A stretch of DNA of 64,000 nt from an uncultured Bacteroides sp. (GTDB taxonomy: Bacteria > Bacteroidota > Bacteroidia > Bacteroidales > UBA11471). Location: NCBI GenBank assembly GCA_963931635.1, contig OZ007034.1, positions 921,285-985,284 on the forward strand. The letters run 5' to 3'. How positions within the stretch are numbered: position 1 is the stretch's first letter; every line of letters starts with the position of its first letter. The notes under the pieces are model-generated. The model did not search any database. It was not told the DNA's origin and saw nothing but the letters and a program-made list of their open reading frames with translations. The translations under genes and the position numbers were made by a program. Below are positions 1 through 64,000 of this stretch, piece by piece.

Positions 1-627
1 TGGTACGCCGCCGTAGGGCTGGTGGTGAGCCTCGCCCTGTCGGTCTATACCTGCATCAATGCCGTATCCATGCTTCACGACCTGGGCGGCGCCTTCTTCT
101 ACTCGACCCTGCTGACGGGCAATATCGCCCTCATGACTCAGCTCAAATACCTGCCTTTGGCAATAGCTCTGCTCATAGGCTTGCCCCAGTTCCTGCCCGA
201 GATTACCAACAAGCGCATACGCCTCACCCTGCACCTGCCCGTGGGCTGTACGGCCGTTGTCTACACCATGGTGCTCTATGGCCTTGCCGTCTTCTGCTGC
301 ACCCTGCTGCCGGCCCTGCTCATCACGGTCATCACACTGGCAGTCAGCTTCCCGGCAGAGGTGACCGTCGCCACCTTGCAGACCCTGCTGCCCTGGTTGC
401 TTGGCGGTATGACCGCCTATTTCTTCACGGCGATGATAGCCTTTGAGCCGGTGTGGAAATTCCGCTTCGGCTATATCCTCATCGCCTACTTCACCCTGCG
501 CTTTTTCTACCTCGGCTACGGGGTGGGAAATGCCGTAACCGCCTACCCGCTGCTGCTCATCATCACCCTGATATCGAGCCTGGCAGTTATCTACACGTCG
601 CACCGTTTCAACAAAGGAGAGCTCTGA
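1..627 (+). CDS. polytopic membrane protein, 5'-truncated by the window edge (possibly ABC-2-type permease-like)
   Basis: Frame 1 is open from nt 1 to the stop at 625-627. The product is almost entirely hydrophobic helices. The GTG at 22 is only the ORF-caller's start; the true start lies upstream of the window. Confidence 0.55.
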   Translation, partial: WYAAVGLVVSLALSVYTCINAVSMLHDLGGAFFYSTLLTGNIALMTQLKYLPLAIALLIGLPQFLPEITNKRIRLTLHLPVGCTAVVYTMVLYGLAVFCCTLLPALLITVITLAVSFPAEVTVATLQTLLPWLLGGMTAYFFTAMIAFEPVWKFRFGYILIAYFTLRFFYLGYGVGNAVTAYPLLLIITLISSLAVIYTSHRFNKGEL

Positions 628-629
628 TT

Positions 630-1847
630 ATGGCAAAGATTGTACGTTTCCTCCTGATACTCATCACCATCTTCACCCTGTCGTTCTATCTGCCGTCGTT
701 CTACCGACGCACGGTCGAGAAACGTCCGCTGAAAACCATGATATATTTCAGCGAAGTGTCGCACGACTTCGTCATTGCCCGCGAAAGCATCGACTCCACC
801 ACCCAGGAAGCCGCCATGCTTTACTACGACACCCGGGGTAATCTTCTCTCCGAGACCAAATACATGCAGCTGTTGCCCTTCAACAACCGCCGCAAACTGA
901 AACTCATGGGCCTCATGCCCGACTCGCTCGACGGTGTCGCCCTCACGACTGACGTGCTGAAAAACGTGAAACGCAGCATGCTCGTGGCCGACCGCTCGTT
1001 CAGCTACGGACTTGCCCCGCTCTTCGAGTCGGCCCCCGAAAGGGTAGGGGTATCGCTTCCCGACGACATCTTCCGCATCGGCAAGAGGGGCATCGAGTTT
1101 ATCGACTGCACGACGGGCGAGATACTCCCCGAGAAGAGCGCACGCTTTGCCCTGGCCATGCAGGCTGCCGGCTTTGAAGCTCCCGCCCGCGACATCTACG
1201 GCATACCCTCGGTCATCAAACGTTGGGACAGCGGCTACTTCATCACCGACCGCAACGGCCGCCTCTTCCACCTGATGATGGTAAAAGGCGCTCCCTACTG
1301 TCGCCCCATCGAGACCGGATTCGAGATAAAGAACATCAAATGTCACACCGACGAAGAGATTTTCTGCCACATCTTCGATACCGACAACCGACTCTATGTG
1401 CTCACCACCGACTACCGACTGCTGCCGCTCCCGGTAGAGATACCCACCGGTCGCTGCTTCATGACCTCGAACGACTTCTTCCGCACCTACAAGACGACCG
1501 AGAAAGACACGAGCATACTCTTCGCCCTCGACCCGTCGTTCGGCTTTGTGGCCCGACACGCTGAGAAAATCGACCACTACGACGACACCCCCGAAGCTGC
1601 CTGGGAGAGACATCTCTTCCCCTTCGCAACGATGAAGACACCGGGCTACGCCCACTTCATACCCCTGCCCAACCCGGTACGTGACTTCTGGTTGGTCAAC
1701 CTCGTGTGCTTCCTGGTGTGGGCCGCCGTCAAGGCCTACAAGCGCCGCTCCCTGCGTCGGCCCGAAAACATCGGCGACGCCGTCATCATACTGCTGACCG
1801 GAGTCTACGGCCTGATTGCCGTGTGGCTCTTTCCCAACCGGAAATAA
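630..1847 (+). CDS. membrane-anchored hypothetical protein (DUF4857-like, from memory)
   Basis: ATG 630 lies 2 nt after the upstream stop. There is an N-terminal TM helix (FLLILITIFTLSFYL) and a C-terminal TM pair. The longer start at 453 overlaps the previous gene and is rejected. Confidence 0.6.
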   Translation: MAKIVRFLLILITIFTLSFYLPSFYRRTVEKRPLKTMIYFSEVSHDFVIARESIDSTTQEAAMLYYDTRGNLLSETKYMQLLPFNNRRKLKLMGLMPDSLDGVALTTDVLKNVKRSMLVADRSFSYGLAPLFESAPERVGVSLPDDIFRIGKRGIEFIDCTTGEILPEKSARFALAMQAAGFEAPARDIYGIPSVIKRWDSGYFITDRNGRLFHLMMVKGAPYCRPIETGFEIKNIKCHTDEEIFCHIFDTDNRLYVLTTDYRLLPLPVEIPTGRCFMTSNDFFRTYKTTEKDTSILFALDPSFGFVARHAEKIDHYDDTPEAAWERHLFPFATMKTPGYAHFIPLPNPVRDFWLVNLVCFLVWAAVKAYKRRSLRRPENIGDAVIILLTGVYGLIAVWLFPNRK

Positions 1848-1879
1848 CAATATGTGTCTCACTTAAAATCATCACCCTT

Positions 1880-2752
1880 ATGGAAACTGTAAGTGCTAAA
1901 CCTCAAAAAACTTCATTCATCGGGTTCGCCGCCTTCATGATTGTGCTTTTCACCATGCCGCTGGGCCATGCCGCCATGATTATCATGGAAAAGACACTGG
2001 GCGAAACCTATCTCACCCCCGCCGCTTTTGTGTTGGGACTCCTGGGCGCCGCCCTGGCTATCTGGGGCTTCTACATCAAAAACGAAAACGGAGCCACCTT
2101 TGCCGGCCTCATCGGCGGTCTAATGACCTGGACCGGGTGGATCGAATTCACCTTCGTCTACTTTGCCCGCCGCTACAACGTAGCTCCGGCCATGGAAAAC
2201 GGTGAAATCGTTACCAAGCCCGAATACCTCGTCATGATGTCGTCGGTAGGTTTCCTGGCCGTTGTCCTCATGTTCTACATATTCAGCGCTCGCACCCGTT
2301 GCGTCTTTTTCTGCTGGATACAGAAGGTACTGCGCATCAACCGCCACGAAGAGGCACTGCAAACGATACACCGCAACCACTCGCTCACCACTTTTGTAGA
2401 GACCAACATCATCTTGTGGGCCAGTTATCTGCTGCTGATGTTTGCCTACGACGATCATATCCTGGGCGACCGGCACCCGGTTACGGCCTTCATCGCTTTC
2501 GGCAGCCTCGTATGGTCGGCCTATCTCTTTGTAAAGCTCATGAAAATCCGCAAAATAGGCTACGCCATACGTTATGCCATTCCCACGGTCATCATCTTCT
2601 GGAATTTCGTCGAAATTCTCGGACGCTGGGACCTCTTCCGGGAAATATGGGTCGAACCGGGCGAATACAAGACCGAAATCATCATCATGTTCGTCGTCTT
2701 TCTTCTCTTTGCAGGAGGCCTCTTTCTACGTAAAAAACAAGAAACCAAATAA
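1880..2752 (+). CDS. polytopic membrane protein, unknown function
   Basis: ATG 1880 (METVSAKPQK...) is followed by multiple hydrophobic helices. The 1706 start would overlap the previous gene. No catalytic motif was recognised. Confidence 0.6.
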   Translation: METVSAKPQKTSFIGFAAFMIVLFTMPLGHAAMIIMEKTLGETYLTPAAFVLGLLGAALAIWGFYIKNENGATFAGLIGGLMTWTGWIEFTFVYFARRYNVAPAMENGEIVTKPEYLVMMSSVGFLAVVLMFYIFSARTRCVFFCWIQKVLRINRHEEALQTIHRNHSLTTFVETNIILWASYLLLMFAYDDHILGDRHPVTAFIAFGSLVWSAYLFVKLMKIRKIGYAIRYAIPTVIIFWNFVEILGRWDLFREIWVEPGEYKTEIIIMFVVFLLFAGGLFLRKKQETK

Positions 2753-2780
2753 TACTATTCACCTTTAATTAACAAGTCCT

Positions 2781-4994
2781 ATGAAGAAACTATTACTCTT
2801 CACGGCGTTCCTCAGCTGTTTTGCTTTGGGACACGCACAGTCCAAAACCGTGGCTGTGGAAACAGCCGGTACACTCAGTACCCTCATCTCTGCCGATGAA
2901 GCTGCTACGCTCACCGACCTTACCGTGACCGGTTCCATCAACAAAGCCGACCTCGACACCCTCAACGGTATGCCCGCCCTGGCCACCATCGACCTGAGCG
3001 GTGCCAACATCGTGGCCTCGACCGAGGGCGATGTAACCTACGCCGAGAACACCATTCCCGAGGCATCTTTCATGAGCAACAAGACCTTGGTATCGGTGCT
3101 CTTCCCCACCTCGCTCCAATATATCGGAACCGAGGCTTTTGCCGACTGTATCAACATCAAGGCTATCGACCTGAGCACCTGCCCCAACCTTGTTGAGGTT
3201 GGTTACAGAGCCTTCGGTGGTATCGACGGCCTCGAAAGTCTCTCTTTCAACGGCTGCTCCAAACTCACCACCCTCGGTGATTATGCCTTCTCAAACGATT
3301 TCTACATCGCTTCGATCGACTTCACCGGCTGCACCAGCCTCTCGACTATCGGGGCTAATGCCTTCAACAACGTGCGCGAAGCTCTCACGACTCTCGACCT
3401 GAGCGATTGCACGTCGCTTACCGTCATCGGAAAAAGCAGCTTCAAATCGTTGAAGAAAATGACCTCGCTCACCCTGCCCGAGAATGTCGAAATCATTGGC
3501 ATGGGTGCCTTCTATGCCTGCCAGTCGCTCGAAACCATCACCCTGCCTGCTTCGGTCGACTCCATCGCTCCCCACTCCTTCGGACAACCCAAAGCGATGA
3601 AGACCGTTGTATGCCTCGGCACCGATACCCGCGCCGCCGAAATGGCCTTCTCCAACAATACCTACATCTCTTCGGTCTCGACCAAACCCGCTGAGGAGAA
3701 CTATGCCGACAAGGGCTACACCCTCGTCGTGCCCCAGGGCTGCGCCGACACCTACCGTGCCGGTATCGAGTGGGCCAAGTTCCCCTTCATCAACGAAGCT
3801 GCCGAAGAGCCTGCCGATGGAAAAGTCGTAGCCGTAGAGACCGCTGGTACACTCAGCACCCTCCTTACCGCCGATGAAGCCGCCACTCTTACCGCTCTTA
3901 CCGTGACCGGTTCCATCAACAAAGCCGACCTCGATACCCTCAACGGTATGCCGGCCCTGGCTACCCTCGACCTGAGCGGTGCCAACATCGTGGCCTCGAC
4001 CGAAGGCGATGTAACCTACGCCGAGAACACCATTCCCGACGGAACCTTCACCAGCAACAAATCGCTCAAAAACGTCGTGCTCCCCAATTCGCTTGTAACC
4101 ATCGGCGACGAGGCATTCTACATGACCGAGCTCGAAACCGTCGATCTGAGCAACTGCTCCGAGCTGAAAGAGATTCTTGATTATGCCTTCGGGTCAATAC
4201 AAGAGACCCTCACCACTGTCTCTTTCAACGGGTGCTCCAAACTCGAATCGATTGGCGATTATGCTTTCACCAACGATAAGGTAATCGCTTCGATCGACTT
4301 CACCGGTTGCACCAGCCTCACCACCCTCGGTAACCGTGCCTTCCTCAACCTCAACTCTGCTCTCGAAACAATCGATTTGAGCGACTGCTCCGCCATGGAA
4401 AAAATCGGCGACAACTGCTTCCGCGGCTGTAAAGTAGCCACCTCGATTATCCTGCCCGAAGGAGCAAAGGTCATCGGCGAGAATGCCTTCTACCAATGCA
4501 ACGCCGTTGAGACCATCACCATTCCCGCATCGGTCGACTCCATCGCTCCCTATGCTTTCTATCAGCCCAAAGCGTTGAAGACTGTCGTATGCCTCGGCAC
4601 CGACACCAAAGCCGCCGAACGCGCTTTCACCAGCGTACTCTCGTCTAAACCCGCCGAAGAGAACTACAACGACCTGGGCTACACCCTCGTCGTACCCAAA
4701 GGCTGTGCCGACACCTACCGCGCCGGCATCGAGTGGGCCAAGTTCGCCGTCATCAACGAGTCGACTTCTGCCATCGAGAGCGTTGAAAGCAACAGCACAA
4801 CGGCCGTTTACGCTACCTCCGATGCCATCGTTGTCGAAGGTGCCGCTGCCGGCACACCGGTAACCGTCATCGCCCTGAGTGGCGCTCAGGTGAAGAGTGC
4901 CGTGGCCGACGGTTCGGCTCTCTCGCTGACCCTCGACATGAAGGGTATCTTCCTGGTAAAAGTGGGCAACGAGGTATTCAAAGTCGTTCTCTAA
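2781..4994 (+). CDS. secreted leucine-rich-repeat (BspA/LRR_5-type) surface protein with T9SS C-terminal sorting domain
   Basis: Signal peptide MKKLLLFTAFLSCFALGHAQ. Reiterated ~23-aa units of the form 'L.sI.l....sIG..AF..C.sL'. The beta-rich C-terminal ~65 aa ends ...MKGIFLVKVGNEVFKVVL, as in T9SS CTDs. Confidence 0.8.
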   Translation: MKKLLLFTAFLSCFALGHAQSKTVAVETAGTLSTLISADEAATLTDLTVTGSINKADLDTLNGMPALATIDLSGANIVASTEGDVTYAENTIPEASFMSNKTLVSVLFPTSLQYIGTEAFADCINIKAIDLSTCPNLVEVGYRAFGGIDGLESLSFNGCSKLTTLGDYAFSNDFYIASIDFTGCTSLSTIGANAFNNVREALTTLDLSDCTSLTVIGKSSFKSLKKMTSLTLPENVEIIGMGAFYACQSLETITLPASVDSIAPHSFGQPKAMKTVVCLGTDTRAAEMAFSNNTYISSVSTKPAEENYADKGYTLVVPQGCADTYRAGIEWAKFPFINEAAEEPADGKVVAVETAGTLSTLLTADEAATLTALTVTGSINKADLDTLNGMPALATLDLSGANIVASTEGDVTYAENTIPDGTFTSNKSLKNVVLPNSLVTIGDEAFYMTELETVDLSNCSELKEILDYAFGSIQETLTTVSFNGCSKLESIGDYAFTNDKVIASIDFTGCTSLTTLGNRAFLNLNSALETIDLSDCSAMEKIGDNCFRGCKVATSIILPEGAKVIGENAFYQCNAVETITIPASVDSIAPYAFYQPKALKTVVCLGTDTKAAERAFTSVLSSKPAEENYNDLGYTLVVPKGCADTYRAGIEWAKFAVINESTSAIESVESNSTTAVYATSDAIVVEGAAAGTPVTVIALSGAQVKSAVADGSALSLTLDMKGIFLVKVGNEVFKVVL
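2844..3782 (+). repeat. LRR-protein internal module, copy 1 (aa 22-334)
   Basis: Begins KTVAVETAGTLSTLISADEAATLTDLTVTGSINKADLDTLNGMPALA and ends YTLVVPQGCADTYRAGIEWAKF. Copy 2 has the same start and end blocks. Confidence 0.9.
3822..4745 (+). repeat. LRR-protein internal module, copy 2 (aa 348-655)
   Basis: Begins KVVAVETAGTLSTLLTADEAATLTALTVTGSINKADLDTLNGMPALA and ends YTLVVPKGCADTYRAGIEWAKF. The first ~210 nt are near-identical to copy 1 at the DNA level, and the middle is diverged. Confidence 0.9.
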
Positions 4995-5017
4995 ACACTT
5001 CGTTTCTCTTCCATACA

Positions 5018-5058
5018 GAACCCCCCGCCGGCCGATTGGCCAACGGGGGGTTCTTTTT
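5018..5058 (+). terminator. rho-independent terminator after the LRR gene
   Basis: Stem gaaccccccg (5018-5027) pairs with cggggggttc (5044-5053) and is followed by ttttt. Confidence 0.8.
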
Positions 5059-5160
5059 ATCCGCAACGCCAAATTTGGGAAAAAGATACTTACTTCTTAC
5101 TCACATCAATCAGCGCGACTTCATAACACTCGCGAAAAAAGGCTAAAAACAGGTAAAACA

Positions 5161-5195
5161 AAAAAGGCCGCTTGCCCGATGGCAAGCGGCCTTTT
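5161..5195. terminator. bidirectional hairpin terminator (ends the minus-strand tRNA-Asn pair)
   Basis: Stem ggccgcttgcc (5166-5176) pairs with ggcaagcggcc (5181-5191). It is flanked by aaaaa on the left and tttt on the right, so it reads as stem plus U-run on either strand. Confidence 0.8.
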
Positions 5196-5198
5196 CGG

Positions 5199-5272
5199 CT
5201 CTTCAGGTAGGACTTGAACCTACGACCCTCTGATTAACAGTCAGATGCTCTAACCGACTGAGCTACTGAAGA
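5199..5272 (-). tRNA. tRNA-Asn (anticodon GTT)
   Basis: The reverse complement folds as a 74-nt cloverleaf. Acceptor TCTTCAG/CTGAAGA, D-stem GCTC/GAGC, anticodon stem TCTGA/TCAGA with loop CTGTTAA, T-stem GTAGG/CCTAC with loop TTCAAGT. CCA is not encoded. Confidence 0.93.
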
Positions 5273-5316
5273 ATAAATGATGTATGTTTCGATTCCGCAC
5301 CCGGAATTTTTTGTGG

Positions 5317-5390
5317 CTCTTCAGGTAGGACTTGAACCTACGACCCTCTGATTAACAGTCAGATGCTCTAACCGACTGAGCTACTGAAGA
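5317..5390 (-). tRNA. tRNA-Asn (anticodon GTT), second identical copy
   Basis: The 74-nt sequence is identical to the copy at 5199-5272 and is separated from it by a 44-nt spacer. Confidence 0.93.
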
Positions 5391-5446
5391 AGATAACATT
5401 CCTAAAAATGCAGGGCAAAAGTAATGTGTTATTTCCAATTATGCAA

Positions 5447-5454
5447 TATATTTG
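5447..5454 (+). promoter_or_regulatory. Bacteroidota -7 box TATATTTG upstream of the S41 peptidase gene
   Basis: Exact match to TAnnTTTG, 44 nt before ATG 5498. Supports the shorter start. Confidence 0.55.
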
Positions 5455-5497
5455 TGGAAAAATTTCTCACTCTTTTCCGAAAACAACCCTCAAAGAT

Positions 5498-7195
5498 ATG
5501 CACAACGTTCTATTTTCAATCCGAAGTCTGGCCTTGACCTCAGCCCTGTTTCTCACGGGAAATCTCCTCTCGGCTCAAAACAACGACAAGACTTTTGACA
5601 CAGCCAAAAGCATTTCGGTATTCAACTCGGTATTGAAAGAGCTCAATACGCTCTATGTCGACACCTTCGACCTCGACAATATGGTAGAGAAAGGCATCAA
5701 CACCATGCTCTACACGCTCGACCCTTACACCACCTACATTCCCGAGACCGAGACCGAAGACTTCAAGTTCATGACCACGGGCGAATATGGAGGCATAGGC
5801 TCGCTCATTACCTACCGCGACAGCTTTACCTACATTGCCGAGCCTTACGAGGGACTACCCGCCCAGGTGTGCGGACTGAAAGCCGGCGACAAGATTCTGC
5901 GGGTCGACTCGGTATCGGCCGTGGGACTGCCGTCGGACAAGGTGAGCGAACGGCTCAAAGGCCCGGCCAACACCATCGTGCGCGTCGTCGTGGAACGCCC
6001 CGTGACACTCGACACGCTCACCTTCGACATCGTGCGCAAGAAAATCACCCTGCCGGCCGTTCCCTATTACGGCGTGCGCGACGGGGGAGTGGGTTACATC
6101 TACCTGCAAAGTTTCACCGACAAGGCAGCGGCCGAAGTGAAAGAGGCCTTCCTCGACCTGAAAAAGAACAGCCACATCTCCTCGCTCATACTCGACCTGC
6201 GGGGCAACCCCGGCGGTATTCTCGACGAGGCGCTGCAAATCATCAACTACTTCGTGCCCAAAGGCACCGAGATACTCTCGACCCGCGGCCGCATCAGCCA
6301 GTGGGACAAGACCTACAAGACCACCCAGAAACCTCTCGACGAGAAAATACCGCTGGTCGTTCTCATCAACGGTGAGTCGGCCTCGGCCTCGGAAATCGTG
6401 GCCGGTACGCTGCAAGACCTCGACCGCGCCGTCGTCGTGGGCGAACGCTCCTTCGGAAAAGGTCTCGTGCAGACCACCCGCCCCATGCCCTACAACGGCA
6501 TGATAAAAATCACCACCTCGAAATACTACATTCCCAGCGGCCGCTCGATACAGGCCATCGACTACTCCCACCGCAACGCCGCCGGACGTGCCGAACGCAT
6601 TCCCGACAGCCTCACCACCGCCTATACCACCGCAGCCGGACGCATCGTGCGCGACGGCGGCGGCATCACCCCCGACGTGAAAGTGGAGCTGGAACAGATA
6701 CCCAACATCGTGTACTACCTGGTCAACGACATGTACATCTTCCGCTACGCCACCCGCTTTGCCCAGCAACACGACACGATAGCTCCCATCGAGGCATTTG
6801 TCATAGACGACGATATATACAACGACTTCAAGGCGTATGTACAGAGCCAGAACTTCACCTACGACCGCCGCTCCCAGAAGGTTCTCGACGAGTTGCGCAA
6901 ATGGGCCGAGTTTGAAGGCTACCTCACTGACATCACCCCCGAAATCGACTCCCTGTCGAAGAAGTTGTCGCACAACCTCGACCACGACTTTGCCAACTTC
7001 CGCGACGAAATAGCCCAGCAGCTCGCCTTCGAAATCGTCAAGCGCTACTACTACCAGAAGGGAGAGATATGCGAGAGCCTCAAAGACGACCCCATCGTGA
7101 AACGGGCCCAGGAGATACTGCTAGACCCGCGGCAATACCGCACGATACTGCAACCCGAGAAGAGCGCGGCCGACCGTAAGGAGAAGAAGTCATGA
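5498..7195 (+). CDS. S41 family C-terminal processing (tail-specific) peptidase
   Basis: Signal peptide MHNVLFSIRSLALTSALFLTGNLLSAQ. PDZ-like segment (GLKAGDKILRVD). Peptidase core LILDLRGNPGG...NGESASASEI...GERSFGKGLVQ carries the Ser/Lys dyad context. Confidence 0.85.
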   Translation: MHNVLFSIRSLALTSALFLTGNLLSAQNNDKTFDTAKSISVFNSVLKELNTLYVDTFDLDNMVEKGINTMLYTLDPYTTYIPETETEDFKFMTTGEYGGIGSLITYRDSFTYIAEPYEGLPAQVCGLKAGDKILRVDSVSAVGLPSDKVSERLKGPANTIVRVVVERPVTLDTLTFDIVRKKITLPAVPYYGVRDGGVGYIYLQSFTDKAAAEVKEAFLDLKKNSHISSLILDLRGNPGGILDEALQIINYFVPKGTEILSTRGRISQWDKTYKTTQKPLDEKIPLVVLINGESASASEIVAGTLQDLDRAVVVGERSFGKGLVQTTRPMPYNGMIKITTSKYYIPSGRSIQAIDYSHRNAAGRAERIPDSLTTAYTTAAGRIVRDGGGITPDVKVELEQIPNIVYYLVNDMYIFRYATRFAQQHDTIAPIEAFVIDDDIYNDFKAYVQSQNFTYDRRSQKVLDELRKWAEFEGYLTDITPEIDSLSKKLSHNLDHDFANFRDEIAQQLAFEIVKRYYYQKGEICESLKDDPIVKRAQEILLDPRQYRTILQPEKSAADRKEKKS

Positions 7196-7728
7196 GCGCG
7201 ACAACACCGCTTCTCGACCCCTTCGGCTACTGTCCGCACTGCGGCTCGGCCCGGTTTGTCGATAACAACGCCCAGTCGAAGCGCTGCCTCGACTGCGGCC
7301 TCATCTACTACATCAACCCCAAGGCGGCGGTCGTGGCCCTCATCACCAACGACGAAGGCGACATACTCGTGTGCCGCCGCGCCAAAGAGCCGGCCCGCGG
7401 CACGCTCGACCTGCCGGGCGGATTTACCGACCTCGACGAGACCGCCGAGGAGGCCGTGGCCCGCGAAGTGCGGGAAGAGACCACACTCACCGTCGTTGCC
7501 ACACACTACCTCTTCTCCCTGCCCAACCGCTACACCTACGGCGGACTTACCGTGCCTACGATGGATCTCTTCTTTGAATGTCGCGTAGCTGACACCCGGG
7601 GGCTCGAAGCCCACGACGATGTGGCCGCCGCCCGGTTTATGAAACGCGACGAAATCGACCCCGCCGACTTCGGGCTGGCCTCGATACGCCGCGGCATCGC
7701 CCGTATTCTGGGGCGGGCGGCCGAGTAG
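7192..7728 (+). CDS. NUDIX hydrolase with N-terminal zinc ribbon (NudC-like)
   Basis: CPHCG...CLDCG zinc ribbon. Nudix box GGFTDLDETAEEAVAREVREETTL. ATGA start/stop overlap with the peptidase gene. Confidence 0.8.
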   Translation: MSATTPLLDPFGYCPHCGSARFVDNNAQSKRCLDCGLIYYINPKAAVVALITNDEGDILVCRRAKEPARGTLDLPGGFTDLDETAEEAVAREVREETTLTVVATHYLFSLPNRYTYGGLTVPTMDLFFECRVADTRGLEAHDDVAAARFMKRDEIDPADFGLASIRRGIARILGRAAE

Positions 7729-7946
7729 CCTACCCGACACTTTTTCCCCCTCACCGAAACCCCACCCGCAATAGCCCGATACCCGCCGCCACTCCCTGCG
7801 GAGAGAAAGGGTAGGAGAGGGGTACCCCGTACCCCTCCACATCGCTGCTCTGCAGCAGGCGGGAAGAGAGTCTTTCACACCCTTCGCCACGGGAGAGGCC
7901 GTCAACAAAAAATTTTCACCGGCTTGCCATTGCCCGAGCTTTTCAC

Positions 7947-7954
7947 TACCTTTG
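7947..7954 (+). promoter_or_regulatory. -7 box TACCTTTG upstream of mutS
   Basis: TAnnTTTG match 26 nt before the GTG at 7980. Confidence 0.5.
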
Positions 7955-7979
7955 TCTGCTCATCAAAACAAGAAATTCC

Positions 7980-10601
7980 GTGGCAAAAGAGATGGTCGAA
8001 ACCCCGCTCATGAAGCAGTACATCGAGATGAAAGCCGTTCACCCCGATGCCATACTGCTGTTCAGGGTAGGAGACTTTTACGAAACCTTTTCCGACGACG
8101 CCATCACGACGTCGGAGATACTGGGCATCACCCTCACCCGGCGGGCCAACGGAGCCGCCCAGTATGTCGAGCTGGCAGGCTTTCCCCACCATGCTCTCGA
8201 CACCTATCTGCCCAAACTGGTACGCGCCGGCAAGCGGGTCGCCATCTGCGAACAGCTCGAAGACCCGAAACTGGCCAAAAAGCTGGTCAAGCGCGGCATC
8301 ACCGAGCTGGTAACCCCCGGCGTCTCCATCGACGACAACATACTCGACCATAAGGAGAACAACTTCCTGGCCGGCGTACACTTCGGCAAGAACGGACAGT
8401 GCGGCGTGGCCTTCCTCGACATCTCCACCGGCGAATTCCTCACGGCCGAGGGCAACTACGACTATGTCGACAAGCTGCTGGGAAATTTCCAGCCCAAAGA
8501 GATACTCTTCGAGCGCAGCCACCGCAAGCAGTTCGAGGAGCACTTCGGCAACCGCTACTTCACCTTCGAACTCGACGACTGGATATTCACCGAGGAGGCG
8601 GCCACCGAACGGCTGCTGCGCCACTTCGGCACCAAAAACCTCAAAGGTTTCGGCGTGCAGAATCTCAAACTGGGCATCGTCGCCTCGGGCGCGCTGCTGC
8701 ACTACCTCGACATTACCCAGCACACCCACATCTCACACATACTCTCCCTGGCCCGCATCGAGGCCGACCGCTACGTGCGCCTCGACAAGTTTACCGTGCG
8801 CAGCCTCGAACTGCTCTCCACGATGAACGAAGGCGGCAAGAGCCTGCTCGACATCATCGACCGCACGGTGAGCCCCATGGGTGCGCGCCTGCTCAAACGG
8901 TGGATTACCTTCCCGCTGAAAGAGGTGGCCCCCATACGCGACCGTCAGGAGGTGGTAGAGTTTTTCTTCCGCCACCCCGAAGCCAAGGAGCTCATCGACC
9001 GCCAGCTCGCGCTCATCGGCGACCTCGAACGCCTCATCTCCAAAGTGGCCGTGGGGCGCATCACCCCGCGTGAGACGGTGCAGTTGCGGGTGGCCCTGTC
9101 GGCCATAGAGCCGATACGCGACTGCTGCCAGTCGGCCGACGAAGAGGTGCTCCGCCACATCGCCGCACAACTCAACCCCTGCACCCTCATACGCGACCGC
9201 ATCGAGCGCGAAATCTCGCCCGACGCCCCCTCGCTCACCAACCGCGGCGGCATCATTGCCCGCGGCGTGAATGCCGAACTCGACGAGTTGCGCGACATCT
9301 CGGGCTCGGGCAAGGACTACCTCCTGCACCTGCAACAGCGCGAGAGCGAACGCACCGGCATACCCAGTCTCAAAATCGGCTACAACAACGTCTTCGGCTA
9401 CTACATCGAGGTGCGCAACACCCACAAGGACAAGGTGCCCCAGGAGTGGATTCGCAAACAGACCCTTGTCAGCGCCGAGCGCTACATCACCCAGGAGCTG
9501 AAAGAGTATGAAGAGAAAATTCTCGGCGCCGAAGAGAAGATACTCGCGCTCGAAACACGCCTCTTCAACGACCTGGTGCAGGCCGTCGCCGACTACATTC
9601 CGGCCATACAGCTCGACGCCAACCTCATAGCCCGCATCGACTGCCTGCTCTCCTTTGCCAAGGCGGCCGAGGAGTACCACTACATACGCCCCGAGGTGAA
9701 CGACTCCCTCACCATCGACATCAAGGAGGGACGGCACCCCGTCATCGAACGGCAGATGCCTCCCGGCGAGAGCTACATCTCCAACAGCGTAACGCTCGAC
9801 AACGACCACCAGCAAATCATCATGATTACGGGTCCCAACATGGCCGGTAAGTCGGCCCTCCTGCGACAGACGGCCCTCATCGTCATCATGGCGCAGATAG
9901 GCAGCTATGTGCCGGCCGAAGCCGCCCACATAGGCATTGTCGACAAGGTCTTCACCCGCGTGGGTGCCTCGGACAACATCTCGCTGGGCGAGTCGACCTT
10001 CATGGTGGAGATGAACGAGGCGGCCGACATTCTCAACAACCTCTCCGACCGCAGCCTCGTGCTCTTCGACGAGCTGGGCCGCGGCACCAGCACCTACGAC
10101 GGCATCTCCATCGCCTGGGCCATCGTAGAGTACATACACGAGCACCGGCGCGCCCGGGCCAAGACCCTCTTTGCCACCCACTACCACGAACTCAACGAGA
10201 TGGAGAAGAGCTTCCACCGCATTGCCAACTACAACGTGTCGGTAAAGGAGGTCGACAACCGGGTCATCTTCCTGCGCAAACTGGTACGCGGCGGCAGCGA
10301 ACACAGCTTCGGTATCCACGTAGCCCGGCTGGCCGGCATGCCCCAGGCCATCGTGCAACGGGCCAACGAGATACTCCACCAGCTCGAAACCGACAACCGC
10401 AAAAACGGTATCGCCGTGCCTCAGGAAAAGAAAAAAGCCACGGCCGGCGGCGGAGGCATGCAGCTCAGCTTCTTCCAGCTCGACGACCCCGTACTCTCGC
10501 AGGTGCGCGACGAAATTCTGCACACCGACATCAACAACCTCACCCCCGTAGAGGCACTCAACAAGCTCAACGACATACGCAAAATCATCACCGGCAAATA
10601 A
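7980..10601 (+). CDS. mutS: DNA mismatch repair protein MutS
   Basis: N-terminus [30 protein letters not shown]. Walker [18 protein letters not shown] and [12 protein letters not shown] motifs. The start is GTG 7980 or ATG 7992. Confidence 0.95.
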
Positions 10602-10604
10602 CCC

Positions 10605-11858
10605 ATGACCGCACAAGACTTTGAAATCATGGCCCCCGTGGGGTCGTACGAATCGCTCACCGCCGCCATTCAGGGCGGTGCCCACTCGATATACTTCGGC
10701 GTCGAAGGACTGAACATGCGGGCCCGTAGCTCCAACAACTTCACCCTCGACGACCTGCGCGAGATAGCCCGCATCTGCCGGGAACATGGCCTGAAAAGCT
10801 ACCTCACCGTCAACACGGTCATCTACGACAGCGACATCGACCTCATGCGGCGCATCATCGACGCCGTGCGCGAAGCCGGCATCTCGGCCATCATCGCCAG
10901 CGACATCGCCGCCATGACCTACGCCCGCAGCATCGGGGTAGAGGTGCACCTGTCGACACAGCTCAACATCACCAACGTCGAAGCGCTCGAATTTTACGCC
11001 CGGTATGCCGACGTCGTGGTGCTCGCCCGCGAGCTCAACCTCGACCAGGTGGCCCACATCTACGCCGAAATCGAACGCCGCCACATCACCGGCCCGAGCG
11101 GCAAGCCGGTGCGCATCGAGATGTTTGCCCACGGCGCCCTGTGCATGGCCGTCTCGGGCAAGTGCTACCTGAGCCTCCATGAGATGAACGCCTCGGCCAA
11201 CCGCGGCGCCTGCATGCAGGTGTGCCGCCGCGGCTACACCGTGCGCGACAAGGAGAGCGACATCGAACTCGATATCGACAACCAGTATATACTCTCACCC
11301 AAAGACCTGAAAACCATACACTTCATCAACCGCATGATGGAGGCCGGCGTGCGCGTGTTCAAAATCGAAGGCCGCGCCCGCAGCGCCGAGTATGTGCGCA
11401 CCGTCGTCGAGTGTTACCGCCAGGCCGTAGAGAGCGTCATCGACGGCAGCTACGGCGACGAGAAAATCGCCGCCTGGGACACCCGCCTGGCCCAAGTCTT
11501 CAACCGCGGATTCTGGAACGGCTACTACCTCGGCCAGCGGCTGGGCGAGTGGAGCCACACCTACGGCTCCGAAGCCACCCGCGTGAAGGTCTACATAGGC
11601 AAGGGGGTGAAATACTACTCCAACCTCGGGGTGGCCGAGTTTGTCGTCGAGACCCAGTCGCTGCACGTCGGCGACGAAATCGTCATCACCGGCCCCACGA
11701 CGGGCGCCATCATCACCACCGTCAAAGAGATGCGCGTTGACCTCAAACCGGTCGAAGAGGCCGTCAAGGGCGACCACTTCTCGATAAAGCTCGACCAGAA
11801 GATACGCCCCTCGGACAAACTCTACAAATGGGTGGCCCCCGAAACCCTCAAACGATGA
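10605..11858 (+). CDS. U32 family peptidase
   Basis: N-terminus EIMAPVGSYESLTAAIQGGAHSIYFG... with the internal block ...FKIEGRARSAEY... typical of the peptidase U32 (collagenase-like) family. 417 aa. Confidence 0.8.
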   Translation: MTAQDFEIMAPVGSYESLTAAIQGGAHSIYFGVEGLNMRARSSNNFTLDDLREIARICREHGLKSYLTVNTVIYDSDIDLMRRIIDAVREAGISAIIASDIAAMTYARSIGVEVHLSTQLNITNVEALEFYARYADVVVLARELNLDQVAHIYAEIERRHITGPSGKPVRIEMFAHGALCMAVSGKCYLSLHEMNASANRGACMQVCRRGYTVRDKESDIELDIDNQYILSPKDLKTIHFINRMMEAGVRVFKIEGRARSAEYVRTVVECYRQAVESVIDGSYGDEKIAAWDTRLAQVFNRGFWNGYYLGQRLGEWSHTYGSEATRVKVYIGKGVKYYSNLGVAEFVVETQSLHVGDEIVITGPTTGAIITTVKEMRVDLKPVEEAVKGDHFSIKLDQKIRPSDKLYKWVAPETLKR

Positions 11859-12541
11859 AGCGCGAAACGCCCGTAACCGTCATCACCGACGACGGCACAC
11901 CCACCCTCTACCTGCCCGGCCTCGACGAGCACTACCACTCGGTGCGGGGAGCCGTGGCCGAGTCGATGCACGTCTACATCAAGACCGGCCTCGAAGCCTG
12001 CCGGCGGGAAACGGTCGACCTCTTTGAGTGTGGCTTCGGCACCGGGCTCAACGCATTTCTCACCCTCCTTGCCGCCGGACAAAGCCGCCGGCACATACAC
12101 TACACCGTGGTCGAAGCCTTCCCACTTGATGCCACACAGGCCATCGGCCTTGCCTACCCCGAAACGATACAGCCTGGCAGCCGCCCCCTCTTCGAGCAGC
12201 TGCACCGCTGCGAGTGGGAGAGAGAGGTGGCCATCACCCCCTTTTTCACGCTGCACAAGGTCGGGGCCGACCTCACCGGCTACCCTCTGGGCGACGAAAG
12301 CTACGACGTGATTTACTACGACGCCTTCGCCCCCGAAAAACAGCCCGAGCTGTGGAGCGCCGAACTGCTGGGCCGTGTAGCCCGCTCCCTGCGCAGGGGA
12401 GGGGTACTCTCGACCTACTGCGCCAAAGGCGAGGTACGCCGCCGCCTGCAACAGGCAGGGCTCGTCGTGCAACGCACCCCCGGCCCGCCGGGCGGGAAAC
12501 GCGAAATACTGCAAGCCCGCCGCCCCGACGGTTCAAAATAA
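11855..12541 (+). CDS. mnmD: tRNA (mnm5s2U34) methyltransferase, MnmD-type SAM-dependent
   Basis: MKRETPVTVITDDGTPTLY...EHYHSVRGAV...FECGFGTGLN...YYDAFAP motifs. ATGA overlap with the U32 gene. Confidence 0.7.
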   Translation: MKRETPVTVITDDGTPTLYLPGLDEHYHSVRGAVAESMHVYIKTGLEACRRETVDLFECGFGTGLNAFLTLLAAGQSRRHIHYTVVEAFPLDATQAIGLAYPETIQPGSRPLFEQLHRCEWEREVAITPFFTLHKVGADLTGYPLGDESYDVIYYDAFAPEKQPELWSAELLGRVARSLRRGGVLSTYCAKGEVRRRLQQAGLVVQRTPGPPGGKREILQARRPDGSK

Positions 12542-12583
12542 GTTAATAAACCGGGAGGTCCCCCAGCGATACGAAGTTTTTTC

Positions 12584-12591
12584 TATTTTTG
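12584..12591 (+). promoter_or_regulatory. -7 box TATTTTTG upstream of the TPR gene
   Basis: TAnnTTTG match 19 nt before ATG 12610. Confidence 0.5.
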
Positions 12592-12609
12592 TTTCAAAGA
12601 TTTACCACA

Positions 12610-15600
12610 ATGAAAAAAAATGCCATTCGCCATATAGCCTGTGCCCTGCTGTGCAGCGCCATGCCGCTGGCAACACCGGCACAGAAGGCCGTCCGCATCG
12701 AACAGCCCGCCTACATCTTCGACCGTGCGCAACTCATGTACAATGAGGGAAACTACGCCGGCTGCATCGACCTCCTGACCGCATACCGCAAAGAGGCCAC
12801 CCGCACCATCGACAAGGCCAAGGCCGACTTCCTGATTGCCGCTTCGGCCTACGCTTCGCGCGAGCCAAACGCCCTCGACCTCATCGAAGGCTACCTCGCC
12901 GACCACCCCAAGACCCCGCACAGCACCGAGGCCCAACTCCTGCAAGGACACTGCTACTTCGACCGCGGCGACTACGACAAGGCGCTCGAAATATACCGTG
13001 CCATCGACATCGACAAACTCTCGCCCGAAAAACAGGGCGACCTGCTGCTGCACCTCGGCTGCACCTATATAGAGAAAGGCGATACCGAACAGGCCGCTCC
13101 CTGCTTCGCCGCCATTATCGAAGTGGGCGGTCCCTACGAGAAGGCCGCCCTTTACCACGACGCCCACCGCCGTTACCTCGAAGGCAAATACGAGAGCGCC
13201 GAGAGCGAGCTGCTGCCCATCGCCGACGACCCGACATTTGCCCGCCAGGCCACGGCCCTGCTCGCCCAGTGCCGCTTTGCCCGGGCCAACTATCCCGAGG
13301 CCATCGAAACGGCCGGCCGATACATGGAGCACTATCCTGCCGACTCGACCTACTACGAGATGGAACGTATTCTCGGCGAGAGCCACTTCCGCACGGGCGA
13401 CAACACCCAGGCCATCAAATACCTCTCGGGCTACACCACCTACTGTGCTGCACCGCAACGCAGCAGCCACTACGCCCTGGGTATGGCCTACTATCAAACG
13501 GGAAAATACCTCGAAGCCATCGAACAGCTGGGACGGGTTACCGACCGGAAAGATGCCCTGGCACAGAGCGCCTACCTCTTCATCGGGCAGAGCTACCTGC
13601 AGCTCAACGACCCCACCAATGCCCGTCTGGCCTTCGAAATGGCCTCACAATACGACTTCGACCCGCAGGTGCAGGAGGCCGCCCTGTACAACTACGCCCT
13701 CACGCTGCACGCCGCCACCTTCTCGCCCTTTGCCGAGTCGGTTACCGTGTTTGAGAAATTTCTCAACCTCTTCCCCCGGTCGCAACACGCCGACACCATC
13801 AACGACTACCTCGTCGACGTCTACATGACCACCCGCAACTACGAGAGCGCACTCAACTCCATCAACAAGATACAGCACCCCACGGCCAAAATCTATACCG
13901 CCAAGCAACGTATCCTCTACCGGCTCGGCACCGAATGTTTTGCCAACAACGACCTGAAACGGGCCGCCGACTACTTTACCCAGGCCATCGCCCTGGGTAA
14001 CTACGACCGCGAAGCCAAGGCCGATGCCTACCTGTGGCTCGCCGAGTGCCGCTACCGCGAAGGAGACTACACCGGGGCCGCCCAGAACGACCGCCTCTAC
14101 CTGCAAACCGCCTCTGCGGTCGACCCGCTGGTCTATTACAACCTCGGATACGCCAGCTTCAAACAGCATGACTTTGCCGGGGCACAATCGCAATTCACCC
14201 AATACATCAAGAGCGAAACGCCCGACGAAAACCGACTGCCCCGCATCGCCGACGCCTGCACCCGCCTGGCCGACTGTCTCTACGGACAGCGCCGCTTTGC
14301 CGAGGCCGAAGCCACCTACAACAAGGCCGTAGCCCTCTATCCCGCCATGGGCGACTACGCCCTCTACCAGCAGGGTTTCATGGCCGGACTGCAAAAGAAA
14401 CAGGCCGAAAAGATTGCCGCCATGCAACAGCTGCGGCAACGCTACCCGCAGTCGGACTACATCGACGAAGCCTGGCTCGAAGAGGGCCTCGCCCACGTCA
14501 CACTCCACGACGGAAAGGCGGCCACCTGCTTCACCGCCCTGCTCGAAAAATATCCCGACCAGGCAACTGCCCGCAAAGCCGGCGTGCAACTGGGCATGCT
14601 CTACTACAACGACAAACAGCCCCAGAAAGCCATTGCCACCTACAAGAGCGTCATAGCCGACTACCCCGGCACCGAAGAGGCCCATATCGCCCTGCAAGAC
14701 CTCAAAGCCGTGTACGTGGCCCAGAACGATGTCGACGCCTATGCCGCCTACCTGAAAACCCTCGGCGGAAACGTATCGACCGAAATCTCGGAACTCGACT
14801 CCCTCTCGTTCCTCACCGCCGAACGCGCCTTCCTCAAAACCCCCAATGCCGCCTCGGCCAACCAGCTCCAACAATACCTCAAAAAATACCCCCGCGGAGC
14901 CTACACCCTGCCGGCACACCACTACCTGAGCCTCTACTACTACGACCGCAAGGAGTATGGCAAAGCCCGCAAGGAACTCTCCACCGTGCTGCAAACGCCC
15001 AATAATCCCTATACCGAAGAGGCCCTCACCCGCCTGGCCGACATACAGGAGAAGAGCAAAGAGTATCCCGAAGCCTTTGTCAGCTACCAGAAACTCGAAC
15101 GTCTCGCCTCCCGCAAGGAGTCGCGGCAACTGGCCCGCCTGGGCATGCTGCGCACCGCCGTGCAGCTGGGCGACAACCGGACCGTGATAGAGGTATCGGC
15201 ACGCCTGCTGGCCGACCCCACCCTCTCGCCCGAACACATACGCGACGCACGGGCCGCACGGGCCGGCAGCTTCATCGCCCTGGGCGATTCGGCACAGGCC
15301 GCCGGCGAATGGGAGAAACTCGCCGAAGACCCCCGCACCGAGACCGGCGCCAAAGCCGCTTACCAGCTGGCCCAGTACCACTTCGACAAGGGCGACGACA
15401 CCCAGGCCGAAGCCGTCGTCAACCGCCTGCTCGAAGACGGCACCTCGCACCAGTACTGGCTGGCCCGCGGATTCATCGTGCTGGCCGACGTCTATACCCG
15501 ACGGGGCGACACCTTCAAAGCCCGGCAATACCTGCTGAGCCTCCAAAACAACTACACCGCCGACGACGACATCAAGGAGCGTGTCGCCGTGCGCCTCGAA

Positions 15601-15633
15601 AAACTTGAACCTGCAAATACCGACGTACAATGA
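12610..15633 (+). CDS. large secreted tetratricopeptide-repeat (TPR) protein
   Basis: Signal peptide MKKNAIRHIACALLCSAMPLATPAQ. About 1000 aa of reiterated A/Y/L-rich 34-aa TPR-like units (e.g. ...YYQTGKYLEAIEQL..., ...YNLGYASFKQHDFAGAQ...). Confidence 0.8.
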   Translation: MKKNAIRHIACALLCSAMPLATPAQKAVRIEQPAYIFDRAQLMYNEGNYAGCIDLLTAYRKEATRTIDKAKADFLIAASAYASREPNALDLIEGYLADHPKTPHSTEAQLLQGHCYFDRGDYDKALEIYRAIDIDKLSPEKQGDLLLHLGCTYIEKGDTEQAAPCFAAIIEVGGPYEKAALYHDAHRRYLEGKYESAESELLPIADDPTFARQATALLAQCRFARANYPEAIETAGRYMEHYPADSTYYEMERILGESHFRTGDNTQAIKYLSGYTTYCAAPQRSSHYALGMAYYQTGKYLEAIEQLGRVTDRKDALAQSAYLFIGQSYLQLNDPTNARLAFEMASQYDFDPQVQEAALYNYALTLHAATFSPFAESVTVFEKFLNLFPRSQHADTINDYLVDVYMTTRNYESALNSINKIQHPTAKIYTAKQRILYRLGTECFANNDLKRAADYFTQAIALGNYDREAKADAYLWLAECRYREGDYTGAAQNDRLYLQTASAVDPLVYYNLGYASFKQHDFAGAQSQFTQYIKSETPDENRLPRIADACTRLADCLYGQRRFAEAEATYNKAVALYPAMGDYALYQQGFMAGLQKKQAEKIAAMQQLRQRYPQSDYIDEAWLEEGLAHVTLHDGKAATCFTALLEKYPDQATARKAGVQLGMLYYNDKQPQKAIATYKSVIADYPGTEEAHIALQDLKAVYVAQNDVDAYAAYLKTLGGNVSTEISELDSLSFLTAERAFLKTPNAASANQLQQYLKKYPRGAYTLPAHHYLSLYYYDRKEYGKARKELSTVLQTPNNPYTEEALTRLADIQEKSKEYPEAFVSYQKLERLASRKESRQLARLGMLRTAVQLGDNRTVIEVSARLLADPTLSPEHIRDARAARAGSFIALGDSAQAAGEWEKLAEDPRTETGAKAAYQLAQYHFDKGDDTQAEAVVNRLLEDGTSHQYWLARGFIVLADVYTRRGDTFKARQYLLSLQNNYTADDDIKERVAVRLEKLEPANTDVQ

Positions 15634-17360
15634 ATACCCGCCATATCACCCTGCTGCTCTTTGCCGTGCCGGCCCTCTTCGGCGCCAACGCCCAAACCGA
15701 CAACAAAAACACCCTGCAACGTGCCGTAACCATCGAAAAGGAGTTTACCCCCATCGTGCAGGACGCCTCGAAAATCAACGTCATACCCGAGATGGAGGTA
15801 TCGGCCTCGGCACGCCCCGACATACGATACACCGAGTGGAAAAACGCCCGCAACGAGACACCCACCCTCGACCTGCTTCCGGCCGGCGACGGCGGTGTCG
15901 AAGCCCCCGACCACCAGCGGGGATATGCCCAGATAGAGATGGGCAACTATCTCAACATCAACGCCAATGCCGGTATTCGCATCGTCGACAGGCAGCGCGA
16001 CCAGTTGCTGTTCTGGTACAGCCACAACTCGACCAACGGCACCCTCGCTTACCTCACCGACAACAACAAGACCCACCAGCGCCGCAACGACAACAAGCTG
16101 AATCTTGCCTATACCCACACCTTCGACCGCGCCAGCTGGAACACCACGGCCTACTACCGCTACAACGGCTTCAACTACTACGGCATGCCCCTCTACAACA
16201 TCGACAAGAACCGTCTTGCCGGGCTCAGCACCACCACCGACCAGCAGACCGTGCAACACTACGGCTTCGACACCCGCATCGCCTCCAAGCCCAATAAGGA
16301 GTTCAACTACACCGCCGAGATAAGCTACCGGGGCTACAACAGCGACCTCGGCCTCTTCTACGGCCAGCGCGGCGTACTCGAAAACCACCTCAGCACCCGA
16401 CTCGACGGCAGTGCCCCCCTGGGCGACAACTACCTCATAGGTGTGGCCGTGGGCATGGACAATCTCATCTACAACCGCTGCGACCGTGAAAACTATACGG
16501 TGCTGCGGGCCAATCCCTACTTCGGCATCGAAAAGGAAGCCCTGAAATTCAGAGCCGGTGCCATTGTCGACCTCTCGATTCACGACAACACCATCTTCCG
16601 CATCGCCCCCGACGTGCGGTTGGAATGGGAATTTGAAAAACTCTGGTTTCTCTACACCAGCCTCACCGGAGGCAAGAGCCTCAACACCTGGGAGAAGATG
16701 AGTGCCATCACCGCCTATGTCGATCCCAGCCGCAAGATGAGCAACACCTACACGCCGGCCGACTTCACCGTGGGATTGCGCACCGCCACCTTCAAGCAGC
16801 TGCACTTCACCCTCTACGGCGGTATCAAATACAGCATCGACGCCCTCTTCGACTACCGCTGGCAATACATCGAGGCCACCGGCACCGGCGGCCGCCTCAC
16901 CCGCCCCGTGGTCAGCTTCTACGCCACCGACGCCTATGCCTGGAAAGCCGGTTTTGAGATACAGTACAACCCGCGCGACTTCTTCAAGGCCCACCTCGCT
17001 TGGGAACACAACGAGTGGCACCAGCAGGGCAGCAAGGCACGCATACGCTCGTCGCAACCCCGCAACGAGTGGAAAGCCGGCGTAACGGTGGTGCCCATTC
17101 GTCCGCTCGACATCTCGGCCGACCTCTACTTTGCCGACGGTCTCGGATACCGTAACCTCACAGAGGGCATGGTCGACTACCCCTCGTCGGGAAATCTCCC
17201 CAACATCGTTACCCTCAACCTCGGCGCCATATACCGACTCAACAAGCACATACACTTCTCGGCCCAGCTCAACAACCTGCTCTCCAAACGCACCGACCTC
17301 TTCTACGGAATGCCGGCACAACGCTTCCATTTTCTCATAGGAGCGGGGGTTGTTTTCTGA
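15630..17360 (+). CDS. outer-membrane beta-barrel protein (porin-like, unknown substrate)
   Basis: Signal peptide MNTRHITLLLFAVPALFGANAQ. Alternating beta-strand pattern throughout. The terminal ...FHFLIGAGVVF has an aromatic last residue. ATGA overlap with the TPR gene. Confidence 0.7.
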   Translation: MNTRHITLLLFAVPALFGANAQTDNKNTLQRAVTIEKEFTPIVQDASKINVIPEMEVSASARPDIRYTEWKNARNETPTLDLLPAGDGGVEAPDHQRGYAQIEMGNYLNINANAGIRIVDRQRDQLLFWYSHNSTNGTLAYLTDNNKTHQRRNDNKLNLAYTHTFDRASWNTTAYYRYNGFNYYGMPLYNIDKNRLAGLSTTTDQQTVQHYGFDTRIASKPNKEFNYTAEISYRGYNSDLGLFYGQRGVLENHLSTRLDGSAPLGDNYLIGVAVGMDNLIYNRCDRENYTVLRANPYFGIEKEALKFRAGAIVDLSIHDNTIFRIAPDVRLEWEFEKLWFLYTSLTGGKSLNTWEKMSAITAYVDPSRKMSNTYTPADFTVGLRTATFKQLHFTLYGGIKYSIDALFDYRWQYIEATGTGGRLTRPVVSFYATDAYAWKAGFEIQYNPRDFFKAHLAWEHNEWHQQGSKARIRSSQPRNEWKAGVTVVPIRPLDISADLYFADGLGYRNLTEGMVDYPSSGNLPNIVTLNLGAIYRLNKHIHFSAQLNNLLSKRTDLFYGMPAQRFHFLIGAGVVF

Positions 17361-17422
17361 GAATTTAGAGAGGAAAAGAAAATTTTAACGACAAAATAAC
17401 TGACTGTCAATCGCTTTTTTTC

Positions 17423-17430
17423 TACTTTTG
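17423..17430 (+). promoter_or_regulatory. -7 box TACTTTTG upstream of topA
   Basis: TAnnTTTG match 29 nt before ATG 17459. Confidence 0.55.
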
Positions 17431-17458
17431 CAGGCGAAAATAAAAGAAGCGACAGAAA

Positions 17459-19798
17459 ATGCCGAAAAATTTAGTCATTGTAGAGTCGCCTGCCAAGGCA
17501 AAAACGATCGAAAAATTTTTAGGAAAAGATTATAAAGTCTTATCGAGTTACGGCCACATCCGAGACCTGAAAAAGAAAGATTTCAGTGTCGACGTAGACC
17601 ATAACTTCAACCCCATATACGAAATTCCCTCCGACAAGAAACAGCTCGTCGAGACCCTGAAAAAAGAGGCCGACAAAGCCGACATGGTGTGGCTCGCTTC
17701 CGATGAAGACCGCGAAGGAGAAGCCATCGCCTGGCACCTCTACGAGGTACTCGGGCTCAAACCCGAAAAGACCCGCCGCATCGTCTTCCACGAAATCACC
17801 AAAAGCGCCATACTCAACGCCATCGAGCACCCGCGCAACATCGACATCGACCGCGTCAACGCCCAGCAGGCACGCCGCGTACTCGACCGCATCGTGGGCT
17901 TCGAGCTGTCGCCCGTGCTGTGGAAAAAGGTAAAACCCGCCCTCTCGGCCGGCCGCGTGCAGTCGGTCGCCGTGCGACTCATCGTCGAGCGGGAGAGAGA
18001 AATAGAGCAGTTTGTGAGCGAAGCCTCCTACCGCATCGTCGCCACCTTTGCCGTAGCCACGCCGGCCGGTGAGACCGTCGAGATGAAAGCCGAGCTCAAC
18101 ACCCGCCCCAAAACCAAAGAAGAGGCCATCGCCCTGCTCAACGCCTGCCGCGACGCCCGCTTCACCATCGAAGAGGTGCAGGTAAAGCCCGCCCGCAAAT
18201 CGCCGGCCGCCCCCTTCACCACCTCGACCCTCCAACAGGAGGCCGCACGCAAGCTGGGTCTGTCGGTGGCACAGACCATGATTATTGCCCAGCGCCTCTA
18301 CGAGTCGGGATTCATCACCTACATGCGTACCGACTCGGTCAATCTCTCCTCACTCGCCCTGAACACCTCCAAGGCCGAAATCCTCAAAACCTGGGGAGAG
18401 AGATACCAGCACACCCGCAACTACCACACCAAGACCAAAGGCGCCCAGGAGGCCCACGAAGCCATACGCCCCACCTACATCGACCATCACGACATCGAAG
18501 GGTCGGCCCAGGAAAAACGCCTCTACGAACTCATCTGGAAACGCACCATCGCCTCACAGATGAGCGATGCCGAGATAGAAAAGACCACAGCCGTCATCGA
18601 CATCTCGGGCCGCAAGGAGAAATTCATCGCCACGGGCGAAGTGCTGAAATTCGACGGTTTCCTGCGTGTCTACAACGAGTCGACCGACGACGAAGGCGAG
18701 AACGGCGAAGGCAACAGCAAGATGCTACCCCCCCTCGCTACGGGCGAAGAGCTGCCGGCCCTCGAAATCGAAGCCACCGAGCGTTTCACCCAACGGCCGC
18801 CCCGCTACACCGAGGCCTCGCTCGTGCGCAAGCTCGAAGAGCTTGGCATAGGCCGCCCCTCGACCTACGCCCCCACCATATCGACCATACAGCAACGCGA
18901 GTATGTAGAGCGTGGCGACCGTCCCGGCACCGAACGCTCCTACAATGTACTCACCCTCAAAAACGGGAAAATCTCCGATAAGGAGAAGACCGAAATCGTC
19001 GGAGCCGAAAAGGGTAAACTGCTGCCCACAGACATCGGCATCGTGGTCAACGACTTCCTTGCCGAACACTTTCCCGAAATACTCAACTACAACTTCACGG
19101 CCCAGGTCGAGAGCAAGTTCGACGAAGTGGCCGAGGGTAAAATCGAGTGGAACAAGTCGATTGAAGACTTTTACAAACTCTTCCACCCCGTAGTCGAAGA
19201 GGCCCTCTCACTGCGCCTCGAACACCGCGTAGGCGAACGCCAGCTCGGCATCGATCCCAAGAGCGGTCGCCCCGTATCGGTGAAGATAGGCCGCTTCGGC
19301 CCCCTGGTACAGATAGGCCTCCCCGAAGACAAGGAAAAGCCCCTCTTCGCCTCGTTGCAGAAGGGGCAGTCTATCAACACCATCACCCTCGACGAAGCCC
19401 TGAAACTCTTTGAACTGCCCCGCACACTGGGCGAGTACGAAGGCGAGACCATCACCGTATCGACCGGCCGCTTCGGCCCCTACATACGCCACAACGGCAA
19501 GTATGTGTCGCTGCCCAAAGAGTATGCCCCGCAGACCGTCTCCTACGACGAAGCCGTGGCCCTCATCGAGAAAAAGCGCGAAGAAGAAAAAAACCGCATT
19601 ATCAAGACTTTCCCCGAAAACAGCGACCTCGAAATCCTCAACGGCCGCTTCGGCCCCTACATCGCCTACAAGGGCAAGAACTACAAAATACCCAAAGGCA
19701 CCAAACCCGAAGAGCTGTCGAGCGACGACTGCCTGAAAATCATCGAGAGCGACAGCCAGCCCAAAGCCAAAGCCCGCCGGGTATCGCGCAAGAAATAG
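17459..19798 (+). CDS. topA: DNA topoisomerase I
   Basis: Toprim N-terminus LVIVESPAKAKTIEKFLG...ASDEDREGEAIAWH. Catalytic region ITYMRTDS. C-terminal repeats of the GRFGPY type. Confidence 0.95.
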   Translation: MPKNLVIVESPAKAKTIEKFLGKDYKVLSSYGHIRDLKKKDFSVDVDHNFNPIYEIPSDKKQLVETLKKEADKADMVWLASDEDREGEAIAWHLYEVLGLKPEKTRRIVFHEITKSAILNAIEHPRNIDIDRVNAQQARRVLDRIVGFELSPVLWKKVKPALSAGRVQSVAVRLIVEREREIEQFVSEASYRIVATFAVATPAGETVEMKAELNTRPKTKEEAIALLNACRDARFTIEEVQVKPARKSPAAPFTTSTLQQEAARKLGLSVAQTMIIAQRLYESGFITYMRTDSVNLSSLALNTSKAEILKTWGERYQHTRNYHTKTKGAQEAHEAIRPTYIDHHDIEGSAQEKRLYELIWKRTIASQMSDAEIEKTTAVIDISGRKEKFIATGEVLKFDGFLRVYNESTDDEGENGEGNSKMLPPLATGEELPALEIEATERFTQRPPRYTEASLVRKLEELGIGRPSTYAPTISTIQQREYVERGDRPGTERSYNVLTLKNGKISDKEKTEIVGAEKGKLLPTDIGIVVNDFLAEHFPEILNYNFTAQVESKFDEVAEGKIEWNKSIEDFYKLFHPVVEEALSLRLEHRVGERQLGIDPKSGRPVSVKIGRFGPLVQIGLPEDKEKPLFASLQKGQSINTITLDEALKLFELPRTLGEYEGETITVSTGRFGPYIRHNGKYVSLPKEYAPQTVSYDEAVALIEKKREEEKNRIIKTFPENSDLEILNGRFGPYIAYKGKNYKIPKGTKPEELSSDDCLKIIESDSQPKAKARRVSRKK

Positions 19799-19847
19799 AA
19801 ACAAGGGTGGGAGCTACCCCTCACAAAAAAACATCATACCACAAAAG

Positions 19848-19877
19848 CACCGGATTTTTTCCGGTGTTTTTGTTTTT
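19848..19877 (+). terminator. rho-independent terminator after topA
   Basis: caccgga (19848-54) pairs with tccggtg (19860-66), followed by tttttgttttt. Confidence 0.75.
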
Positions 19878-20027
19878 ATCACCTCACCCTGACGCGACAC
19901 AATCGCTCAGGGAGAGAAGTATAATCGTAAAACGGAAAAAGGAAGTTGCCGGCGGGAAAGAAAATCACAAACAGGAGAAACAGGGCACCCGGTCAACCCC
20001 GGCAAGAGAAGAGCAGGAGAGGGGTTG

Positions 20028-21017
20028 CTACTCGGCCTGCGAGAGCAACAGTTCCTCAACGCGGTCGAGAATAGGGTAGAGGTCGGCCAGCGTCTCAGCC
20101 CGCAACATGGCGATGCGTGTCTCGCGGAAGTGGGGGATACCCTTGAAAAGCGGAGTAGCCGCCAGGTGTCGCCGTATGTGCAGAATACCGCGACGCTCAT
20201 CGAGCCGCGCTACACTCTCGCGCAACTGGCGCCGCAAGACCTCCATCTTGGCACTCACCGTTAGGGGCGTTACGGCACCCTCGCGCAGATACTGCTTCAT
20301 CTCGCCGAAAATCCACGGCGCCCCTATCGAGGCCCGGCCCACCATCACGCCATCGACCCCGTAGCGGTCGAACGCCTCGCGGGCCTTTTCGGGCGTCGTG
20401 ATGTCGCCGTTGCCGATAATGGGAATCGTCATGCGGGGATTCTCCTTCACCCGCCCGATGAGCGACCAGTCGGCCTCGCCCGTGTACATCTGGCTGCGGG
20501 TGCGGCCGTGAATGGCCAGGGCGGCAATGCCGCAATCCTGCAACTGCTCGGCCAGCTCCACAATGATGCGCGAGTCCTGGTCCCAGCCCAGGCGGGTCTT
20601 TACCGTCACGGGCAACTTCACCGCCTGCACCACTGCCCGGGTGATGGCCAACAGCAGCGGCACGTTGCGCAGCATGCCCGACCCGGCCCCCTTGCCGGCC
20701 ACCTTCTTCACCGGGCAGCCGAAGTTGAGATCGATAACATCGGGACGCGCCGCCTCGCAGATGCGGGCCGCCTCGACCATCGAGTCGACATCGCGGCCGT
20801 AAATCTGTATTGCCACCGGCCGCTCGGCCTCGGCAATGGAGAGTTTGGCCTGTGTCTTGCCCACAAAGCGGATGAGCGCGTCGCTCGACACAAACTCGGT
20901 CGTTACCATGTCGGCACCGAACTCCTTGCACAGGAGGCGGAAAGGAGCGTTGGTAACATCTTCCATCGGAGCCAGGAAGAGCGGGCGTTCGCCCAAATCG
21001 ATTGTCCCGATTTTCAT
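20028..21017 (-). CDS. dusB: tRNA-dihydrouridine synthase
   Basis: PLFLAPMEDVTNAPFRLLCKEFGADMVTTEFV...IDLNFGCPVKKV...VTVKTRLGW...AIHGRTR motifs of the Dus family. Confidence 0.88.
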   Translation of the reverse strand: MKIGTIDLGERPLFLAPMEDVTNAPFRLLCKEFGADMVTTEFVSSDALIRFVGKTQAKLSIAEAERPVAIQIYGRDVDSMVEAARICEAARPDVIDLNFGCPVKKVAGKGAGSGMLRNVPLLLAITRAVVQAVKLPVTVKTRLGWDQDSRIIVELAEQLQDCGIAALAIHGRTRSQMYTGEADWSLIGRVKENPRMTIPIIGNGDITTPEKAREAFDRYGVDGVMVGRASIGAPWIFGEMKQYLREGAVTPLTVSAKMEVLRRQLRESVARLDERRGILHIRRHLAATPLFKGIPHFRETRIAMLRAETLADLYPILDRVEELLLSQAE

Positions 21018-21043
21018 GCTGTAACAAATTAAGTATTGCGTGG

Positions 21044-21051
21044 CAAAAATA
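21044..21051 (-). promoter_or_regulatory. -7 box TATTTTTG (minus strand) upstream of dusB
   Basis: Plus-strand caaaaata is TATTTTTG on the minus strand, 27 nt before the start at 21017. Confidence 0.5.
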
Positions 21052-21190
21052 GTACATTTTCACCAGCCGGCCACCGCACCCGGCCCCAAAATCGGAAAAG
21101 CACGTCCGGGCAATGCTTCCGCGGCAACAACAAAAACAACATAAATCGTCGTAATAAAACGGTTTTTTGGCGCCATCTCCTTTTTTTTAT

Positions 21191-21198
21191 TACTTTTG
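21191..21198 (+). promoter_or_regulatory. -7 box TACTTTTG upstream of leuS
   Basis: TAnnTTTG match preceded by a T-run, 46 nt before ATG 21244. Confidence 0.55.
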
Positions 21199-21243
21199 CA
21201 ATATTAAATAGGGTAAATATCCACCTCCAAATCGAAAAAAACG

Positions 21244-24015
21244 ATGGAATATAATTTCAGAGAAATCGAGCAGAAATGGCAGCAGTACTGGAAAGATAAC
21301 CACACCTACCGCGTAACCGAGAACCGTCAGAAACCCAAATACTACGTTTTGGACATGTTTCCCTATCCGTCGGGAGCCGGTCTGCATGTGGGACACCCGC
21401 TGGGCTACATCGCCTCAGACATCTACGCCCGCTTCAAGCGGCTCAAAGGGTTCAACGTGCTGCACCCCATGGGATACGACGCCTACGGTCTGCCCGCCGA
21501 ACAATATGCCATACAGACGGGTCAACACCCGGCCATCACCACCGAAAAAAACATCAACCGCTACCGTGAGCAGCTCGACAAGATAGGATTCTGCTTCGAC
21601 TGGGACCGCGAGATACGCACTTGCGACCCCGAATATTACAAGTGGACGCAGTGGGCCTTCATACAGATGTTCAACAGCTATTATGACTACAACGAGCAGA
21701 AGGCTCTCCCCATCAACACCCTCATCGAAGCCTTCGAGACCAACGGCACCGAAGGGCTGAACGTAGCCTGCACCGAAACACTCTCCTTCACGGCCGACGA
21801 GTGGTGCGCCATGAGCGAGGAGGAGCAGCAGAAAACCCTGCTCAACTACCGCATTGCCTACCTGGGCGATACGATGGTGAACTGGTGTCCCAAGTTGGGT
21901 ACCGTGCTGGCCAACGACGAAGTGAGCGAAGGCCTCTCGGTGCGCGGCGGATACCCCGTAGAGCAAAAGGTGATGCGCCAGTGGTGCCTCCGCGTCTCGG
22001 CTTATGCCCAACGCCTGCTCGACGGCCTCGACACCATCGACTGGACCGACTCGCTCAAAGAGACCCAGCGCAACTGGATAGGCCGCTCCGAAGGTGCCGA
22101 GATGGAGTTTAAGGTCGTAAACAGCGACGTAACCTTCACCATCTTCACCACCCGGGCTGACACCATCTTCGGCGTTACCTTCATGGTACTCGCCCCCGAG
22201 AGCGAATATGTGGCACAAGTAACCACCCCCGCACAGAAAGCCGCCGTCGATGCCTACCTCGACCAAATCAAACACCGCACCGAACGCGAACGCATGATGG
22301 ACCGCAGCGTGAGCGGCGTCTTCTCGGGCGCATACGCCATCAACCCCCTCAACGGAAAAGAGATACCCATCTGGATAAGCGACTACGTACTGGCCGGCTA
22401 CGGTACCGGCGCCATCATGGCCGTACCGGCCCACGACAGCCGCGACTACGCCTTTGCCAAGCACTTCGACCTGCCCATCATACCCCTCATCGAGGGCTGC
22501 GACGTGTCGCAGGAGAGTTTCGACGCCAAAGAGGGCATCATGATAAACTCCTGCGGCAACGGACTCGACCTCAACGGGCTCACCGTGAAAGAGGCCATCG
22601 CCAAGACCAAAGCCTTCATCAAGGAAAAAGGCATCGGCCGCGTCAAGGTAAACTACCGCCTGCGCGACGCCATATTCAGCCGCCAGCGCTACTGGGGCGA
22701 GCCGTTCCCGGTCTACTATAAGAACGGACTTCCCTACATGCTCGACGAGAGCCGTCTGCCGCTGCTGCTGCCGGGCATCGACAAGTTCCTCCCCACCGAA
22801 CAGGGCGAGCCGCCTCTGGGACGTGCCAAAAACTGGGAAACCGAAGATCACTACCCGCTCGAACTCTGCACCATGCCTGGATTTGCCGGCTCGTCGGCCT
22901 ACTACCTGCGCTACATGGACCCGCACAACGACGCCGCTCTCGTATCGGAAGAGGCCGATACCTACTGGCGCAACGTCGACCTCTATGTGGGAGGCACCGA
23001 GCACGCCACGGGACACCTCATTTACAGCCGCTTCTGGAACAAGTTCCTCTATGACCTGGGAATTGTGTGCGAAGACGAACCCTTCAAGAAGCTCGTCAAC
23101 CAGGGCATGATACAGGGACGTTCCAACTTCGTGTACCGCATCAAGGACACCAACACGTTTGTCTCCTACAACCTCAAAGACCAGTACGAGACTACCCCCA
23201 TACACGTCGATGTCAACATCGTAAGCAACGACGTGCTCGACATCGAGGCCTTCCGCAACTGGCGGCCCGACTTCAAAGATGCCGAGTTCATACTCGAAAA
23301 CGGCCGTTACATCTGCGGCTGGGCAATAGAGAAGATGTCGAAGTCGATGTTCAACGTCGTCAACCCCGACGACATCGTCGAACGCTACGGCGCCGACACG
23401 CTGCGTCTCTACGAGATGTTCCTCGGCCCCATCGAGCAGAGCAAACCGTGGGACACCAACGGTATCGACGGCGTGCACCGCTTCCTCAAAAAATTCTGGA
23501 ACCTCTTCTTCGACGGCGACACCCTCGCCCTCACCGACGGCAAACCCTCGAAAGAGGAGCTCAAAAGCCTGCACAAGCTCATCAAGAAGGTGAGCGGCGA
23601 CATCGAGACCTTCTCCTACAACACCTCGGTAAGCGCCTTCATGATATGCGTCAACGAGCTCACCGCCCTGAAATGCCGCAACCGCCACATACTCGAACCC
23701 ATCGTCGTGCTGCTCGCACCCTTCACCCCGCACCTGAGCGAGGAGCTGTGGCACGCCCTCGGACACAACACCACGGTGTGCGATGCCCAGTGGCCGGACT
23801 ATAACGAAGAGTACCTCAAAGAAGACTCGGTCAACTACGCCGTCTCGTTCAACGGTAAAGTGCGCTTCAACCTCGAATTCCCCATCGACACCCCCAAAGA
23901 GGAGATAGAGAAACAGGTCATTGCCCACGAAAACTCGGCCAAATGGCTCGACGGCAAAAACATCAAGAAGGTCATTGTCGTACCAGGCAAGCTCATCAAC
24001 ATTGTCGTAGGATAA
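21244..24015 (+). CDS. leuS: leucine--tRNA ligase
   Basis: [17 protein letters not shown] (HIGH region), KMSKS present ([10 protein letters not shown]), CP1 editing-domain length; 923 aa. Confidence 0.96.
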
Positions 24016-24044
24016 TTCCCCCCTTTCATACCATATTATAGAGC

Positions 24045-24084
24045 GAAACGGCTGCACCCGAGAGGTGCAGCCGTTTCTGTTTCT
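24045..24084 (+). terminator. rho-independent terminator after leuS
   Basis: gaaacggctgcacc (24045-58) pairs with ggtgcagccgtttc (24064-77), followed by a T-rich tail. Confidence 0.75.
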
Positions 24085-24204
24085 CAGGCCGGGAGCATTT
24101 GAAACCGAATTGTCACACGAGTGTCACAGAAACGTCAAGACTTTGCATCTCTCCTGTAATAAGAATCCCCGACTTTTGCTGTCGAAAAAAATTAGGGGAA
24201 TCAA

Positions 24205-27009
24205 ATGAAACGCTTGACAAGAATCATCATCGCAGCCACTCTTCTCACCCTCCTGCCGGCCACAGCCTGGTGCGCCGTCATAAAGGGTACCGTCAGAGAC
24301 CTCGCCACCGGTGAACCCCTCGCCGGTGCCACCATATCGGTGAGCGGTACCAACCTGGCTGCCTTTACCGACGAAAACGGACTCTTTCAAATCGACAACC
24401 TCAAAGCCGGAGCCTACACCCTCATCGTCAACTACATCTCCTACCAGACCCTCACCCTCGCCGACCAGCGGGTACTCGAAAGCGCCCCGCTCACCCTCGA
24501 CATACGGCTCAAAGCCGACGACCAGAACCTCGACGAGGTGGTCGTCGTGGGGCAGATGCGCCGCAACACCGAACTGGGCATGATTGCCGCCACCAAGACC
24601 AGCCTCGTGATACAGAGCGGCGTGTCGTCGCAACAGATAAAGATAGCCCAGGACAAGGACGCCTCCGAAGCCATACGCCGGGTGTCGGGCATCAGCCTCA
24701 TCAACGACAAGTTTGTAATGGTGCGCGGCCTCTCCGAACGCTACAACAACGTGTGGATAAACGGTAGCGCCGTGCCCAGCACCGAAGCCGATTCGCGCGC
24801 CTTCTCGTTCGACATCATACCCAGCTCGCAGCTCGAAAACATCGCCATCGTCAAATCGCCCGCTCCCGAATATCCGGCCGATTTCAGTGGTGGATTTATC
24901 CTGCTCACCACCAAAGACCTCCCCGCCGAGAACAACTTCACCCTCTCGGTAGGCGGCAACATCAACGACGCCACCCACTTCCGCAACTTCAAGTACAGCC
25001 GAGGCAGCCGCACCGACTTCCTCGGATTTGACAACGGCCTGCGCGCCCTGCCCGGCGGCATCGACGCCACCCTCAACCCCATTGCCGGCAACGGTGTCGA
25101 CCTGCAAGGCAACGGCTTCAACAACGACTGGCGGGTGCGCACGATGAATCCCGTGGGCGACCTCAGCCTCAGCGCCGACGTGAGCCGCATACGCCGCCTT
25201 GCCGACGGCGGCAAGCTGGGACTCATCGGTGCCCTCAATTACAGCAACAGCTACAAGACATTCCTCGACATGGAAAATTCGCTCTTCGGCGCCTACGACA
25301 CCGAGAACGACCGCAGCAACTACCTGCGCCACAGTCAGGACGACCAGTTCAACCACACCGCCCGCATCGGTGCCATGCTCAACCTCACGTTTGTCCCCGC
25401 CAAAGACAACAACCGCTTTGAATTCAAAAACATCTTCAACCAGATAGGCACCGACCGCTATACCTACCGCACCGGCATCAGTGCCCAGAACAACCACGAA
25501 GAGAACGCCGAATACTATTACAGCAGCCGCACCACCTACAACGGCCAGTTCACCGGCAAACACACCTTCGAGAGCGACTACTTCGATTGGAGCGCCGGCT
25601 ATGCCTACGCCAACCGCCTGCTGCCCGACCGCCGCAAATACCTCATCGACGATGCCCTCGAAACCGGCGTGCTCGCCCTCTCGACCGGTAACGACATCAC
25701 CCGCGAATTTACCCGCCTCGACGAACACATCGTCTCGGCCAACGCCAACTACCGCCACGACTTCGAGTGGGGCAGCTTTACCCCCACACTCAAAGCCGGA
25801 GCCTACGGCGAATACCGCACCCGCAGCTACCGCACCCGCAGCTTCATCTACAACTGGAATTACAGCCAGAACACCCTGCCCGACGGATTCCGCCACATGG
25901 ACCTTCCCACCGAACTCCTCACCGACGGAAACTACGGTGCCGACAAGCTCTACCTGCTCGAAGAACTCAAAATGCGCAACAACTACGACGGCAACAACCT
26001 GCTGGGAGCCGGATACGTGGGTGTGAACCTGCCGTGGAGAGGATTCAACCTCTACGCCGGTGTGCGTTTCGAACACAGCGACATGGAGCTCATACGCAAC
26101 ACCCGCGACTACGAAGAGAGCCCGCAAAGCACCCACTACATCTACGACGACCTCTTCCCCTCGGTCAACGCCACCTACAAGTTCAACGACGAGCACCAGT
26201 TGCGCGCCTCCTACGGCAAGTCAATCAACCGTCCCGAGTTCCGCGAGGTATCCCCCTCGGTCTTCTACGACTTCGACCTGGCCTCGAACGTACAAGGTAA
26301 CACCGAGCTGCGTCCCTGTTATGTACAGAACTTCGACCTGCGGTACGAATGGTATCCCTCCAAAGGCGAACAGATATCGGTAGCCCTCTTCTACAAACAC
26401 TTCGACGACCCCATCGAGTGGACCTACACCGTGGCCGGAGGTACCGACCTCGTCTACTCCTACCGCAATGCCGACGGCGCATATAGCTACGGACTCGAAG
26501 TAGACCTGCGCAAGAACCTCGCCTTCATGGGAATGCCCTCGTTCGACTTCGTCTTCAACGGCGCCCTCATCAAGAGCCTTGTAGAGTTTCCCGAGGGCGA
26601 CCGCGAAAAAGACCGCCCCATGCAGGGCCAGTCGCCCTACCTCATCAACACCGGTCTCTCTTACCGCCACGAAAAGAGCGGTATCACCGCCGCCCTCTTC
26701 TACAACCGCATAGGCAAACGCATCACCGGTGTGGGCCGCTACCTCGGCAGCTCGGGCAACGAAGAGACCGTGCGCATACCCGACTCCTACGAGATGCCGC
26801 GTGATGTCATCGACCTGAGTCTCTCCTGGAAAGCCAAGAAACACTGGGAGGTAAAACTGGGTATCCGCGACCTGCTGGCCGACAAGGTAACCTTCATGCA
26901 ACTCGACGATGTAACCACCAAGGCCGGAGAGAGCAAGGTCGTCGAAGAGATTACCCGCCAATACCGTCCGGGACGCAACTTCAACCTCTCGGTAAGCTAC
27001 ACCTTCTGA
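24205..27009 (+). CDS. TonB-dependent receptor with N-terminal carboxypeptidase-regulatory-like domain
   Basis: Signal peptide. IKGTVRDLATGEPLAGATISV...GLFQIDNL (CarbopepD_reg-like). Plug region (...VMVRGLSERYNNVWINGS...). The long beta-barrel ends ...NFNLSVSYTF. Confidence 0.88.
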   Translation: MKRLTRIIIAATLLTLLPATAWCAVIKGTVRDLATGEPLAGATISVSGTNLAAFTDENGLFQIDNLKAGAYTLIVNYISYQTLTLADQRVLESAPLTLDIRLKADDQNLDEVVVVGQMRRNTELGMIAATKTSLVIQSGVSSQQIKIAQDKDASEAIRRVSGISLINDKFVMVRGLSERYNNVWINGSAVPSTEADSRAFSFDIIPSSQLENIAIVKSPAPEYPADFSGGFILLTTKDLPAENNFTLSVGGNINDATHFRNFKYSRGSRTDFLGFDNGLRALPGGIDATLNPIAGNGVDLQGNGFNNDWRVRTMNPVGDLSLSADVSRIRRLADGGKLGLIGALNYSNSYKTFLDMENSLFGAYDTENDRSNYLRHSQDDQFNHTARIGAMLNLTFVPAKDNNRFEFKNIFNQIGTDRYTYRTGISAQNNHEENAEYYYSSRTTYNGQFTGKHTFESDYFDWSAGYAYANRLLPDRRKYLIDDALETGVLALSTGNDITREFTRLDEHIVSANANYRHDFEWGSFTPTLKAGAYGEYRTRSYRTRSFIYNWNYSQNTLPDGFRHMDLPTELLTDGNYGADKLYLLEELKMRNNYDGNNLLGAGYVGVNLPWRGFNLYAGVRFEHSDMELIRNTRDYEESPQSTHYIYDDLFPSVNATYKFNDEHQLRASYGKSINRPEFREVSPSVFYDFDLASNVQGNTELRPCYVQNFDLRYEWYPSKGEQISVALFYKHFDDPIEWTYTVAGGTDLVYSYRNADGAYSYGLEVDLRKNLAFMGMPSFDFVFNGALIKSLVEFPEGDREKDRPMQGQSPYLINTGLSYRHEKSGITAALFYNRIGKRITGVGRYLGSSGNEETVRIPDSYEMPRDVIDLSLSWKAKKHWEVKLGIRDLLADKVTFMQLDDVTTKAGESKVVEEITRQYRPGRNFNLSVSYTF

Positions 27010-27076
27010 AACATTCATAAACAATCATAAACAGGGTTTCTATACCAAGAGACCCACAAACCAAAAAAGAAAAAAC

Positions 27077-28573
27077 ATGAAATCGAAAAAATTTCTCAAC
27101 TGGGCTTTCATCGCCCTTATGTGTGGAGCTGTAACCGCTTGCAGCGACGACGATGACAACAAGGGTGTCGACAATCAAGGACAAGGCGGCAGCAGCAGCC
27201 TCGTATTCGACGGCAACGTCATCGGTAACGGCGACCAGGAATTTGTCTTCTCGGGCAAAGAGACCCTCGCCCAAGGCACCTACCTGCTCAAAGGCTGGGT
27301 ATACATTGCCGACGGTGCCGAACTCACCATCGAGCCGGGTACCATCATCAAAGGCGACAAGCAGACCAAAGCTGCCCTCATCGTAGAGCCCGGCGGAAAA
27401 CTTTATGCACAGGGTACTGCCGACAAACCCATCGTATTCACTTCGGAAGAGGCCAAGGGCAACCGTCGTCCCGGCGACTGGGGCGGACTCATCATCTGCG
27501 GTAACGCCCGCAACAACCAGGGCCAGATGCAAATCGAAGGCGGCCCCCGCACCAAACACGGCGGCAGCAACGATGCCGACAACTCGGGTATCATCAGCTA
27601 TGTGCGCGTAGAATTTGCCGGCTATCCCTTCGAGCGCGACAAGGAAATCAACGGTGTAACCTTCGGCTCGGTAGGTAACGGCACACAGATCGACCACGTA
27701 CAGGTATCGTACTGCAACGACGACTCCTACGAGTGGTTCGGCGGTACGGTCAATGCCAAATACCTCGTGGCCTACAAAGGCTGGGACGACGAGTTCGATA
27801 CCGACAACGGTTTCTCGGGCAAAGTACAGTTCTGCCTCAGCGTGCGTGACTCCCGCATTGCCGATACCTCCCAATCGAACGGCTTTGAATCGGACAACTG
27901 CGCCGACGGTGCCGCCATCGACCCCTACACCACCGCTACGTTCAGCAACATCACCTTCGTAGGTCCCAAAGCCGTCGATGCCAACTTTGAAAACTCTACC
28001 GACTACATCAACGGTAGTGACGTATATCCCAACAACGGTTCGGCACTGGGCCGCTTCCAGGCTGCCATGCAGATACGCCGCAACAGCCGTCTCAACTGCT
28101 TCAACTCCATCGCCATCGGCTACCCCATCGGTCTCATTCTCGACAACCAGAAGGGCGATACCCAAAGTGCTGCCACCAACAGCCTGCTGAAACTTCAAAA
28201 CATCTGGTTTGCCGACATGGACGTTACCGGTAGCGATGCCAACAAATCTTACGACGACGTGCTGGTAAGCGGTTACGACGCCGACGGAAATCCCATCTAC
28301 GACAACACCCAGACCTCGTTCTCGAGCCGCTTCTTCCTCGCCCAGTCTGGCAATAAGGTGAGCACCCTCGACGAGATGAACCTCACCGGTGCCGAAACCG
28401 CCGTAGGTACCAACTTCCGCCCCGCAGCCGGCAGCCCGCTGCTCTCGGCTGCTTCGTTCACCGACAGCAAACTCGCCTCAATGCAACAAGTAAGCTACAT
28501 CGGAGCTTTCGACGCCAACGATAACTGGCTTGACGGGTGGACCGAATTTGATCCCCAAAATGCCGACTATTAA
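27077..28573 (+). CDS. surface lipoprotein partner of the TonB-dependent receptor (not SusD-like; beta-helix-like repeats)
   Basis: Lipobox ...MCGAVTAC|SDDDDN. Repetitive G/N/D-rich beta segments (GTYLLKGWVYIADGAELTIEPGTIIKG...). Lies 67 nt downstream of the receptor gene. Confidence 0.6.
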   Translation: MKSKKFLNWAFIALMCGAVTACSDDDDNKGVDNQGQGGSSSLVFDGNVIGNGDQEFVFSGKETLAQGTYLLKGWVYIADGAELTIEPGTIIKGDKQTKAALIVEPGGKLYAQGTADKPIVFTSEEAKGNRRPGDWGGLIICGNARNNQGQMQIEGGPRTKHGGSNDADNSGIISYVRVEFAGYPFERDKEINGVTFGSVGNGTQIDHVQVSYCNDDSYEWFGGTVNAKYLVAYKGWDDEFDTDNGFSGKVQFCLSVRDSRIADTSQSNGFESDNCADGAAIDPYTTATFSNITFVGPKAVDANFENSTDYINGSDVYPNNGSALGRFQAAMQIRRNSRLNCFNSIAIGYPIGLILDNQKGDTQSAATNSLLKLQNIWFADMDVTGSDANKSYDDVLVSGYDADGNPIYDNTQTSFSSRFFLAQSGNKVSTLDEMNLTGAETAVGTNFRPAAGSPLLSAASFTDSKLASMQQVSYIGAFDANDNWLDGWTEFDPQNADY

Positions 28574-28600
28574 TCAATAAACAAGCACATCTGTCCACCT

Positions 28601-28632
28601 AAGGCTCCCGCACATGCGGGGGCCTTTTCTAT
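28601..28632 (+). terminator. rho-independent terminator after the lipoprotein gene
   Basis: aaggctcccgc (28601-11) pairs with gcgggggcctt (28616-26) with one G-U pair, followed by ttct. Confidence 0.6.
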
Positions 28633-28689
28633 TATTGGTCACAATCGTTCAAAAATAGGTTTTCAAACAAAACCGATTATAAAAATTAT

Positions 28690-28697
28690 TATCTTTG
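28690..28697 (+). promoter_or_regulatory. -7 box TATCTTTG upstream of the YitT-family gene
   Basis: TAnnTTTG match about 43 nt before ATG 28740. Confidence 0.5.
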
Positions 28698-28739
28698 TGT
28701 CGGATTTATATCGGTATAAGTCGCTAAACCTTATTGAGT

Positions 28740-29615
28740 ATGACTATGAAATTAACTGCTCGCGACATCTGGAACGAGGTAAAAGACTACACCATCATTA
28801 CCTTGGGATTAATGTGTTATACCTTCGGGTGGACCGCCTTTCTCGTCTCCAATGAAATCATTACCGGAGGAGTTACAGGTCTTTCGGCACTTATCTTTTT
28901 CGGGACCAAAATACCTATTCCTGTATCATACTTTGCCATCAACGGCATTCTGCTCATCGCCGCCATTCGGGTTATCGGATGGCAATATTGCATACGTTCC
29001 ATATTCGGAGTGATTATGACCACCATTCAACTGTCGATATGGAGCTACTACATCAAAGAACCTCTTGTCAAGGACGAGCCTTTCATGTCGTGCATCATCG
29101 GTGGCATCATGCTCGGCGTAGGCATAGGATTGGCCTTCACCCGCAACGGCAGCACGGGAGGTACCGATATCATCGCCGCCATCATCAACAAATACAAGCC
29201 CATCACACTGGGCCGCAGCATTCTCTACTGCGACTTGCTCATCATCTCTTCGTCCTACATTCTCTTCCACGACCTGGAAAAGATACTCTTCGGTTTCGTT
29301 GTACTGGCCGTTTCGACCTATACCTGCGACCTGCTCATCAACGGTATCAGACAGTCGATACAGTTGCTTATCTTTTCGGAGAAATACGAAGAGATTGCCG
29401 ACCACATCAATCGCGACATCAAGCGTGGAGTAACCATTCTCGACGGCATGGGCTGGTATTCGAAACAACCCAAGAAGGTCATCGTCGTGCTGGCCAAACG
29501 CACCGAGTCGACCAGCATCTTCCGCCTTGTAAAGCAGATAGACAGCCACGCCTTCATCTCGCAATCTAACGTCATCGGCGTCTACGGTGAAGGGTTCGAC
29601 AAGATAAAAACATAA
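28740..29615 (+). CDS. YitT family membrane protein (DUF2179 C-terminal domain)
   Basis: ITGGVTGLSALIFF and GSTGGTDIIA membrane motifs. C-terminal GVTILDGMGWYS...VIGVYGEGF. The start is ambiguous (TTG 28734, ATG 28740 or ATG 28746). Confidence 0.8.
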   Translation: MTMKLTARDIWNEVKDYTIITLGLMCYTFGWTAFLVSNEIITGGVTGLSALIFFGTKIPIPVSYFAINGILLIAAIRVIGWQYCIRSIFGVIMTTIQLSIWSYYIKEPLVKDEPFMSCIIGGIMLGVGIGLAFTRNGSTGGTDIIAAIINKYKPITLGRSILYCDLLIISSSYILFHDLEKILFGFVVLAVSTYTCDLLINGIRQSIQLLIFSEKYEEIADHINRDIKRGVTILDGMGWYSKQPKKVIVVLAKRTESTSIFRLVKQIDSHAFISQSNVIGVYGEGFDKIKT

Positions 29616-29668
29616 TCCGCAGAGACCCGCCCGGACAATAATCTGCGGTGCTTCACCGTTATAACGGT

Positions 29669-30250
29669 ATGAAACAACTTGTATTTGCCACCAACAACGC
29701 CCACAAGCTCGACGAAGTGCGAAACATTCTGGGCGACACGTTTGAAATACTCGGCATGGCGCAAATCGGCTGCCACGACGATATCGAAGAGACGGCCGAC
29801 ACCTTTGCCGGCAATGCCCTCATCAAGGCCCGTTACATCAAGGGAAAATACGGATACGACTGTTTTGCCGACGACTCCGGCCTCGAAATCGAGGCACTCG
29901 GAGGCGCTCCCGGCGTCTATTCGGCCCGCTTTGCGGGAGAGGGGCACAACTCCGAAAAAAACATGGACAAGGTACTCTCGCTCATGCAGGGCAAGAGCAA
30001 CCGCAACGCTCGCTTCTGCACCGTCGTGGCCCTTGTCACGGGCGAGGGCGAATACACGTTCGAGGGCGAAATCAAAGGCGAAATTCTCGATGAACGCCGC
30101 GGAAAAGGAGGATTCGGCTACGACCCCATCTTCCGCCCCGAAAACGAAACCCTCACCTTTGCCGAGATGGGCGACGACCGCAAAAACGCCATCAGCCACC
30201 GGGCGCGTGCCGTGAAGAAACTGGCCGAATTTTTACTGAAAAACGCATGA
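29669..30250 (+). CDS. rdgB: non-canonical purine NTP pyrophosphatase (dITP/XTP, RdgB/HAM1 family)
   Basis: [17 protein letters not shown]...[14 protein letters not shown]...[21 protein letters not shown]...FGYDPIF...ISHRARA. Confidence 0.9.
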
Positions 30251-32562
30251 AAAGATTTTTCGTTCTCCTCCTGCTGTCGTGGTACATAGGTACACTCACT
30301 ACGCAGGCCTTACAGCCGGTGGGAGAGTGGGAGATATATGCCTCTTTCCGTGTACCCAAACAGATATGCGAAGGGTCTGAAAAAATATTTTTCCTTGCCG
30401 ACAACTCCCTCTTCTCCTACGGGAAAACCGACCGGGAGGTGAGAGAGCTTTCGCGGCTGAACATCTTGTCGGACAACCGCATCGCCCGCATCGCCTCACA
30501 AGACGAGAACGACCTGCTGGTCGTCGTCTACGACAACAGCAACATCGACCTCGTCGACATGAGCAGCGAGAGATGCTACAACCTGCCCTACATCAAGAAC
30601 GCCTCTCTCACGGCCAAGGGCATCAACGACATATCGTTTGCGGGCGACGAGACCTACCTGGCCACCGACTTCGGTATCGTGGTGCTCAACAACAGCAAGA
30701 AAGAGGTAAAGACCACCTACACTTTCAACGAGAAAATCACCTCGGCGGCCCGCCAGGGCGACTACCTCTACTGCATGCGTGCCGACTACTCTCTGTACCG
30801 CTGCCCGGCCGACGGCATACCCTACGACATCAACAGCTGGGAAAAACTCAACAACTCCTACATCACGCAGTTGCGCCCCTTCGCCGACGGCCTGCTCATG
30901 CTGCACCAGAACAACAATCTCTACTACCGCGACAACGAAGGAAATACCTCGTTGCTGCTTGCCGACAACCTTACGAAGAAAATAGAGACCCACGACAGCC
31001 GGCTGCTCATATACACCGTCGACAACGAAGTGCTTCTCTACGACGAAAACCGGCAACTTACCGGCCGGCTCCGGCTCGAAGAGGCCGGCTATACTCCCGC
31101 CGACGTTGCCGCCTCAAACAACCAGAACCGCCTGTGGATAATCGGCACCGAATCGGTAACCGCCCTTTCATACGACGGCGCATCATCTACCCTCACACAG
31201 GAAGTAGACATACCTTGCGACGCTTACCAGAAAATCTACAACCCCTTCTCCCTCACCATCGACAACGGTCGTCTCTATGTAGCCACGGCCGGTGTAGGCT
31301 ACCTCAACGACGAACAGGATATCGACGGGTACATCTCCATACTTGAAAACGGAAAATGGACCAACATTCTCCCCGACGGCATACCCACCACGAAACACCC
31401 CGACTATACCTGGGGCAACCTCTACAACATCACCGTCGATCCCGACGACAAGAACACCTTCTATGTAGGTACATGGTTTGAAGGGCTCTACCGTTTCAAA
31501 AACAACCGTTACGACACCCATTGGAACGACGAGAACAGCACCATAGGCAACGCCTCGGACTGGGCCTGGAAGGCCGGATACACGGCCTTCGACAAGGAGA
31601 AGAAACTCTACGTCCTTACCTTCAACACCGAGAGCGGACTTTCGGTCATGCGCCGCAACGAGACCTGGTATCGGCTCAACTACGACGAACTGAAAAACCA
31701 GCGCAACCTGAGCCAGATACTCATACCCCAAAAATCGTCGGCCAAATGGGTGGTGTGCCCCGCCTACAACTCATTTGTCTTTGCCTTCAACGAAAACGGA
31801 ACCGAAGATATCGCCGACGACCAGACCCGCAAATTCACCACTTTTACCGACCAGAACGGCGAGAGCATCGACGGAAACATCTTCTACGACATGGCCGAAG
31901 ACCGCCAAGGACAACTGTGGATAGCCACCAACCGCGGCCCCATCGTCATTACGCGACCCGACAATTTCGCCAGCAGCAGCTTCACCTGCAACCGCATAAA
32001 GATAGCCCGTAACGATGGTACCAATCTGGCCGACTATCTGCTCAACGACGAAACCATACAAACCATCGCCATCGACGGCGCCGACCGCAAATGGTTCGGC
32101 ACCCGCAACTCGGGAGCCTACCTCATATCGAAAGACGGACAGGAAACCATCTATCACTTCACGGCCGACAATTCGCCCCTTCCCTCGGACAACATCTACG
32201 ACATTGCCGTACACCCCGAGACCGGCGAAGTATTCTTTGCCACCGAAGGGGGTCTCGTCTCTTTCCGTGCCGAAGCCACCGAACCGAAAGAGAACTACTC
32301 CGACGTCTACGTTTTCCCCAACCCCGTGCGGCCCAACTACGACGGCAACATCACCATTACCGGCTTGCAGGAAAACTCACTGGTGAAGATTACCGACACG
32401 GCAGGCAACCTCATCTACCAGAACTTCTCGACCGGCGGCCAACTGGTATGGAATGGCCTCACCCGCAGCGGCGACCGTCTGCGCAGCGGCATCTACCTAG
32501 TCTTTGCCTCAGTCGATAATGGAGGAGAGGGGGTAGTGGCCAAATTTGCCGTCGTGCGATGA
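30247..32562 (+). CDS. porZ: T9SS component PorZ-like protein (double beta-propeller plus C-terminal sorting domain)
   Basis: Signal peptide. About 690 aa of propeller-like repeats (two-component-regulator-propeller style ...[19 protein letters not shown]...). C-terminal [21 protein letters not shown]...[12 protein letters not shown]...[11 protein letters not shown]. The size (771 aa) matches PorZ. Assignment is by architecture only. Confidence 0.5.
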
Positions 32563-32612
32563 AACATCGCTCGGGCACAAACTCCCTGTAAAAAATTTTT
32601 CCGGAAAAAAAG

Positions 32613-33629
32613 TCAGAGCCAACCTTCGCGCCTGTACCAGGCCACAGCTTCGGCCACACCACGTTCGAGTGGATAGTCGGGCACAAAACCCAGATCCTCC
32701 CGCGCCGCCGTCGTGTCGCACACCCAGTTGCGCTGTTTCATGATGCGGTACTTGTCGCGATTGAGCGTACTCGATGTGCCGAATATGCCTGCCAGAAAAC
32801 CTGCCGCATAGCAAACGGCCTTCAACAGAAAGAGCGGCACACGCACCGGCACAACCACCCTTCGGTGCAACTCGCGCGCCACATAGCGGCGAAACTGCGA
32901 CGAGGTGTACACTCCGCCGTCGGAGAGGAAATAGCCGCGACGCTTTACCCCCTTGTCGACGGCCAGGAAAACCGCCTTCACCAAATCCTTGACATAGATA
33001 AACGTGAGCAGCTGGCGGCGGTATCCCACCGAAAAGTCAAAGCCCGCCTTGATGCTCTTCATCATCAGGTAATAATCTCTCTCGCGAGGACCGTAGACCC
33101 CCGTAGGGCGCATAAACACATAGGGGAAATCGGGCAGCGACTGCAAAAACCGTTCGGCTTTGAGCTTGCTGCGGCCATACAGGGTATCGGGGTGAGGCTC
33201 GTCGTCGGGACGTATCGGCGTGTAACGACGCTCGTCGCCGGCCCCCCAGGCACCGAGGCTGCTCATCAGTATGAACTGGTCGGGAACGGTGCCGGTCTCT
33301 ACCAATGACTCCGAAAAATTCTTGACATATCCATAGTTGATGCGTTCAAAATCGGCACTGTCGCGGCACTTGGTTACCCCCAGGTTGTGAACAATGATGT
33401 CCCAGCGACGCCCCCCGCCGAAAGTCTCACCTTCGGTAAGCTGGCTCTTCAACTTGGCCTTGTCGGCAAAAGCAAGGTCGACAAAATGTATGCGCTCATC
33501 GGTGAGGTAGGCCCGGTTGGTCGAGGCACGCACCCCCGCCCAGGTCTCATATCCGCGGCGCAAGGCCTCCTCTACGAGAAAACCGCCTATGAAACCGCCG
33601 GCACCGGTTATCAGAATACGTTTCGGCAT
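32613..33629 (-). CDS. NAD-dependent epimerase/dehydratase family protein
   Basis: N-terminal Rossmann motif ILITGAGGFIGGFLVEEAL. An SDR-extended YxxxK context (YGRSKLKAE) is present. Confidence 0.8.
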   Translation of the reverse strand: MPKRILITGAGGFIGGFLVEEALRRGYETWAGVRASTNRAYLTDERIHFVDLAFADKAKLKSQLTEGETFGGGRRWDIIVHNLGVTKCRDSADFERINYGYVKNFSESLVETGTVPDQFILMSSLGAWGAGDERRYTPIRPDDEPHPDTLYGRSKLKAERFLQSLPDFPYVFMRPTGVYGPRERDYYLMMKSIKAGFDFSVGYRRQLLTFIYVKDLVKAVFLAVDKGVKRRGYFLSDGGVYTSSQFRRYVARELHRRVVVPVRVPLFLLKAVCYAAGFLAGIFGTSSTLNRDKYRIMKQRNWVCDTTAAREDLGFVPDYPLERGVAEAVAWYRREGWL

Positions 33630-33780
33630 GGCAAAAATGGTAAGAATAACGGGCTTTAAAATTACGACGATTTATCGGTTTTACCTCAGCACTCTCTCTA
33701 TTTTTACACTTTTAGAGCCATAAATAGGAATATACGATGATTATTACCATCTTTTAAAAAGATAAATGGCTTACTTTTCC

Positions 33781-33788
33781 TATCTTTG
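33781..33788 (+). promoter_or_regulatory. -7 box TATCTTTG upstream of the DUF2723 gene
   Basis: TAnnTTTG match 122 nt before ATG 33910. Confidence 0.4.
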
Positions 33789-33909
33789 CTCGCGCGATGA
33801 CAGAGAGCAACAGGGCAGGAGGAGTGATATACGCATCTTTCTGTTTCTCCTTCTTGTTTTCTGTAAAAGCCGGTCATAATCGAAATATACGTTATTTCAT
33901 CATATCATC

Positions 33910-36900
33910 ATGAAACAATACCAACTATTGAACAACATTTGCGGCTGGGTGGTCTTTGTGATTGCCGCCGTAACGTATATCCTTACGCTCGAACCGACAG
34001 CGAGCTTCTGGGATTGCGGTGAATTTATTTCGTCGGCCTACAAACTCGAAGTGGGACACCCGCCGGGAAACCCCATCTTCATGCTCACCGGACGCTTCTT
34101 TGCCAACTTTGCTTCCGACCCCTCGCAGGTAGCCTACATGATAAACCTCATGTCGGGCCTGTTCAGTGCCGCTACCATACTGCTACTCTTCTGGACCATC
34201 ACTCACCTTACCCGCAGGATTCTCGTGAGAGACAATAGCGAAATGACACTCGCCCAGATGATTGTCATTCTTGGTTGCGGTGCCGTAGGTGCATTGGCCT
34301 ACACATGGAGCGACACCTTCTGGTTCTCGGCCGTCGAGGGTGAGGTATATGCCTACTCGTCGTTCTGTACGGCACTGGTATTCTGGCTCATTCTCAAATG
34401 GGAAGATGTAGCCGACCGTCCACACTCCGACCGCTACATCATACTCATTGCCTATATCATAGGCATATCCATCGCCGTGCACCTGCTCAACCTACTTACC
34501 ATACCTGCACTGGTGCTGGTCTATTACTTTCACAAATTTCCCAACCCTACCACAAAAGGGGCATTCACGGCATTGCTGCTCTCTTTCGCTGTCATCGTGT
34601 TCCTGCTCTATGGTCTTGTTCCGGGATTTGTAAAAGTAGCCGGCTGGGCCGAACTCCTCTGCGTCAACGTGCTCGGCATGCCCTTCAATTCGGGTGTCAT
34701 CGTCTACTTCTTCCTGGTGATAGGCTGCATCTCTTGGAGCATCTTCGAGACCTACAAGCAGACCAGCCTCAACAGGCTGCGCCTGTCGTTCCTCATCAGT
34801 ATCATATTGGTAGGAATGCCCTTTATCAGCAGTAAAATCTATATCGGCATTCTTATCTCTGCGGCACTGGCCATATTTCTTTTCTACAAGAAACAGTTGC
34901 CCGTGCGACTGCTCAACATGATACTGGTATCGGTACTGGTCATCTTCATCGGCTACTCCTCTTACGCACTCATCGTCATACGTTCGTCGGCCAACACGCC
35001 GATGGATCAGAACTCGCCCGAAGATGTCTTTGCCCTGGGCAGCTATCTCAACCGCGAACAGTATGGCGACCGTCCGCTCTTTTACGGGCAGACCTTCGTG
35101 GCCGATGTTGAACGCAAAGACGGTGCGCCTCTCTACGAAGAGGGAGCAGCGGTATGGGCCCGTGTGATAAAAACATCGGAAGACGAACCAGACCGCTACG
35201 AAATTATCGACCACAAACGCAACTACATCTACACACCCGAGCTCTGCATGTTCTTCCCCCGCATGTACAGCCCCGACAGCCGCCACATCGGCGCCTACAA
35301 GGAGTGGTCGGGTTTCAAGGGTAAACCGGTGAAGGTAAACGGCCGCACCGTGCGTAAACCCACCTTCGTCGAGAATATGCGTTTCTTCATCGACTATCAG
35401 GTCAATTTCATGTACTGGCGCTATTTCTTGTGGAACTTTGCCGGCCGACAGAACGATATTCAGGGTCATGGCGACACAGCCTACGGCAACTGGATTACCG
35501 GTTTCAATTTCATCGACAAATTCCTAGTGGGCGACCAGACATTACTCCCCACTGACCTGAAAGAAAACAAGGGTCGCAACGTATTCTTCATGATGCCTCT
35601 GCTGCTGGGTATATTGGGCATTTTGTTCCAACTTTACTCAGGCAAAAAAGGTATAGAAAGTTTCTGGGTGGTCTTCTTCCTCTTCTTCATGACGGGACTG
35701 GCCATCGTCATCTACCTCAACCAGACACCTTACCAACCCCGTGAGCGAGACTATGCCTATGCCGGCTCGTTCTACGCCTTTGCCATCTGGATAGGTATCG
35801 GCGTAGCTGCCATATACAAGCTGCTGTCTAAAAAAATCAACCCCGTGGTTGCAGCTTCCATCGCCACCGTCGTGTCGCTGGCCGTACCGATGCAGATGGT
35901 AAGCCAGACCTGGGACGACCACGACCGCTCGGGCCGCTATGCCTGCCGCGACTTCGGTAAGAACTACCTCACTTCGGTCGATGAGAACGGTATCATCTTC
36001 ACCAACGGCGACAACGATACCTTCCCCCTGTGGTATGCCCAGGAGACCGAAGGATACCGCACCGACGTGCGTGTATGCAACCTCTCTTACCTGCAAACCG
36101 ACTGGTATGTGTCGCAAATGAAATCGCAGGCCTATGAGTCGGATCCGCTGCCCATCTCCATGGAAGAGTACCAATACGGAAACAAAAAACGCGAATATGC
36201 CTACATAATCGAACGCGTAAACTATCCCATACCGGTAAAAATGGCCATGGAATATTTCCTTTCCGATGATAAGAACACCAAGTACATTCCCGGATACGGA
36301 AATATAAACTATCTACCCTCCGGCGAACTTTACATCGACATCGATAAGGAGAAAATCAAAAAGTCGGGCATCGTACCGGCCGGTTACGAAGACAAGATAG
36401 TCGACCGCATAAATCTCTCGCTCTCCGATAAGAGCACCCTCATGCTCAACGAACTGGCTATTATCGACATGCTCAGTACCAATGCAGAGCAGGGCTGGAA
36501 ACGACCCATCTATTTTGCTTCGACCGTAGATCCTTCGCTCTTTACCGAGACCGACAAATACTTCATGCGCACGGGTATGGCATACAAAATAGTTCCTGTC
36601 GAGCTCTCCAATGTCTCGGGACGTTACCAGGTCGATACCGACGAAATGTACGACAACGTCATGAACAAGTTTGCCTGGGGCGGTATGGATGTCAACCCCG
36701 ACGTCTACTTCGACGAGACCATTCGACGCATGTGCTACTCCTACCGCATCATGTTCATCGATCTCATCGACCAGCTGATATTGGAGGGTAAAAAAGAGAA
36801 AGCGCTGAAAGCTCTCGACTACTGTATGGAAAAGATACCCGACAGTGTCGTGCCTCACAACTACATCTCCCTGCAGCTGGCCATGGACTACTACTTCCTG

Positions 36901-37164
36901 GGCGAGAACGAAAAGGGAAAAGAGTTGCTTACCAAAATTGCCGACAGTGCCCTTGAATATGTCATGTGGATAAACTCGCTCAGCGAAAACAAAAAACGTT
37001 CGGTAATGCGTGATTACACCTACAACGAAAGAGCTCTCGTCGAACAGGCCATTCCCACCTTCTACCGCTTCGGCGATGAAGAGAGCGGAAAAAAATACCT
37101 CGAAATGGCAGCTCTGGCCGGTGTCAACATCAACCGCTATCTGAAAACCGATACTTTGAGATAA
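33910..37164 (+). CDS. DUF2723/TMEM260-type large membrane glycosyltransferase-like protein
   Basis: The N-terminus has TASFWDCGEFISSAYKLEVGHPPGNPIFML followed by ~12 TM helices. A large soluble C-terminal region has TPR-like helices. 1084 aa. Confidence 0.7.
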   Translation: MKQYQLLNNICGWVVFVIAAVTYILTLEPTASFWDCGEFISSAYKLEVGHPPGNPIFMLTGRFFANFASDPSQVAYMINLMSGLFSAATILLLFWTITHLTRRILVRDNSEMTLAQMIVILGCGAVGALAYTWSDTFWFSAVEGEVYAYSSFCTALVFWLILKWEDVADRPHSDRYIILIAYIIGISIAVHLLNLLTIPALVLVYYFHKFPNPTTKGAFTALLLSFAVIVFLLYGLVPGFVKVAGWAELLCVNVLGMPFNSGVIVYFFLVIGCISWSIFETYKQTSLNRLRLSFLISIILVGMPFISSKIYIGILISAALAIFLFYKKQLPVRLLNMILVSVLVIFIGYSSYALIVIRSSANTPMDQNSPEDVFALGSYLNREQYGDRPLFYGQTFVADVERKDGAPLYEEGAAVWARVIKTSEDEPDRYEIIDHKRNYIYTPELCMFFPRMYSPDSRHIGAYKEWSGFKGKPVKVNGRTVRKPTFVENMRFFIDYQVNFMYWRYFLWNFAGRQNDIQGHGDTAYGNWITGFNFIDKFLVGDQTLLPTDLKENKGRNVFFMMPLLLGILGILFQLYSGKKGIESFWVVFFLFFMTGLAIVIYLNQTPYQPRERDYAYAGSFYAFAIWIGIGVAAIYKLLSKKINPVVAASIATVVSLAVPMQMVSQTWDDHDRSGRYACRDFGKNYLTSVDENGIIFTNGDNDTFPLWYAQETEGYRTDVRVCNLSYLQTDWYVSQMKSQAYESDPLPISMEEYQYGNKKREYAYIIERVNYPIPVKMAMEYFLSDDKNTKYIPGYGNINYLPSGELYIDIDKEKIKKSGIVPAGYEDKIVDRINLSLSDKSTLMLNELAIIDMLSTNAEQGWKRPIYFASTVDPSLFTETDKYFMRTGMAYKIVPVELSNVSGRYQVDTDEMYDNVMNKFAWGGMDVNPDVYFDETIRRMCYSYRIMFIDLIDQLILEGKKEKALKALDYCMEKIPDSVVPHNYISLQLAMDYYFLGENEKGKELLTKIADSALEYVMWINSLSENKKRSVMRDYTYNERALVEQAIPTFYRFGDEESGKKYLEMAALAGVNINRYLKTDTLR

Positions 37165-37186
37165 ACCTCACAACCCTCTATATCGT

Positions 37187-37221
37187 AAAAAAGCTCTGCC
37201 CGGAAAGGCAGAGCTTTTTTT
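37187..37221. terminator. bidirectional-looking hairpin terminator after the DUF2723 gene
   Basis: aaaaaa, then gctctgcc (37193-200) pairing with ggcagagc (37207-14), then ttttttt. Confidence 0.8.
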
Positions 37222-37294
37222 ACAGACTCCATGCAGCATTACATCGCTAAACCGCATCTTCTTCTTTGTAAACCTACACACACTGTAACACGTC

Positions 37295-37903
37295 ATGTTT
37301 ATAGAACGTCCCCCGCTTTTCTACCGCATGCTCTTTCCCGAAACGATATGGAGACTGCCGTGCAAGGAAAAGACCATATATCTCACCTTCGACGACGGGC
37401 CGGTGCCCGAAATCACCCCTTGGGTACTCAACCTGCTCGACTACTACGATGTGAAGGCCACCTTCTTCTGCGTAGGCGAAAATGTGGCCCGCAACACCGA
37501 ACTCTATGCCGAGATTCTCAAACGCGGACACCACACCGGCAACCACACCATGAATCACATACAGGGCATGAAATATTCCATCAAGGATTACGTGCGCAAT
37601 GTCGATGCCGCCAACGAACTGATACGTAGTGCGCTGTTCCGCCCACCTCACGGACACATGTGTTTCGGCCAGGCTCACGAACTGCGACAGAAATACAAAA
37701 TCATCATGTGGGACGTGGTTACCCGCGATTACAGCAAAAAACTGAGCGGCGAACAGGTTTTCAACAACGTGAAGAAATATACCCGCAACGGTTCCATCAT
37801 CGTCTTTCACGACTCGTTGAAAGGACAGAAAAACCTGCGCTACGCCCTGCCCAAATCCATCGAATGGATAAAGAGCCAGGGCTACGCTTTCGGACTTTTA
37901 TAG
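37295..37903 (+). CDS. polysaccharide deacetylase family protein (CE4)
   Basis: TFDDGP...ATFFCVGENV...GHHTGNHTMNH motifs of NodB-homology deacetylases. Confidence 0.85.
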   Translation: MFIERPPLFYRMLFPETIWRLPCKEKTIYLTFDDGPVPEITPWVLNLLDYYDVKATFFCVGENVARNTELYAEILKRGHHTGNHTMNHIQGMKYSIKDYVRNVDAANELIRSALFRPPHGHMCFGQAHELRQKYKIIMWDVVTRDYSKKLSGEQVFNNVKKYTRNGSIIVFHDSLKGQKNLRYALPKSIEWIKSQGYAFGLL

Positions 37904-38038
37904 TTTCTAAAAAGACCTCATAAACACAACAACTAAACCTTAACTCTTTATTTCTTTTTTCTCAATCATAAAAGGGGCCGTGTCCGGTTTTATACGAGAC
38001 ACGACCCCTTCTTCTTTATTACTCTTTATATAGTGTAT

Positions 38039-39016
38039 TTACAGGCCCAGTTTAGCCGATATGTCGAGCATGCGCTGTATGGGTCGTATAGCCTTCTCGG
38101 CAACGTTCTTGTCTACAATAATTTCGGGAGTCTCGTCGCGCAGACAGTTTCTCAGTTTTTCGAGCGTGTTCAGGCGCATGTAGTTGCACTCGTTGCAAGC
38201 ACAGGTGCTGTCTTCGGGAGGAGCGGGAATGAACTCCTTGTCGGGACACTGTTTCTGCATCTCATGCAGTATACCCGACTCGGTAGCCACTATAAAGCGT
38301 TTCTTATCCGATTTCACGGCATGTTTCAGCAGCGCTGCCGTAGAGCCTACCTTGTCGGCCAGTTTCAACAGTACAGCCTTACATTCGGGGTGAGCCAGCA
38401 CATCGGCATCGGGGTACTGCTTTTTCAACTCCATGATTTTGGCTACCGAAAACTGTTCGTGTACATGGCAGGCACCGTTCCAAAGCAACATATTACGGCC
38501 GGTAATGCTGTTGATGTAGTTGCCCAGGTTGCGGTCGGGACCGAAAATGATTTTTTCATCCTTGGGGAAACTTTCCACAATCTGCCGGGCATTGGTAGAA
38601 GTTACCACCACTTCGGTATAGGCCTTCACGGCTGCCGACGTATTGACATAAGAGATGACCGTGTATCCGGGGTGTGCTTCTACAAAACGGGCAAACTCAT
38701 CGGCCGGACAACTGTCGGCCAACGAACAACCGGCCTCCATGTCGGGCACCAGCACCTTCTTGTCGGGACACAATATCTTGGCAGTCTCGCCCATGAAGTG
38801 CACACCGCACATCACAATCACATCGGCATCGGTCTTGGCCGCCCATTGTGCCAGAGCCAGGCTATCGCCTACATAGTCGGCCACATCTTGCAATTCGCCA
38901 CGCTGGTAGTAGTGGGCCAGTATCACGGCGTTTTTCTTCCGACGCAGTAGATTGATCTCTTCGATTAACGCATCATTATTCTGGGTAGACTTAGACGAAG
39001 AACAAACATTCATCAT
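38039..39016 (-). CDS. nadA: quinolinate synthase
   Basis: ...KNAVILAHYYQ...DYVGDSL...MCGVHFMGETAKIL...VSYVNTSAAVKA...ACHVHE...ESGILH... conserved NadA blocks. Confidence 0.93.
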   Translation of the reverse strand: MMNVCSSSKSTQNNDALIEEINLLRRKKNAVILAHYYQRGELQDVADYVGDSLALAQWAAKTDADVIVMCGVHFMGETAKILCPDKKVLVPDMEAGCSLADSCPADEFARFVEAHPGYTVISYVNTSAAVKAYTEVVVTSTNARQIVESFPKDEKIIFGPDRNLGNYINSITGRNMLLWNGACHVHEQFSVAKIMELKKQYPDADVLAHPECKAVLLKLADKVGSTAALLKHAVKSDKKRFIVATESGILHEMQKQCPDKEFIPAPPEDSTCACNECNYMRLNTLEKLRNCLRDETPEIIVDKNVAEKAIRPIQRMLDISAKLGL

Positions 39017-39454
39017 ATTATTATTTTATTTTTTCTTTAAAGACTTTCTATGCTGATGATATTATCCTGTTGATAATACTCAAAACTTTTTCCTTTTTTA
39101 TTTGCTTTTTCGGTTATGAAAAGAAAATTTCTACTTATGAGTAGATTATTAACCTTTCTTTTTGCTTATAATAAGCAACTTGCAGATGTATTCAACATCT
39201 GTTTACAACGGGCAAAGTTAGAAATTTTCTTTTATAAGAATACTTGATAAACGTTTATTTGTCTTTTGGTATCTCTCCCAAAAAAAGTTGTTTTATTATT
39301 TGGAGTTTCTCTTTGGCTGCCGGTATAAAATAGTTTGGAAAAGTGTGTGTTTTTTTCTATTCTTTTTTTGAAGTTTTTTTTTCACAGCTTTTCAACACTT
39401 ATCGACAACTTATCATCACGGTTTGTATTTGTGATGGCTGGGAGTTTTTATAAG

Positions 39455-39533
39455 AAAGGATGCGGCTCGGCATAGTCAATGGATGAAAACTTCGTTTTCT
39501 CTTTGCCTCTGCTCTCGCCTTTCACTATCTTTG
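39455..39533 (+). repeat. solo (about 0.9 unit) copy of the 85-bp hairpin repeat family
   Basis: ggatgcggctcggcatagtcaatggatgaaaacttcgttttctctttgcctctgctctcgcctttcactatctttg is near-identical to units at 56900-57335 and, inverted, at 48285-48520. Confidence 0.85.
39526..39533 (+). promoter_or_regulatory. -7 box TATCTTTG (inside the repeat) upstream of the SpoU/TrmH gene
   Basis: TTTG-N20-TATCTTTG is formed by the repeat tail and head, 30 nt before ATG 39563. Confidence 0.55.
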
Positions 39534-39562
39534 TAAAGGATTATTGTAAGTGAAGCGTAAAG

Positions 39563-40093
39563 ATGAAGAAGAAAACCGTTCTCGATATGCAACGCATATC
39601 GGTAGATGAGTTTAAGGCAGCCGATAAGATACCTCTTGTCATAGTTCTCGATAACGTGCGCAGTCTCAACAATGTAGGGTCGGTGTTCCGCACGAGCGAT
39701 GCGTTCAGGGCATCGGCCATCTATCTCTGTGGTATCACCTCTACGCCCCCTCACCCCGAGATTCACAAGACGGCTCTGGGGGCCGAAGATAGTGTGGAAT
39801 GGCACTATGCAGCCGATACTGTTGCTCTGATTGATGAACTGCATGTTCGTGGATATTTTGTCTATGCTATCGAGCAGGTAGAGGGGAGTGTGTCGCTGGC
39901 CGATATTGAACTATTTCCCGAAAAAAAATATGCCGTGGTGCTGGGTAATGAAGTGAACGGCGTGCAACAGCAGGTTGTTGATAAGTGCGATGCCTGCCTG
40001 GAAATACCTCAGTATGGAACGAAACATTCACTCAATGTTTCGGTAACGGCCGGGCTGGTGATATGGGATTTTTTCAAACAACTTTTCAGGTAA
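39563..40093 (+). CDS. TrmH/SpoU family RNA 2'-O-methyltransferase
   Basis: PLVIVLDNVRSLNNVGSVFRTSDAF...VLGNEVNGV...IPQYGTKHSLNVSVTAGLVIW SPOUT motifs. Confidence 0.85.
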   Translation: MKKKTVLDMQRISVDEFKAADKIPLVIVLDNVRSLNNVGSVFRTSDAFRASAIYLCGITSTPPHPEIHKTALGAEDSVEWHYAADTVALIDELHVRGYFVYAIEQVEGSVSLADIELFPEKKYAVVLGNEVNGVQQQVVDKCDACLEIPQYGTKHSLNVSVTAGLVIWDFFKQLFR

Positions 40094-40276
40094 TCTGTTT
40101 ACAAATATAGTGCTGATTATCAGTTAAAAAGAATATAAAAATTTTTCGAGACGCAGACACCCTCTTTGAAGAAAGAGAACGTCTGCGTCTGTTTCATAAA
40201 AAGGATTATAAAAAAGAGATGCGGCTGTTGATAACCGTGTAGAGAGAGGGAAAAGCAGGGCGGAGGAGGGGAAGCG

Positions 40277-40873
40277 TCAGAGTTGGCCGTTCTCTACCAA
40301 TACCACAATCTCTTCGAGCATGCGGTCTTTGCCTTCGGGTTCCCACTCCTTGCGGAGGCTCACGCCGAACATGGCACCGAATGTTTGCCAAAAAGAGGCT
40401 CTGAAACCACCCAGGAAGGCTTTTATAAGCTGGTAGGACGACTGATTGCATTCCCGGTCGATGAGACGTATCAGCAGCTTGGCCTGGTTGTAGGTAAAAT
40501 CTTTCAGCACCGGCTTGTATTCCTCGAAGAGTTCCTTCTCCATGCGTTTAAGGTGTTTTTCGCGTTCCTCTTCGGGGAGGGTCTGAATATATTCATAGGT
40601 TTCTATCAGGGCATTGTGTACCAGTTTGGCATAGGGTAACACCTTCTTCACGTCGCGCACATTGCGCCAATAGTACTCTTTCTCCTTCTGGCTTTTGAAG
40701 GTTCTTTTCGGAAAACAATAAATCGGGCGAAGTATGATGAGCGTAGCTGTGTCGCCGGCATCGGTTACGAAGCGGGTAATGCGCTGATAGTATCGTGACT
40801 GTTGGGCTTGGGCACATTCGCAGCCCAGGCCAATCAGCGACAGAAGCATAATGATACAGGCCTTCTTCATCAC
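40277..40873 (-). CDS. DUF4294 domain-containing secreted protein
   Basis: Signal peptide. ...VLPYAKL...LIRLIDRECNQSSYQLIKAFLGGFRASFWQTFGAMFGVSLRKEWEP matches my recollection of DUF4294. Confidence 0.7.
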   Translation of the reverse strand: MMKKACIIMLLSLIGLGCECAQAQQSRYYQRITRFVTDAGDTATLIILRPIYCFPKRTFKSQKEKEYYWRNVRDVKKVLPYAKLVHNALIETYEYIQTLPEEEREKHLKRMEKELFEEYKPVLKDFTYNQAKLLIRLIDRECNQSSYQLIKAFLGGFRASFWQTFGAMFGVSLRKEWEPEGKDRMLEEIVVLVENGQL

Positions 40874-41338
40874 CGCAAAAGTAGTGTATTGCAGCCGAAT
40901 AAGCGCTTAAAAAGTTTTATTTTCTCTCTTCCTTATGTTGATAACTCCTAAATAAAATGTTTATATCTATACAATATATTATTATAAATAATTGTATATC
41001 AATAAAATAATATTAAATATGATATTTATGAACAGCATTTTATAAAATAGACGTCATGCCGGTGGACAGAACAATTCTGCCTGCGGTGCTTTTGCCTGCG
41101 GCCGGTGGGGGACAAAGAATCGTTTATTTTCTCTTTCCTGCGGTTGATAACCTATCAGTAAGATGTTGATATTTATAAAACATGATTTTGTAAATATCTG
41201 TATATCAATATATAAATATTGAATATGGCGATTATCAACAACTTTTGATAAGAAAAACATTCCATTTTTGATTTTCGCTATTTCTTACCGCGGGTCGACA
41301 AATGATAGGCGATGCAACAAAGGTTGCCTTTTTAGTGT

Positions 41339-41346
41339 TACCTTTG
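41339..41346 (+). promoter_or_regulatory. -7 box TACCTTTG upstream of the radical SAM gene
   Basis: TAnnTTTG match 23 nt before ATG 41369. Confidence 0.5.
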
Positions 41347-41368
41347 TAGCGAAAAATATAAAAAAGCA

Positions 41369-42148
41369 ATGTCTACACTTCTGTTTCGCGAAATCGTTTT
41401 CGGACCGGTACACAGCCGGCGGTTGGGAATATCGTTGGGAATGAATCTTCTTCCTGTCGACGGGAAGGTATGTTCTTTCGACTGCATCTATTGCGAGTGC
41501 GGTTACAATGGCGAGCGTCATGCCCACAGCGGATTGCCTTCGCGCGAGGAGGTGAGCGAGTGTCTGAAAAACCGTCTCATTGCCATGCACGGCCGAGGCG
41601 AGAAACTCGATGTTATCACCTTTGCCGGGAACGGCGAGCCGACACTGCACCCCGACTTTGCCGCCATCATCGACGATACGCTGCGCCTGCGCGACACCTA
41701 TTATCCTGAGGCCAAGGTGAGTGTGCTTTCCAATGCCACGCGCATCGACCGTGCCGATGTGTTTGCGGCTCTGAACAGGGTAGACAACAACATCTTGAAA
41801 CTCGATTCGTCGCTCGACAAGACGGTGCGTCTCATCAATTCGCCCGCATCGCCCTCCTTCACGGTCGAGAAACTCATAGATGCTCTCTGTCGTTTCAACG
41901 GTAATCTTATTGTGCAGACTCTCTTCCTCCAAGGCCGCCACAACGGCACGACGGTCGACAACACCACCGAAGAGGAGCTTCGCCCCTGGCTCGATGCCGT
42001 GCGTCGCATAGCTCCCAAGGAGGTGATGATATACACCATCGACCGCGAAACCCCCGAAAAGGAGCTGCGCAAGGCCACGCCCGCCACACTCGACGCCATT
42101 GCCCGCCGTGTCGAAGCCCTGGGCATCAAGGCTCAGGTATCCTATTGA
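41369..42148 (+). CDS. radical SAM protein (small, unknown substrate)
   Basis: GPVHSRRLGISLG... and CSFDCIYC (CxxxCxxC) cluster motif. 259 aa. Confidence 0.8.
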   Translation: MSTLLFREIVFGPVHSRRLGISLGMNLLPVDGKVCSFDCIYCECGYNGERHAHSGLPSREEVSECLKNRLIAMHGRGEKLDVITFAGNGEPTLHPDFAAIIDDTLRLRDTYYPEAKVSVLSNATRIDRADVFAALNRVDNNILKLDSSLDKTVRLINSPASPSFTVEKLIDALCRFNGNLIVQTLFLQGRHNGTTVDNTTEEELRPWLDAVRRIAPKEVMIYTIDRETPEKELRKATPATLDAIARRVEALGIKAQVSY

Positions 42149-42284
42149 AAAGCTGGCACCGAAAAAATTCTCCCTTGACTTTTGGGGCTTGTAGTGAGGT
42201 ATGTAGACATAAATTGTCGATTTTTACCGCTTTATGGCCGATAATGTCGGACAAAGAATTATTTTTACGCCGTGAAATAAAGTT

Positions 42285-43109
42285 ATGGGTAAAACACGGT
42301 TCTCTCTCTTTATCCCTCTTCTTTTGGTGGCCGCATTCATACAGGTGATTTTCGGTAACCCCGACCTCTCTGTCTTTGCTTTTCCGGTAAATGCGGCTAT
42401 TGTTCTGTTGTTGTTTGGCGGGCTCTATGTGTTCAACAGAGAGTACGCTGCGAACCGTTTTTTAGTGGCCCTTGCGTCGGGTCGCACCGCTGTGTCGGCT
42501 ATTGTACTGACCGGTATGGCGGGGCTGGTGATGCTCTTTTTCCCCTCTCTCGCATTTCAGAAGTCCTGGATTTTCGACGCCGTGCTGTTGCTCCTCGTCT
42601 CCAATCTTTTCCTGGCCCTGCTGCGGTACAGGGGACGGCACAGGTGGCGCTTTTACCTCAACCATGCCGGTTTGCTCATACTGGTAGTGGGGCTGGCTTT
42701 CGGGGCGGCCGACATGCGTGTGATGCGGGCATCCGTGAAGGTGGGCGAGAGCATCGACAAGGCCTATACCCGCGAAGGGGTTGCCCGTCCGCTCGGATAT
42801 ACATTGACACTGAAACATTTCGAAATAGAATATTACGATGCCGCCCGGCAGATACCGGCCGATTTCCGGGCCGAGGTTGTTGCCGACGGTGAGAGTCGCA
42901 CCATCAGGGTGAATGCCCCTTGGCATAAATCCTGGAAAGAAGATATTTATCTGGCTGCCTATGACACGGCTGCGGGTGGCGGGAGCGAGTATGGTGTGCT
43001 GGAATTTGTCGTGCAGCCGTGGAAAAACGTCGCCCTTGCCGGTCTGCTGCTGTTTGTGGCAGGTTCGCTGCTGATGGTGTGGGGCGGTAAAAAGAAAAAC
43101 TTGTCATGA
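42285..43109 (+). CDS. short ResB/CcsB-like cytochrome c biogenesis protein (System II)
   Basis: TM helices with YLNHAGLLILVVG (conserved His). C-terminal ...TIRVNAPWHKSWKEDIYLAAY resembles the ResB 'vN.P....g..iYq' block. Only 274 aa, so shorter than typical ResB. Confidence 0.6.
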   Translation: MGKTRFSLFIPLLLVAAFIQVIFGNPDLSVFAFPVNAAIVLLLFGGLYVFNREYAANRFLVALASGRTAVSAIVLTGMAGLVMLFFPSLAFQKSWIFDAVLLLLVSNLFLALLRYRGRHRWRFYLNHAGLLILVVGLAFGAADMRVMRASVKVGESIDKAYTREGVARPLGYTLTLKHFEIEYYDAARQIPADFRAEVVADGESRTIRVNAPWHKSWKEDIYLAAYDTAAGGGSEYGVLEFVVQPWKNVALAGLLLFVAGSLLMVWGGKKKNLS

Positions 43110-43882
43110 ACTGGGAACATTTTCCATACATCGCCGCCCTCTCGGTGCTCTTGTCGCTTGCGGGAGCCGTATGTGCCCTGCGCAACCCCCGGCGGTCGCC
43201 GACGGCCCTGCTCCTGTCGCTGGCCGGTGTGGGAGTGCTGGCCTTTTTCATCGGCGGGTTCTGGCTCTCGCTCGGACGGCCTCCCATGCGCACCATGGGC
43301 GAGACACGCCTCTGGTATTCGCTCTTTGTAATGATGGCGGGGCTCTTCGTCTACCGGCGGTGGAATTACCGGTGGCTGTTGTTGTTCACCACCGTACTGT
43401 CGGGCGTGTTCTGCATCATCAACGTGGTGAAGCCCGAGATACACGATGCCACGCTCGCACCAGCATTGCAGAGTGTCTACTTCATACCGCATGTGGCCGT
43501 CTACATGTTTGCCTACGGTCTGCTGGCCTGTGCCTTTCTGCTGGCTGTGGCCGGTCTTGTGCAGGGCAGGTATGGCTATTTGGAGTCGATAGACAATCTG
43601 GTGTACATTGCCACCGGGCTGCTCTTTCTCGGCATGCTCTCGGGCGCCTTGTGGGCCAAGGAGGCCTGGGGCGATTTCTGGGGCTGGGATCCCAAGGAGA
43701 CGTGGGCTGCCGTTACGGCAGCCGGGTATCTGACCTACATACACCTGCGCCTCACCCGGGTATCGGAGAGCCGCTGGCTCTATGTCGTGGTGGTGGTGAG
43801 CTTTCTCCTGCTGCAAATGTGCTGGTATGGGTATAAATACTTACCTTCGTCGGGCGAAAGCCTGCATCTCTATAATATGTAA
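43106..43882 (+). CDS. ccsA: cytochrome c biogenesis protein CcsA (haem handling, WWD motif)
   Basis: WAKEAWGDFWGWDPKETWA (Trp-rich WWD motif) and flanking His residues. ATGA overlap with the ResB-like gene. Confidence 0.8.
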   Translation: MNWEHFPYIAALSVLLSLAGAVCALRNPRRSPTALLLSLAGVGVLAFFIGGFWLSLGRPPMRTMGETRLWYSLFVMMAGLFVYRRWNYRWLLLFTTVLSGVFCIINVVKPEIHDATLAPALQSVYFIPHVAVYMFAYGLLACAFLLAVAGLVQGRYGYLESIDNLVYIATGLLFLGMLSGALWAKEAWGDFWGWDPKETWAAVTAAGYLTYIHLRLTRVSESRWLYVVVVVSFLLLQMCWYGYKYLPSSGESLHLYNM

Positions 43883-43927
43883 GAGACTAAATTTCAGTAT
43901 AAACCAAAAACCTAAACGTACAGAAAA

Positions 43928-45322
43928 ATGAAAACAAGTTCGAAAACCATTCTTGTTGCGATAGGAATCGTCGCAATAGGAGCGATTGTTTACCGGGCTG
44001 TCAACACGGCACCTCCCGAGTCGATGCCGGCCGATGAACGAATCGTGAAAATCTTTGAAGATGGCGGTTGTGCCGAGTGCCACACGGCCGACCCCGCGCT
44101 TCCCTTCTTCTCCAACTGGCCCATTGCCCGGAAGGTTATCACCGAGGATATCGTCAACGGATACAAGTCATTTGATATTGTTCCTATGATGACGGCCATC
44201 GAAAACGGTGAGGCTGTGAACGAAGTAGACCTGGCCAAAGTAGAAAAATCGGTCATGGACGGTACGATGCCGTTGGCCAAATATTATTTGGTGCACTGGG
44301 GTTCGTCGCTCACCCGCAAGAAATCGGACATGGTGTTGGCTTGGGTACGTAACCATCGTGCTCAGTTCTATCCCAACACGCTGGCCGCTGCCGAGTTTGC
44401 CAACGAGACCATCAGACCGATACCCGACTCAGTAGAGTACGACCCCGCCAAGGCTGCTCTCGGTGAGCTTCTCTACCACGACACCCGTCTATCGGCCGAC
44501 GGTACCGTTTCCTGTGCCACCTGCCACGGTATCAATACCGGCGGTGTCGACAACCTGAAATATTCCGAAGGCATCGGCGGACAACTGGGTGGTGTGAATG
44601 CTCCCACAGTGTTCAATGCCGTGTTCAACTTCGTACAGTTCTGGGACGGACGGGCCGCCACGCTGGCCGACCAGGCTGCCGGACCTCCCTTGAATCCCGT
44701 AGAGATGGGTTGCACCTCGTTCGACGAAATCGTAGCCCGTCTAGCCGAAGACAAGGCTTTCGTAAAGGCCTTCAATGCCGTCTATCCCGAAGGGTTGAGC
44801 CAGGCCACCATTACCGATGCCATTGCCCAATATGAGCATACCCTCATTACTCCCAACTCGCCTTTCGACCGTTACCTCAAAGGCGACAAGGAGGCTCTCA
44901 CCGCCGAGCAAGTCAAGGGCTTTGAACTCTTCAAGGAGTACAACTGCGCCACCTGCCACGCCGGTGTGAACATGGGCGGATTGAGCTATGAACTGATGGG
45001 TCAGCGGGCCGACTACTTCAAAGACCGCGAGCTTCAAGAGCGCTCGGGCCTGACCGATGGCGACAACGGTCGTTGGGCTCAGACCGGTATCGAACGCGAC
45101 CGTTTCCGCTTCCGCACCCCCGGCTTGCGCAACGTGGCTCTCACCTATCCCTATTACCACGACGGTAGTGTGAAATCCCTCGAAGAGGCTGTGGGCATGA
45201 TGGCCAAATATCAGGTAGGTAAGGAATTGTCGGCCGAAAACATTGCCACAATTACCGCTTTCCTGCACACCCTTACAGGTGAGTACAAGGGACAAACCCT
45301 CGTTAATGACAACATGAAATAA
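43928..45322 (+). CDS. membrane-anchored tri-haem cytochrome c peroxidase (YhjA-like quinol peroxidase)
   Basis: N-terminal TM anchor (ILVAIGIVAIGAIVY). Three CxxCH motifs: CAECH, CATCH, CATCH. Di-haem CCP/MauG core (...FWDGRA...PMG-like and ...FRTPGLRNV...PYYHDGS). Confidence 0.8.
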   Translation: MKTSSKTILVAIGIVAIGAIVYRAVNTAPPESMPADERIVKIFEDGGCAECHTADPALPFFSNWPIARKVITEDIVNGYKSFDIVPMMTAIENGEAVNEVDLAKVEKSVMDGTMPLAKYYLVHWGSSLTRKKSDMVLAWVRNHRAQFYPNTLAAAEFANETIRPIPDSVEYDPAKAALGELLYHDTRLSADGTVSCATCHGINTGGVDNLKYSEGIGGQLGGVNAPTVFNAVFNFVQFWDGRAATLADQAAGPPLNPVEMGCTSFDEIVARLAEDKAFVKAFNAVYPEGLSQATITDAIAQYEHTLITPNSPFDRYLKGDKEALTAEQVKGFELFKEYNCATCHAGVNMGGLSYELMGQRADYFKDRELQERSGLTDGDNGRWAQTGIERDRFRFRTPGLRNVALTYPYYHDGSVKSLEEAVGMMAKYQVGKELSAENIATITAFLHTLTGEYKGQTLVNDNMK

Positions 45323-45363
45323 GACTTTCTTCGCCACGTTCTTTGTTGAGCGGCGAGCCATAC

Positions 45364-45404
45364 AGACATTTCGAGACGTGTGCGTCTCGAAATGTCTTTT
45401 TTTT
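45364..45404 (+). terminator. strong rho-independent terminator after the peroxidase gene
   Basis: agacatttcgagacg (45364-78) pairs with cgtctcgaaatgtct (45383-97), followed by ttttttt. Confidence 0.9.
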
Positions 45405-45764
45405 ACCCCTTTTTTGCGGAGTATTTTTTGGCAAAATCAAATTGCAGGAGATAATGTAGTGATTATCTACACCTATAAATGATTTCTTAAAAATTTGTTG
45501 CAAAAAAATCATTATTATAAAATAATCCCGTATATTTGTTGCGTAATCCAAAACAAAATACCGCTTTCGAGCCTTATCACACACATATTATCCTTACTCA
45601 ATCGTTGACATCTCCGGGTGTTGCCAATGCCTGCACGACTGCTTTCAGCCGCGCGGTTTTCTTTTTTATGCGCATTTAGTCGCTCTGTTTTTTCATACAG
45701 TGTAGGGTGAGACAAGAAAATAACGTATTCAAAAAATCAAATCAGTTTTTCGTAAAAAAATATT

Positions 45765-46808
45765 ATGGGATTAATGCTCTTATACCTATTCGTGGCATTA
45801 GGTGTATCATTTACTTGTTCGGTACTCGAAGCCGTGCTGCTCTCGACGCCGATGTCGTTTATCACGATGAAGGAGCAGGAGGGAGGCGGAGCGTCGGCCC
45901 GACTGCTGAAAAAATACAAACAGAACATCGACAAGCCCATCTCGGCCATACTTTCGCTCAACACCATCGCCCATACCATTGGTGCGGCCGGTGTGGGAGC
46001 CGAGGCGGTGAAGATTTTCGGTGAGGCCTATTTCGGTATCATCTCGGCCATACTCACCATACTCATTCTCGTGCTTTCCGAGATTATACCCAAGACCATT
46101 GGCGCCTCGTACTGGCGCAGGCTGGCCCTCTTCTCGGCACAGGTGATACGGGTGTTTGTCTACATCTGCTATCCGCTCGTGCTGCTTTCGGAGTTGATAA
46201 CCCGCGTATTCTCTCCCAAGGAGAAAGAGGTGTCGGTAAGCCGTGAAGAGGTATCGGCCATGCTCACGGTGGGCGAAGAAGAGGGAGTCTTCGAGTCGAA
46301 AGAAAACAAGGTGATACAGAACCTTATCCGACTCAACAACGTAAAGGTAAAAGAGGTGATGACCCCTCGCGTGGTGACGGCCGTGGCCTCGGAAGAGATG
46401 ACCCTGCGCGACTTCTACAACGAGAAGTCCTACCGTTTCTATTCGCGCATACCCGTCTATGGCGACAGCAAAGACTACATCACCGGCTATGTGCTGCGGC
46501 GCACGGTGCTCGAAAACCTCACCGAAGACAAGTTCGACATGAAGCTCAAAGACATACGCCGGCCCATACCCTATTTCTCCGAAAACAAGTCGGTATCGAC
46601 CGTGTGGGAAAAACTTCTCGAACACAAGGAGCAGATAGCCCTCATCGTCGACGAGTACGGCTGCTTCCGCGGCATCATCACCATGGAAGATGTGGTAGAG
46701 ACCATCTTCGGCCTCGAAATCATCGACGAGACCGATACCGTCGTCGATATGCAGCAGCTGGCCCGCGATCGCTGGAACGCCCGCCTGCAACGCTACAAGG
46801 AGATGTAG
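45765..46808 (+). CDS. CNNM/CorC-type transporter-associated protein (DUF21 membrane domain plus CBS pair)
   Basis: The N-terminal DUF21 helices contain ...LSLNTIAHTIGAAGVG.... Then a CBS pair (VKEVMTPRV...; ...IALIVDEYGCFRGIITMEDVVETIFG). Confidence 0.8.
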   Translation: MGLMLLYLFVALGVSFTCSVLEAVLLSTPMSFITMKEQEGGGASARLLKKYKQNIDKPISAILSLNTIAHTIGAAGVGAEAVKIFGEAYFGIISAILTILILVLSEIIPKTIGASYWRRLALFSAQVIRVFVYICYPLVLLSELITRVFSPKEKEVSVSREEVSAMLTVGEEEGVFESKENKVIQNLIRLNNVKVKEVMTPRVVTAVASEEMTLRDFYNEKSYRFYSRIPVYGDSKDYITGYVLRRTVLENLTEDKFDMKLKDIRRPIPYFSENKSVSTVWEKLLEHKEQIALIVDEYGCFRGIITMEDVVETIFGLEIIDETDTVVDMQQLARDRWNARLQRYKEM

Positions 46809-46833
46809 TGTCGTCGTCGGTGTGACAAACAGG

Positions 46834-46875
46834 AGAGAGGCTCTGCCACGGCGGCAGAGCCTCTCTTTCATTTTA
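46834..46875. terminator. hairpin terminator between convergent genes
   Basis: agagaggctctgcc (46834-47) pairs with ggcagagcctctct (46853-66), followed by ttcatttt. Confidence 0.75.
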
Positions 46876-46880
46876 TTTTA

Positions 46881-47300
46881 TTAGTCGGAAATCTCGATAG
46901 CGGGATTGCGGCGCGATAGTTCCCTTACGAAAGCGTCGAGCTCTTTGGGCGAGACGAAGAGCGGCCGTTTCGCCCCTCTCAGCCTCAGCACGACACCGCG
47001 GCGGGAGAGGGCATAGGCCGCCGCAAACGGGCAGCGCCGCACGGTGACGGACACGCCGGTGATAGCCGTTACCGGCACACGGCAGGTGGCCAGATAGCCC
47101 GAGCGCACGACAAGCGTGCCGTCGTCGAGAAAACGGTATTCGGTGCCGGTGATGCGGGCAATGAGAAATACCGCCCCCAGCATGCACACCACCCATGCCA
47201 CCACATACCCCACCCACAGGCAGTAGAGCATGGCAGCCGTCGCCACCGCCAGCAGCGAATAAAATGCCGTACCGTCGATTCCCGATTTAAATGTGCGCAT
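46881..47300 (-). CDS. bacterial PH-domain (bPH) membrane protein
   Basis: Two N-terminal TM helices are followed by ...TEYRFLDDGTLVVRSGYL...PVTAITGVSV...VVLRL..., as in YdbS/YdbT-type PH domains. High-GC codon usage like the host. Confidence 0.6.
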   Translation of the reverse strand: MRTFKSGIDGTAFYSLLAVATAAMLYCLWVGYVVAWVVCMLGAVFLIARITGTEYRFLDDGTLVVRSGYLATCRVPVTAITGVSVTVRRCPFAAAYALSRRGVVLRLRGAKRPLFVSPKELDAFVRELSRRNPAIEISD

Positions 47301-47366
47301 GGGCAGAATACTTTTGTTAAACTAATTCAATTTCTCAGATAACGCGGTTTCCTTGAAAATGTTGTT

Positions 47367-48278
47367 TTACTCCCGATATAACATACCGGCATTGCGGGTT
47401 ATGTTGGCTACCACGTCGCGCAGCCACGAAGGTGACTCCACCTCTATCTCATCGCCGTAGGAGAGTATTTCCTTGACAAAGTCGAAAGAGGGTCGCAGTT
47501 GGTATTCAAAAATCTTGAAATCCATCTCTTTGTCGGTCTCTATCTCTTTCTGGCTGTGATGCAGGGGCAACGAACGTATATATTTGTATTGGTTGCCATA
47601 AACGATGAGGCGTACCGTCTCTATCTTTTTGTCCGTATCCACGATGATGCCGAAACAGGAAGAGAAAAATTCCTGGGCATCGAAGTCGTCCGGCAAAGAA
47701 AAAGTCTGTTCGGTTATATGGATAGAAGAAATGCGATCCAGCGAAAAAACCAATAAATCGTTTTGCCGGCAGCTGCGTGCCAATACATACCAGCGTTGAC
47801 GGAATATTTTTAGGCAGTATGGTTCTATGTCGAACGTTTTGGTCGATTTTTTCCAGAAACTTTGATACGAAATGGTTACCACTCTATTGCAGCGCATGGC
47901 TTCGATCATGGGAATAAGGTATTTTTCGCCCGAAGGTATGTTCTCCAATAGAATTCTTTTTTTGAGGAGATGATTTTCATTAATGATATTATTTACGGCG
48001 AAAGTATTCAGTAACCATTTTTTTATATCATTTTTTTCGATGTCTTCAACATTTTCGATGTAATAACAGTATCCGTTGCGTCTCTCACATTCGATGTTGA
48101 TATCGAAAATATCTTCGATGGCTTTTCTGTGATTATGGAATGTGCGTATGGGTATGGTCTCTCCCTCGCTCATGCCGGAGAGTAACCATTTTTCATTGAT
48201 TTCTTCGAGCGAAATTTTGCCTGCCCGATAAATGGTATTGATGAGCCAGATGTATCTGGTAAATAGATTTTTTGCCAT
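47367..48278 (-). CDS. WYL domain-containing transcriptional regulator (HTH-WYL-WCX architecture)
   Basis: MAKNLFTRYIWLINTIYRAGKISLEEINEKW (wHTH-like). Central ...IEPYCLKIFRQRWYVLARS...LLVFSLDRI (WYL beta-barrel signature). AT-rich codons. The longer 48485 start reads through repeat DNA and is rejected. Confidence 0.75.
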   Translation of the reverse strand: MAKNLFTRYIWLINTIYRAGKISLEEINEKWLLSGMSEGETIPIRTFHNHRKAIEDIFDINIECERRNGYCYYIENVEDIEKNDIKKWLLNTFAVNNIINENHLLKKRILLENIPSGEKYLIPMIEAMRCNRVVTISYQSFWKKSTKTFDIEPYCLKIFRQRWYVLARSCRQNDLLVFSLDRISSIHITEQTFSLPDDFDAQEFFSSCFGIIVDTDKKIETVRLIVYGNQYKYIRSLPLHHSQKEIETDKEMDFKIFEYQLRPSFDFVKEILSYGDEIEVESPSWLRDVVANITRNAGMLYRE

Positions 48279-48284
48279 AATGTA

Positions 48285-48520
48285 CAAATATAGTGAAAGG
48301 CGAGAGCAGAGGCAAGGGAGAAAACGGAGTTTTCGTCGATGACTATGCCGAGCCGCCTCCTGTATTCTGAAAATATAGCGAAAGGCGAGAGCAGAGACAA
48401 GGGAGAAAACAAAGTTTTCGCCAAAGACTATGCCGAGCCGCCTCCTGTATTCTGAAAATATAGTGAAAGGCGAGAGCAGAGACAAAGAGGAAAAGATAAT
48501 TTTATATCGAGCCGCTTAGG
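48285..48520 (-). repeat. tandem array (about 2.8 units) of the 85-bp hairpin repeat family, inverted orientation
   Basis: Unit heads (tctcgcctttcac on the minus strand) fall at 48305, 48390 and 48475, an exact 85-bp period. A degenerate partial unit extends to ~48520. Confidence 0.85.
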
Positions 48521-48528
48521 TTCTGTAA

Positions 48529-48564
48529 TGAAAAAATAAAACAGGCAAGCGCAAGCTTGCCTGT
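48529..48564 (-). terminator. rho-independent terminator ending the 5-gene island operon
   Basis: acaggcaagc (48541-50) pairs with gcttgcctgt (48555-64). On the minus strand it is followed by tttatttttt. It lies 7 nt after the stop of the 77-aa ORF. Confidence 0.8.
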
Positions 48565-48570
48565 TTTATT

Positions 48571-48804
48571 TTAGCTGCGCTTGGTCCATGACCTACCTTC
48601 GGTTGTCGAATAAAACAGTCCTTTGGTCGTTTGGGCTAAAATTTCTTTTCCATTATCGATCAAATCCAGAAAATCTCCGATATTGGAGTTTGGTTGGAAC
48701 CGAACGGTCCATGATCTTCCGTCCGTGAAAGAATATTCGAGTTTCCCTGCTGAAACCGGGGAGATGCGGATAAGTTCTTTTCCGCGTTTAATCATTTTGG
48801 GCAT
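48571..48804 (-). CDS. 77-aa protein with two Asp-box/BNR-like hairpin motifs
   Basis: Internal duplication KLEYSFTDGRSWTVR / GLFYSTTEGRSWTKR (S-x-T-[DE]-G-R-S-W). AT-rich codons. Last gene of the operon. Confidence 0.5.
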   Translation of the reverse strand: MPKMIKRGKELIRISPVSAGKLEYSFTDGRSWTVRFQPNSNIGDFLDLIDNGKEILAQTTKGLFYSTTEGRSWTKRS

Positions 48805-48874
48805 AAGTATTTGTTTTTAGAGTGGTGCCTCATGTTTACGGTCTTTGGCATTACCGGCATATATCCATATGTTA

Positions 48875-49501
48875 TTATTCTGGGGTTGAGTGGTTATTCC
48901 ATTGGCCTATTTTGTAATTGATAATACTGTTTTTACAATCTATTAGACCTTTTATTACTGCATTGAGATTTTCTATGTCAATTGTTTTGCTAATGTTCGG
49001 AATACTGATTTTTTCCCATTTTTTCTTATCTCTGTCATAGTTATACGTTATAGTTAAGTTGGAGGCAGTGTTATAAAACCGGGTACAGGAGTAGGTACAG
49101 GTGTCGTTTTGTATTTGTGTTTCGATTTTTTCGAGAGTGCTTATCAATTCTGTGATTGCATCGAGTGGATAATATATATCATCTGCCCCTATAAGAAATC
49201 CGCATCGTTCGTTTTTATCCATATTTTCGAAGAATTGTATGGATAACCAAGTTTTTTCAAGATGCTCCTTTTCAATATATGTGTATATATTATAATTATA
49301 TTCAGATGTGGTGTATTTATATAAGGGGATTTCTGTGATGCTTAAGGCGAATGTTTCGATAGATTGTTGTGGTATTATATTCCAAAGTTCATATTCTTCG
49401 TTTGGTACATTACCCGAAAATGTGTTGCCGTTGTTTTCACAACTGCTTGTCAGTAGAGCAAAAAATAGTCCGATACCGATAAGAAGAAAAAGTTTTTTCA
49501 T
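48875..49501 (-). CDS. lipoprotein, unknown function (island)
   Basis: Signal/lipobox MKKLFLLIGIGLFFALLTSSC|ENNGN. No recognisable domain. 8-nt gap to the upstream gene. Confidence 0.65.
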   Translation of the reverse strand: MKKLFLLIGIGLFFALLTSSCENNGNTFSGNVPNEEYELWNIIPQQSIETFALSITEIPLYKYTTSEYNYNIYTYIEKEHLEKTWLSIQFFENMDKNERCGFLIGADDIYYPLDAITELISTLEKIETQIQNDTCTYSCTRFYNTASNLTITYNYDRDKKKWEKISIPNISKTIDIENLNAVIKGLIDCKNSIINYKIGQWNNHSTPE

Positions 49502-49509
49502 AAGTGTTG

Positions 49510-50274
49510 TTATTTTTTGAGATTACATAGAATATCTTCAACGATTGTGTCGAAATAGGCATCCATGGTACCTTTTCCTTTATACATGAATCCGCGTGGG
49601 TGAAAAGTGCGATAGGCCCATTTTATGCCGGGAATTTCAACCCTGGCTATTTCTTGGCCATGGGCCGAGGTCAGGGGCGAGAACGTAACGCCTTGAATGC
49701 GCTTGACAATGACAGGGTCGTACGATGGTCCCGTGAGGAATAATACGACATCGGGTTTCAGTATGCGCAGTTCTTCTTCCACGACAGGGAAATATCGCAT
49801 TTCGACCTCCTGTATCTGTTGCGGAGGAATGCCGATTGCATTTTTCTGCCCGGGAATGCGGGCTTTTCCTATTTTCACGATATTGTTCCATACATACTCG
49901 ATGGTGCGTCCCGGGCATTTTTCGCGAAGGCGGGACATGAATTTCTCCATGCCGTGCATGAATATTTTTCGGCTGCCGTCGCCATAATTGAAGTAGCCGT
50001 TGTAAATTTCTTGTATGCGGTCTATTTCTTCGCGGGGGGCGATGTTCTCAGCCGAAAACGTGCCTCCCCAATCGTTGTTCTCACGGCCGAAAACAACGAC
50101 ACGCAAGTCGGCTTTCTCGTAATCGGCTCCGTTGTCTTTTACAAACAGCAGAAGCGGATTGGTGGGTAGGGAGGAGGCCGCTGTGTTTACTGTCACCGAT
50201 TTCATTGCCTTGCAGAAGTCGGGCCATAACCCGGAGTACAGATCCATGAGTTTGTCATCTACATCTTTTTTCAT
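49510..50274 (-). CDS. cytoplasmic hypothetical protein with UDG-superfamily-like motif order
   Basis: LRVVVFGRENNDWGG (aa 57-71), WNNIVKIGK (129-137), KPDVVLFLTGPS (173-184) and TFHPRGF (223-229). These occur in the same order as the family-4 UDG blocks as I recall them. No Fe-S cysteines. Confidence 0.55.
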   Translation of the reverse strand: MKKDVDDKLMDLYSGLWPDFCKAMKSVTVNTAASSLPTNPLLLFVKDNGADYEKADLRVVVFGRENNDWGGTFSAENIAPREEIDRIQEIYNGYFNYGDGSRKIFMHGMEKFMSRLREKCPGRTIEYVWNNIVKIGKARIPGQKNAIGIPPQQIQEVEMRYFPVVEEELRILKPDVVLFLTGPSYDPVIVKRIQGVTFSPLTSAHGQEIARVEIPGIKWAYRTFHPRGFMYKGKGTMDAYFDTIVEDILCNLKK

Positions 50275-50278
50275 AAGA

Positions 50279-50938
50279 TTATTCTTTTAGCAAGTTGTAT
50301 AGTTGGGTTAAGTAAAAGTAATCGATACCAAAAGAAAGTATAGCAACAAACAAGTTATAGAAAGAGAAACCGTCTTCTAATCCTATGCCAAAGAAAAGTA
50401 TTGGTATTTGTAACAGTATGGCTATACCTAATAGACCGGTAATTTCGGCGTTGTTCTTTATTAGTTTGATACCGAGTATGGTATAAATAACAAGGTCTGA
50501 AATGATTACTGCAAAAGAAAATATCATGGCAGTTTTGTCGAATGAACCTTCTATTTCCATAAAGATTAGAGATAGGAATAGAATATTTAATGAGATAGCT
50601 GCTTCCAATAGTTTGGTCAATGGTTTTTGTAGAGGTTTCATTCCCAGTGTCAGAGCACATAAGAATAATATATTTATTACATAATAAATACAATCGTATG
50701 TTGTTTCGGGAAGAAGATTTATTGTATCGTATAATATTTTATATTTCCCAAAATGAGGTTTATATCCAATTGTAAAAAAAGCTTGGCAAGCCGCTACGAT
50801 TAATCCCGCATAATATAAGAAAGGGATAAACGGGGATAAGGCATTAGGTAACGTCTTAAAGGTTTTCCCGCAATAACGACATTGTGTGCTGGGTTTTGGT
50901 ATGTCTTCATTACAAAAAGGACATTTTTTATATTCCAT
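50279..50938 (-). CDS. zinc-ribbon-headed polytopic membrane protein (island)
   Basis: N-terminal CPFC-x10-CRYC, then about 6 hydrophobic helices. 4-nt gap to the downstream UDG-like gene. Confidence 0.65.
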   Translation of the reverse strand: MEYKKCPFCNEDIPKPSTQCRYCGKTFKTLPNALSPFIPFLYYAGLIVAACQAFFTIGYKPHFGKYKILYDTINLLPETTYDCIYYVINILFLCALTLGMKPLQKPLTKLLEAAISLNILFLSLIFMEIEGSFDKTAMIFSFAVIISDLVIYTILGIKLIKNNAEITGLLGIAILLQIPILFFGIGLEDGFSFYNLFVAILSFGIDYFYLTQLYNLLKE

Positions 50939-50964
50939 GGCATTAGATTTTATGTGAGAATTAA

Positions 50965-51588
50965 TTAATTATTTACTCGTTTGAAAGAAAAGAAGCCGTC
51001 GCTGGCAATAAAAGAGAGTGTATCCCCTTCGATGGTTAAATTTTTGTATGACCCTTCATTTATGTTATCTTGTTCGTACTGTTCGTAAAATTCTTTAAAA
51101 GCATTTTTTTGTAATTCTTTTGTTATTTCCCCTTCGAAGGGAGTTGTAAATATTTCTATCAAAGCATTGCCAAAATCCATGATTTCATCTGTGAGAAACG
51201 GACTCTCGGCCACGCTCATATCTACATCATCTATTGTAACCTTTAAAGTATTTAGGTCGTATAGTAATACCAAGTCTCCAAACAAAACTTCGTACCTCCC
51301 CCCGATGAGGCTATTCACAGTATAGTTTATCAGTATGTTATCTTCTTCGATAGTTTCTTCCATAGAGTAGCTTCTATATTCGCTGAATATTCCTCCATCG
51401 GTTTTATTACTTTCTTTATATTTAAAGCGGTAAAATAATGTTTGTGTGTAAGGGGTTCCATCTTCTGTAACGAAATCTAAATACCCAATCCATTTTCCTT
51501 CGAGGTCCCGAGCCAATTTGTTGTCTTGACAACCGGTTAAAAATACAGCTCCTAAAATAAGTGCAACAGAGATTCCTTTTAGTTTCAT
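50965..51588 (-). CDS. lipoprotein, unknown function (first gene of the island operon)
   Basis: Signal/lipobox MKLKGISVALILGAVFLTGC|QDNK. Beta-rich, lipocalin-like feel. No recognisable domain. Confidence 0.65.
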   Translation of the reverse strand: MKLKGISVALILGAVFLTGCQDNKLARDLEGKWIGYLDFVTEDGTPYTQTLFYRFKYKESNKTDGGIFSEYRSYSMEETIEEDNILINYTVNSLIGGRYEVLFGDLVLLYDLNTLKVTIDDVDMSVAESPFLTDEIMDFGNALIEIFTTPFEGEITKELQKNAFKEFYEQYEQDNINEGSYKNLTIEGDTLSFIASDGFFSFKRVNN

Positions 51589-52066
51589 AATTTCCTTTTT
51601 TGAGTTGATAGTGTTTTTGATTTTATTTGCTGCTGTTATAAAAGAAAAGGGACGCAGCCATCGCTTTTTCTCTTACTCGGTAAGGCTCTGGTAAGCCAGA
51701 AGTTCTAAGACGAAAAAAGCAGTCTGCGCCCCATGGGGGGTACAAACTTGACTTTGACGCTTATTGTAGAACTTCTTAAATTTACCAGATTTAACCGAGT
51801 TCAATAATTGTCAGGCAAGTTGTGCAATATGTTACAAAGATTATAAGATGTCTATTTTTACCTCCTTTTTTAGTTTTCGGAGGTAAAGAAAATAAATTTT
51901 TCTTTAAAACACAAACTCAACGTAAAATATCGCCGACTGCTTTGTACAGGCAAAGGTCTTTGCGTGATGTGCCAAATCGTTGCATAGCTTGAAAAAAGTT
52001 GTGCATAAATAGAGCGGGAGATGGGTAAAATGGGGGTGCACGGGAATATACTTTGATGGAAATTTG

Positions 52067-52074
52067 TATATTTG
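52067..52074 (+). promoter_or_regulatory. -7 box TATATTTG upstream of nadB
   Basis: TAnnTTTG match 43 nt before ATG 52117. Confidence 0.5.
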
Positions 52075-52116
52075 CCGCAAGAACACCGGAACAAATGCCG
52101 GTGAAAGAAAGAGTGT

Positions 52117-53703
52117 ATGGTATATAAATACGATTTTTTGGTGATAGGTTCGGGCATTGCCGGAATGAGTTTCGCCCTGAAAGTGGCCCACAAGGGAAAA
52201 GTGGCTCTCATCTGCAAAGCCGGTCTCGAAGAGGCCAATACCTATTTTGCGCAAGGCGGCATCGCTTCGGTGACCAATCTTGCGGTAGACAACTTCGAGA
52301 AGCATATTGAAGACACGATGATTGCCGGCGACTGGATAAGCGACCGGCAGGCTGTGGAGAAGGTGGTGCGCGAAGCCCCCGGACAGATAAAGCAGCTCAT
52401 CGAGTGGGGCGTGCAGTTCGACAAGAAGGAGAACGGCGAGTTTGACCTTCATCGGGAGGGCGGCCACTCCGAGTTCCGTATCCTGCATCACAAAGACAAC
52501 ACCGGTGCCGAGATACAGACCAGCCTCATCAATGCGGTGAAGCAGCACCCCAACATCACGATATTCAAAAACCATTTCGCCGTCGAAATCATTACCCAGC
52601 ACCACTTGGGCATCATCGTTACGCGATACACCCCCGGCATCAAGTGTTACGGTGCCTATGTGCTCGATGAGGAGACGGGCGAGGTAGATACCTTCCTTTC
52701 CAAGGTTACTGTCATGGCCACAGGGGGTTGCGAGGCGGTATATCGCAACACGACCAATCCGCTGGTGGCTACGGGCGACGGCATTGCCATGGTATACCGT
52801 GCCAAGGGTGCGGTGAAAGACATGGAGTTTATCCAGTTTCACCCCACGGCGCTCTATCACCCCGGCGACCGACCCAGTTTCCTCATTACCGAGGCCATGC
52901 GCGGATACGGTGCCGTGCTGCGCAACCAGGCCGGTGAGGAGTTCATGCAGAAGTACGACCCGCGTCTCTCGCTGGCACCGCGCGACATTGTGGCCCGTGC
53001 CATCGACAAGGAGATGAAGCAGCGCGGCGAAGACCACGTCTTCCTCGATGTTACCCACAAAGACCCCGAAGAGACCAAGCGCCACTTCCCCAACATCTAC
53101 AAGCATTGCCTCTCGATAGGTATCGATATTACCAAAGATTACATACCTGTGGCACCGGCCGCCCACTACTTGTGTGGAGGTATCAAGGTCGACCTCGACG
53201 GACAGTCGAGCATACGCCGGCTCTATGCCCTGGGCGAGTGTTCCTGCACCGGTCTGCACGGAGGTAACCGTCTGGCCTCGAATTCGCTCATTGAGGCCGT
53301 TGTTTATGCCGATGCCGCTGCCCGCCATGCCCTGAGCGTGTTTGAACGGTACGATTTCAACACCGATATTCCCGAGTGGAACGCCGAAGGTACCATCACC
53401 AACGAAGAGCGTATTCTCATTACCCAGAGCATGAAGGAGGTGAATCAGATCATGGAGTCGTATGTGGGCATCGTGCGCAGCAACGTACGCCTCACCCGGG
53501 CCTGGAACCGCCTCGACATTCTCTACGAGGAGACCGAGAGCCTCTTCAAGCGCAGTAAGGCCTCGCGCGAGATATGCGAGTTGCGCAACATGATAAACGT
53601 GGGTTATCTCATCACCCGTCAGGCCATGGAGCGCAAGGAGAGCCGCGGGCTGCACTACACCATCGATTATCCCCACGCCGCAACTACCGGTGAGAAGAAA
53701 TAA
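52117..53703 (+). CDS. nadB: L-aspartate oxidase
   Basis: FAD motif [16 protein letters not shown]. ...YFAQGGIA...; ...HPTAL...; ...RGYGAVL...; ...HYLCGGI...; ...[23 protein letters not shown]-type block (here [12 protein letters not shown]). Confidence 0.93.
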   Translation: [528 protein letters not shown]

Positions 53704-53728
53704 CGGCATTGTTGCCGTATGAGAAAGC

Positions 53729-53770
53729 AAGCGCCTGTTCTCCATCTCGGAGAACAGGCGCTTGTCGTTT
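53729..53770. terminator. hairpin terminator between convergent nadB and the lipoprotein gene
   Basis: aagcgcctgttctcc (53729-43) pairs with ggagaacaggcgctt (53749-63), followed by gtcgttt. Confidence 0.75.
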
Positions 53771-53822
53771 ATCGTCTCTGTTCCGTTGCGTGTGCCGTCT
53801 GTGGTCCGGCAACGGCACGCGG

Positions 53823-54368
53823 TTATTGCTGGTAGGGAACAGCGAGTGTTACCACCTTTCCGTTGTATTTCTCTACCGAAGAGGTGAGGTAGCGGTAGGC
53901 ATCGTCCAGATTGAGACCTTTTATGGAAGAGGTGGTCTTGTTGGAATGGGTATCGTTGTTGGAACTCGTGTAAGAGATATTCACGTTGTTGAGTCCGGTG
54001 ATGTTGAACGTTGTTTTGTCGGTAACAATGGCCTCTTTCTCTTTCAGGGTGGCATTGACCGATATTTGGGCTTCTAAGGGAGCCTTTACATCGTTCAGGG
54101 TTACGCTCCACGGGTAAGAGTCGACCACCACATTCTCGGTCATGGTGCCGTCGGCATTTTTATAGGAGACCGTCAGGTCATAGAACAGGAGGTTGTCAAA
54201 CCCCGTGATGTTGGCGTCGAGCAAACCCAGACTCCCTACCTCGTAGGTTATAGTATAAGTTGTTTCGCCGGTTGTCGAGGTGAGGATATCGGTATTATCA
54301 CTTTTGTTTTCGTCACACGACACAAGTCCCGCCAAAAGGGGAATCATCAGAAGAAAAAGATGTTTCAT
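53823..54368 (-). CDS. small lipoprotein, unknown function
   Basis: Signal/lipobox MKHLFLLMIPLLAGLVSC|DENK. T/N/S-rich beta-sandwich-like sequence. Confidence 0.65.
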   Translation of the reverse strand: MKHLFLLMIPLLAGLVSCDENKSDNTDILTSTTGETTYTITYEVGSLGLLDANITGFDNLLFYDLTVSYKNADGTMTENVVVDSYPWSVTLNDVKAPLEAQISVNATLKEKEAIVTDKTTFNITGLNNVNISYTSSNNDTHSNKTTSSIKGLNLDDAYRYLTSSVEKYNGKVVTLAVPYQQ

Positions 54369-54468
54369 AGCAGTTTGTTTTTAAAAAGAAAATTTCGTGC
54401 AAATTTAAAAATTCCCCGTGAATAAACAGAGAGAAGAGTGGGGAAGAAAAATATGAAAAATTTTGTAT

Positions 54469-54476
54469 TATCTTTG
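54469..54476 (+). promoter_or_regulatory. -7 box TATCTTTG upstream of the GH43 gene
   Basis: TAnnTTTG match 114 nt before ATG 54590. Confidence 0.4.
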
Positions 54477-54589
54477 TCGTAGACCGGTAGTGCCGTGGCA
54501 GGGTCTGCAATCGAAAACCGTGTTTTGTAGCACCCGTCCTGCCCGGTATCTGTTGCCGGTGATTGAAAATAGAAAAAGAGAAAGATTCC

Positions 54590-56152
54590 ATGAAAAAACA
54601 GATTCTTGCCGCCTGGCTTTTGGCTGTCGCCGTTGTGGGGGCACCGGCCCAGTCGACCACCGCTTGGGGCGACCAGGGTAACGGCACCTATGTGAACCCG
54701 ATACTCAATGCCGACTATTCCGACCCCGATGTGATACGCGTGGGGGAGAAATACTATATGGTATGTTCCGACTTCCACTACATCGGTATGCCCGTTTTGG
54801 AATCGGACGACATGGTCAACTGGACCATCATCTCCCAGGTCTACGACCGGTTTGACTATCCCAAGTGGGACGACAACCGCCGCTTTGCCGGCGGTTCCTG
54901 GGCCCCCACCATACGTTACCACGATGGTAAGTTCTGGGTCTTCTTCTGCACCCCGCACGAGGGGCTCTTCATGACAACCGCCACCGACCCCCGCGGGCCG
55001 TGGGCGCCGCTGCACCGTGTCGTGGCCGTCGAGAAGTGGGAAGACCCGTGCCCCTTCTGGGACGAAGACGGACAGGCCTACCTCGGCCGCAGCCGCCACG
55101 GGGCAGGCCCCATCATCATACACAAGATGAGCCCCGACGGGCGTGAGCTGCTCGACGACGGCTTTACCGTCTATACCGGTCCCGTGGCCGAGGGTACGAA
55201 GATATACAAGCGCGACGGCTATTACTACATCAGCATACCCGAGGGTGGGGTAGAGGTAGGCTGGCAGACGGTGCTTCGCTCGCGCAACATCTATGGCCCT
55301 TATGAGAAAAAAGTGGTGATGGAGCAGGGAAGCACCCCCATCAACGGTCCGCACCAGGGGGCGTTGGTCGACACGCCCGACGGGGAGTGGTGGTTCTACC
55401 ATTTCCAGTTTGTGCAGCCCATCGGCCGTGTGGTACATTTGCAGCCGACGCACTGGAAAGACGGTTGGCCCGTTATCGGGGTCGACATCGACATGAACGG
55501 CATCGGCGAGCCGGTGCGGGTGTGGACCAAGCCGCGCGTTGCCACGGCCGGCGGCGACATTGCGTTGCCCCAGTCGAGCGACGATTTCGCCGCACCCCGT
55601 CTCGGCGTGCAGTGGCAATACAACCACAACCCGCACCCCGAGTGTGTGTCGCTTACCGCCCGCAAGGGGTGGCTGCGCCTCACCGCTTTGCAGGGCGACA
55701 GCCTGAAAGCCTCGCACAATATGCTCTCGCAGAAGACCATGGGCTACCACTCCGAGGCGACAACCCGCCTCGACTTTTCGCGTATGGTCGATGGGCAGCG
55801 GGCCGGACTGCTCTGTGCCGGCAACTTTTTCAACGGTATCGGCGTGATGTGTAAACAGGGCAAGAAAATTCTCTACCTGGAAAAAGACGGACGTGTAGAG
55901 GAGATTACCGCCGTAGGCGGAAAAACAGTCTACCTGCGTGCCGTTGTCGACTATCCGGCCAACAGCCACCGGCTCTATTACAGCACCGACGGCAAACGCT
56001 ATGTTGAGGCCGGAGAACCTTACGCCCTTAAATTCGGCAGCTGGAAAGGAACCCGTGTGGGGCTCTATACCTACAATGTAGGGGGCGACGGCGGCGTGGC
56101 CGACTTCGACTTCTTTACCTACACCACCGATGGTCCCGGACTGGCCCGTTAA
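54590..56152 (+). CDS. glycoside hydrolase family 43 protein (beta-xylosidase/alpha-L-arabinofuranosidase type) with C-terminal beta-sandwich
   Basis: Signal peptide MKKQILAAWLLAVAVVGAPAQS. NPILNADYSDPDVIRVGEKYYMV (catalytic Asp block). ...WAPTIRYHDGKFWV.... ...EGTKIYKRDGYYYI... (Glu block). Confidence 0.88.
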   Translation: MKKQILAAWLLAVAVVGAPAQSTTAWGDQGNGTYVNPILNADYSDPDVIRVGEKYYMVCSDFHYIGMPVLESDDMVNWTIISQVYDRFDYPKWDDNRRFAGGSWAPTIRYHDGKFWVFFCTPHEGLFMTTATDPRGPWAPLHRVVAVEKWEDPCPFWDEDGQAYLGRSRHGAGPIIIHKMSPDGRELLDDGFTVYTGPVAEGTKIYKRDGYYYISIPEGGVEVGWQTVLRSRNIYGPYEKKVVMEQGSTPINGPHQGALVDTPDGEWWFYHFQFVQPIGRVVHLQPTHWKDGWPVIGVDIDMNGIGEPVRVWTKPRVATAGGDIALPQSSDDFAAPRLGVQWQYNHNPHPECVSLTARKGWLRLTALQGDSLKASHNMLSQKTMGYHSEATTRLDFSRMVDGQRAGLLCAGNFFNGIGVMCKQGKKILYLEKDGRVEEITAVGGKTVYLRAVVDYPANSHRLYYSTDGKRYVEAGEPYALKFGSWKGTRVGLYTYNVGGDGGVADFDFFTYTTDGPGLAR

Positions 56153-56231
56153 ACATGGCTTCCCGCCGGTTTTTTGAATAGAACGACCGCCGACTCCCTG
56201 ACCTGGAGCCGGCGGTCTTGTCCATATGGGG

Positions 56232-56807
56232 TTAATAGTTCAACCGTTTGGGTTCGAAATAGGCCTTCGGGTGGAGGCAGGCGGGGCATTTCTCGGGAGG
56301 ATTGAGCCCTTCATGCACATAGCCGCAGTGGCGGCATTGCCATTTGATGGGCTCTTCGCGGCGGAATACCTCGTGCTCTTCCATGCGGGCCAGCAGCTGG
56401 CGGTAGCGCCACTCGTGAAACTCCTCGACCCGGGCTATGGCACGGAATGCGGCGGCTACATCTTTGAACCCTTCGTCGACGGCGATGGTAGAGAAGTTGC
56501 TGTACAGGTCCGACCATTCGAGCAGTTCTCCTTCGGCGGCTTCGTAGAGGTTCTCCTTGGTTTTCCCGATGCGGCCGGCCGGATATTCGGCTTCGATGGT
56601 TACCATGCCTCCCTCGTCGAGAAAGTCGAAAAAGCGGCGGGCGTGTGCCAGCTCCTGGTCGGCGGTTTCGGCAAACACGCCGGCAATCTGTTCGTAGCCT
56701 TCTTCGCGGGCCGTCTGGGCGAAAAACGTGTAGCGGTTGCGGGCTTGCGATTCACCGGCGAAGGCTTTCAGCAGGTTTTGTTCGGTGAGACTTCCTTTCA
56801 GTTTCAT
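56232..56807 (-). CDS. rbr: rubrerythrin
   Basis: MKLKGSLTEQNLLKAFAGESQARNRY... (di-iron four-helix E..H motifs). C-terminal rubredoxin CRHCG...CPAC. The ORF-caller's 56951 start reads into repeat DNA. Confidence 0.9.
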   Translation of the reverse strand: MKLKGSLTEQNLLKAFAGESQARNRYTFFAQTAREEGYEQIAGVFAETADQELAHARRFFDFLDEGGMVTIEAEYPAGRIGKTKENLYEAAEGELLEWSDLYSNFSTIAVDEGFKDVAAAFRAIARVEEFHEWRYRQLLARMEEHEVFRREEPIKWQCRHCGYVHEGLNPPEKCPACLHPKAYFEPKRLNY

Positions 56808-56899
56808 GTTGCGTTGGATTTTTAGTGAGACAAAAAAGTGTATGGTAGGAACGCCGCAGGAGGGGAGAAGGTTCAATGTCGCTGTGTCGGCCTTTTCAT

Positions 56900-57335
56900 T
56901 CTCGCCTTTCACTGTTTTCATAGAAGACAGGAGTCGGCTCGGCATAGCCAATGGATGAAAACTTCGTTTTCTCTTTGCCTTTGCTCTCGCCTTTCACTGT
57001 CTTTTCAGAAGACAGGAGTCGGCTCGGCATAGTCAATGAACGAAAACTTCGTTTTCTCTTTGCCTCTGCTCTCACCTTTCGCTATCTTTTCAGAAGATAG
57101 GTTGCGGCTCGGCACAGTCAACGATGAAAACTTCGTTTTCTCACCCGCCTCTGCTCTCGCTTTTCACTGTCTTTTCAGAAGATAGGAGTCGGCTCGGCAC
57201 AGTCAACGAGTGAAAACTTCGTTTTCTCACCCGCCTCTGCTCTCGCTTTTCACTGTCTTTTCAGAAGACAGGATGCGGCTCGGTAAAAATCTCAAACGAG
57301 TTTGGTCTTTTTACTCTCGCCTTTCACTATCTTTG
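56900..57335 (+). repeat. tandem array (about 5.2 units) of the 85-bp hairpin repeat family
   Basis: Unit heads tctcgcctttcac fall at 56900, 56985, 57070, 57155, 57241 and 57315. Each unit carries ctgtctt-ttcag-aagacag and gaaaac-ttc-gttttc hairpins and the core cggctcggcatagtc. Confidence 0.9.
57328..57335 (+). promoter_or_regulatory. -7 box TATCTTTG in the last repeat unit, upstream of the MFS gene
   Basis: Only the gene-proximal unit has TATCTTTG. Internal units read TGTCTTTT or TATCTTTT. It lies 52 nt before ATG 57387. Confidence 0.55.
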
Positions 57336-57386
57336 CCGCCCGAAACTTTGTATCGCTGCCGGCGCGGAGACCGGTTACCCGAAGAT

Positions 57387-58571
57387 ATGAAAAAAGACAA
57401 GCTGTGGACCTCCTCGTTTCTGGCCATCTCAGGGGGCAGTTTTCTTCTCTTCTTTGCCTTTTACCTGCTCTTGCCCGTGCTGCCCCTCTATCTGATGGAG
57501 CGCTTCGAAGCCAATGAGTCGACCGTGGGCATGGTCTTGTCGCTCTACACCATAACGGCGCTTTTCATGCGTCCCTTTGCCGGTTTCATGGTCGATACTT
57601 TCCCCCGCAAACGGCTGATGCTCATCTGTTATGCCGTGTTTACCTGCATCTTCGGCGGCTATCTGTTGGCGGCATCGGTGCTGTTTTTTGCCGTGATAAG
57701 GGCGCTGCACGGCTTTTCCTACGGCATAGTGAGTGTGGCCAACAGCACGGTGGCCATCGACGTGATGCCCTCGTCGCGACGGGGCGAAGGCATCGGCTAT
57801 TTCGGCGTGAGCAGCAACCTGGCCATGGCCGTGGGGCCCACCGTCTCGCTCTATCTGCTCGAAGCCTCGCACAATTACGATACGATATTCTGGGTGTCGC
57901 TGCTCTCGTGCTGCGTGGGTTTCGTGCTGGTTACGACGGTGCGGGTGCCGGCCAAGGAGCGGTTGCCGCGACCGGCTACCGAACACATATCGTTCGACCG
58001 CTTCTTCCTTGTAAAGGGCACCTCGGGAGCCATTGCGGTGAGTATGCTGTCGTTTGGCTACGGCATGCTGTCGACCTACCTGGCTGTTTACGGCCGGGCC
58101 GAGGTGGGTATGGAGTCGGGCACGGGAGTCTTTTTCATGCTCATGGCCTTCGGTCTCATCTTCTCGCGTCTGATGTCGGGACGGCTGCTCAACAAGGGCT
58201 ATATCGTGCGCCTCATACAGGTGGGTATCATCATACTCTTTGTCGGATATTCGCTTTTCATCTTTCTGAAAGTGCCGGCGGCCTATTTTGCCTCGGCCGC
58301 TGTTCTGGGCATGGGATACGGTTTTGTGTGCCCGTCGTTCCAGACCTACTTCATCAACCTGGCCGAGCATAACCAGCGGGGTACGGCCAACTCTACCTAC
58401 CTCACCTCCTGGGATTTGGGTGTGGGTCTGGGTGTGCTGGTGGGGGGCGGTATTGCCGACATGTCCGACTATACCACGGCCTACATCTGTGCCCTGGTAA
58501 CGCTTGTCGTGGGCTATTTCTTTTTCCGACACATCTCGGCCCCCTATTTCGAACGGCACAAATTGCGTTGA
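57387..58571 (+). CDS. MFS transporter
   Basis: MKKDKLWTSSFLAISGGSFLLFF.... Twelve hydrophobic helices. The MFS loop motif ...FMRPFAGFMVDTFPRKRL... is present. The 57210 start lies in repeat DNA. Confidence 0.85.
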   Translation: MKKDKLWTSSFLAISGGSFLLFFAFYLLLPVLPLYLMERFEANESTVGMVLSLYTITALFMRPFAGFMVDTFPRKRLMLICYAVFTCIFGGYLLAASVLFFAVIRALHGFSYGIVSVANSTVAIDVMPSSRRGEGIGYFGVSSNLAMAVGPTVSLYLLEASHNYDTIFWVSLLSCCVGFVLVTTVRVPAKERLPRPATEHISFDRFFLVKGTSGAIAVSMLSFGYGMLSTYLAVYGRAEVGMESGTGVFFMLMAFGLIFSRLMSGRLLNKGYIVRLIQVGIIILFVGYSLFIFLKVPAAYFASAAVLGMGYGFVCPSFQTYFINLAEHNQRGTANSTYLTSWDLGVGLGVLVGGGIADMSDYTTAYICALVTLVVGYFFFRHISAPYFERHKLR

Positions 58572-58732
58572 GAAATGTATTTGTGTTAAAAAAACAAAAT
58601 ACTCGACGGAAATTTCATATATTATTTGTTCTTTTGCAGGAAATTACGGGTAGAATTGTCTTTCGCGGAAATCGCCGGGCGACTTCTCCCGTCGGAGACA
58701 AATGCTTTGCCTGACAAAGGCGACGAAAGAAC

Positions 58733-59614
58733 ATGGCAAAATCGAAAAAGAAAAAACATAACTCCTTTTTCGGAGCGCGGCTTACCTCGACCATCAGCAC
58801 ATCGCTGGTGCTCTTTCTCTTGGGAATCATAGCATTCATGGGTGTCATGGCTACACAGCTCACCCGCTATGTGCGTGAAAACATGGGCTTCTCCATCGTT
58901 CTCGACGAGAACGTTACCGACGCCCAGGTCAAGACGTTGCAGAAGCGTCTTACGGCAGCACCTTATGCCAGGCGGGTACAGTACATTTCCAAGGCCGATG
59001 CCTTGCGCGAGCTCTATGTGGAGCTTGGCGAGAACCCCGAAGATTTGCTGGGATACAATCCGTTGCGCCCCTCGTTTGAGGTGAAGCTCCACAGCGATTA
59101 TGCCGACGCAGCCCGCCTGGCCGAAATCGACAAGACCCTGCGCAGCGCCTATCCCTATATCGAGAATATTTCCTATCAGAAAGACCTTATAGAGTTGGTC
59201 AACGACAACCTGCGGCTCATCGGTATGATACTGGCCGGCATAGCGGTGGTGATGACCATCATCTCCTTTGTACTGATTGCCAACACGGTAAGTCTCGTGG
59301 CCTATTCCAAGCGTTTCTTGCTTCACACGATGGAACTGGTGGGAGCCAAGCCGGCGTTCATACGCCGCCCCTTTGTGCGTTCGCACATCGTCAACGGCAT
59401 TTTCGGAGCCCTTATCGCCGATGCCCTGCTGGGCGCCGTTCTCTATTACATGAGTCGCGAGTTGAGAGGATTTGCTTCGCTGCTCGACCGGGAGGTGTTG
59501 CTCGCCATTGCCGCCGGTATCGTGGTGGCCGGCATCGTACTGTCGTATCTGGCCGCACGCATTGCCGTGGGGCGCTATTTGCGCACCGACCACGACAAGC
59601 TCTATTATATGTAA
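58733..59614 (+). CDS. ftsX: cell division protein FtsX-like permease
   Basis: Basic N-terminus, a first TM helix, a periplasmic FtsX-ECD-like segment (...VQYISKADALRE...) and three C-terminal TM helices. Confidence 0.8.
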   Translation: MAKSKKKKHNSFFGARLTSTISTSLVLFLLGIIAFMGVMATQLTRYVRENMGFSIVLDENVTDAQVKTLQKRLTAAPYARRVQYISKADALRELYVELGENPEDLLGYNPLRPSFEVKLHSDYADAARLAEIDKTLRSAYPYIENISYQKDLIELVNDNLRLIGMILAGIAVVMTIISFVLIANTVSLVAYSKRFLLHTMELVGAKPAFIRRPFVRSHIVNGIFGALIADALLGAVLYYMSRELRGFASLLDREVLLAIAAGIVVAGIVLSYLAARIAVGRYLRTDHDKLYYM

Positions 59615-59641
59615 TCAATAAATAGTCTTATAGAATAAAAC

Positions 59642-59941
59642 ATGAAAACAGGAAGAGTCGTTTCTCCCGCGATGGGAAGAAAATCTGAAAAGACCGATCC
59701 CCGGCTGTTTGCGCTGGGATGTCGCAATCTGTTGCTCATAGGAGTGGCTTTTGTCGTCATCATTCTGGGATTTGCCCTCATGGCCGGCCCCGGTTCTACC
59801 CCAGAACATTACAATCCCGACATATTCAGTTTCCGCCGCATTGTGCTGGCACCCACGATAGCCTTCCTCGGCTTTGTGTTCATGGTGTTTGCCATTCTCT
59901 ATAAGGATCCCGAAAAGAAACATAACTCCGAGAAAGAATGA
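59642..59941 (+). CDS. DUF3098 domain-containing small membrane protein
   Basis: Two TM helices ([20 protein letters not shown]; [18 protein letters not shown]). Sits in the conserved Bacteroidota position between ftsX and uppP. Confidence 0.7.
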
Positions 59942-60735
59942 CCTGGCTCGACGCTCTGTGGCTGGGACTCATACAGGGTCTCACCGAATACCTGCCCGTG
60001 AGCAGCAGCGGGCACCTCGAAATAGCCAACGACCTGCTGGGCATTAAGGGCAGCGACAATCTCACCTTTGCCGTGCTGGTACACGCTGCTACGGTGTGCA
60101 GTACGCTGGTGGTGCTGTGGCGCGAAATTGCCGGACTCTTTGCCGGCGTGTTCCGTTTCCGCTGGAACGACGAGACACAATATGTAGCTAAGATATTCCT
60201 CTCGATGATACCCGTAGGTATCGTGGGTGTCTTCTTCAAGGATGCCGTCGAGAGCGTGTTCGGAAGCGGCCTGCTCGTGGTGGGCATCATGCTGCTGGTA
60301 ACCGCCCTGCTGCTCACCTTTGCCCACTATGCCCGTCCCCGCAAGAAAGAGACCATCTCCTACCGCGACGCCTTCATCATCGGTCTGGCCCAGGCCTGTG
60401 CCGTGATGCCGGGACTCTCCCGTTCGGGCTCGACGATTGCCACCGGGCTCATGCTCGGCGACAAGAAAGAGCAGGTGGCCCGTTTCTCGTTTCTCATGGT
60501 GATAATCCCCATATTGGGCGAGGCTTTCCTCGACCTGATGAAGGGCGGAATGTCGCCGGCCGAATCGGGTATACCCGTCTCGGCCATGATTGTGGGCTTC
60601 CTCGCCGCCTTTGTGTCGGGCTGTGTAGCCTGCAAGTGGATGTTGCGGCTCGTACAGAACGGTAAACTTGTATGGTTTGCCCTCTATTGCGTACTGATGG
60701 CCGCCTTCTGTATAGGCCGTTCGTTGCTGGCCTGA
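59938..60735 (+). CDS. uppP: undecaprenyl-diphosphate phosphatase
   Basis: [19 protein letters not shown] and ...[10 protein letters not shown]... BacA/UppP motifs. ATGA overlap with the DUF3098 gene. Confidence 0.93.
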
Positions 60736-60790
60736 ACCTGAACCGCACCGGGGCCTCTACCGCTCGTCCCCGGCGTCAATGAGAGTAAAG

Positions 60791-61510
60791 ATGGATTTTC
60801 AAGAAGGAGAGATATTATATTTTGACAAGCCGTTGCATTGGACCTCGTTCAAGCTGGTGAAGACCCTGCGCAACGCCATATCACGGGCCCTTGACATCAA
60901 AAAGATAAAAGTGGGTCACGCAGGTACGCTCGACCCGCTGGCCTCGGGCGTGATGATTATATGCACTGGAAAGGCGACCAAGCTCATCGAGAGCTTCCAG
61001 TACCAGACCAAGGAGTATGTTGCTACCCTGCGGCTCGGTGCCACCACTCCCTCGCACGACCTGGAAACCGAGGTCGACGCCACCTATCCCACCGAACACA
61101 TCACCCGGGAGTTGGTCGAGCAGACGTTGACCCGCTTTGTCGGCACCATCAGTCAGGTGCCGCCCGCCTTCTCGGCCTGCAAGGTCGACGGACGTCGCGC
61201 CTACAAGATGGCCCGCAAGGGGCAGGCTGTGGAGTTGAAACCCAAAGAGCTGGTCATCGACGAAATAGAGTTGCTCGACTTCTCGCCCGAGAGTCTGCGC
61301 ATACGCATCGTGTGCAGCAAGGGCACCTACATACGGGCGTTGGCCCGCGACCTGGGCGAGGCCCTCGGCAGCGGCGCATACCTCACCGGGCTTGTGCGTA
61401 CCCGTGTGGGCGATGTAACGCTCGACCGCTGCCTTTCGGTCGACGACATAGAGCGCATCGTGGCTGAGGGTGTCTCGGCCGGCGATGCCATCGAAAAATT
61501 GGAAAATTAA
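60791..61510 (+). CDS. truB: tRNA pseudouridine(55) synthase
   Basis: ILYFDKPLHWTSF...KVGHAGTLDPLASGVMIIC (catalytic Asp)...GTYIRALARDLG. An alternative start is at 60779. Confidence 0.92.
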   Translation: MDFQEGEILYFDKPLHWTSFKLVKTLRNAISRALDIKKIKVGHAGTLDPLASGVMIICTGKATKLIESFQYQTKEYVATLRLGATTPSHDLETEVDATYPTEHITRELVEQTLTRFVGTISQVPPAFSACKVDGRRAYKMARKGQAVELKPKELVIDEIELLDFSPESLRIRIVCSKGTYIRALARDLGEALGSGAYLTGLVRTRVGDVTLDRCLSVDDIERIVAEGVSAGDAIEKLEN

Positions 61511-61525
61511 AAATCAGATAAGAGA

Positions 61526-62575
61526 ATGAAGTTATCGCAGTTCAAGTTTAAACTTACCGAAGATCAGATTGCCAAGTATCCGGCCAAGAATCGTGACGAG
61601 TCACGCCTTATGGTGGTTCATCGCAAGACCGGAGCAATAGAGCATTGTATCTTCAAGGAGATTATCAATTACTTCGACGAACACGACCTTTTTGTCTTCA
61701 ACGACACCCGTGTGTTCCCGGCCCTGCTCTATGGAAACAAGGAGAAGACCGGTGCCAAAATCGAAGTCTTCCTCCTGCGCGAACTCAACGAAGAACATCG
61801 CCTGTGGGACGTTCTCGTCGACCCTGCCCGCAAGATACGCATCGGTAACAAACTCTATTTTGGCGAAGACGACTCGATGGTGGCCGAGGTCATCGACAAC
61901 ACCACCTCGCGCGGCCGCACGCTGCGCTTCCTCTTCGACGGTACGCACGAAGAGTTCAAGGAGGCTCTCTACAAACTTGGCGAGCCGCCACTTCCCCGTT
62001 ACATCAACCGTCCCTCCGAGCCCGAAGATTTCGAGCGCTACCAGACCATCTTTGCCCGTAACGAAGGGGCCGTGGTTGCCCCCGCAGCCGGTCTTCATTT
62101 CAGTCGCGAACTGATGAAACGCATGGAGATAAAGGGCATCGACTCGGCATTTCTTACCCTCCACTCGGGCCTCGGAAACTTCCGTGAAATCGATGTCGAA
62201 GACCTTACCAAGCACAAGATGGACTCGGAGCAGATGATTGTTACCCCTGAAATGGTGGAGATTGTCAATCACGCCAAGGACGAGGGCCGGCAAGTCTGTG
62301 CCATAGGAACCTCGGTGATGCGTGCCATCGAGAGCACGGTAAGCACCGATGGTCACATGAAGCCTTACGACGGCTGGACCAACAAGTTCATCTTCCCCCC
62401 ATACGATTTTACCGTGGCGACAAGTCTCGTCTCCAACTTCCACATGCCCTATTCCACGATGCTCATGATGGTGGCGGCCTTTGGTGGATATGAATTGGTG
62501 TTTGAGGCTTATGAGACGGCCCTGAAAGAGGGTTATCGTTTCGGCGCGTACGGCGATGCCATGCTCATACTTTGA
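61526..62575 (+). CDS. queA: S-adenosylmethionine:tRNA ribosyltransferase-isomerase
   Basis: [31 protein letters not shown]...YQTIFA...[12 protein letters not shown]...[12 protein letters not shown]...[15 protein letters not shown]. Confidence 0.94.
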
Positions 62576-62579
62576 CGTC

Positions 62580-63041
62580 ATGGCTACCGTCTATCTCTCG
62601 CTCGGTTCCAATCTCGGCGACCGCTTCCGATATATACAGGAGGCGGTCGCCGCCCTTTCCCGTAGGGCCGGTGCTATTACGGCTCTTTCGTCGCTTTACG
62701 AGACCGAGCCTTGGGGCTTCTCCTCGCCGCACCCCTTTCTCAATGTGGCGCTGGCGCTTGAAACCTCGCTCTCGGCCGAGGCCCTGCTTGCCGTTGCACA
62801 GCGCATCGAGTGCGACCTGGGGCGTACCAGCAAGAGTGTCGACGGCCGGTATGCCGACCGCACCATCGACATCGACCTGCTCTTTGTGGGCGATACCGTG
62901 GTCGACACTCCTTCTCTCACGTTGCCTCACCCGCGCCTCCACCTGCGAAGGTTTGTGCTCGAACCTCTTTGCGAGATTGCGCCCGACCTGCAGCACCCCT
63001 TGTTGCAGAAGAGTGTGTCGCAGTTGCTCGCCGGGCTCTGA
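62580..63041 (+). CDS. folK: 2-amino-4-hydroxy-6-hydroxymethyldihydropteridine diphosphokinase
   Basis: VYLSLGSNLGDR...SLYETEPWG...RTIDIDLLF...LTLPHPRLHLRRFVLEPL HPPK motifs. Confidence 0.92.
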   Translation: MATVYLSLGSNLGDRFRYIQEAVAALSRRAGAITALSSLYETEPWGFSSPHPFLNVALALETSLSAEALLAVAQRIECDLGRTSKSVDGRYADRTIDIDLLFVGDTVVDTPSLTLPHPRLHLRRFVLEPLCEIAPDLQHPLLQKSVSQLLAGL

Positions 63042-63128
63042 CCCCCCTGCGTTTTATTCCTACCGGGAACAGGTCGGCCTCATGCCGGCTATCCCGGCCA
63101 TTTTCTGTGGAGAGGGTGGAGTAGAAAC

Positions 63129-63165
63129 AAAAAACACCTGCCGCTTTTGCAGCAGGTGTTTTTTT
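63129..63165. terminator. bidirectional hairpin terminator between folK and miaB
   Basis: aaaaa, then acacctgc (63134-41) pairing with gcaggtgt (63152-59), then tttttt. Confidence 0.8.
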
Positions 63166-63187
63166 ATGCTTTTGCAGATTGCATGGT

Positions 63188-64000
63188 TCAGGCCACCACT
63201 TCGCCCAGCAAGGTAGCCGATGAGGCGTCGGTGATGCGTACTGAAACGAAGTCGCCCGCCTTGACACCCTCGATACGGGGGAAGACCACCATCTTGTTCT
63301 GCTGGGTGCGACCGCACAACTGTTCACGGGAGCGGCGGGAGAAGCCCTCGACAAGCACCTCGAAGGTGTGTCCTATGTCGCGGCGGTTGCTGGCGAGGGA
63401 GAGTTCGTTTTGCAGGTCGATCATGCGTTGCAGACGCTCTATCTTTACCTCTTCGGGCACATCATCGGGCAGGTTGCGGGCGGCGTAGGTGCCGGGGCGT
63501 TCGGAGTACTTGAAGAGGAACGAGCTGTCGAATCCCACCTCCTGCATGAGCGAGAGGGTGTCGGCAAACTCCGCTTCGCTCTCGGAGTGGAAGCCGGCAA
63601 AGAGGTCGCTCGAAATGCCGCAGTCGGGCAGTATGCGGCGTATGGCGGCGATGCGGTCGAGGTACCATTCGCGTGTGTATTTACGGTTCATCAGGGCGAG
63701 AATGCGGTTGTTGCCCGACTGTACCGGCAGGTGTATGTGGTGGCACAGGTTGGGGTAGCGGGCAATGGTGTGCAGGGTCTCGTCGCTCATGTCCTTGGGG
63801 TGCGAGGTGGTGAAGCGTATGCGCATGTCGGGTGCCGCTTCGGCCACGATGGCAAGCAGGGCGGGAAAGTCGATAAGGCGGCCGTCGGTCCCGGTATATC
63901 GGTAGGAGTTGACATTCTGCCCCAGCAGGGTAGCCTCTTTGAATCCCTGGTGGCGCAGTTCCTGCAACTCCTGCAAGATGCTCTCGGGTTCGCGGCTGCG
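63188..64000 (-). CDS. miaB: tRNA-i6A37 methylthiotransferase MiaB, C-terminal part (5' end beyond the window)
   Basis: ...LLGQNVNSYRY...FTTSHPKDM...HLPVQSGNNRILALMNRKYT...FKYSERPGT... and the C-terminal TRAM domain (...VRITDASSATLLGEVV). The frame stays open to nt 64000. Confidence 0.9.
   Translation of the reverse strand, partial: RSREPESILQELQELRHQGFKEATLLGQNVNSYRYTGTDGRLIDFPALLAIVAEAAPDMRIRFTTSHPKDMSDETLHTIARYPNLCHHIHLPVQSGNNRILALMNRKYTREWYLDRIAAIRRILPDCGISSDLFAGFHSESEAEFADTLSLMQEVGFDSSFLFKYSERPGTYAARNLPDDVPEEVKIERLQRMIDLQNELSLASNRRDIGHTFEVLVEGFSRRSREQLCGRTQQNKMVVFPRIEGVKAGDFVSVRITDASSATLLGEVVA

Follow-up and report, generated by a model that had tools for sequence, protein, structure and literature searches.

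A WYL-type regulator paired with a divergent UDG-like gene in a gut Bacteroidales genome: a candidate base-excision module for defence or repair

Three glycosylases of the UDG fold, Brig1, Brig2 and Brig3, confer defence against phages; Brig1 and Brig3 leave abasic sites that block replication, and Brig2 acts against phages with modified thymidines (PMC11078745; 10.1101/2025.10.29.685425; 10.64898/2026.02.25.707755). The best structural match of Brig1 is the family-4 UDG of Sulfolobus tokodaii, PDB 4ZBY (PMC11078745). Homologues of Brig2, some of them in Bacteroidota, reportedly favour laterally acquired, A/T-rich surroundings with defence or mobile-element genes close by (10.1101/2025.10.29.685425).

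Here we analysed a cluster of six genes within a stretch of 64,000 nucleotides (the window). Its source is an uncultured gut Bacteroidales genome. A base-excision module for defence or repair is plausible, and we tentatively read the cluster as a WYL-coupled module working by analogy with the Brig phage-defence glycosylases, which we regard as possible rather than probable. In this tentative reading, the functional core would be a UDG-like enzyme (UDGL) coupled to two partners, namely a transcription factor of the wHTH-WYL-WCX type and a small protein with two Asp boxes (mini77). The features are as follows.

39420-39541, plus strand: inverted copy of the 85-bp repeat, upstream of a SpoU methylase gene; one inversion endpoint
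47367-48275, minus strand: WYL regulator, 302 aa from the ATG at 48275; wHTH 2-73, WYL 131-191, WCX 219-301
48286-48505, minus strand: 85-bp tandem repeat, 2.4 copies, between terminator and WYL gene; the other inversion endpoint
48533-48572, no strand assigned: hairpin terminator of the five-gene operon; perfect 18-nt inverted repeat (48533-48550/48555-48572), 4-nt loop, flanking A/T runs
48571-48804, minus strand: mini77, 77 aa; two Asp-box-like halves from an internal 123-nt repeat
48875-49501, minus strand: lipoB, predicted lipoprotein of 208 aa, lineage-specific
49510-50274, minus strand: UDGL, 254 aa, predicted divergent UDG-superfamily enzyme; conserved hub of the cluster
50279-50938, minus strand: ZnTM, 219 aa; zinc ribbon CPFC...CRYC at the N-terminus, then about 5 hydrophobic segments
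50965-51588, minus strand: lipoA, predicted lipoprotein of 207 aa, signal peptide ending in LTGC; first gene of the operon
51675-51800, minus strand: long imperfect palindrome in the 528-bp nadB-lipoA region

ORF calling on the window gave six intact genes at 47367-51588, all on the minus strand as an earlier note on this DNA had described, and the gaps among the five operon genes (26, 4, 8 and 70 nt) agree exactly with those it had counted. The terminator it had proposed, a hairpin with a U-run, is also present, as a perfect inverted repeat with T runs. All six ORFs show dN/dS values of 0.04-0.5 against orthologues from sister lineages (0.27-0.44 for lipoA, 0.16-0.26 for lipoB), indicating purifying selection, and are therefore real genes. 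The G+C content of 47367-51588 is 0.39 compared to 0.553 for the remainder of the window, and three of the window's six low-GC patches jointly span the island. Thus the AT-rich island stands, but it is not uniform. The genes lipoA (0.35), ZnTM and lipoB (0.33) have a G+C of 0.32-0.35 and a GC3 of 0.29-0.34, the WYL gene has a G+C of 0.41 and mini77 of 0.44, whereas UDGL reaches 0.48 with a GC3 of 0.56. Therefore, the statement that all six genes use AT-rich codons is only partly true. In composition, the gene set is both foreign and mosaic. Within about 10 kb of it, no integrase-like product was seen among the genes called, and no tRNA lies closer than 5.2-5.4 kb to the window, in line with the reported lack of an integrase or tRNA junction.

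Repeats do exist here, although no flanking direct repeats had been seen before, and the 85-bp array had been overlooked. Its last copy closes with a -7-like box of the Bacteroidetes kind, TATATTTG (48285-48292), located 9 nt before the ATG of the WYL gene, and inverted copies lie at 39420-39541 and 56892-57333. Inverted copies mediate a natural inversion of 8.8 kb in sister strains; the junction in L109 lies inside the repeats and joins window position 39445 to 48283. Some strains of the window's species carry the WYL gene about 9 kb away as a result of the inversion, which we count against our reading. At the other end of the cluster, the palindrome has a predicted RNA fold of -62.6 kcal/mol (z = -5.9), occurs once in the window and is conserved in loci of the same genus. 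No covariation was found, and in L001 and L110 one arm has lost 10 nt. The palindrome may be a 5' leader or an operator.

The nadB junction had been suggested as the place to look for presence or absence of a cassette. The four-gene core is contained in 22 of 22 contigs read for the window's species (a point against our reading), and the cluster is syntenic in sister species; it is therefore not a strain-variable island. It is fixed next to nadB in both and does not represent a mobile island. The site just downstream of the operon differs between strains by the inversion, by an extra WYL-led five-gene cassette and by insertion of an LRR gene, a hot-spot behaviour that counts for our reading. 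In locus L099, the operon shows a dS of 0.05-0.15 versus 0.44 for the flanking nadB and 1.05 for the WYL gene, suggesting recent exchange. Searches for relatives in phages and IMG/VR, and for close relatives on plasmids, found none, which again counts against it.

The claimed WYL-domain regulator was borne out. Pfam identifies the WYL (3e-15) and WCX (6e-7) domains, the PADLOC WYL model matches at 3e-28, and a profile of the protein matches PafBC (5.5e-12), DriD (4e-10) and CapW (3e-3) in the PDB. All 32 significant Foldseek PDB matches of its AF2 model (pLDDT 79) are WYL-domain regulators or their WYL-WCX domains, among them DriD (8e-14), PafBC, BrxR, CapW and WYL1. The protein is thus a genuine wHTH-WYL-WCX regulator of the DriD/PafBC/CapW/BrxR type. 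Its closest solved relatives include ssDNA-bound DriD and CapW structures, which favours our reading. The family comprises more than 3900 clusters centred on Bacteroidales, with varying neighbours (UDG-like, LRR, AAA ATPase, PLD and RNase T genes).

The 254-aa protein had been called UDG-like in the earlier note, and predicted fold and weak profile matches agree with this assignment. UDGL matches Pfam PF03167 only weakly (E=0.005), this family is the sole Pfam match in 31 of 60 UDGL family members, and UDGL scores sit under the Pfam gathering threshold. The best 50 Foldseek PDB matches of the AF2 model (pLDDT 80, pTM 0.84) are all UDG-superfamily structures or a UDG-like domain, including UdgX (5e-6), family 4, SMUG1 and TDG. 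Two results weigh against our reading: TM values against solved UDGs are modest (0.38-0.45), and at the sequence level no solved glycosylase was matched, nor did profile searches match any solved chain. UDGL belongs to a large, uncharacterised clade within the superfamily (1498 cluster representatives) with the conserved motifs FGQE.N.W, WNNI.KIGK and RT.HP; the acidic residue of FGQE and the His-Pro of RT.HP are arranged in the same order as motifs A and B of UDGs. The family is sporadically distributed across Bacteroidota, and fusions to AAA_21/AAA_15 ABC-type ATPases and to FtsK-gamma were found.

The WYL gene had been regarded as a separate unit following the operon. A comparison of 80 species-level UDGL loci shows instead that WYL and UDG-like genes form an evolutionarily conserved pair. 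In 22 of these loci, a close WYL homologue (220-370 bits to the window's WYL protein) lies no more than 1.5 kb from UDGL: directly downstream in 13 (in nine of them the genes overlap by 4 bp, ATGA), upstream in the same orientation in eight, and divergent in one. Four more loci carry one at 2-6 kb. This adjacency spans UDGL subfamilies just 27-57% identical to the window's UDGL, and in a sister family of UDG-like proteins, termed c4 (hhalign probability 80%, E 1.3e-5), the gene immediately precedes WYL, with RNase T coming next. Against our reading, two genes, the terminator and the repeat array separate UDGL from the WYL gene here. Because of this distance (about 9 kb in some strains after the inversion), we can only infer WYL control of the window's operon. 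The 77-aa protein matches a BNR-type glycosylhydrolase in NCBIfam weakly (E 5e-4). Its homologues were found in 41 metagenome loci outside the window's clade, of which 14 contain a UDG-like gene (UDGL or c4) and nine a WYL gene; in L046 the homologue lies directly downstream of UDGL.

According to the Brig-like reading, the WYL protein would bind its own promoter region, that of the operon, or both, and its activity would change once the WYL domain binds single-stranded nucleic acid arising from invasion or damage. UDGL would flip out and excise a non-canonical or damaged DNA base, most plausibly a modified base in the DNA of an invading phage or mobile element. The resulting abasic sites would block replication, as with Brig1 and Brig3, and could thereby provide defence. 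The membrane partner might tether the enzyme or act as a second effector.

The main rival is a damage-repair module, in which UDGL clears the cell's own DNA (or RNA) of bases that are damaged or were misincorporated and the WYL protein induces the genes on an ssDNA damage signal, as part of a stress-inducible base-excision and end-healing pathway. DriD and PafBC are damage-response activators, and they are the nearest solved WYL relatives by both sequence and fold. RtcB ligase (L043, L045, L053 and L054; about 4-5 of 80 loci), HAD_SAK_2 phosphatases (9 of 80), RNase T, metallophosphoesterase and beta-CASP nuclease occur in same-strand clusters with UDGL elsewhere. All of these process or seal ends, and the first four suit repair at least as well as attack, which counts against the Brig-like reading. 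Fixation in the species likewise agrees with repair. On the other hand, the window contains none of these repair partners, the composition is AT-rich and foreign, the distribution across Bacteroidota is sporadic with heavily shuffled accessory genes, and UDGL is found fused to ABC/OLD-type ATPases. Some UDGL loci moreover adjoin a PifA-like KAP NTPase, GmrSD and integrases. Such neighbours speak for the Brig-like reading: the KAP NTPases match PADLOC PifA, PDC-S20 and QatA, a DEDDh exonuclease matches PDC-S48, and a PIF1 helicase is also found near UDGL in some related loci. We consider repair of the cell's own nucleic acid unlikely, though it is the strongest of the alternatives.

It is slightly less likely still that there is no single system at all and that UDGL, mini77 and WYL form one small module, with lipoA, ZnTM and lipoB as unrelated envelope genes sharing an AT-rich operon; the six-gene island would then be an accident of gene order within the genus. 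The partner genes provide arguments for both sides. None of the five operon proteins matched a PADLOC 2.0 model, consistent with the earlier verdict that they are unrecognisable but a point against the Brig-like reading, and neither lipoprotein matches a Pfam or NCBIfam family. ZnTM, with sub-threshold zinc-ribbon Pfam matches and 5 TM segments by hydropathy, has no detectable homologues outside the genus, and none of lipoB were present in any fetched locus outside it; lipoB is probably a lineage-specific passenger. Moreover, L019 lost ZnTM (window 50376-50965 missing) and kept the rest, and the G+C of UDGL differs sharply from that of these neighbours. The six genes thus do not behave as the one unit originally proposed. 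Against an accident, the gaps of 4-26 nt and the single terminator favour cotranscription, and homologues of lipoA (69 bits by phmmer, 287 bits by jackhmmer) turn up again in Barnesiella, in the UDGL operons at L056 and L058. Several unrelated kinds of membrane protein also recur beside UDG-like and mini77 genes (Zn-ribbon+TM, polytopic TM, an Ion_trans channel and a 497-aa TM protein). The Zn-ribbon+TM proteins adjoining UDG-like genes in L009, L027, L048, L056-58, L065, L089 and L092 are not homologous to ZnTM. Hence, the expected co-occurrence with UDGL holds for WYL, mini77 and, by homology in two loci, lipoA, but for the Zn-ribbon membrane protein by analogy only. We suggest that ZnTM-type membrane proteins and lipoA may be looser accessories of the core. 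An orphan cluster of immunity proteins or lipoproteins directed at interbacterial toxins is very improbable. A Bacteroidales genome with an AT-rich patch that encodes a membrane protein and two small lipoproteins would fit it, but we found nothing positive for it. The called genes around the cluster (about 10 kb) contain neither a recombinase nor a toxin fragment nor a T6SS gene, and the partners kept from genome to genome are nucleic-acid proteins of the cytoplasm (UDG-like, WYL, RNase T) rather than immunity families. Overall, the observation of the earlier note is confirmed and its interpretation partly supported.

Among known systems, RtcB-centred RNA repair operons were reportedly described by Burroughs and Aravind in 2016, including 'Swiss Army Knife' HAD proteins (Pfam PF18143). 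Several related loci resemble them in carrying UDGL and WYL on the same strand as RtcB, HAD_SAK_2, metallophosphoesterase and RNase T, whereas the window lacks these four; no description of a UDG-like component in such systems was found in searchable papers. With housekeeping UDGs (Ung, MUG/TDG, SMUG1, family 4/5, UdgX), UDGL shares the predicted fold, the His-Pro motif near the C-terminus and, close to the first strand, an acidic residue within a G-Q/E-x motif. It differs in its invariant WNNI.KIGK motif, about 40 extra N-terminal helical residues, its sporadic distribution and a conflict-type genomic context. The WYL protein has the three-domain wHTH-WYL-WCX architecture of BrxR/BREX, CapW/CBASS, DriD, PafBC and WYL1 and is encoded beside its presumed target, but it is just 13-16% identical to the full-length DriD, PafBC, BrxR and CapW chains, and WYL genes of its kind often follow the enzyme gene in translational coupling instead of lying upstream or divergent. 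UDGL and the Brigs, compared by fold and description, share a UDG-superfamily fold that is hard to see by sequence, and 4zby is also among the Foldseek matches of UDGL. Brig1 was shown to work on its own, and the tests of Brig2 used one gene only; the UDGL family, by contrast, is tightly coupled to WYL and recurs with RNase T, with Zn-ribbon and membrane proteins and with the Asp-box mini-protein.

By the fold of its AF2 model (pLDDT 80, pTM 0.84), the 254-aa protein of the cluster (UDGL) is a member of the UDG superfamily, and this supports the UDG-like character that the earlier note had read from its motif order. The top 50 Foldseek matches in the PDB were all UDG-superfamily structures or a UDG-like domain, among them UdgX (E 5e-6), the family-4 structure 4zby, SMUG1 and TDG, with TM values of 0.38-0.45. 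Among viral models (BFVD), the named matches with E<=0.03 were UDGs or phage DNA polymerases. Profile matches were weak and pointed the same way: UDGL reached PF03167 with E 0.005 and 17.4 bits, below the curated cutoff of 24.3, and 31/60 family members matched this profile at E<=0.01 (best 2.9e-7) and no other family. Profile searches of PDB sequences gave chance-level matches only. UDGL is not an orphan, as a word-index search with 4 clusters had implied; this was overturned by an exhaustive HMMER profile search, which recovered 1498 representatives (clusters at 50% identity) at E<=1e-3 and 853 at E<=1e-10. Residues G63, E65, W69, N130, N131, K134, G136, E168, G182, D186, R222, H225 and P226 are invariant or nearly so, and 60 sequences define the motifs FGQE.N.W (FGQ/R-E65-x-N-x-W), WNNI.KIGK and RT.HP (R222-T-x-H225-P226). 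FGQE and RT.HP follow the order of UDG motifs A and B, a putative equivalence that we draw from this order and from the HMM alignment ranges. In some relatives the enzyme is fused with an ABC-type ATPase (AAA_21/AAA_15) or with the DNA-binding domain FtsK-gamma. No relative was found in PHROGs, phage GenBank records or IMG/VR, and plasmids gave five weak matches only.

The regulator was confirmed as a WYL-domain protein. Both WYL (3.3e-15) and WCX (5.8e-7) scored above the Pfam cutoffs, and the AF2 model comprises a winged HTH (residues 2-73, three helices and a beta hairpin), the WYL domain (131-191) and WCX (219-301). The N-terminal HTH had no Pfam HTH match; it is covered by full-length structural alignments to DriD, BrxR and CapW. 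All significant Foldseek matches in the PDB (32/32) were such WYL-domain regulators or their WYL-WCX domains (DriD 8e-14, BrxR 2e-8, CapW 5e-8; PafBC and WYL1 also matched), and the family profile retrieved PafBC (5.5e-12), DriD (4e-10) and CapW among solved chains. The family comprises more than 3900 clusters. Elsewhere, its members border variable stretches and have LRR proteins, RNase T or a PLD/zeta-toxin/AAA set as neighbours. No operator motif common to the regions upstream of the WYL gene and of the operon was found.

A scan of one genome per GTDB species yielded 80 UDGL loci, mostly from Bacteroidota. The earlier note had named the Zn-ribbon membrane protein (ZnTM) and the UDG-like protein as the ones to follow through other genomes; the latter does recur together with WYL, whereas neither ZnTM nor the second predicted lipoprotein (lipoB) had detectable homologues outside the genus. 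In 22 of the 80 loci, a gene for a close homologue (220-370 bits) of the WYL protein in the window is found within 1.5 kb of UDGL. The WYL gene lies directly downstream in 13 of these 22, with a 4-bp ATGA overlap in nine of the 13 (checked in L050); it is upstream on the same strand in eight (Prevotella and Segatella copri types) and divergent in one. Four further loci have a WYL homologue 2-6 kb from UDGL. Because flanks totalling some 1 Mb contained only about four WYL homologues beyond 3 kb from UDGL, we roughly estimate that chance would produce about one such adjacency, compared to the 22 found. UDGL and WYL make up the conserved unit, which the Asp-box protein often joins as a third member. 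The six genes, which had been proposed as one module, are a genus-specific elaboration.

Homologues of the first lipoprotein (lipoA) are found in two Barnesiella UDGL operons. Before or after UDGL, at least nine further loci (L009, L027, L048, L056, L057, L058, L065, L089, L092) encode a nonhomologous protein that combines a zinc ribbon at the N-terminus with a single TM helix; several of these loci continue with a polytopic membrane protein and a lipoprotein. Another seven loci have small soluble double zinc ribbons as neighbours of UDGL. The small proteins adjoining UDGL in L021, L022, L025, L028, L032, L049 and L055, from environmental and gut Bacteroidota, are built from zinc-ribbon units in tandem, two or three per protein (e.g. 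YxC.YCG...SSLT..C.RHP.G..KGKH). A HAD_SAK_2 phosphatase is found near UDGL in nine loci (directly downstream in seven of them), TPR/Sel1/LRR proteins in 13, and RtcB on the same strand in 4-5. KAP NTPases near UDGL match PifA, PDC-S20 and QatA of PADLOC, and a DEDDh exonuclease matches PDC-S48; integrases, PIF1 helicase, GmrSD, metallophosphoesterase and beta-CASP nuclease are further neighbours. Neighbours of these kinds are typical of systems for conflict and nucleic-acid repair, and none of these genes is present in the window. In a Porphyromonadaceae MAG (L045, 1403-15658), we observed the string RtcB-UDGL-WYL-RNase T-FtsZ-like, opposite a divergent string that includes a SLOG/DprA-like gene and a beta-CASP nuclease-metallophosphoesterase pair; two GmrSD genes follow.

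The 77-aa Asp-box protein (mini77) contains an internal repeat with two S/T-x-D/E-G-R-S/T-W boxes. Its weak BNR-type match was the only one of the operon proteins in NCBIfam. A metagenome scan recovered 46 mini77 loci, 41 of them outside the window's clade. UDGL is encoded directly upstream of the mini77 homologue in 6/41, a sister UDG-like family (c4, 195-238 aa) is present in 8/41, and the WYL family in 9/41, there usually followed by an RNase T-type exonuclease. In hhalign, c4 is related to UDGL (probability 80%, E 1.3e-5) and the motifs of the two families align; PF03167 is matched by one c4 member. A 233-237-aa protein following mini77 homologues resembled a third UDG-like family by eye and was rejected at an hhalign probability of 2%. 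Also recurrent near mini77 are an Ion_trans channel (E 1.5e-29), a 497-aa membrane protein, a small zinc ribbon and a dynamin-like GTPase. In three loci (L144, L150, L154), a short Ion_trans protein resembling voltage-gated channels is encoded between mini77 and the c4 gene or WYL; we take its TLFQVMSLESWAS stretch to be pore-like. Thus, in other genera four of the window's six gene types (a UDG-like enzyme, the mini-protein with Asp boxes, WYL and a membrane protein of some kind) are again found together, shuffled into varying combinations.

The six minus-strand ORFs, the gaps of 26, 4, 8 and 70 nt and the terminator described in the earlier note were exactly confirmed. The main features are as follows.

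47367-51588, minus strand: cluster of lipoA, ZnTM, UDGL, lipoB, mini77 and the WYL regulator
48533-48572: terminator, a perfect 18-nt inverted repeat
48286-48505, minus strand: tandem repeat of 85 bp, 2.4 copies, between the terminator and the WYL gene
39420-39541, plus strand: inverted copy of the 85-bp repeat
56892-57333, plus strand: inverted copy of the 85-bp repeat

The collapse in base composition that had marked the region is real overall (39% G+C in the cluster vs 55.3% in the remaining window), but it is a mosaic: the genes for lipoA, ZnTM and lipoB have 32-35% G+C (GC3 0.29-0.34), the UDGL gene has 48% (GC3 0.56), and the WYL and 77-aa genes have 41 and 44%, respectively. Genes flanking the cluster have a GC3 of 0.65-0.76. 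All six genes are under purifying selection (dN/dS 0.04-0.5 against sister-lineage orthologues) and are therefore real genes. Three further patches below 40% G+C were noted outside the cluster at 38701-39700, 40601-41500 and 45201-45900, mainly between genes or near the SpoU and DUF4294 genes. A strong GC-rich hairpin of 15-16 bp between the convergent bPH and CNNM genes (46832-46868) has a terminator score on both strands. The 528-bp spacer between nadB and lipoA contains an imperfect but very stable single-copy palindrome (51675-51800, minus strand; -62.6 kcal/mol, z = -5.9) that is kept within the genus, with a 10-nt deletion in one arm in two strains (L001, L110); it had no Rfam match, and covariation was uninformative. 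The Rfam scan of the window found two tRNAs and nothing else. This tandem tRNA-Asn pair adjoins a tandem duplication (2844-4760 and 5197-5390, ~978-bp spacing, 72-87% identity).

The earlier note had proposed to compare the junction of the PH-domain gene and nadB across related genomes for presence or absence of the cassette. lipoA-ZnTM-UDGL-lipoB adjoins nadB in 22/22 same-species contigs read, defined as those encoding an identical nadB, and the synteny around the cluster is the same in the sister lineages L014, L016 and L099. Therefore, the cluster is not a strain-variable island. One gut metagenome contig (L107) is 100% identical to the window over 21.6 kb, and among GTDB species representatives the nearest is L019, an uncultured Bacteroidales MAG with a UDGL of 96% identity. 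The view that this is not an intact mobile element was borne out, and the marks of a mobile element or genomic island were not found: no integrase-like products were found among the called genes within about 10 kb of the cluster, and the window's tRNAs are 42 kb away. Across the strains and sister species compared, the variable part is the stretch just downstream of the operon. In the sister species represented by L099, dS relative to the window is 0.05-0.15 for the operon genes, 0.44 for nadB, 0.42 for bPH and 1.05 for WYL. This discordance suggests a recent transfer, exchange or sweep of the operon and a divergent WYL allele that may have been replaced or be fast-evolving.

The first reading of the sequence overlooked the 85-bp tandem array; the only repeats recorded for the cluster belong to this family, and they mediate inversion, not excision. 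The WYL, SpoU methylase and MFS transporter genes, which are unrelated, each have one array directly upstream, and the terminal copy of each array ends with a Bacteroidetes -7-like box, TAnnTTTG, just before the gene. Recombination between the SpoU and WYL arrays has inverted the 8.8-kb segment from SpoU to WYL in three natural strains (L001, L109, L110), with breakpoints inside the repeats (window position 39445 joined to 48283). A same-species strain (L004 10175-15579; L111 580-5984) carries an extra cassette between operon and SpoU, which encodes a different WYL protein of 308 aa, a UPF0227/alpha-beta hydrolase and three more proteins (483, 240 and 266 aa, with a weak DNA_topoisoIV match for the 266-aa one). 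This cassette may represent a further system led by a WYL gene at this hot spot. In L099 (5052-6596), codon 13 of the 77-aa gene (window about 48765) is the insertion point of a gene for a cytoplasmic LRR protein of 514 aa; ~150 bp are duplicated, and the LRR gene borrows the first ~10 residues of mini77. mini77 as a remnant of this LRR gene was rejected, since no more than these first ~10 residues are in common and L099 also retains an intact mini77. L019 departs from the window at the same point as the L099 insertion, and this shared divergence makes about 48765 look like a recombination hot spot. L019 lacks most of ZnTM (window 50376-50965) and keeps lipoA, UDGL and lipoB.

We rate the cluster enzyme as a UDG-fold enzyme of defence or repair type that a WYL protein would regulate. 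Tentatively, and short of calling it probable, we favor a WYL-coupled base-excision module that would work like the Brig glycosylases; we infer its enzyme activity, its substrate, what the WYL protein binds and controls, and any phenotype. It is possible, if doubtful, that UDGL, c4, mini77, the Bacteroidales WYL protein, an RNase T-type exonuclease and interchangeable membrane proteins together form an undescribed modular conflict system of gut Bacteroidales. In such a system, WYL as an ssDNA sensor would control a base-excision enzyme and a membrane effector, the latter drawn from Zn-ribbon plus TM proteins, the NaV-like Ion_trans channel or the 497-aa TM protein, and the window would hold a chromosomally fixed version. 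The main rival to the base-excision defence reading is a module for damage repair, controlled by an activator like DriD or PafBC. Neighbours in related loci (RtcB, HAD, RNase T) speak for it, as does the fixation of the cluster in the species, and we nevertheless think it unlikely. We hold it improbable that the envelope genes are unrelated passengers; the restriction of ZnTM and lipoB to the genus speaks for this, and the membrane proteins that recur beside UDG-like genes elsewhere speak against it. Interbacterial immunity, offered earlier as an orphan immunity or lipoprotein cluster, found no positive support and is very improbable. The base-excision reading concerns a large family that is concentrated in gut Bacteroidales, has conserved catalytic-like motifs, is directly testable and shows a strong, repeated genetic link to an ssDNA-sensor-type regulator. 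Its size, motifs and WYL link thus make it a candidate for the handling of modified or damaged DNA by gut bacteria. Should UDGL instead turn out to act in repair, it would establish a damage response under WYL control, a kind of regulation of which little is known in this phylum.

Glycosylases have been recognised as antiviral effectors only recently (2024-2026), with Brig1, Brig2, Brig3 and the Dag families; to our knowledge, none has been characterised from gut Bacteroidales. In the literature searched on WYL with uracil DNA glycosylase or RtcB, and on WYL-domain proteins in Bacteroides phage defence, no description of a pairing of WYL with a UDG-like protein was found. A defence system had been suspected from the sequence, and PADLOC (PADLOC-DB 2.0) does match the WYL protein but none of the five operon proteins, the sole operon-protein match being ZnTM to LmuB at E 0.069; the related UDGL of L050 had no PADLOC match. 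UDGL has the fold of the UDG superfamily, yet scores below the Pfam cutoff and is without a sequence-level relative among solved structures. RtcB and the end-healing enzymes of RNA-repair operons are absent from the window and present in some related loci. Brig1, Brig2 and Brig3 are phage-defence glycosylases (PMC11078745; 10.1101/2025.10.29.685425; 10.64898/2026.02.25.707755). Compared to known glycosylase systems, the partners of UDGL, an Asp-box mini-protein and Zn-ribbon or membrane proteins, are without precedent. In the window, the only defence-associated neighbour is the WYL gene, whereas a number of related UDGL loci do have defence or mobile-element genes nearby, as in a Brig-type setting: KAP/PifA-like proteins, GmrSD, integrases and a PDC-S48-like exonuclease.

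Follow-up and report, generated by a model that had tools for sequence, protein, structure and literature searches.

A low-GC mosaic island lies between a bPH-domain gene and nadB at about 47300..52100 of the window (the whole stretch of 64,000 nucleotides that was analyzed), with a GC content of 0.31-0.50 against 0.55-0.63 in its flanks. It harbors a co-directional string of genes on the minus strand, the first of which (50965..51588) encodes a predicted lipoprotein of 207 amino acids (cluster c7). It is followed by a gene for a protein of 219 amino acids (50279..50938, minus strand) that combines a zinc ribbon with a multi-pass membrane region and ends 4 bp upstream of the gene under study; this membrane protein gene is mostly missing from a 96%-identical MAG locus (L013; indel at 50376-50965). 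The gene under study (49510..50274, minus strand, ATG start in the six-frame ORF list) encodes a divergent, iron-sulfur-free protein of 254 amino acids of the uracil-DNA glycosylase (UDG) superfamily, and its GC content (0.47-0.50) contrasts with that of the neighboring genes (0.31-0.36). A second predicted lipoprotein, of 208 amino acids (cluster c13; 48875..49501, minus strand), lies 8 bp downstream and was recognized as an ORF with a signal/Cys motif; it had no match in the family searches. Homologs of the c13 lipoprotein adjoin members of the UDG-like family in two loci (L013 and L028), and homologs of the c7 lipoprotein lie near family members in three (L013, L037 and L039).

The string is ended by a perfect 18-nt inverted repeat with a T-run (48533..48572), a likely terminator, ahead of a gene for an HTH-WYL-WCX regulator of 303 amino acids (47367..48278, minus strand, ATG at 48278; Pfam WYL 3.3e-15, WCX 5.9e-7; PADLOC WYL 2.9e-28). 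An array of 85-bp repeats (48286-48503) lies between the WYL gene and the string. Because both the hairpin with its T-run and the repeat array intervene, the WYL gene is probably a separate transcription unit; of the WYL-linked, horizontally acquired operon that was originally proposed, the WYL gene and the low-GC island are present, while a likely terminator and repeats separate the regulator from the remaining genes. The 85-bp repeats, which lie upstream of the WYL gene, were considered as operators and rejected, since other parts of the window contain arrays of this repeat too. No Rfam match was found in the island, and a sigma-70 promoter scan, with a model that contains no Bacteroidota promoters, gave a count near the shuffled expectation. 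Searches with Pfam and PADLOC found no NTPase or nuclease partner at the locus, PADLOC found neither PtuA nor PtuB of Septu among the island proteins, and PADLOC, NCBIfam and PHROGs hold no model for the 254-residue protein itself.

The AF2 model of this protein, built with a 97-sequence alignment as input, reached a pLDDT of 93.9 and a pTM of 0.92, and shows an alpha/beta/alpha architecture with a parallel four-stranded sheet that is superimposable on solved UDGs. Foldseek searches of the PDB with two independent models returned UDG-superfamily proteins as 50 of the 50 best matches in each case, and the viral matches were UDGs or the UDG domains of phage polymerases. The best E-values for the AF2 model were obtained with UdgX (2e-6), the family 4 enzyme of T. 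maritima (3e-5), the S. tokodaii enzyme (2e-4), TDG (5e-4) and SMUG1 (8e-4). The TM-scores to PDB UDGs are only 0.37-0.54, so the pocket may be substantially different. At the sequence level, the protein alone scores below the threshold of the Pfam UDG profile (PF03167; E=0.0048, 17.4 bits versus 24.3), and the superfamily profile is recovered at the level of the family: 47 of the 97 members match it singly at E<0.01 (best 2.9e-7), and members fused to other domains cover profile positions 2-137 of 141. Comparison of the 97-sequence family profile with an alignment of family 4 PDB entries by hhalign gave 93.5% probability (E=2.3e-7). In a plain phmmer search the only PDB matches were UdgX (E=0.006), HMMER profiles of 5 (A1) or 97 (A2) sequences lost or almost lost the UDG match in the PDB, and the isolated UDG-like domain of a fused member, P0034, found no match as a query. 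Because of this sub-threshold score and the failure of plain HMMER profiles to keep the PDB match, the UDG signal requires profile-profile or structural methods. Comparison with the single sequence of E. coli Ung by hhalign yielded only a suggestive local alignment of G-Q-E with G-Q-D.

Taken with the sequence profiles, these models leave very little doubt that the protein adopts the UDG fold. The original prediction had read UDG-superfamily membership from the order of four motif blocks and had named Foldseek and structure modeling as checks; both pointed to the UDG superfamily at meaningful significance, the confidently predicted fold being that of a UDG and of no other class. The same prediction expected such a protein to be unusual. 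The fold was borne out, but its assignment is less unusual than supposed, because some members of the family are already annotated automatically as UDGs in public databases.

The four blocks occur in the claimed order and at the claimed positions (residues 57-71, 129-137, 173-184 and 223-229), and the numbering of E65, N66 and H225 agrees as well. All conservation figures below refer to the 97-sequence family alignment. The motif A block (residues 57-71, LRVVVFGRENNDWGG; 50062..50106, minus strand) consists of strand beta-1 and G63-R-E65-N-N-D-W69, in which G63 (100%), E65 (98%) and W69 (97%) are conserved. Its R-E-N-N residues differ from those of family 4, as had been pointed out; the consensus of the target's own family is G-Q-E-T-N-x-W, of which they are a local variant. 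The catalytic acid is predicted to be E65, which would provide the water-activating D/E/N at the end of strand 1, in an atypical sequence; it aligns with either family 4 E41 (GEGPG; low confidence) or E. coli Ung D64 (GQDPY), with a register uncertain by one residue. A helical insertion of 28 residues (72-99), absent from family 4, separates motif A from F105 (49960..49962, minus strand), the predicted base-stacking Phe; F54 (PFVG) of T. thermophilus UDG lies opposite it in the alignments, and 90% of the family have Phe here. The block at the end of strand beta-2, W129-N130-N131-I-V-K134-I-G-K (residues 129-137; 49864..49890, minus strand; family consensus W-N-N-I-x-K-I-G-K), aligns with (T)N(I/A)VK of family 4 and UdgX, with N131 (92% conserved) opposite family 4 N80 and K134 (100%) opposite K83; N130 is conserved at 97%. 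The third block, KPDVVLFLTGPS (residues 173-184; 49723..49758, minus strand), spans a helix end and strand beta-3 and aligns with (A/E)P(Q/D)(I/V)(I/V)V.LG of family 4; P174, F179 and G182 are conserved in at least 95% of sequences. Motif B, TFHPRGF (residues 223-229; 49588..49608, minus strand), contains H225 (98%) and P226 (97%) and aligns with T. thermophilus UDG, where H155 corresponds to H225, and with the HPS of UdgX.

The correspondences to family 4 that had been drawn originally (NIVK to N-x-V-K, HP to motif B and PDVV..LTG to the third strand) thus hold residue by residue, and the protein possesses both the motif B His (H225) at the end of strand 4 and the strand 2 Asn (N131) of the superfamily. 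The UDG active-site residues (E65, F105, N131 and H225-P226) are present and almost invariant in the family and, given this conservation, the four blocks exceed chance. Four aromatic residues (Y13, W69, Y91 and W129) are also invariant in the family. Of cysteines the protein has three (C21, C120 and C250), and no column of the alignment exceeds 19% Cys; the lack of 4Fe-4S ligands that was predicted for the single protein therefore holds family-wide, which implies that there is no iron-sulfur cluster.

Family 4 UDGs (UDGa; T. thermophilus 1UI0, T. maritima 1L9G/1VK2, S. tokodaii 4ZBX/4ZBY) share the fold with the protein and, together with UdgX, are the best sequence-profile match of its family. 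They have in common with it the stacking Phe (PF-x-G), the N-x-V-K end of strand 2, P-D-(I/V)-(I/V) in strand 3 and the H-P of motif B. However, the cysteines of the family 4 cluster (C13, C16, C84 and C100) have no counterpart, and in place of the N-terminal Cys-x2-Cys segment the target family has a long helix together with N-P-L-L-L, which is invariant. Motif A reads G-Q/R-E-T/N-N-x-W in place of G-E-(A/G)-P-G, VKIGK stands for the VKCRP of N-x-V-K-C-R-P, and the overlap across the two motifs is limited to G, E, N, V and K. Moreover, family 4 enzymes are housekeeping proteins, whereas the target is island-borne and WYL-linked. UdgX of M. smegmatis (6AIL, 6IO9 and the 8II* series), the top Foldseek match, carries its R-loop just where extra residues are inserted in the target, behind the N-x-V-K strand. 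The K-R-R-I-H loop with the nucleophile His109 lies opposite a variable loop of the target (residues 139-148), which is deleted in some family members; because this loop contains neither K-R-R-I-H nor a conserved His, the covalent crosslink of UdgX His109 to the abasic site is not expected here. UdgX also has an Fe-S cluster, which the target lacks. The protein is a member of a large, uncharacterized, iron-sulfur-free clade of the UDG superfamily that is nearest structurally to family 4 and UdgX.

Only four relatives came up when the protein alone was used in a word-indexed homolog search, so that an exhaustive profile search was needed to expose the family. This search identified 1498 representatives at E<=1e-3, of which 853 remained at <=1e-10 and 159 at <=1e-30, corresponding to about 1500 clusters at 50% identity, mostly from Bacteroidota. 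Most members are annotated as hypothetical, with a few named automatically as UDG or carrying a precomputed PF03167 assignment, and no phage-encoded copies were found. One member is fused to a UvrB/UvrC UVR motif, and some are fused to or adjoin an FtsK-gamma DNA-binding domain.

The genomic context was surveyed in at least 46 loci, of which 43 came from a genome scan run with the 5-sequence A1 profile, which biases them to Bacteroidales. An HTH-WYL-WCX regulator adjoins the family gene in about 40% of the loci; the pairing occurs in two phyla and takes several architectures, and in 17 of the 43 scanned loci a WYL-WCX gene lies no more than two genes from the family member. Some of these pairs overlap or are separated by 3 bp, and WYL genes also accompany the family gene in Hymenobacter actinosclerus and on an Arcobacter plasmid. 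Both the adjacency to WYL and its conservation across loci are those of a WYL-regulated defense module. KAP NTPases (PifA/QatA-like, E=1.8e-29) lie directly upstream of the family gene in five to six loci, and an IetA-like AAA ATPase lies 13 bp upstream of it in a Dnd/ArdC region. In two distant relatives of the target, P0034 and P0037, the UDG-like domain is fused to the Septu ATPase PtuA (E=7e-43); PtuB (E=4e-25) comes 3 bp after the P0037 fusion, and the P0034 fusion adjoins SIR2_2 and nSTAND1. Septu PtuA/PtuB genes were recognized only in these relatives. Other neighbors include DpdF, PDC-S01/S11/S48, SIR2-Piwi, and transposases or AbiEi, and many loci have housekeeping neighbors only. Raw locus counts overstate independence, since the loci are phylogenetically clustered and many are from Muribaculaceae. 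A seemingly recurrent 'long WYL' partner (LRR/Sel1 proteins of about 630 amino acids that clustered with WYL) proved to be an artefact of one chimeric ORF call. Literature searches found no paper that mentions both uracil DNA glycosylase and the WYL domain, and nothing pertinent on UDG-like proteins in defense islands or on combinations of RtcB, WYL, KAP and glycosylase.

The WYL-WCX regulator of the window has the architecture of CapW/BrxR. CapW-type WYL repressors sense ssDNA (PMC11662680), and the NTPase-plus-effector systems under HTH-WYL-WCX control, including Septu, resemble the loci in which relatives of the target either form a fusion with PtuA ahead of PtuB or directly follow KAP- or IetA-like NTPases; the window's own locus differs from Septu in having neither NTPase nor nuclease. 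A UDG-like domain is not known as a component of Septu, and the PADLOC 2023 models contain none.

UDG-superfamily glycosylases have been established as antiphage effectors with Brig1, Brig2 and Brig3 (PMC11078745; bioRxiv 10.1101/2025.10.29.685425; bioRxiv 10.64898/2026.02.25.707755). Brig1 and its close structural homolog Brig3 are, like the target, stand-alone UDG-superfamily proteins of about 250 amino acids without Fe-S that are located in acquired or defense regions, and they excise bases from phage DNA to leave replication-blocking abasic sites, the mode proposed here for the target (PMC11078745; bioRxiv 10.64898/2026.02.25.707755). Nevertheless, hhalign of the 97-sequence profile against the single Brig1 sequence gave 0.3% probability, with no homology detected beyond the shared fold, and the motifs of Brig1 (L-G-L-N-P-G and N-F-E-L-Y-P-W-H-S) and the key residues of Brig3 (N50, E55, W100, D127 and N225, compared from its description) differ from those of the target family. 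Membership of the target in the Brig1/Brig3 clade was rejected on the hhalign result. The Brig substrates are known, and the accessible portions of the Brig1 and Brig3 papers report no WYL regulator, in contrast to the WYL linkage of the target family. Brig2, which defends against phages with modified thymidine, and the integron UDG-like proteins (Getz et al., bioRxiv 10.1101/2025.10.29.685425) share with the target a UDG-like fold, are likewise found in acquired, AT-rich regions and are spread widely over phyla, Bacteroidota among them. Brig2 homologs are reported mainly from Pseudomonadota (735) and Bacillota (274), with only 32 in Bacteroidota, in contrast to the mostly Bacteroidota named members of the target family.

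The recurrence of the family beside WYL regulators and defense-type ATPases suggests that the target is probably an inducible base-excising enzyme that acts against foreign or damaged DNA. Catalysis itself, judged from the retained active-site residues, is rather likely. The protein would flip a base out of DNA, hydrolyze the N-glycosidic bond and leave an abasic site, with E65 activating water, F105 stacking on the flipped base, N131 reading the base edge and H225 stabilizing the leaving group; Y13, W69, Y91 and W129 may shape the pocket for something besides plain uracil. As the context suggests, the neighboring HTH-WYL-WCX repressor of the CapW/BrxR type would keep the gene off until phage infection or DNA damage led to its expression, and abasic sites in invading, possibly base-modified DNA would then block replication. 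In other genomes the same domain would act coupled to, or fused with, defense ATPases. We put the chances of a role in defense or conflict at about even, and likewise those of the complete reading, a UDG-superfamily conflict-system effector under WYL control. The evidence for action on modified phage DNA or for a nucleobase-effector role, both of which had been suggested originally, is genomic context only. Points against a conflict role are the makeup of the window's own locus, where the nearest genes code for lipoproteins and a membrane protein, no NTPase partner was found and the WYL gene lies beyond the likely terminator, the lack of phage-encoded copies, and the many loci with housekeeping neighbors only.

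A serious rival, if on balance a somewhat unlikely one, is that the target is a damage-inducible repair glycosylase that removes the cell's own damaged or toxin-modified bases within mobile damage-tolerance or nucleic-acid-repair cassettes, its WYL partner being a damage-response regulator like PafBC, DriD, SiwR or DdaA. WYL regulators do control damage responses besides defense (PMC12392091; PMC10693628). On a Hymenobacter monticola plasmid the family gene runs in the same direction as umuD and a gene for a Y-family polymerase, and on a Caballeronia plasmid it lies 1.7 kb from ImuB/DnaE2-type polymerases, although these umuDC and imuB plasmids carry defense genes too. The UVR-motif fusion points in the same direction, as do the Muribaculaceae and Porphyromonadaceae loci, where the gene is part of a co-directional cluster with an RtcB RNA ligase and a DEDDh exonuclease, and a close relative (57% identity) that adjoins a HAD_SAK_2 RNA-repair-type domain. 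What argues against repair is that the family is patchy, island-borne and very highly diverse in sequence, that its domain is fused to a Septu PtuA with a PtuB partner, and that KAP, IetA, SIR2, pAgo, Dnd and Dpd neighbors are hallmarks of conflict systems and not of core repair. The PtuA fusions also bear on an improbable alternative, in which the UDG fold is a non-catalytic module: it would flip or bind a base or lesion and so serve for sensing or targeting, for instance by recruiting or licensing partner NTPases and nucleases. There the domain forms the N-terminus of the ATPase with the nuclease PtuB still present, so that an extra effector is not obviously needed; the P0034 fusion has Gly at the position of E65, FtsK-gamma is a DNA-binding neighbor or fusion partner, and motif A of the family lacks the Pro and Gly of all characterized families. 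However, the conservation of E65, N131 and H225 in 92-98% of stand-alone members is hard to explain by mere binding, and stand-alone members such as that of the window have no enzymatic partner at their locus.

An ordinary housekeeping uracil/hypoxanthine-DNA glycosylase of the family 4 type, minus the Fe-S cluster, is very improbable. The nearest structures are indeed those of family 4 UDG and UdgX, the base-reading Asn, stacking Phe and motif B His of uracil-specific enzymes are kept, and some members bear the automatic name uracil-DNA glycosylase; but motif A is rewritten, 28 residues are inserted before the stacking Phe, the TM-scores are low, the gene belongs to a low-GC island and its surroundings vary by indels, and linkage to WYL and NTPase genes would be unexpected for a housekeeping BER enzyme. 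The sub-threshold Pfam score, the PDB matches lost by the A1 and A2 profiles and TM-scores below 0.55 might even suggest that the motif likeness is coincidental and that the protein is unrelated to UDGs, for instance a generic flavodoxin-like alpha/beta protein. This is effectively refuted by the exclusive UDG matches of two models, the hhalign probability, the independent PF03167 matches of nearly half of the aligned members and the position of the conserved residues on known catalytic sites.

The family is large, occurs chiefly in Bacteroidota (among them gut Muribaculaceae and relatives of Bacteroides) and is almost entirely annotated as hypothetical. Tentatively, and with more doubt than for the defense role as such, it may be a previously undescribed and widespread branch of the UDG superfamily whose roughly 1500 clusters represent an inducible, WYL-gated glycosylase defense and also a portable base-flipping module, one that is plugged into Septu as fusions with PtuA and also into NTPase systems of the KAP and IetA types, perhaps attacking a base that is not exclusive to phages. 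The last point is suggested by the tight pairing of the family with a damage- or ssDNA-sensing repressor, which the accessible Brig papers do not report for Brig1 or Brig3. If the base is not exclusive to phages, the enzyme would be a self-harming, abortive-type glycosylase or would have a new modified-base specificity relevant to phages of gut Bacteroidales. Antiphage DNA glycosylases are reportedly a recent addition, with Brig1 in 2024 and Brig2, Brig3 and the Dag enzymes in 2025-26, and every new clade of them has so far, to our knowledge, brought a new modified-base specificity. An enzyme active on a specific modified base might serve as a reagent to map that base. Should the protein instead be a repair enzyme, it would define for Bacteroidota an Fe-S-free, family 4-like group of UDGs that is controlled by WYL-type damage regulators. 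The pairing with WYL-WCX raises the idea that damage-sensing repressors may gate glycosylase effectors transcriptionally, and the PtuA fusions the idea that NTPase-based defense systems may use a UDG-fold domain as the head that reads or cuts DNA.

The gene at 49510..50274 on the minus strand, taken from the six-frame ORF list of the window, encodes a 254-aa protein with four sequence blocks (residues 57-71, 129-137, 173-184 and 223-229), and its translation agrees with the original prediction on the ORF, the blocks and the numbering of E65, N66 and H225. Taken alone, this target gives only marginal sequence matches to uracil-DNA glycosylases (UDGs): the Pfam UDG family was matched at E=0.0048 (17.4 bits; gathering score 24.3) over the C-terminal half only, phmmer against PDB found UdgX and family-4 chains at E=0.006, a word-indexed database search returned four relatives only, and the UDG match was lost when a 5-sequence profile was compared with PDB. 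An exhaustive profile search recovered 1498 representatives of 50%-identity clusters at E<=1e-3 (853 at E<=1e-10 and 159 at E<=1e-30). Among 97 aligned family representatives, 47 matched PF03167 at E<0.01 (best 2.9e-7), no other Pfam family recurred, and in fused members the PF03167 match spans profile positions 2-137 of 141. The AlphaFold2 model of the target built from this alignment (mean pLDDT 93.9, pTM 0.92) had only UDG-superfamily structures among its best 50 Foldseek matches in PDB, including UdgX (from 2e-6), family-4 enzymes of T. maritima and S. tokodaii, TDG and SMUG1; an earlier model from a shallow alignment gave an agreeing picture, and UDGs and UDG domains of phage polymerases were matched in a viral structure library. 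By hhalign, the profile of the 97-sequence alignment matched four aligned family-4/UdgX PDB sequences, taken from search alignments and including a probe sequence identical to 1UI0, at 93.5% probability (E=2.3e-7, 128 columns). Pfam matches of individual members, modelled structure and profile-profile comparison converge to show a UDG fold, which upholds the superfamily relation first proposed: a profile match was found, and the confidently modelled fold is of the UDG class rather than another. The Foldseek TM-scores are modest (0.37-0.54), so the target is a divergent member of the fold and no close relative of any solved structure. The fold had been called unusual if confirmed; it is confirmed, but its novelty is mild, because automatic annotation already catches some members. 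Some carry a precomputed PF03167 match; NCBI calls one member 'uracil-DNA glycosylase family protein' and UniRef lists one as 'Uracil DNA glycosylase superfamily protein'. The majority are 'hypothetical protein'. None of the phage genomes searched encodes a family member.

Three agreeing alignments place the active-site residues on those of T. thermophilus UDG. F105 (I-F-M-H-G) corresponds to F54 of P-F-V-G, the base-stacking Phe; N131 and K134 (W-N-N-I-V-K) to N80 and K83 of T-N-I-V-K, in which the Asn reads the base; K-P-D-V-V-L-F-L-T-G to A-P-Q-I-I-V-P-L-G; and H225-P226 to H155-P156 of motif B. For strand 1, a permissive alignment of A-D-L-R-V-V-V-F-G-R-E-N-N-D-W with D-A-K-L-M-I-V-G-E-G-P-G-E-E-E puts E65 on E41 with low local confidence, and an hhalign comparison with E. 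coli Ung (6.5% probability) sets F-G-Q-E-T-N on L-G-Q-D-P-Y and E65 on the catalytic D64; in either register E65 would occupy the motif-A catalytic position or lie one residue off. In the 97-sequence alignment, G63, K134, Y13, P40 and E168 are 100% conserved, E65 and H225 98%, W69, N130 and P226 97%, Y91 95%, N131 92%, W129 91% and F105 90%. The active-site residue set is thus essentially complete and highly conserved. In the model, E65, N131 and H225 each stand where a strand finishes on its C-terminal side (57-65, 125-133 and 219-223, respectively), which is the position of the active site in UDGs.

The family nevertheless differs from the characterised UDG families. As originally noted, the 4Fe-4S cysteines are absent: no column of the 97-sequence alignment exceeds 19% Cys, so the family has no Fe-S cluster. 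Motif A is divergent, as had also been recognised, lacking both the Pro and the second Gly of the characterised families. Whereas family 4 has an N-terminal Cys-x2-Cys segment, the target has a long helix and an invariant N-P-L-L-L segment; a 28-residue, largely helical insertion (72-99) not found in family 4 separates motif A from the stacking Phe, and the family-4 'VKCRP' is replaced by 'VKIGK'. Family 4 membership is ruled out by the missing Fe-S cysteines and canonical motif A, and UdgX membership by the missing K-R-R-I-H loop in the phmmer alignment. The antiphage glycosylase Brig1 (sequence from the PMC11078745 supplement) showed no detectable relation to the family profile by hhalign (0.3%), which rules out the clade of Brig1 and its close structural homolog Brig3. 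Brig2 homologs are reported mainly from Pseudomonadota and Bacillota, with 32 from Bacteroidota (bioRxiv 10.1101/2025.10.29.685425), a profile that differs from the Bacteroidota-rich named matches of the family, although this compares reported taxonomy with a biased family sampling.

The target lies in a low-GC stretch (~47.3-52.1 kb; GC 0.31-0.50, against 0.55-0.63 outside). In minus-strand order this holds a predicted lipoprotein of neighbour cluster c7 (50965-51588), a 219-aa zinc-ribbon multi-pass membrane protein (50279-50938), the target, a lipoprotein of cluster c13 (48875-49501) and a 77-aa protein (48571-48804), followed by a likely terminator (48533-48572; an 18-nt perfect hairpin and its T-run), an 85-bp repeat in ~2.6 copies (48286-48503) and an HTH-WYL-WCX gene (47367-48278, minus; Pfam WYL 3.3e-15, WCX 5.9e-7; PADLOC WYL 2.9e-28). 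The gaps flanking the target are 4 and 8 bp, which points to co-transcription with its neighbours; the target's neighbours in the window have no meaningful match in Pfam, NCBIfam, PADLOC or PHROGs. The WYL gene shares the low-GC island, as the proposed WYL-linked operon implied, but is probably a separate transcription unit. The GC content of the target (0.47-0.50) exceeds that of the flanking island genes (0.31-0.36 at 48800-49500 and 50300-52000), so the island is a mosaic, and the target may have an origin different from that of its lipoprotein neighbours.

A scan of one genome per species yielded 46 loci, mainly from Bacteroidales and especially Muribaculaceae, a sample biased by scan patterns derived from Bacteroidales sequences. 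After ORF calling, clustering and annotation of neighbours, the dominant partner was an HTH-WYL-WCX protein of ~300 aa, with WYL found in 17 of 142 neighbours within two genes at 43 loci. It lies immediately downstream of the target homolog, overlapping or 3 bp off (e.g. loci L027 and L030), upstream (L043 and L047), divergent and two genes off (L014 and another examined locus), or two genes downstream as in the window. In Hymenobacter actinosclerus (L062 6982-9629), a tight three-gene operon encodes an FtsK-gamma protein, the target homolog and WYL-WCX, and on an Arcobacter plasmid the homolog is followed, after one gene, by a regulator homologous to the window WYL protein (E=3e-6). Retention of the association through rearrangement and across two phyla indicates a functional link. 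No paper in the literature searched mentions both uracil DNA glycosylase and the WYL domain, and glycosylases go unmentioned in the paper on BrxR co-localisation.

Other upstream partners are KAP P-loop NTPases (5-6 loci; PADLOC PifA/QatA-like, E=1.8e-29), cytoplasmic LRR/Sel1-repeat proteins of ~630 aa (7-8 loci), lipoprotein c9 and, in a Dnd/ArdC region, an IetA-like AAA ATPase 13 bp upstream of a family member. In two proteins the UDG-like domain is fused N-terminally to the Septu ATPase PtuA (E=7e-43): P0037, with PtuB 3 bp after it (E=4e-25; both genes within L067 130-3626), and P0034, which lies beside SIR2_2 and nSTAND1 genes (together at L066 391-8178) and in which Gly replaces E65. 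No PADLOC model covers the UDG-like domain, and to our knowledge it is not a described Septu component. Other fusions carry FtsK-gamma or a UVR motif. FtsK-gamma, a KOPS-binding winged-helix domain, is linked twice, as the separate 270-aa upstream protein of H. actinosclerus and as a C-terminal fusion (P0138), which suggests sequence- or orientation-specific dsDNA recognition coupled to the putative glycosylase. Further neighbours include DpdF, the candidate defence genes PDC-S01/S11/S48, DEDDh exonucleases, a metallophosphoesterase matching PDC-S10, SIR2-Piwi, and transposases or AbiEi. RtcB heads a co-directional cluster in four or five Muribaculaceae/Porphyromonadaceae loci; at L024 8181-12187 and at ~7140-12260 of L033 and L034, the RtcB RNA ligase is followed by 2-3 small uncharacterised genes, the target homolog, WYL-WCX and a PDC-S48-like DEDDh exonuclease, so that enzymes of RNA repair stand with DNA-acting ones under a putative WYL regulator. 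Besides these RtcB clusters, some other contexts do not indicate defence either: on one plasmid the gene lies by umuD and a Y-family polymerase, on another by ImuB and DnaE2-type polymerases, a 57%-identical relative adjoins a HAD_SAK_2 domain, and many loci have housekeeping neighbours only.

On sequence and model, the target would be a monofunctional DNA glycosylase with the base flipped into a pocket at the C-terminal sheet edge, with predicted roles for E65 in activating water, for F105 in stacking on the base, for N131 in reading its edge and for H225 in stabilising the departing base. The further invariant aromatics Y13, W69, Y91 and W129 plausibly alter the shape of the pocket, together with the N-terminal helix and the 28-residue insertion, so that the enzyme need not be specific for uracil. 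From context, we infer that the target acts as an effector of a conflict system under the control of the WYL-WCX repressor. CapW-type repressors sense damage through ssDNA binding (PMC11662680), and many defence systems have WYL regulators located with them (PMC9122601). The UDG-superfamily glycosylases Brig1, Brig2 and Brig3, which make abasic sites and thereby stop phage replication, act on alpha-glucosyl-hmC (PMC11078745), modified thymidines (bioRxiv 10.1101/2025.10.29.685425) and hmC (bioRxiv 10.64898/2026.02.25.707755), respectively; they offer a direct precedent for such an effector. The main alternative is a repair enzyme induced by damage, with the WYL protein serving as a damage-response regulator. 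Less likely is a module that senses bases without catalysis, an idea prompted by the PtuA fusions and by the E-to-G change in P0034. As far as can be told, the new elements are the definition of a large clade that has no Fe-S cluster and an altered motif A (compared with Brig2 by reported taxonomy only), its conserved WYL-WCX pairing, and the way in which Septu, KAP and IetA-type systems have recruited it. The field is moving fast and the family is well suited to experiments, though it does not amount to a categorical surprise.

Several smaller features were observed around the target. The 77-aa ORF contains two Asp-box/BNR-like repeats (F-T-D-G-R-S-W-T and T-T-E-G-R-S-W-T) and weakly matches the NCBIfam F510_1955 glycosylhydrolase family (E=5e-4, far under cutoff). 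A matching locus with 93-97% DNA identity in an uncultured Bacteroidales bacterium MAG (CALUZW010000004.1) lacks 50376-50965, the greater part of the membrane-protein ORF immediately before the target, and also 53682-54578, ~900 bp with a 181-aa lipoprotein ORF (53823-54368); both are recent indel differences in small surface/membrane genes. The 85-bp array just upstream of the WYL start codon is on the plus strand; four copies lie at 56979-57260 (-) and a single copy at 39507-39532 (-), and a 26-nt core has 8 matches in the window against 0 expected. Rfam gave no match on the island, and none of the fetched loci contains the unit at 0 mismatches. The unit resembles a dispersed intergenic repeat specific to this genome and may be the reason that the related MAG contig stops ~2 kb past the target. 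Just past a bPH-domain gene (46881-47300), and ~0.5 kb outside the island edge, a strong 16-bp GC-rich hairpin with T-runs on both strands (46832-46868) is likely a bidirectional terminator.

Follow-up and report, generated by a model that had tools for sequence, protein, structure and literature searches.

A dispersed 85-bp palindromic repeat that ends in a -7 promoter box, a putative portable promoter cassette of gut Bacteroidales

Background

What fills the spacer between the divergent genes for a rubrerythrin and an MFS transporter in the 64-kb stretch of DNA analysed here (the window), and what might it do for the gene that it faces? An earlier note on this DNA described an array of 85-bp units in the spacer and took it for a dispersed, amplifiable element that bears a promoter or a leader and not for simple satellite DNA; its author did not recognise a named repeat family in it.

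Results

This repeat, array A, comprises four full units of 85 or 86 bp, a fifth unit with a different centre and a terminal head of 21 nt ending in TATCTTTG (Table 1). The six head positions given before were recovered exactly by reading the sequence, and Tandem Repeats Finder (TRF) reports 56900-57283 as a repeat of period 85 with 4.5 copies, 88% matches and a score of 530. Both inverted repeats ascribed to the units (ctgtctt-ttcag-aagacag and gaaaac-ttc-gttttc) were found, together with the core cggctcggcaYag. The 5' half of unit 5 is the same as in the other units, and its nhmmer match is limited to model positions 1-47. A period of 85 bp cannot be divided by three, and no reading frame stays constant through the array; a coding repeat is ruled out, only short, frame-shifting ORFs crossing the array, and a CRISPR is ruled out by the absence of spacers. 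In the window itself, the folding of the units is unremarkable (z from -0.6 to -2.8).

In Bacteroidota, sigma-ABfr promoters have a -33 TTTG and a -7 TAnnTTTG element (PMC7366714). Such a promoter, with 20 nt between its two parts, had been proposed for the junctions between units; this applies to units 1 and 2 and to site C, but not to units 3 and 4, whose tails read ACCCGCC and lack TTTG. At the gene-proximal end the -7 box is indeed present, but the spacer between TTTG (57301-57304, inside unit 5) and the box is 23 nt and not 20 nt, because unit 5 has a different centre. Conservation of the family in array A stops at 57335, and the ATG of the MFS transporter lies 51 nt past the box.

Table 1. 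Coordinates of the repeat units, promoter boxes and neighbouring genes in the window
Feature	Position	Strand	Length	Details	Evidence
Array A	56900-57335	+		serves MFS transporter gene	TRF, nhmmer, covariance model
Array A unit 1	56900-56984	+	85 bp	type-1 centre GAAAAC-TTC-GTTTTC	TRF, nhmmer (81 bits), sequence
Array A unit 2	56985-57069	+	85 bp	internal box TGTCTTTT, spoiled	sequence, nhmmer
Hairpin H1 of array A unit 2	56997-57003 paired with 57009-57015	+			sequence
Array A unit 3	57070-57154	+	85 bp	internal box TATCTTTT, tail without TTTG	sequence, nhmmer
Array A unit 4	57155-57240	+	86 bp		sequence, nhmmer
Array A unit 5	57241-57314	+	74 bp	'variant-2' central hairpin GTAAAAATCTCAAACGAGTTTGGTCTTTTTAC	hairpin fold
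Array A terminal head	57315-57335	+	21 nt	TCTCGCCTTTCACTATCTTTG, perfect -7 box TATCTTTG at 57328-57335	
MFS transporter gene	57387-58571	+		downstream of array A	ORF; Pfam MFS_1
Rubrerythrin gene	56232-56807	-		divergent upstream neighbour, outside the element	ORF, gene table
Array B	48281-48520	-		serves WYL-domain gene	TRF, nhmmer, sequence
Array B terminal head box	48285-48292	-		TATATTTG, TAnnTTTG present	
Array B, two full units	48306-48390 and 48391-48475	-			sequence, nhmmer
Array B, distal partial unit	48476-48515	-		variant centre	sequence
WYL-domain gene	47367-48278	-		downstream of array B	gene table
Site C	39445-39533	+		one unit and terminal head, no upstream box	nhmmer, covariance model, sequence
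Site C box	39526-39533	+		TATCTTTG, -33 TTTG at the expected spacing of about 19-21 nt	
SpoU/TrmH methyltransferase gene	39563-40093	+		downstream of site C	gene table
Segment between inverted copies C and B	39544-48280			orientation differs between assemblies of one species	

Searches with nhmmer and a covariance model place the family at only three sites in the window, array A and the relatives that had been claimed at 39.5 kb (site C) and, inverted, at 48.3 kb (array B). The head pattern matches nine times in the window (0.00 expected) and the core pattern seven times (0.34 expected). All three sites have a TAnnTTTG box and aim at the adjoining gene start; at site B the -33 element reads CTTG, not TTTG. 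By direct reading, site C differs from the junction of units 1 and 2 of array A at 6 of 77 positions (about 92% identity). A possible decayed copy, which has kept a good upstream box and has a spoiled terminal box, lies at 54456-54555.

The family is dispersed, as had been supposed. A pattern scan gave more than 115 stretches in about 35 other Bacteroidales genomes among the matches listed, a lower bound, with carriers in Barnesiella, Rikenellaceae/Alistipes, Muribaculaceae, Phocaeicola, Paraprevotella, Mediterranea, Leyella and Prevotella, and a metagenome scan with a different anchor added at least 120 further stretches. Among the cultured carriers are Paraprevotella clara YIT 11840, Phocaeicola acetigenes KGMB11183, Mediterranea massiliensis and Leyella lascolaii. 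It must be taken into account that the first scan pattern forced CGGCTCGGCA and the second GCGGCTCGG, and conservation of the core is therefore in part an ascertainment effect. Scanned genomes carry 4-9 exact-pattern loci each among the matches listed, where the downstream gene is co-oriented with 96 arrays and not with 17, 113 being scorable. Orientation toward the downstream gene was said to hold at every site in the window; it does so at all three and is the prevailing arrangement elsewhere, with exceptions. The downstream genes are unrelated: among the matches listed, 103 of their proteins match 170 Pfam families, none in more than five members, and 111 fall into 100 clusters. The element is thus not gene-specific, and a regulon is ruled out by the same diversity. 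No recurrent transposase or other enzyme was found near the element, the 695 ORFs that flank 115 loci among the matches listed forming 593 clusters. Units share an identity of 0.895 inside one array, 0.842 when arrays of the same genome are compared and 0.783 across genomes.

The claim that only the gene-proximal box is perfect or nearly so was borne out well beyond array A. Among the matches listed, TAnnTTTG is perfect in 111/116 terminal boxes as against 23/62 internal ones, and the final G is kept in 113/116 and 24/62, respectively (Fisher p = 8e-18); in the metagenome replicate, the final G completes the terminal box in 95 of the 99 matches listed. The -33 TTTG stands at exactly 20 nt in 75/116 and is missing in 28/116 of the matches listed. 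From box to ATG the median distance is 27 nt, and 32 nt in the metagenome replicate (both among the matches listed). For native TAnnTTTG boxes of ordinary genes at these loci the median is 35 nt, with the same mode as the element (20-30 nt), and 5' UTRs of B. thetaiotaomicron have a mode of 23 nt and a median of 32 nt (PMC7366714). Information content drops to zero directly after the final G of the box, and no conservation extends from there to the ATG. Since the family is not conserved past the last base of the -7 box, short of the expected transcription start, the leader half of the original 'promoter- or leader-bearing' proposal finds no support in the proximal unit. The promoter half agrees with consensus and position; activity is inferred from these and from the selective pattern alone, without TSS, reporter or expression data. 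Conservation in the unit is highest in two unpaired blocks, GCGGCTCGG and CTCGCCTTTCAC. At these positions upstream of the box native promoters are rich in A/T, which excludes that the head is merely a generic extended -7 consensus.

As a whole, every unit forms a long imperfect palindrome, with an outer arm that co-varies with the box. The termini, AAGATAG...CTATCTT, form short, co-varying inverted repeats of 7 bp, and the 5' boundary is ragged. Paired cells amount to 85-88%, compared with 41-53% when partners are slid, and double-sided changes number 90-97 versus about 30 in shuffles, 0/500 of which reach the observed value; the outer stem pair 46-125, for example, is GC in 61, UA in 28 and AU in 6 cases. 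Where the two boxes of a unit differ, the 5' arm pairs exclusively with the downstream box in 53 cases and exclusively with the upstream box in nine. A hairpin of box plus complement as a general promoter feature was ruled out, its frequency being equal to that in shuffled controls. That a -7 box should co-vary with the arm next to it is unusual, and no explanation readily offers itself. In sequence the central hairpin is hypervariable, but it almost always folds: the GAAAAC stem occurs in only 27/119 distinct centres, and 92/119 centres fold with z < -2.

Between strains, array A changes in steps of 85 bp, as expected of an element described as amplifiable. With identical flanking proteins, the rubrerythrin-MFS spacer measures 237, 322, 339, 406/407, 481, 492, 579, 605 or 664 nt, corresponding to 0-5 full units, and the shortest allele (L120) retains unit 5 alone. 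One or two units are found upstream of SpoU in inverted-type assemblies and one in the window-type site C, and the WYL side of site B has 2-3 units across assemblies. Most of these assemblies are metagenomic, and many of the copy-number alleles rest on short reads, from which repeats may be assembled in collapsed form. Alleles larger than that of the window exist, however, and alleles differ in unit sequence and architecture. The 8.7-kb segment between C and B was observed in both orientations, with breakpoints at differing positions inside the copies.

At the two orthologous promoters compared, the element is missing from sister species. SpoU orthologues at 87, 84, 81, 75 and 73% identity and MFS orthologues at 89, 77 and 71% identity have no element and show their own box at a similar distance. 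No clear independent target-site duplication was seen flanking the family sites. One might take the upstream TAnnTTT for a 7-bp duplicate of the terminal box, but many single-unit sites lack it, and it also shows covariation with the 5' arm.

Discussion

Given the anatomy, orientation, placement and pattern of selection that we observed, together with copy-number polymorphism, inversion and orthologous presence/absence, we consider it likely, though well short of certain, that the repeat is a small non-coding palindromic element acting as a portable promoter cassette, MITE/REP-like in shape and amplified by local duplication. The minimal element of about 80 bp runs from a 5' arm AAGATAGG through the conserved core GCGGCTCGG and the central hairpin, closed by GCA...TGC, to the GC-rich conserved stretch CTCGCCTTTCAC, and ends in CTATCTTTG, the putative sigma-ABfr -7 box. 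Units of the common type have the -33 TTTG 20 nt upstream of the box, within the 3' arm of the central hairpin. Transcription of the downstream gene is inferred to begin a few bases beyond the end of the element, and for this reason the element would give a promoter and no RNA. As it occupies the position of a native -7 box, insertions into promoter regions would be tolerable. Arrays may arise because each unit starts and ends with the same head of about 20 bp. Unequal recombination or replication slippage would add or remove 85-bp units, local duplication being the inferred route of growth; internal boxes would then decay, mostly by loss of the final G, and selection would keep the gene-proximal box perfect. 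Dispersed copies may act as substrates for homologous recombination, and inverted copies can drive chromosomal inversions, as in the 8.7-kb segment.

The MITE/REP-like shape refers to the short inverted termini and the overall imperfect palindrome. Presence/absence at orthologous sites is a feature of classical MITEs that is met here. Neither a related autonomous IS sharing these ends nor any recurring transposase was found among the flanking ORFs of the matches listed or in phage and plasmid collections. With its ragged 5' boundary and no clear target-site duplication, the element is a poor fit to a classical transposon. Mobility is inferred; the identity of about 81% between genomes of different families could also reflect strong functional constraint on a regulatory module of old age that is inherited vertically and often lost.

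Could the unit be transcribed instead? In a structured RNA leader or sRNA, the upstream box would fire and the unit of about 85 nt would become a 5' leader, whose AAGAUAG pairs with the downstream CUAUCUU in a long terminal hairpin with a stabilising or regulatory effect on the mRNA, internal promoters making such RNAs as well. The covariation of the long-range outer stem, the preference of the 5' arm for the downstream box, the internal boxes that are perfect promoters among the matches listed (23/62) and the possible decayed copy with its good upstream box would all suit it. However, many single-unit sites, including site C, have no upstream box, and nothing would therefore transcribe the unit; conservation stops at the -7 box, with none between the element and the ATG; no Rfam match appears even at E <= 10, and the downstream genes are unrelated. 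Nor is there a strand signal from G.U pairs: comparison of G.U with A.C is ambiguous, the sense strand of the centre being more stable in 63 cases and the antisense in 53, and 34/104 outer stems have a C.A mismatch on the sense strand. We thus regard a leader as unlikely. It is very unlikely, in our opinion, that the palindromes and core are an operator array, that is, a multi-site, non-mobile regulatory region for a global transcription factor such as an oxidative-stress regulator, given the neighbouring rubrerythrin. The central palindrome, at about -40 to -75, has the typical position of an activator site, and the promoter consensus does not explain the conserved unpaired GCGGCTCGG and CTCGCCTTTCAC, but the palindromes co-vary or give way to unrelated sequences that still pair, which points to nucleic-acid pairing and not to a fixed protein-recognition sequence. 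Moreover, the downstream genes have no common function, and the orthologous promoters of sister species do without the element.

The central hairpin might also stop read-through coming from the upstream gene or from preceding units, and the head restart transcription, making the unit a terminator-plus-promoter insulator. Its polarity would be appropriate (5' half A-rich in 116/119, 3' half T-rich in 119/119), as would the 50 arrays among the matches listed whose upstream gene is co-oriented, the element often lying less than 100 nt from the stop. We can give this idea only slight credence, since a generic terminator scan of array A returned 0 sites, the stem is followed by GCTCGCC without a T-run, and the element is equally at home in 32 arrays in divergent intergenic regions among the matches listed, array A included, where no terminator is needed. 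A functionless local minisatellite with a coincidental box is already contradicted by the comparative data and retains practically no plausibility. The array is a VNTR, with units most alike within an array, but copies of the 85-bp family are scattered across many loci in many genomes and genera, and their oriented placement, fixed distance to the start codon and retained terminal G bear out the earlier note's view that it is not simple satellite DNA.

A further proposal, which we find doubtful and offer as speculation, extends the portable cassette to a promoter-homing element. The 5' arm (AAnnTAGG) would be a guide that pairs, probably in single-stranded DNA, with the host -7 box TAnnTT and can re-target the element's own end, resembling guide-target pairing of the IS200/IS605 type or hairpin-recognising HUH enzymes. 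Insertion would occur just downstream of a native box, with a perfect box regenerated at the 3' end of the element, permitting specific spread into promoters without gene silencing. Re-targeting of its own end could seed the first head-to-tail duplicate, and the hypervariable folding centre may be the recognition structure for an unidentified host-encoded enzyme.

The 85-bp family is widespread in gut Bacteroidales and apparently undescribed. Rfam 15 at the gathering threshold found two tRNAs only in the whole window, and at E <= 10 just two chance-level matches (12-13 bits) in 56800-57400. The repeat sequence (six variants, both strands) had no match in the literature, no named family was found there for Bacteroides mobile promoters, MITEs or REP/RAYT, and the NAR 2024 MITE catalogue names no such element; the 'repetitive elements' of a P. 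vulgatus paper are unrelated. Phage and plasmid collections yielded no parent IS (BLAST gave one plasmid and six phage records, weak and unannotated), and a viral pattern scan with one match gave no sign of phage origin. That the earlier note recognised no named repeat family in it agrees with this, as no known IS, MITE or Rfam family matches; short inverted termini, which would have spoken against the note's reading had they belonged to a known IS or MITE, do exist.

Correia elements are non-autonomous palindromic intergenic repeats of about 100-150 bp with outward promoters that alter the expression of neighbouring genes; they are marked by terminal inverted repeats of 26 bp, a TA target duplication and an IHF site and are not known outside Neisseria. 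The 85-bp family is likewise a palindromic intergenic repeat with a putative outward promoter, but none of these three features was found in an alignment of 104 family units, and we know of no Correia elements in head-to-tail 85-bp arrays. Passages of two papers (PMC3575422, PMC11602168) cite the Correia repeat-enclosed elements as promoter-bearing mobile repeats. The first of these also summarises the putative mobile promoters (PMPs) of Matus-Garcia, Nijveen and van Passel (2012). According to that summary, PMPs are highly similar sequences upstream of unrelated genes, across genera and families, without Rfam match and with an unknown route of mobilisation, all of which the 85-bp family shares, and the three window sites meet the criterion given there (at least 80% identity over at least 50 nt, non-paralogous genes) (PMC3575422). 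As summarised, PMPs are an operational class and not a family, most groups being pairs (PMC3575422), whereas the 85-bp family occurs many times in a genome, has a defined palindromic build, stops exactly at the -7 box on its 3' side and forms tandem arrays.

The BrickBuilt MITE/minisatellite of Porphyromonas gingivalis, with a 23-nt unit, leader and tail subunits and bidirectional promoters, is similar as a Bacteroidales intergenic tandem repeat with small inverted-repeat ends, and has promoter activity (PMC4596501). It is confined to P. gingivalis (PMC4596501), whereas the 85-bp family spans several Bacteroidales families, with a period of 85 bp and a single putative outward promoter at one end. 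REPs measure 20-40 bp, carry GTAG/CGTC tags, form inverted pairs and typically lie at the 3' ends of genes, where they are transcribed; REPs, BIMEs and REPINs resemble the family as abundant, long-persisting, clustered short palindromic extragenic repeats of conserved structure, with conserved mismatches in the stem (PMC3116915, PMC3733652, PMC2817692). In contrast, the units described here are about 80 bp long, head-to-tail, at gene 5' ends and with a putative promoter at their end, and the centre opens with GCA, not GTAG; no RAYT or Y1-transposase-like neighbour recurs near family copies among the matches listed. The 'near-palindromic PM2' motif of B. thetaiotaomicron was rejected as an identity, its -10/-30 boxes being unlike the 85-bp element (its sequence is not given in the text of PMC7366714).

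If the portable-cassette reading holds, a noticeable fraction of the promoters of abundant gut Bacteroidales (three sites in 64 kb here) would come from one cassette that is duplicated, lost or recombined between loci, naturally rewiring or tuning the expression of housekeeping and accessory genes between strains. It would also provide a compact, evolution-tested promoter module for synthetic biology in Bacteroidales and a tractable case for the movement of small promoter-bearing repeats without a nearby transposase. The 8.7-kb inversion and the VNTRs with 85-bp steps are structural variation that will confound short-read assembly and strain typing. Known promoter-region VNTRs and contingency loci have units of 1-10 bp that change promoter spacing. 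Array A is similar in that repeat number in a promoter region varies between strains; unlike these loci, it adds whole 85-bp modules, each bearing a putative promoter, upstream, and leaves the proximal promoter unchanged.

The repeat family and its putative promoters in the window

Tandem Repeats Finder located an array at 56900-57283 (period 85, 4.5 copies, 88% matches, score 530), where the earlier note had placed one, and another array of 85-bp period, with the reverse-complement consensus, at 48286-48485. The core motif matched seven times in the window (0.34 expected), and the head, the approximately 20-bp sequence that starts each unit and ends in the -7 box, matched nine times (0.00 expected), never without a unit body. 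According to both nhmmer and an exhaustive covariance-model scan, the family is present at only three sites of the window.

Coordinates of the 85-bp repeat family and the genes around array A (unit starts from sequence reading)
Feature	Position	Strand	Length	Remarks
Site A	56900-57335	+		five units plus terminal head
Array A, unit 1	56900 (start)		85 nt	
Array A, unit 2	56985 (start)		85 nt	
Array A, unit 3	57070 (start)		85 nt	
Array A, unit 4	57155 (start)		86 nt	
Array A, unit 5	57241 (start)		74 nt	
Array A, terminal head	57315-57335	+	21 nt	TCTCGCCTTTCACTATCTTTG
MFS gene	57387 (start)			51 nt past the terminal head
Rubrerythrin gene	56232-56807	opposite		divergent from array A
Site B	48281-48520	-		serves a WYL-domain gene
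Site C	39445-39533	+		single unit; serves a SpoU/TrmH methyltransferase gene

The sigma-ABfr consensus comprises a -33 TTTG and a -7 TAnnTTTG (PMC7366714). A TTTG-N20-box arrangement had been claimed for the junctions; it is found in units 1 and 2 of array A and at site C, but not in units 3 and 4, whose tails lack the TTTG, nor at site B, which has CTTG. The gene-proximal promoter of array A departs from the claimed spacing, as its TTTG (57301-57304) lies 23 nt from the box and not 20, owing to the different centre of unit 5. In units 3 and 4 (57094-57121 and 57179-57206), a generic sigma-70 scan also flagged a reverse-strand TTGACT-16-TATCTT, which is a by-product of the palindromic symmetry of the unit; the Bacteroidota-type reading of this strand is TTTG-N19-TATCTTnn, without the TG of the -7 box.

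Distribution

When one genome per GTDB species was scanned for the core plus the GAAAAC hairpin, a pattern with about two chance matches expected, at least 115 stretches matched. Those listed are almost all from Bacteroidales (Barnesiella, Rikenellaceae/Alistipes/Tidjanibacter, Muribaculaceae, Phocaeicola, Paraprevotella clara, Mediterranea, Leyella, Prevotella and MAGs labelled Flavobacteriales), and among them each scanned genome has 4-9 loci. Matches in Scalindua, Acidobacteriota and Silanimonas were discarded as chance, with no nhmmer match in any of the three. The window is 96.5% identical to MAG BRZ_AF__bin46 across 6 kb, and thus both belong to the same species; the nearest relatives of its SpoU protein are in Candidatus Caccoplasma (81%), Coprobacter (75%) and Barnesiella (73%). 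One metagenome contig (OAUV01000499.1) has five pattern matches in three places within 14 kb (786/946, 5774/5933 and, on the opposite strand, 9911), and the 160-bp distance of the paired matches suggests a repeated larger block bearing the element.

Orientation and selection on the terminal box

The arrays point at the downstream gene, as had been proposed from the window: among the matches listed, 123 arrays were scored with a rough gene caller, and 96 were co-oriented and 17 opposed. Many of the latter have large gaps, which probably hide short genes. The proximal junction is near-invariant across genera, GAAAAC-N3-GTTTTC-n-TTTG(Y)CTCTGC-(N)CTCGCCTTTC(R)CTAT(M)TTTG, and information content is near-maximal up to the final G of the terminal box and zero right after it. 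In the arrays among the matches listed, this G precedes the first long-ORF ATG by a median of 27 nt (interquartile range 19-57 nt). For calibration, 306 ordinary genes from the same loci were used: their nearest TAnnTTTG ends a median of 35 nt before the ATG, with a mode of 20-30 nt for both distances. In B. thetaiotaomicron, 5' UTRs are most often 23 nt long, with a median of 32 nt (PMC7366714).

The claim that only the gene-proximal box is near-perfect extends beyond the window, since among the matches listed 111 of 116 terminal boxes are perfect versus 23 of 62 internal ones (Fisher p = 8e-18). Nearly all of this difference comes from the final G, which 113/116 and 24/62 have, respectively. 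As this G is just outside the repeated part, selection retains it only at the gene-proximal copy. An independent metagenome sample, retrieved with another anchor, served as a replicate: in its listed matches the box was completed by G in 95 of 99 cases, an ORF started within 300 nt in 93 of 99, and the median distance from box to ATG was 32 nt. The downstream genes are unrelated: in the arrays among the matches listed, 111 proteins formed 100 clusters, and 103 matched 170 Pfam families with at most five members each. Among them are ribosome-biogenesis GTPases, ABC-F proteins, helicases, pseudouridine synthases, transporters and WYL regulators.

Structure of the unit

Single-unit sites reveal the minimal element, which consists of a 5' arm AAGATAGG, a linker and core ATGCGGCTCGG, a long hairpin closed by GCA...TGC with the -33 TTTG in its 3' arm, a GC-rich stretch nCTCGCCTTTCA and the box CTATCTTTG. 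Native promoters do not have this conserved GC-rich spacer. The 5' arm is often preceded by a second box, separated by a 4-nt loop (10-12 nt in one subfamily), and is complementary both to this upstream box, as a local hairpin, and to the terminal box, as a long-range closing stem. In 104 distinct units, 85-88% of the cells were paired versus 41-53% with the partners slid, and double-sided changes occurred in 90-97 cells versus about 30 in shuffles, none of 500 reaching as high. Covariation was strongest for the second variable base of TAnnTTTG with its partner (CG 50, AU 26, UG 9, UA 6), and two mismatches in the extended stem are conserved. Upstream box, 5' arm and terminal box thereby co-vary in a three-way manner; where the boxes differ, the arm pairs with the terminal box alone 53 times and with the upstream box alone nine times.

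Since the GAAAAC stem had been imposed in the first scan, a single metagenome scan was run with the centre left free. Among its listed matches, GAAAAC...GTTTTC occurs in only 27 of 119 distinct centres; the others are many unrelated sequences that still fold (over the 119, mean z -3.25, z < -2 in 92, 71% of bases paired). The 5' half is A-rich in 116 and the 3' half T-rich in all 119. The central hairpin is hypervariable, almost always folding and polar, flanked by GGCTCG and GCTCGCC. These centres gave no G.U strand signal and the window's own units fold unremarkably, and therefore the structural evidence is comparative; it does not distinguish folded DNA from folded RNA.

Copy-number change and inversion

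We compared contigs encoding exactly the rubrerythrin or MFS protein of the window. The proposal that the repeat is amplifiable was borne out, with rubrerythrin-MFS spacers of 237, 322, 339, 406/407, 481, 492, 579, 605 and 664 nt among alleles, which carry 0, 1, 2, 3, 4 or 5 full type-1 units (centre GAAAAC-TTC-GTTTTC). The shortest has the variant-centre unit alone between two heads, another a duplicated block of a type-1 and a variant unit (period ~159 bp), and another a 17-bp duplication inside the first hairpin. Unit identity decreases from 0.895 within an array to 0.842 between arrays of one genome and 0.783 between genomes (Mann-Whitney p 7e-6), and the nearest neighbour of a unit is in the same genome in 38 of 94 cases versus 2.9 expected. 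From these comparisons, arrays would grow by local duplication atop an old, constrained family.

The inverted copies at sites C and B flank an 8.7-kb segment (39544-48280) present in either orientation within the population. Among loci L132-L141, some assemblies of the same species have it inverted: the WYL gene is then faced by NadA, and SpoU by the 254/209-aa genes. In both orientations every gene retains a promoter-bearing unit. The switch between the two copies occurs at different points inside the element depending on the assembly, which indicates homologous recombination.

Presence, absence and inferred mobility

SpoU orthologues of sister species (87, 84, 81, 75 and 73% protein identity) and MFS orthologues (89, 77 and 71%) have promoters without the element, one of the latter contigs with the same divergent rubrerythrin-MFS layout. 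Every orthologue is preceded by a box of its own, about as far from the ATG. An element common to several Bacteroidales families and missing at sister orthologous sites implies site turnover and hence mobility, which is inferred here from sequence alone. No recurrent enzyme was found among the ORFs neighbouring the loci listed, and no parent element in phage or plasmid collections. At the "empty" SpoU promoter of the sister species (L262-L264), the box is followed by its own complement TATCTTTGGAAAAGATAG with no element body; the window species has the homologous left flank minus 12 nt of this box, a difference that bears on the location of the insertion point.

Interpretation and related elements

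In the best-supported reading, this palindromic, MITE/REP-like repeat is a portable cassette ending 3' in a complete sigma-ABfr promoter, whose activity is inferred. Its position is that of a native -7 box; its repeated heads would lead to tandem amplification, and selection would preserve the gene-proximal box alone. We leave a small share to other readings. The repeat might be a structured leader or sRNA transcribed from the upstream boxes. Similarly small shares go to an operator array, to a terminator-promoter insulator and to a neutral satellite.

Consistent with the earlier note, which recognised no named family, no Rfam family matches the element, and within the searchable literature we found neither the sequence in print nor a name for such a family. 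Putative mobile promoters, Correia, ERIC and REPIN (list in PMC3575422) and the BrickBuilt MITE/minisatellite of P. gingivalis (PMC4596501) are akin in concept, as small promoter-bearing repeats. The element lacks the defining features of each named family; putative mobile promoters are an operational class, and the three window sites fulfil its criterion (at least 80% identity over at least 50 nt upstream of non-paralogous genes). It differs from all of these in that the host -7 box is its exact end, its 85-bp units form head-to-tail VNTR arrays, box and arm co-vary, and it is spread over several families of Bacteroidales.

Other features of the window

Upstream of a GH43 gene (ATG near 54590), a weak covariance-model match at 54456-54555 (+; 18.9 bits, E ~0.013) looks like a decayed copy: its upstream box TATCTTTG (54469-54476) is perfect and its terminal box TATCTGTT spoiled, and it has a GAAAAC-CGT-GTTTT hairpin. 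A short look-alike at 33735-33791 (+; ATCTTTTAAAAAGATAAATGGCTTACTTTTCCTATCTTTG, 20.6 bits, E ~0.004), without the central hairpin and followed by an ATG 8 nt later, may be a relative that lacks the hairpin, or may match by chance. Directly distal to array B, a strong A-tract/GC-stem/T-tract hairpin (~48527-48575, aaaataaaacaggcaagcgcaagcttgcctgttttatttt) lies between the array and upstream co-oriented genes and is likely a bidirectional terminator. Two tRNA genes (5199-5272 and 5317-5390, -), 118 bp apart and with identical Rfam scores (74.8 bits), are a probable tandem duplicate.
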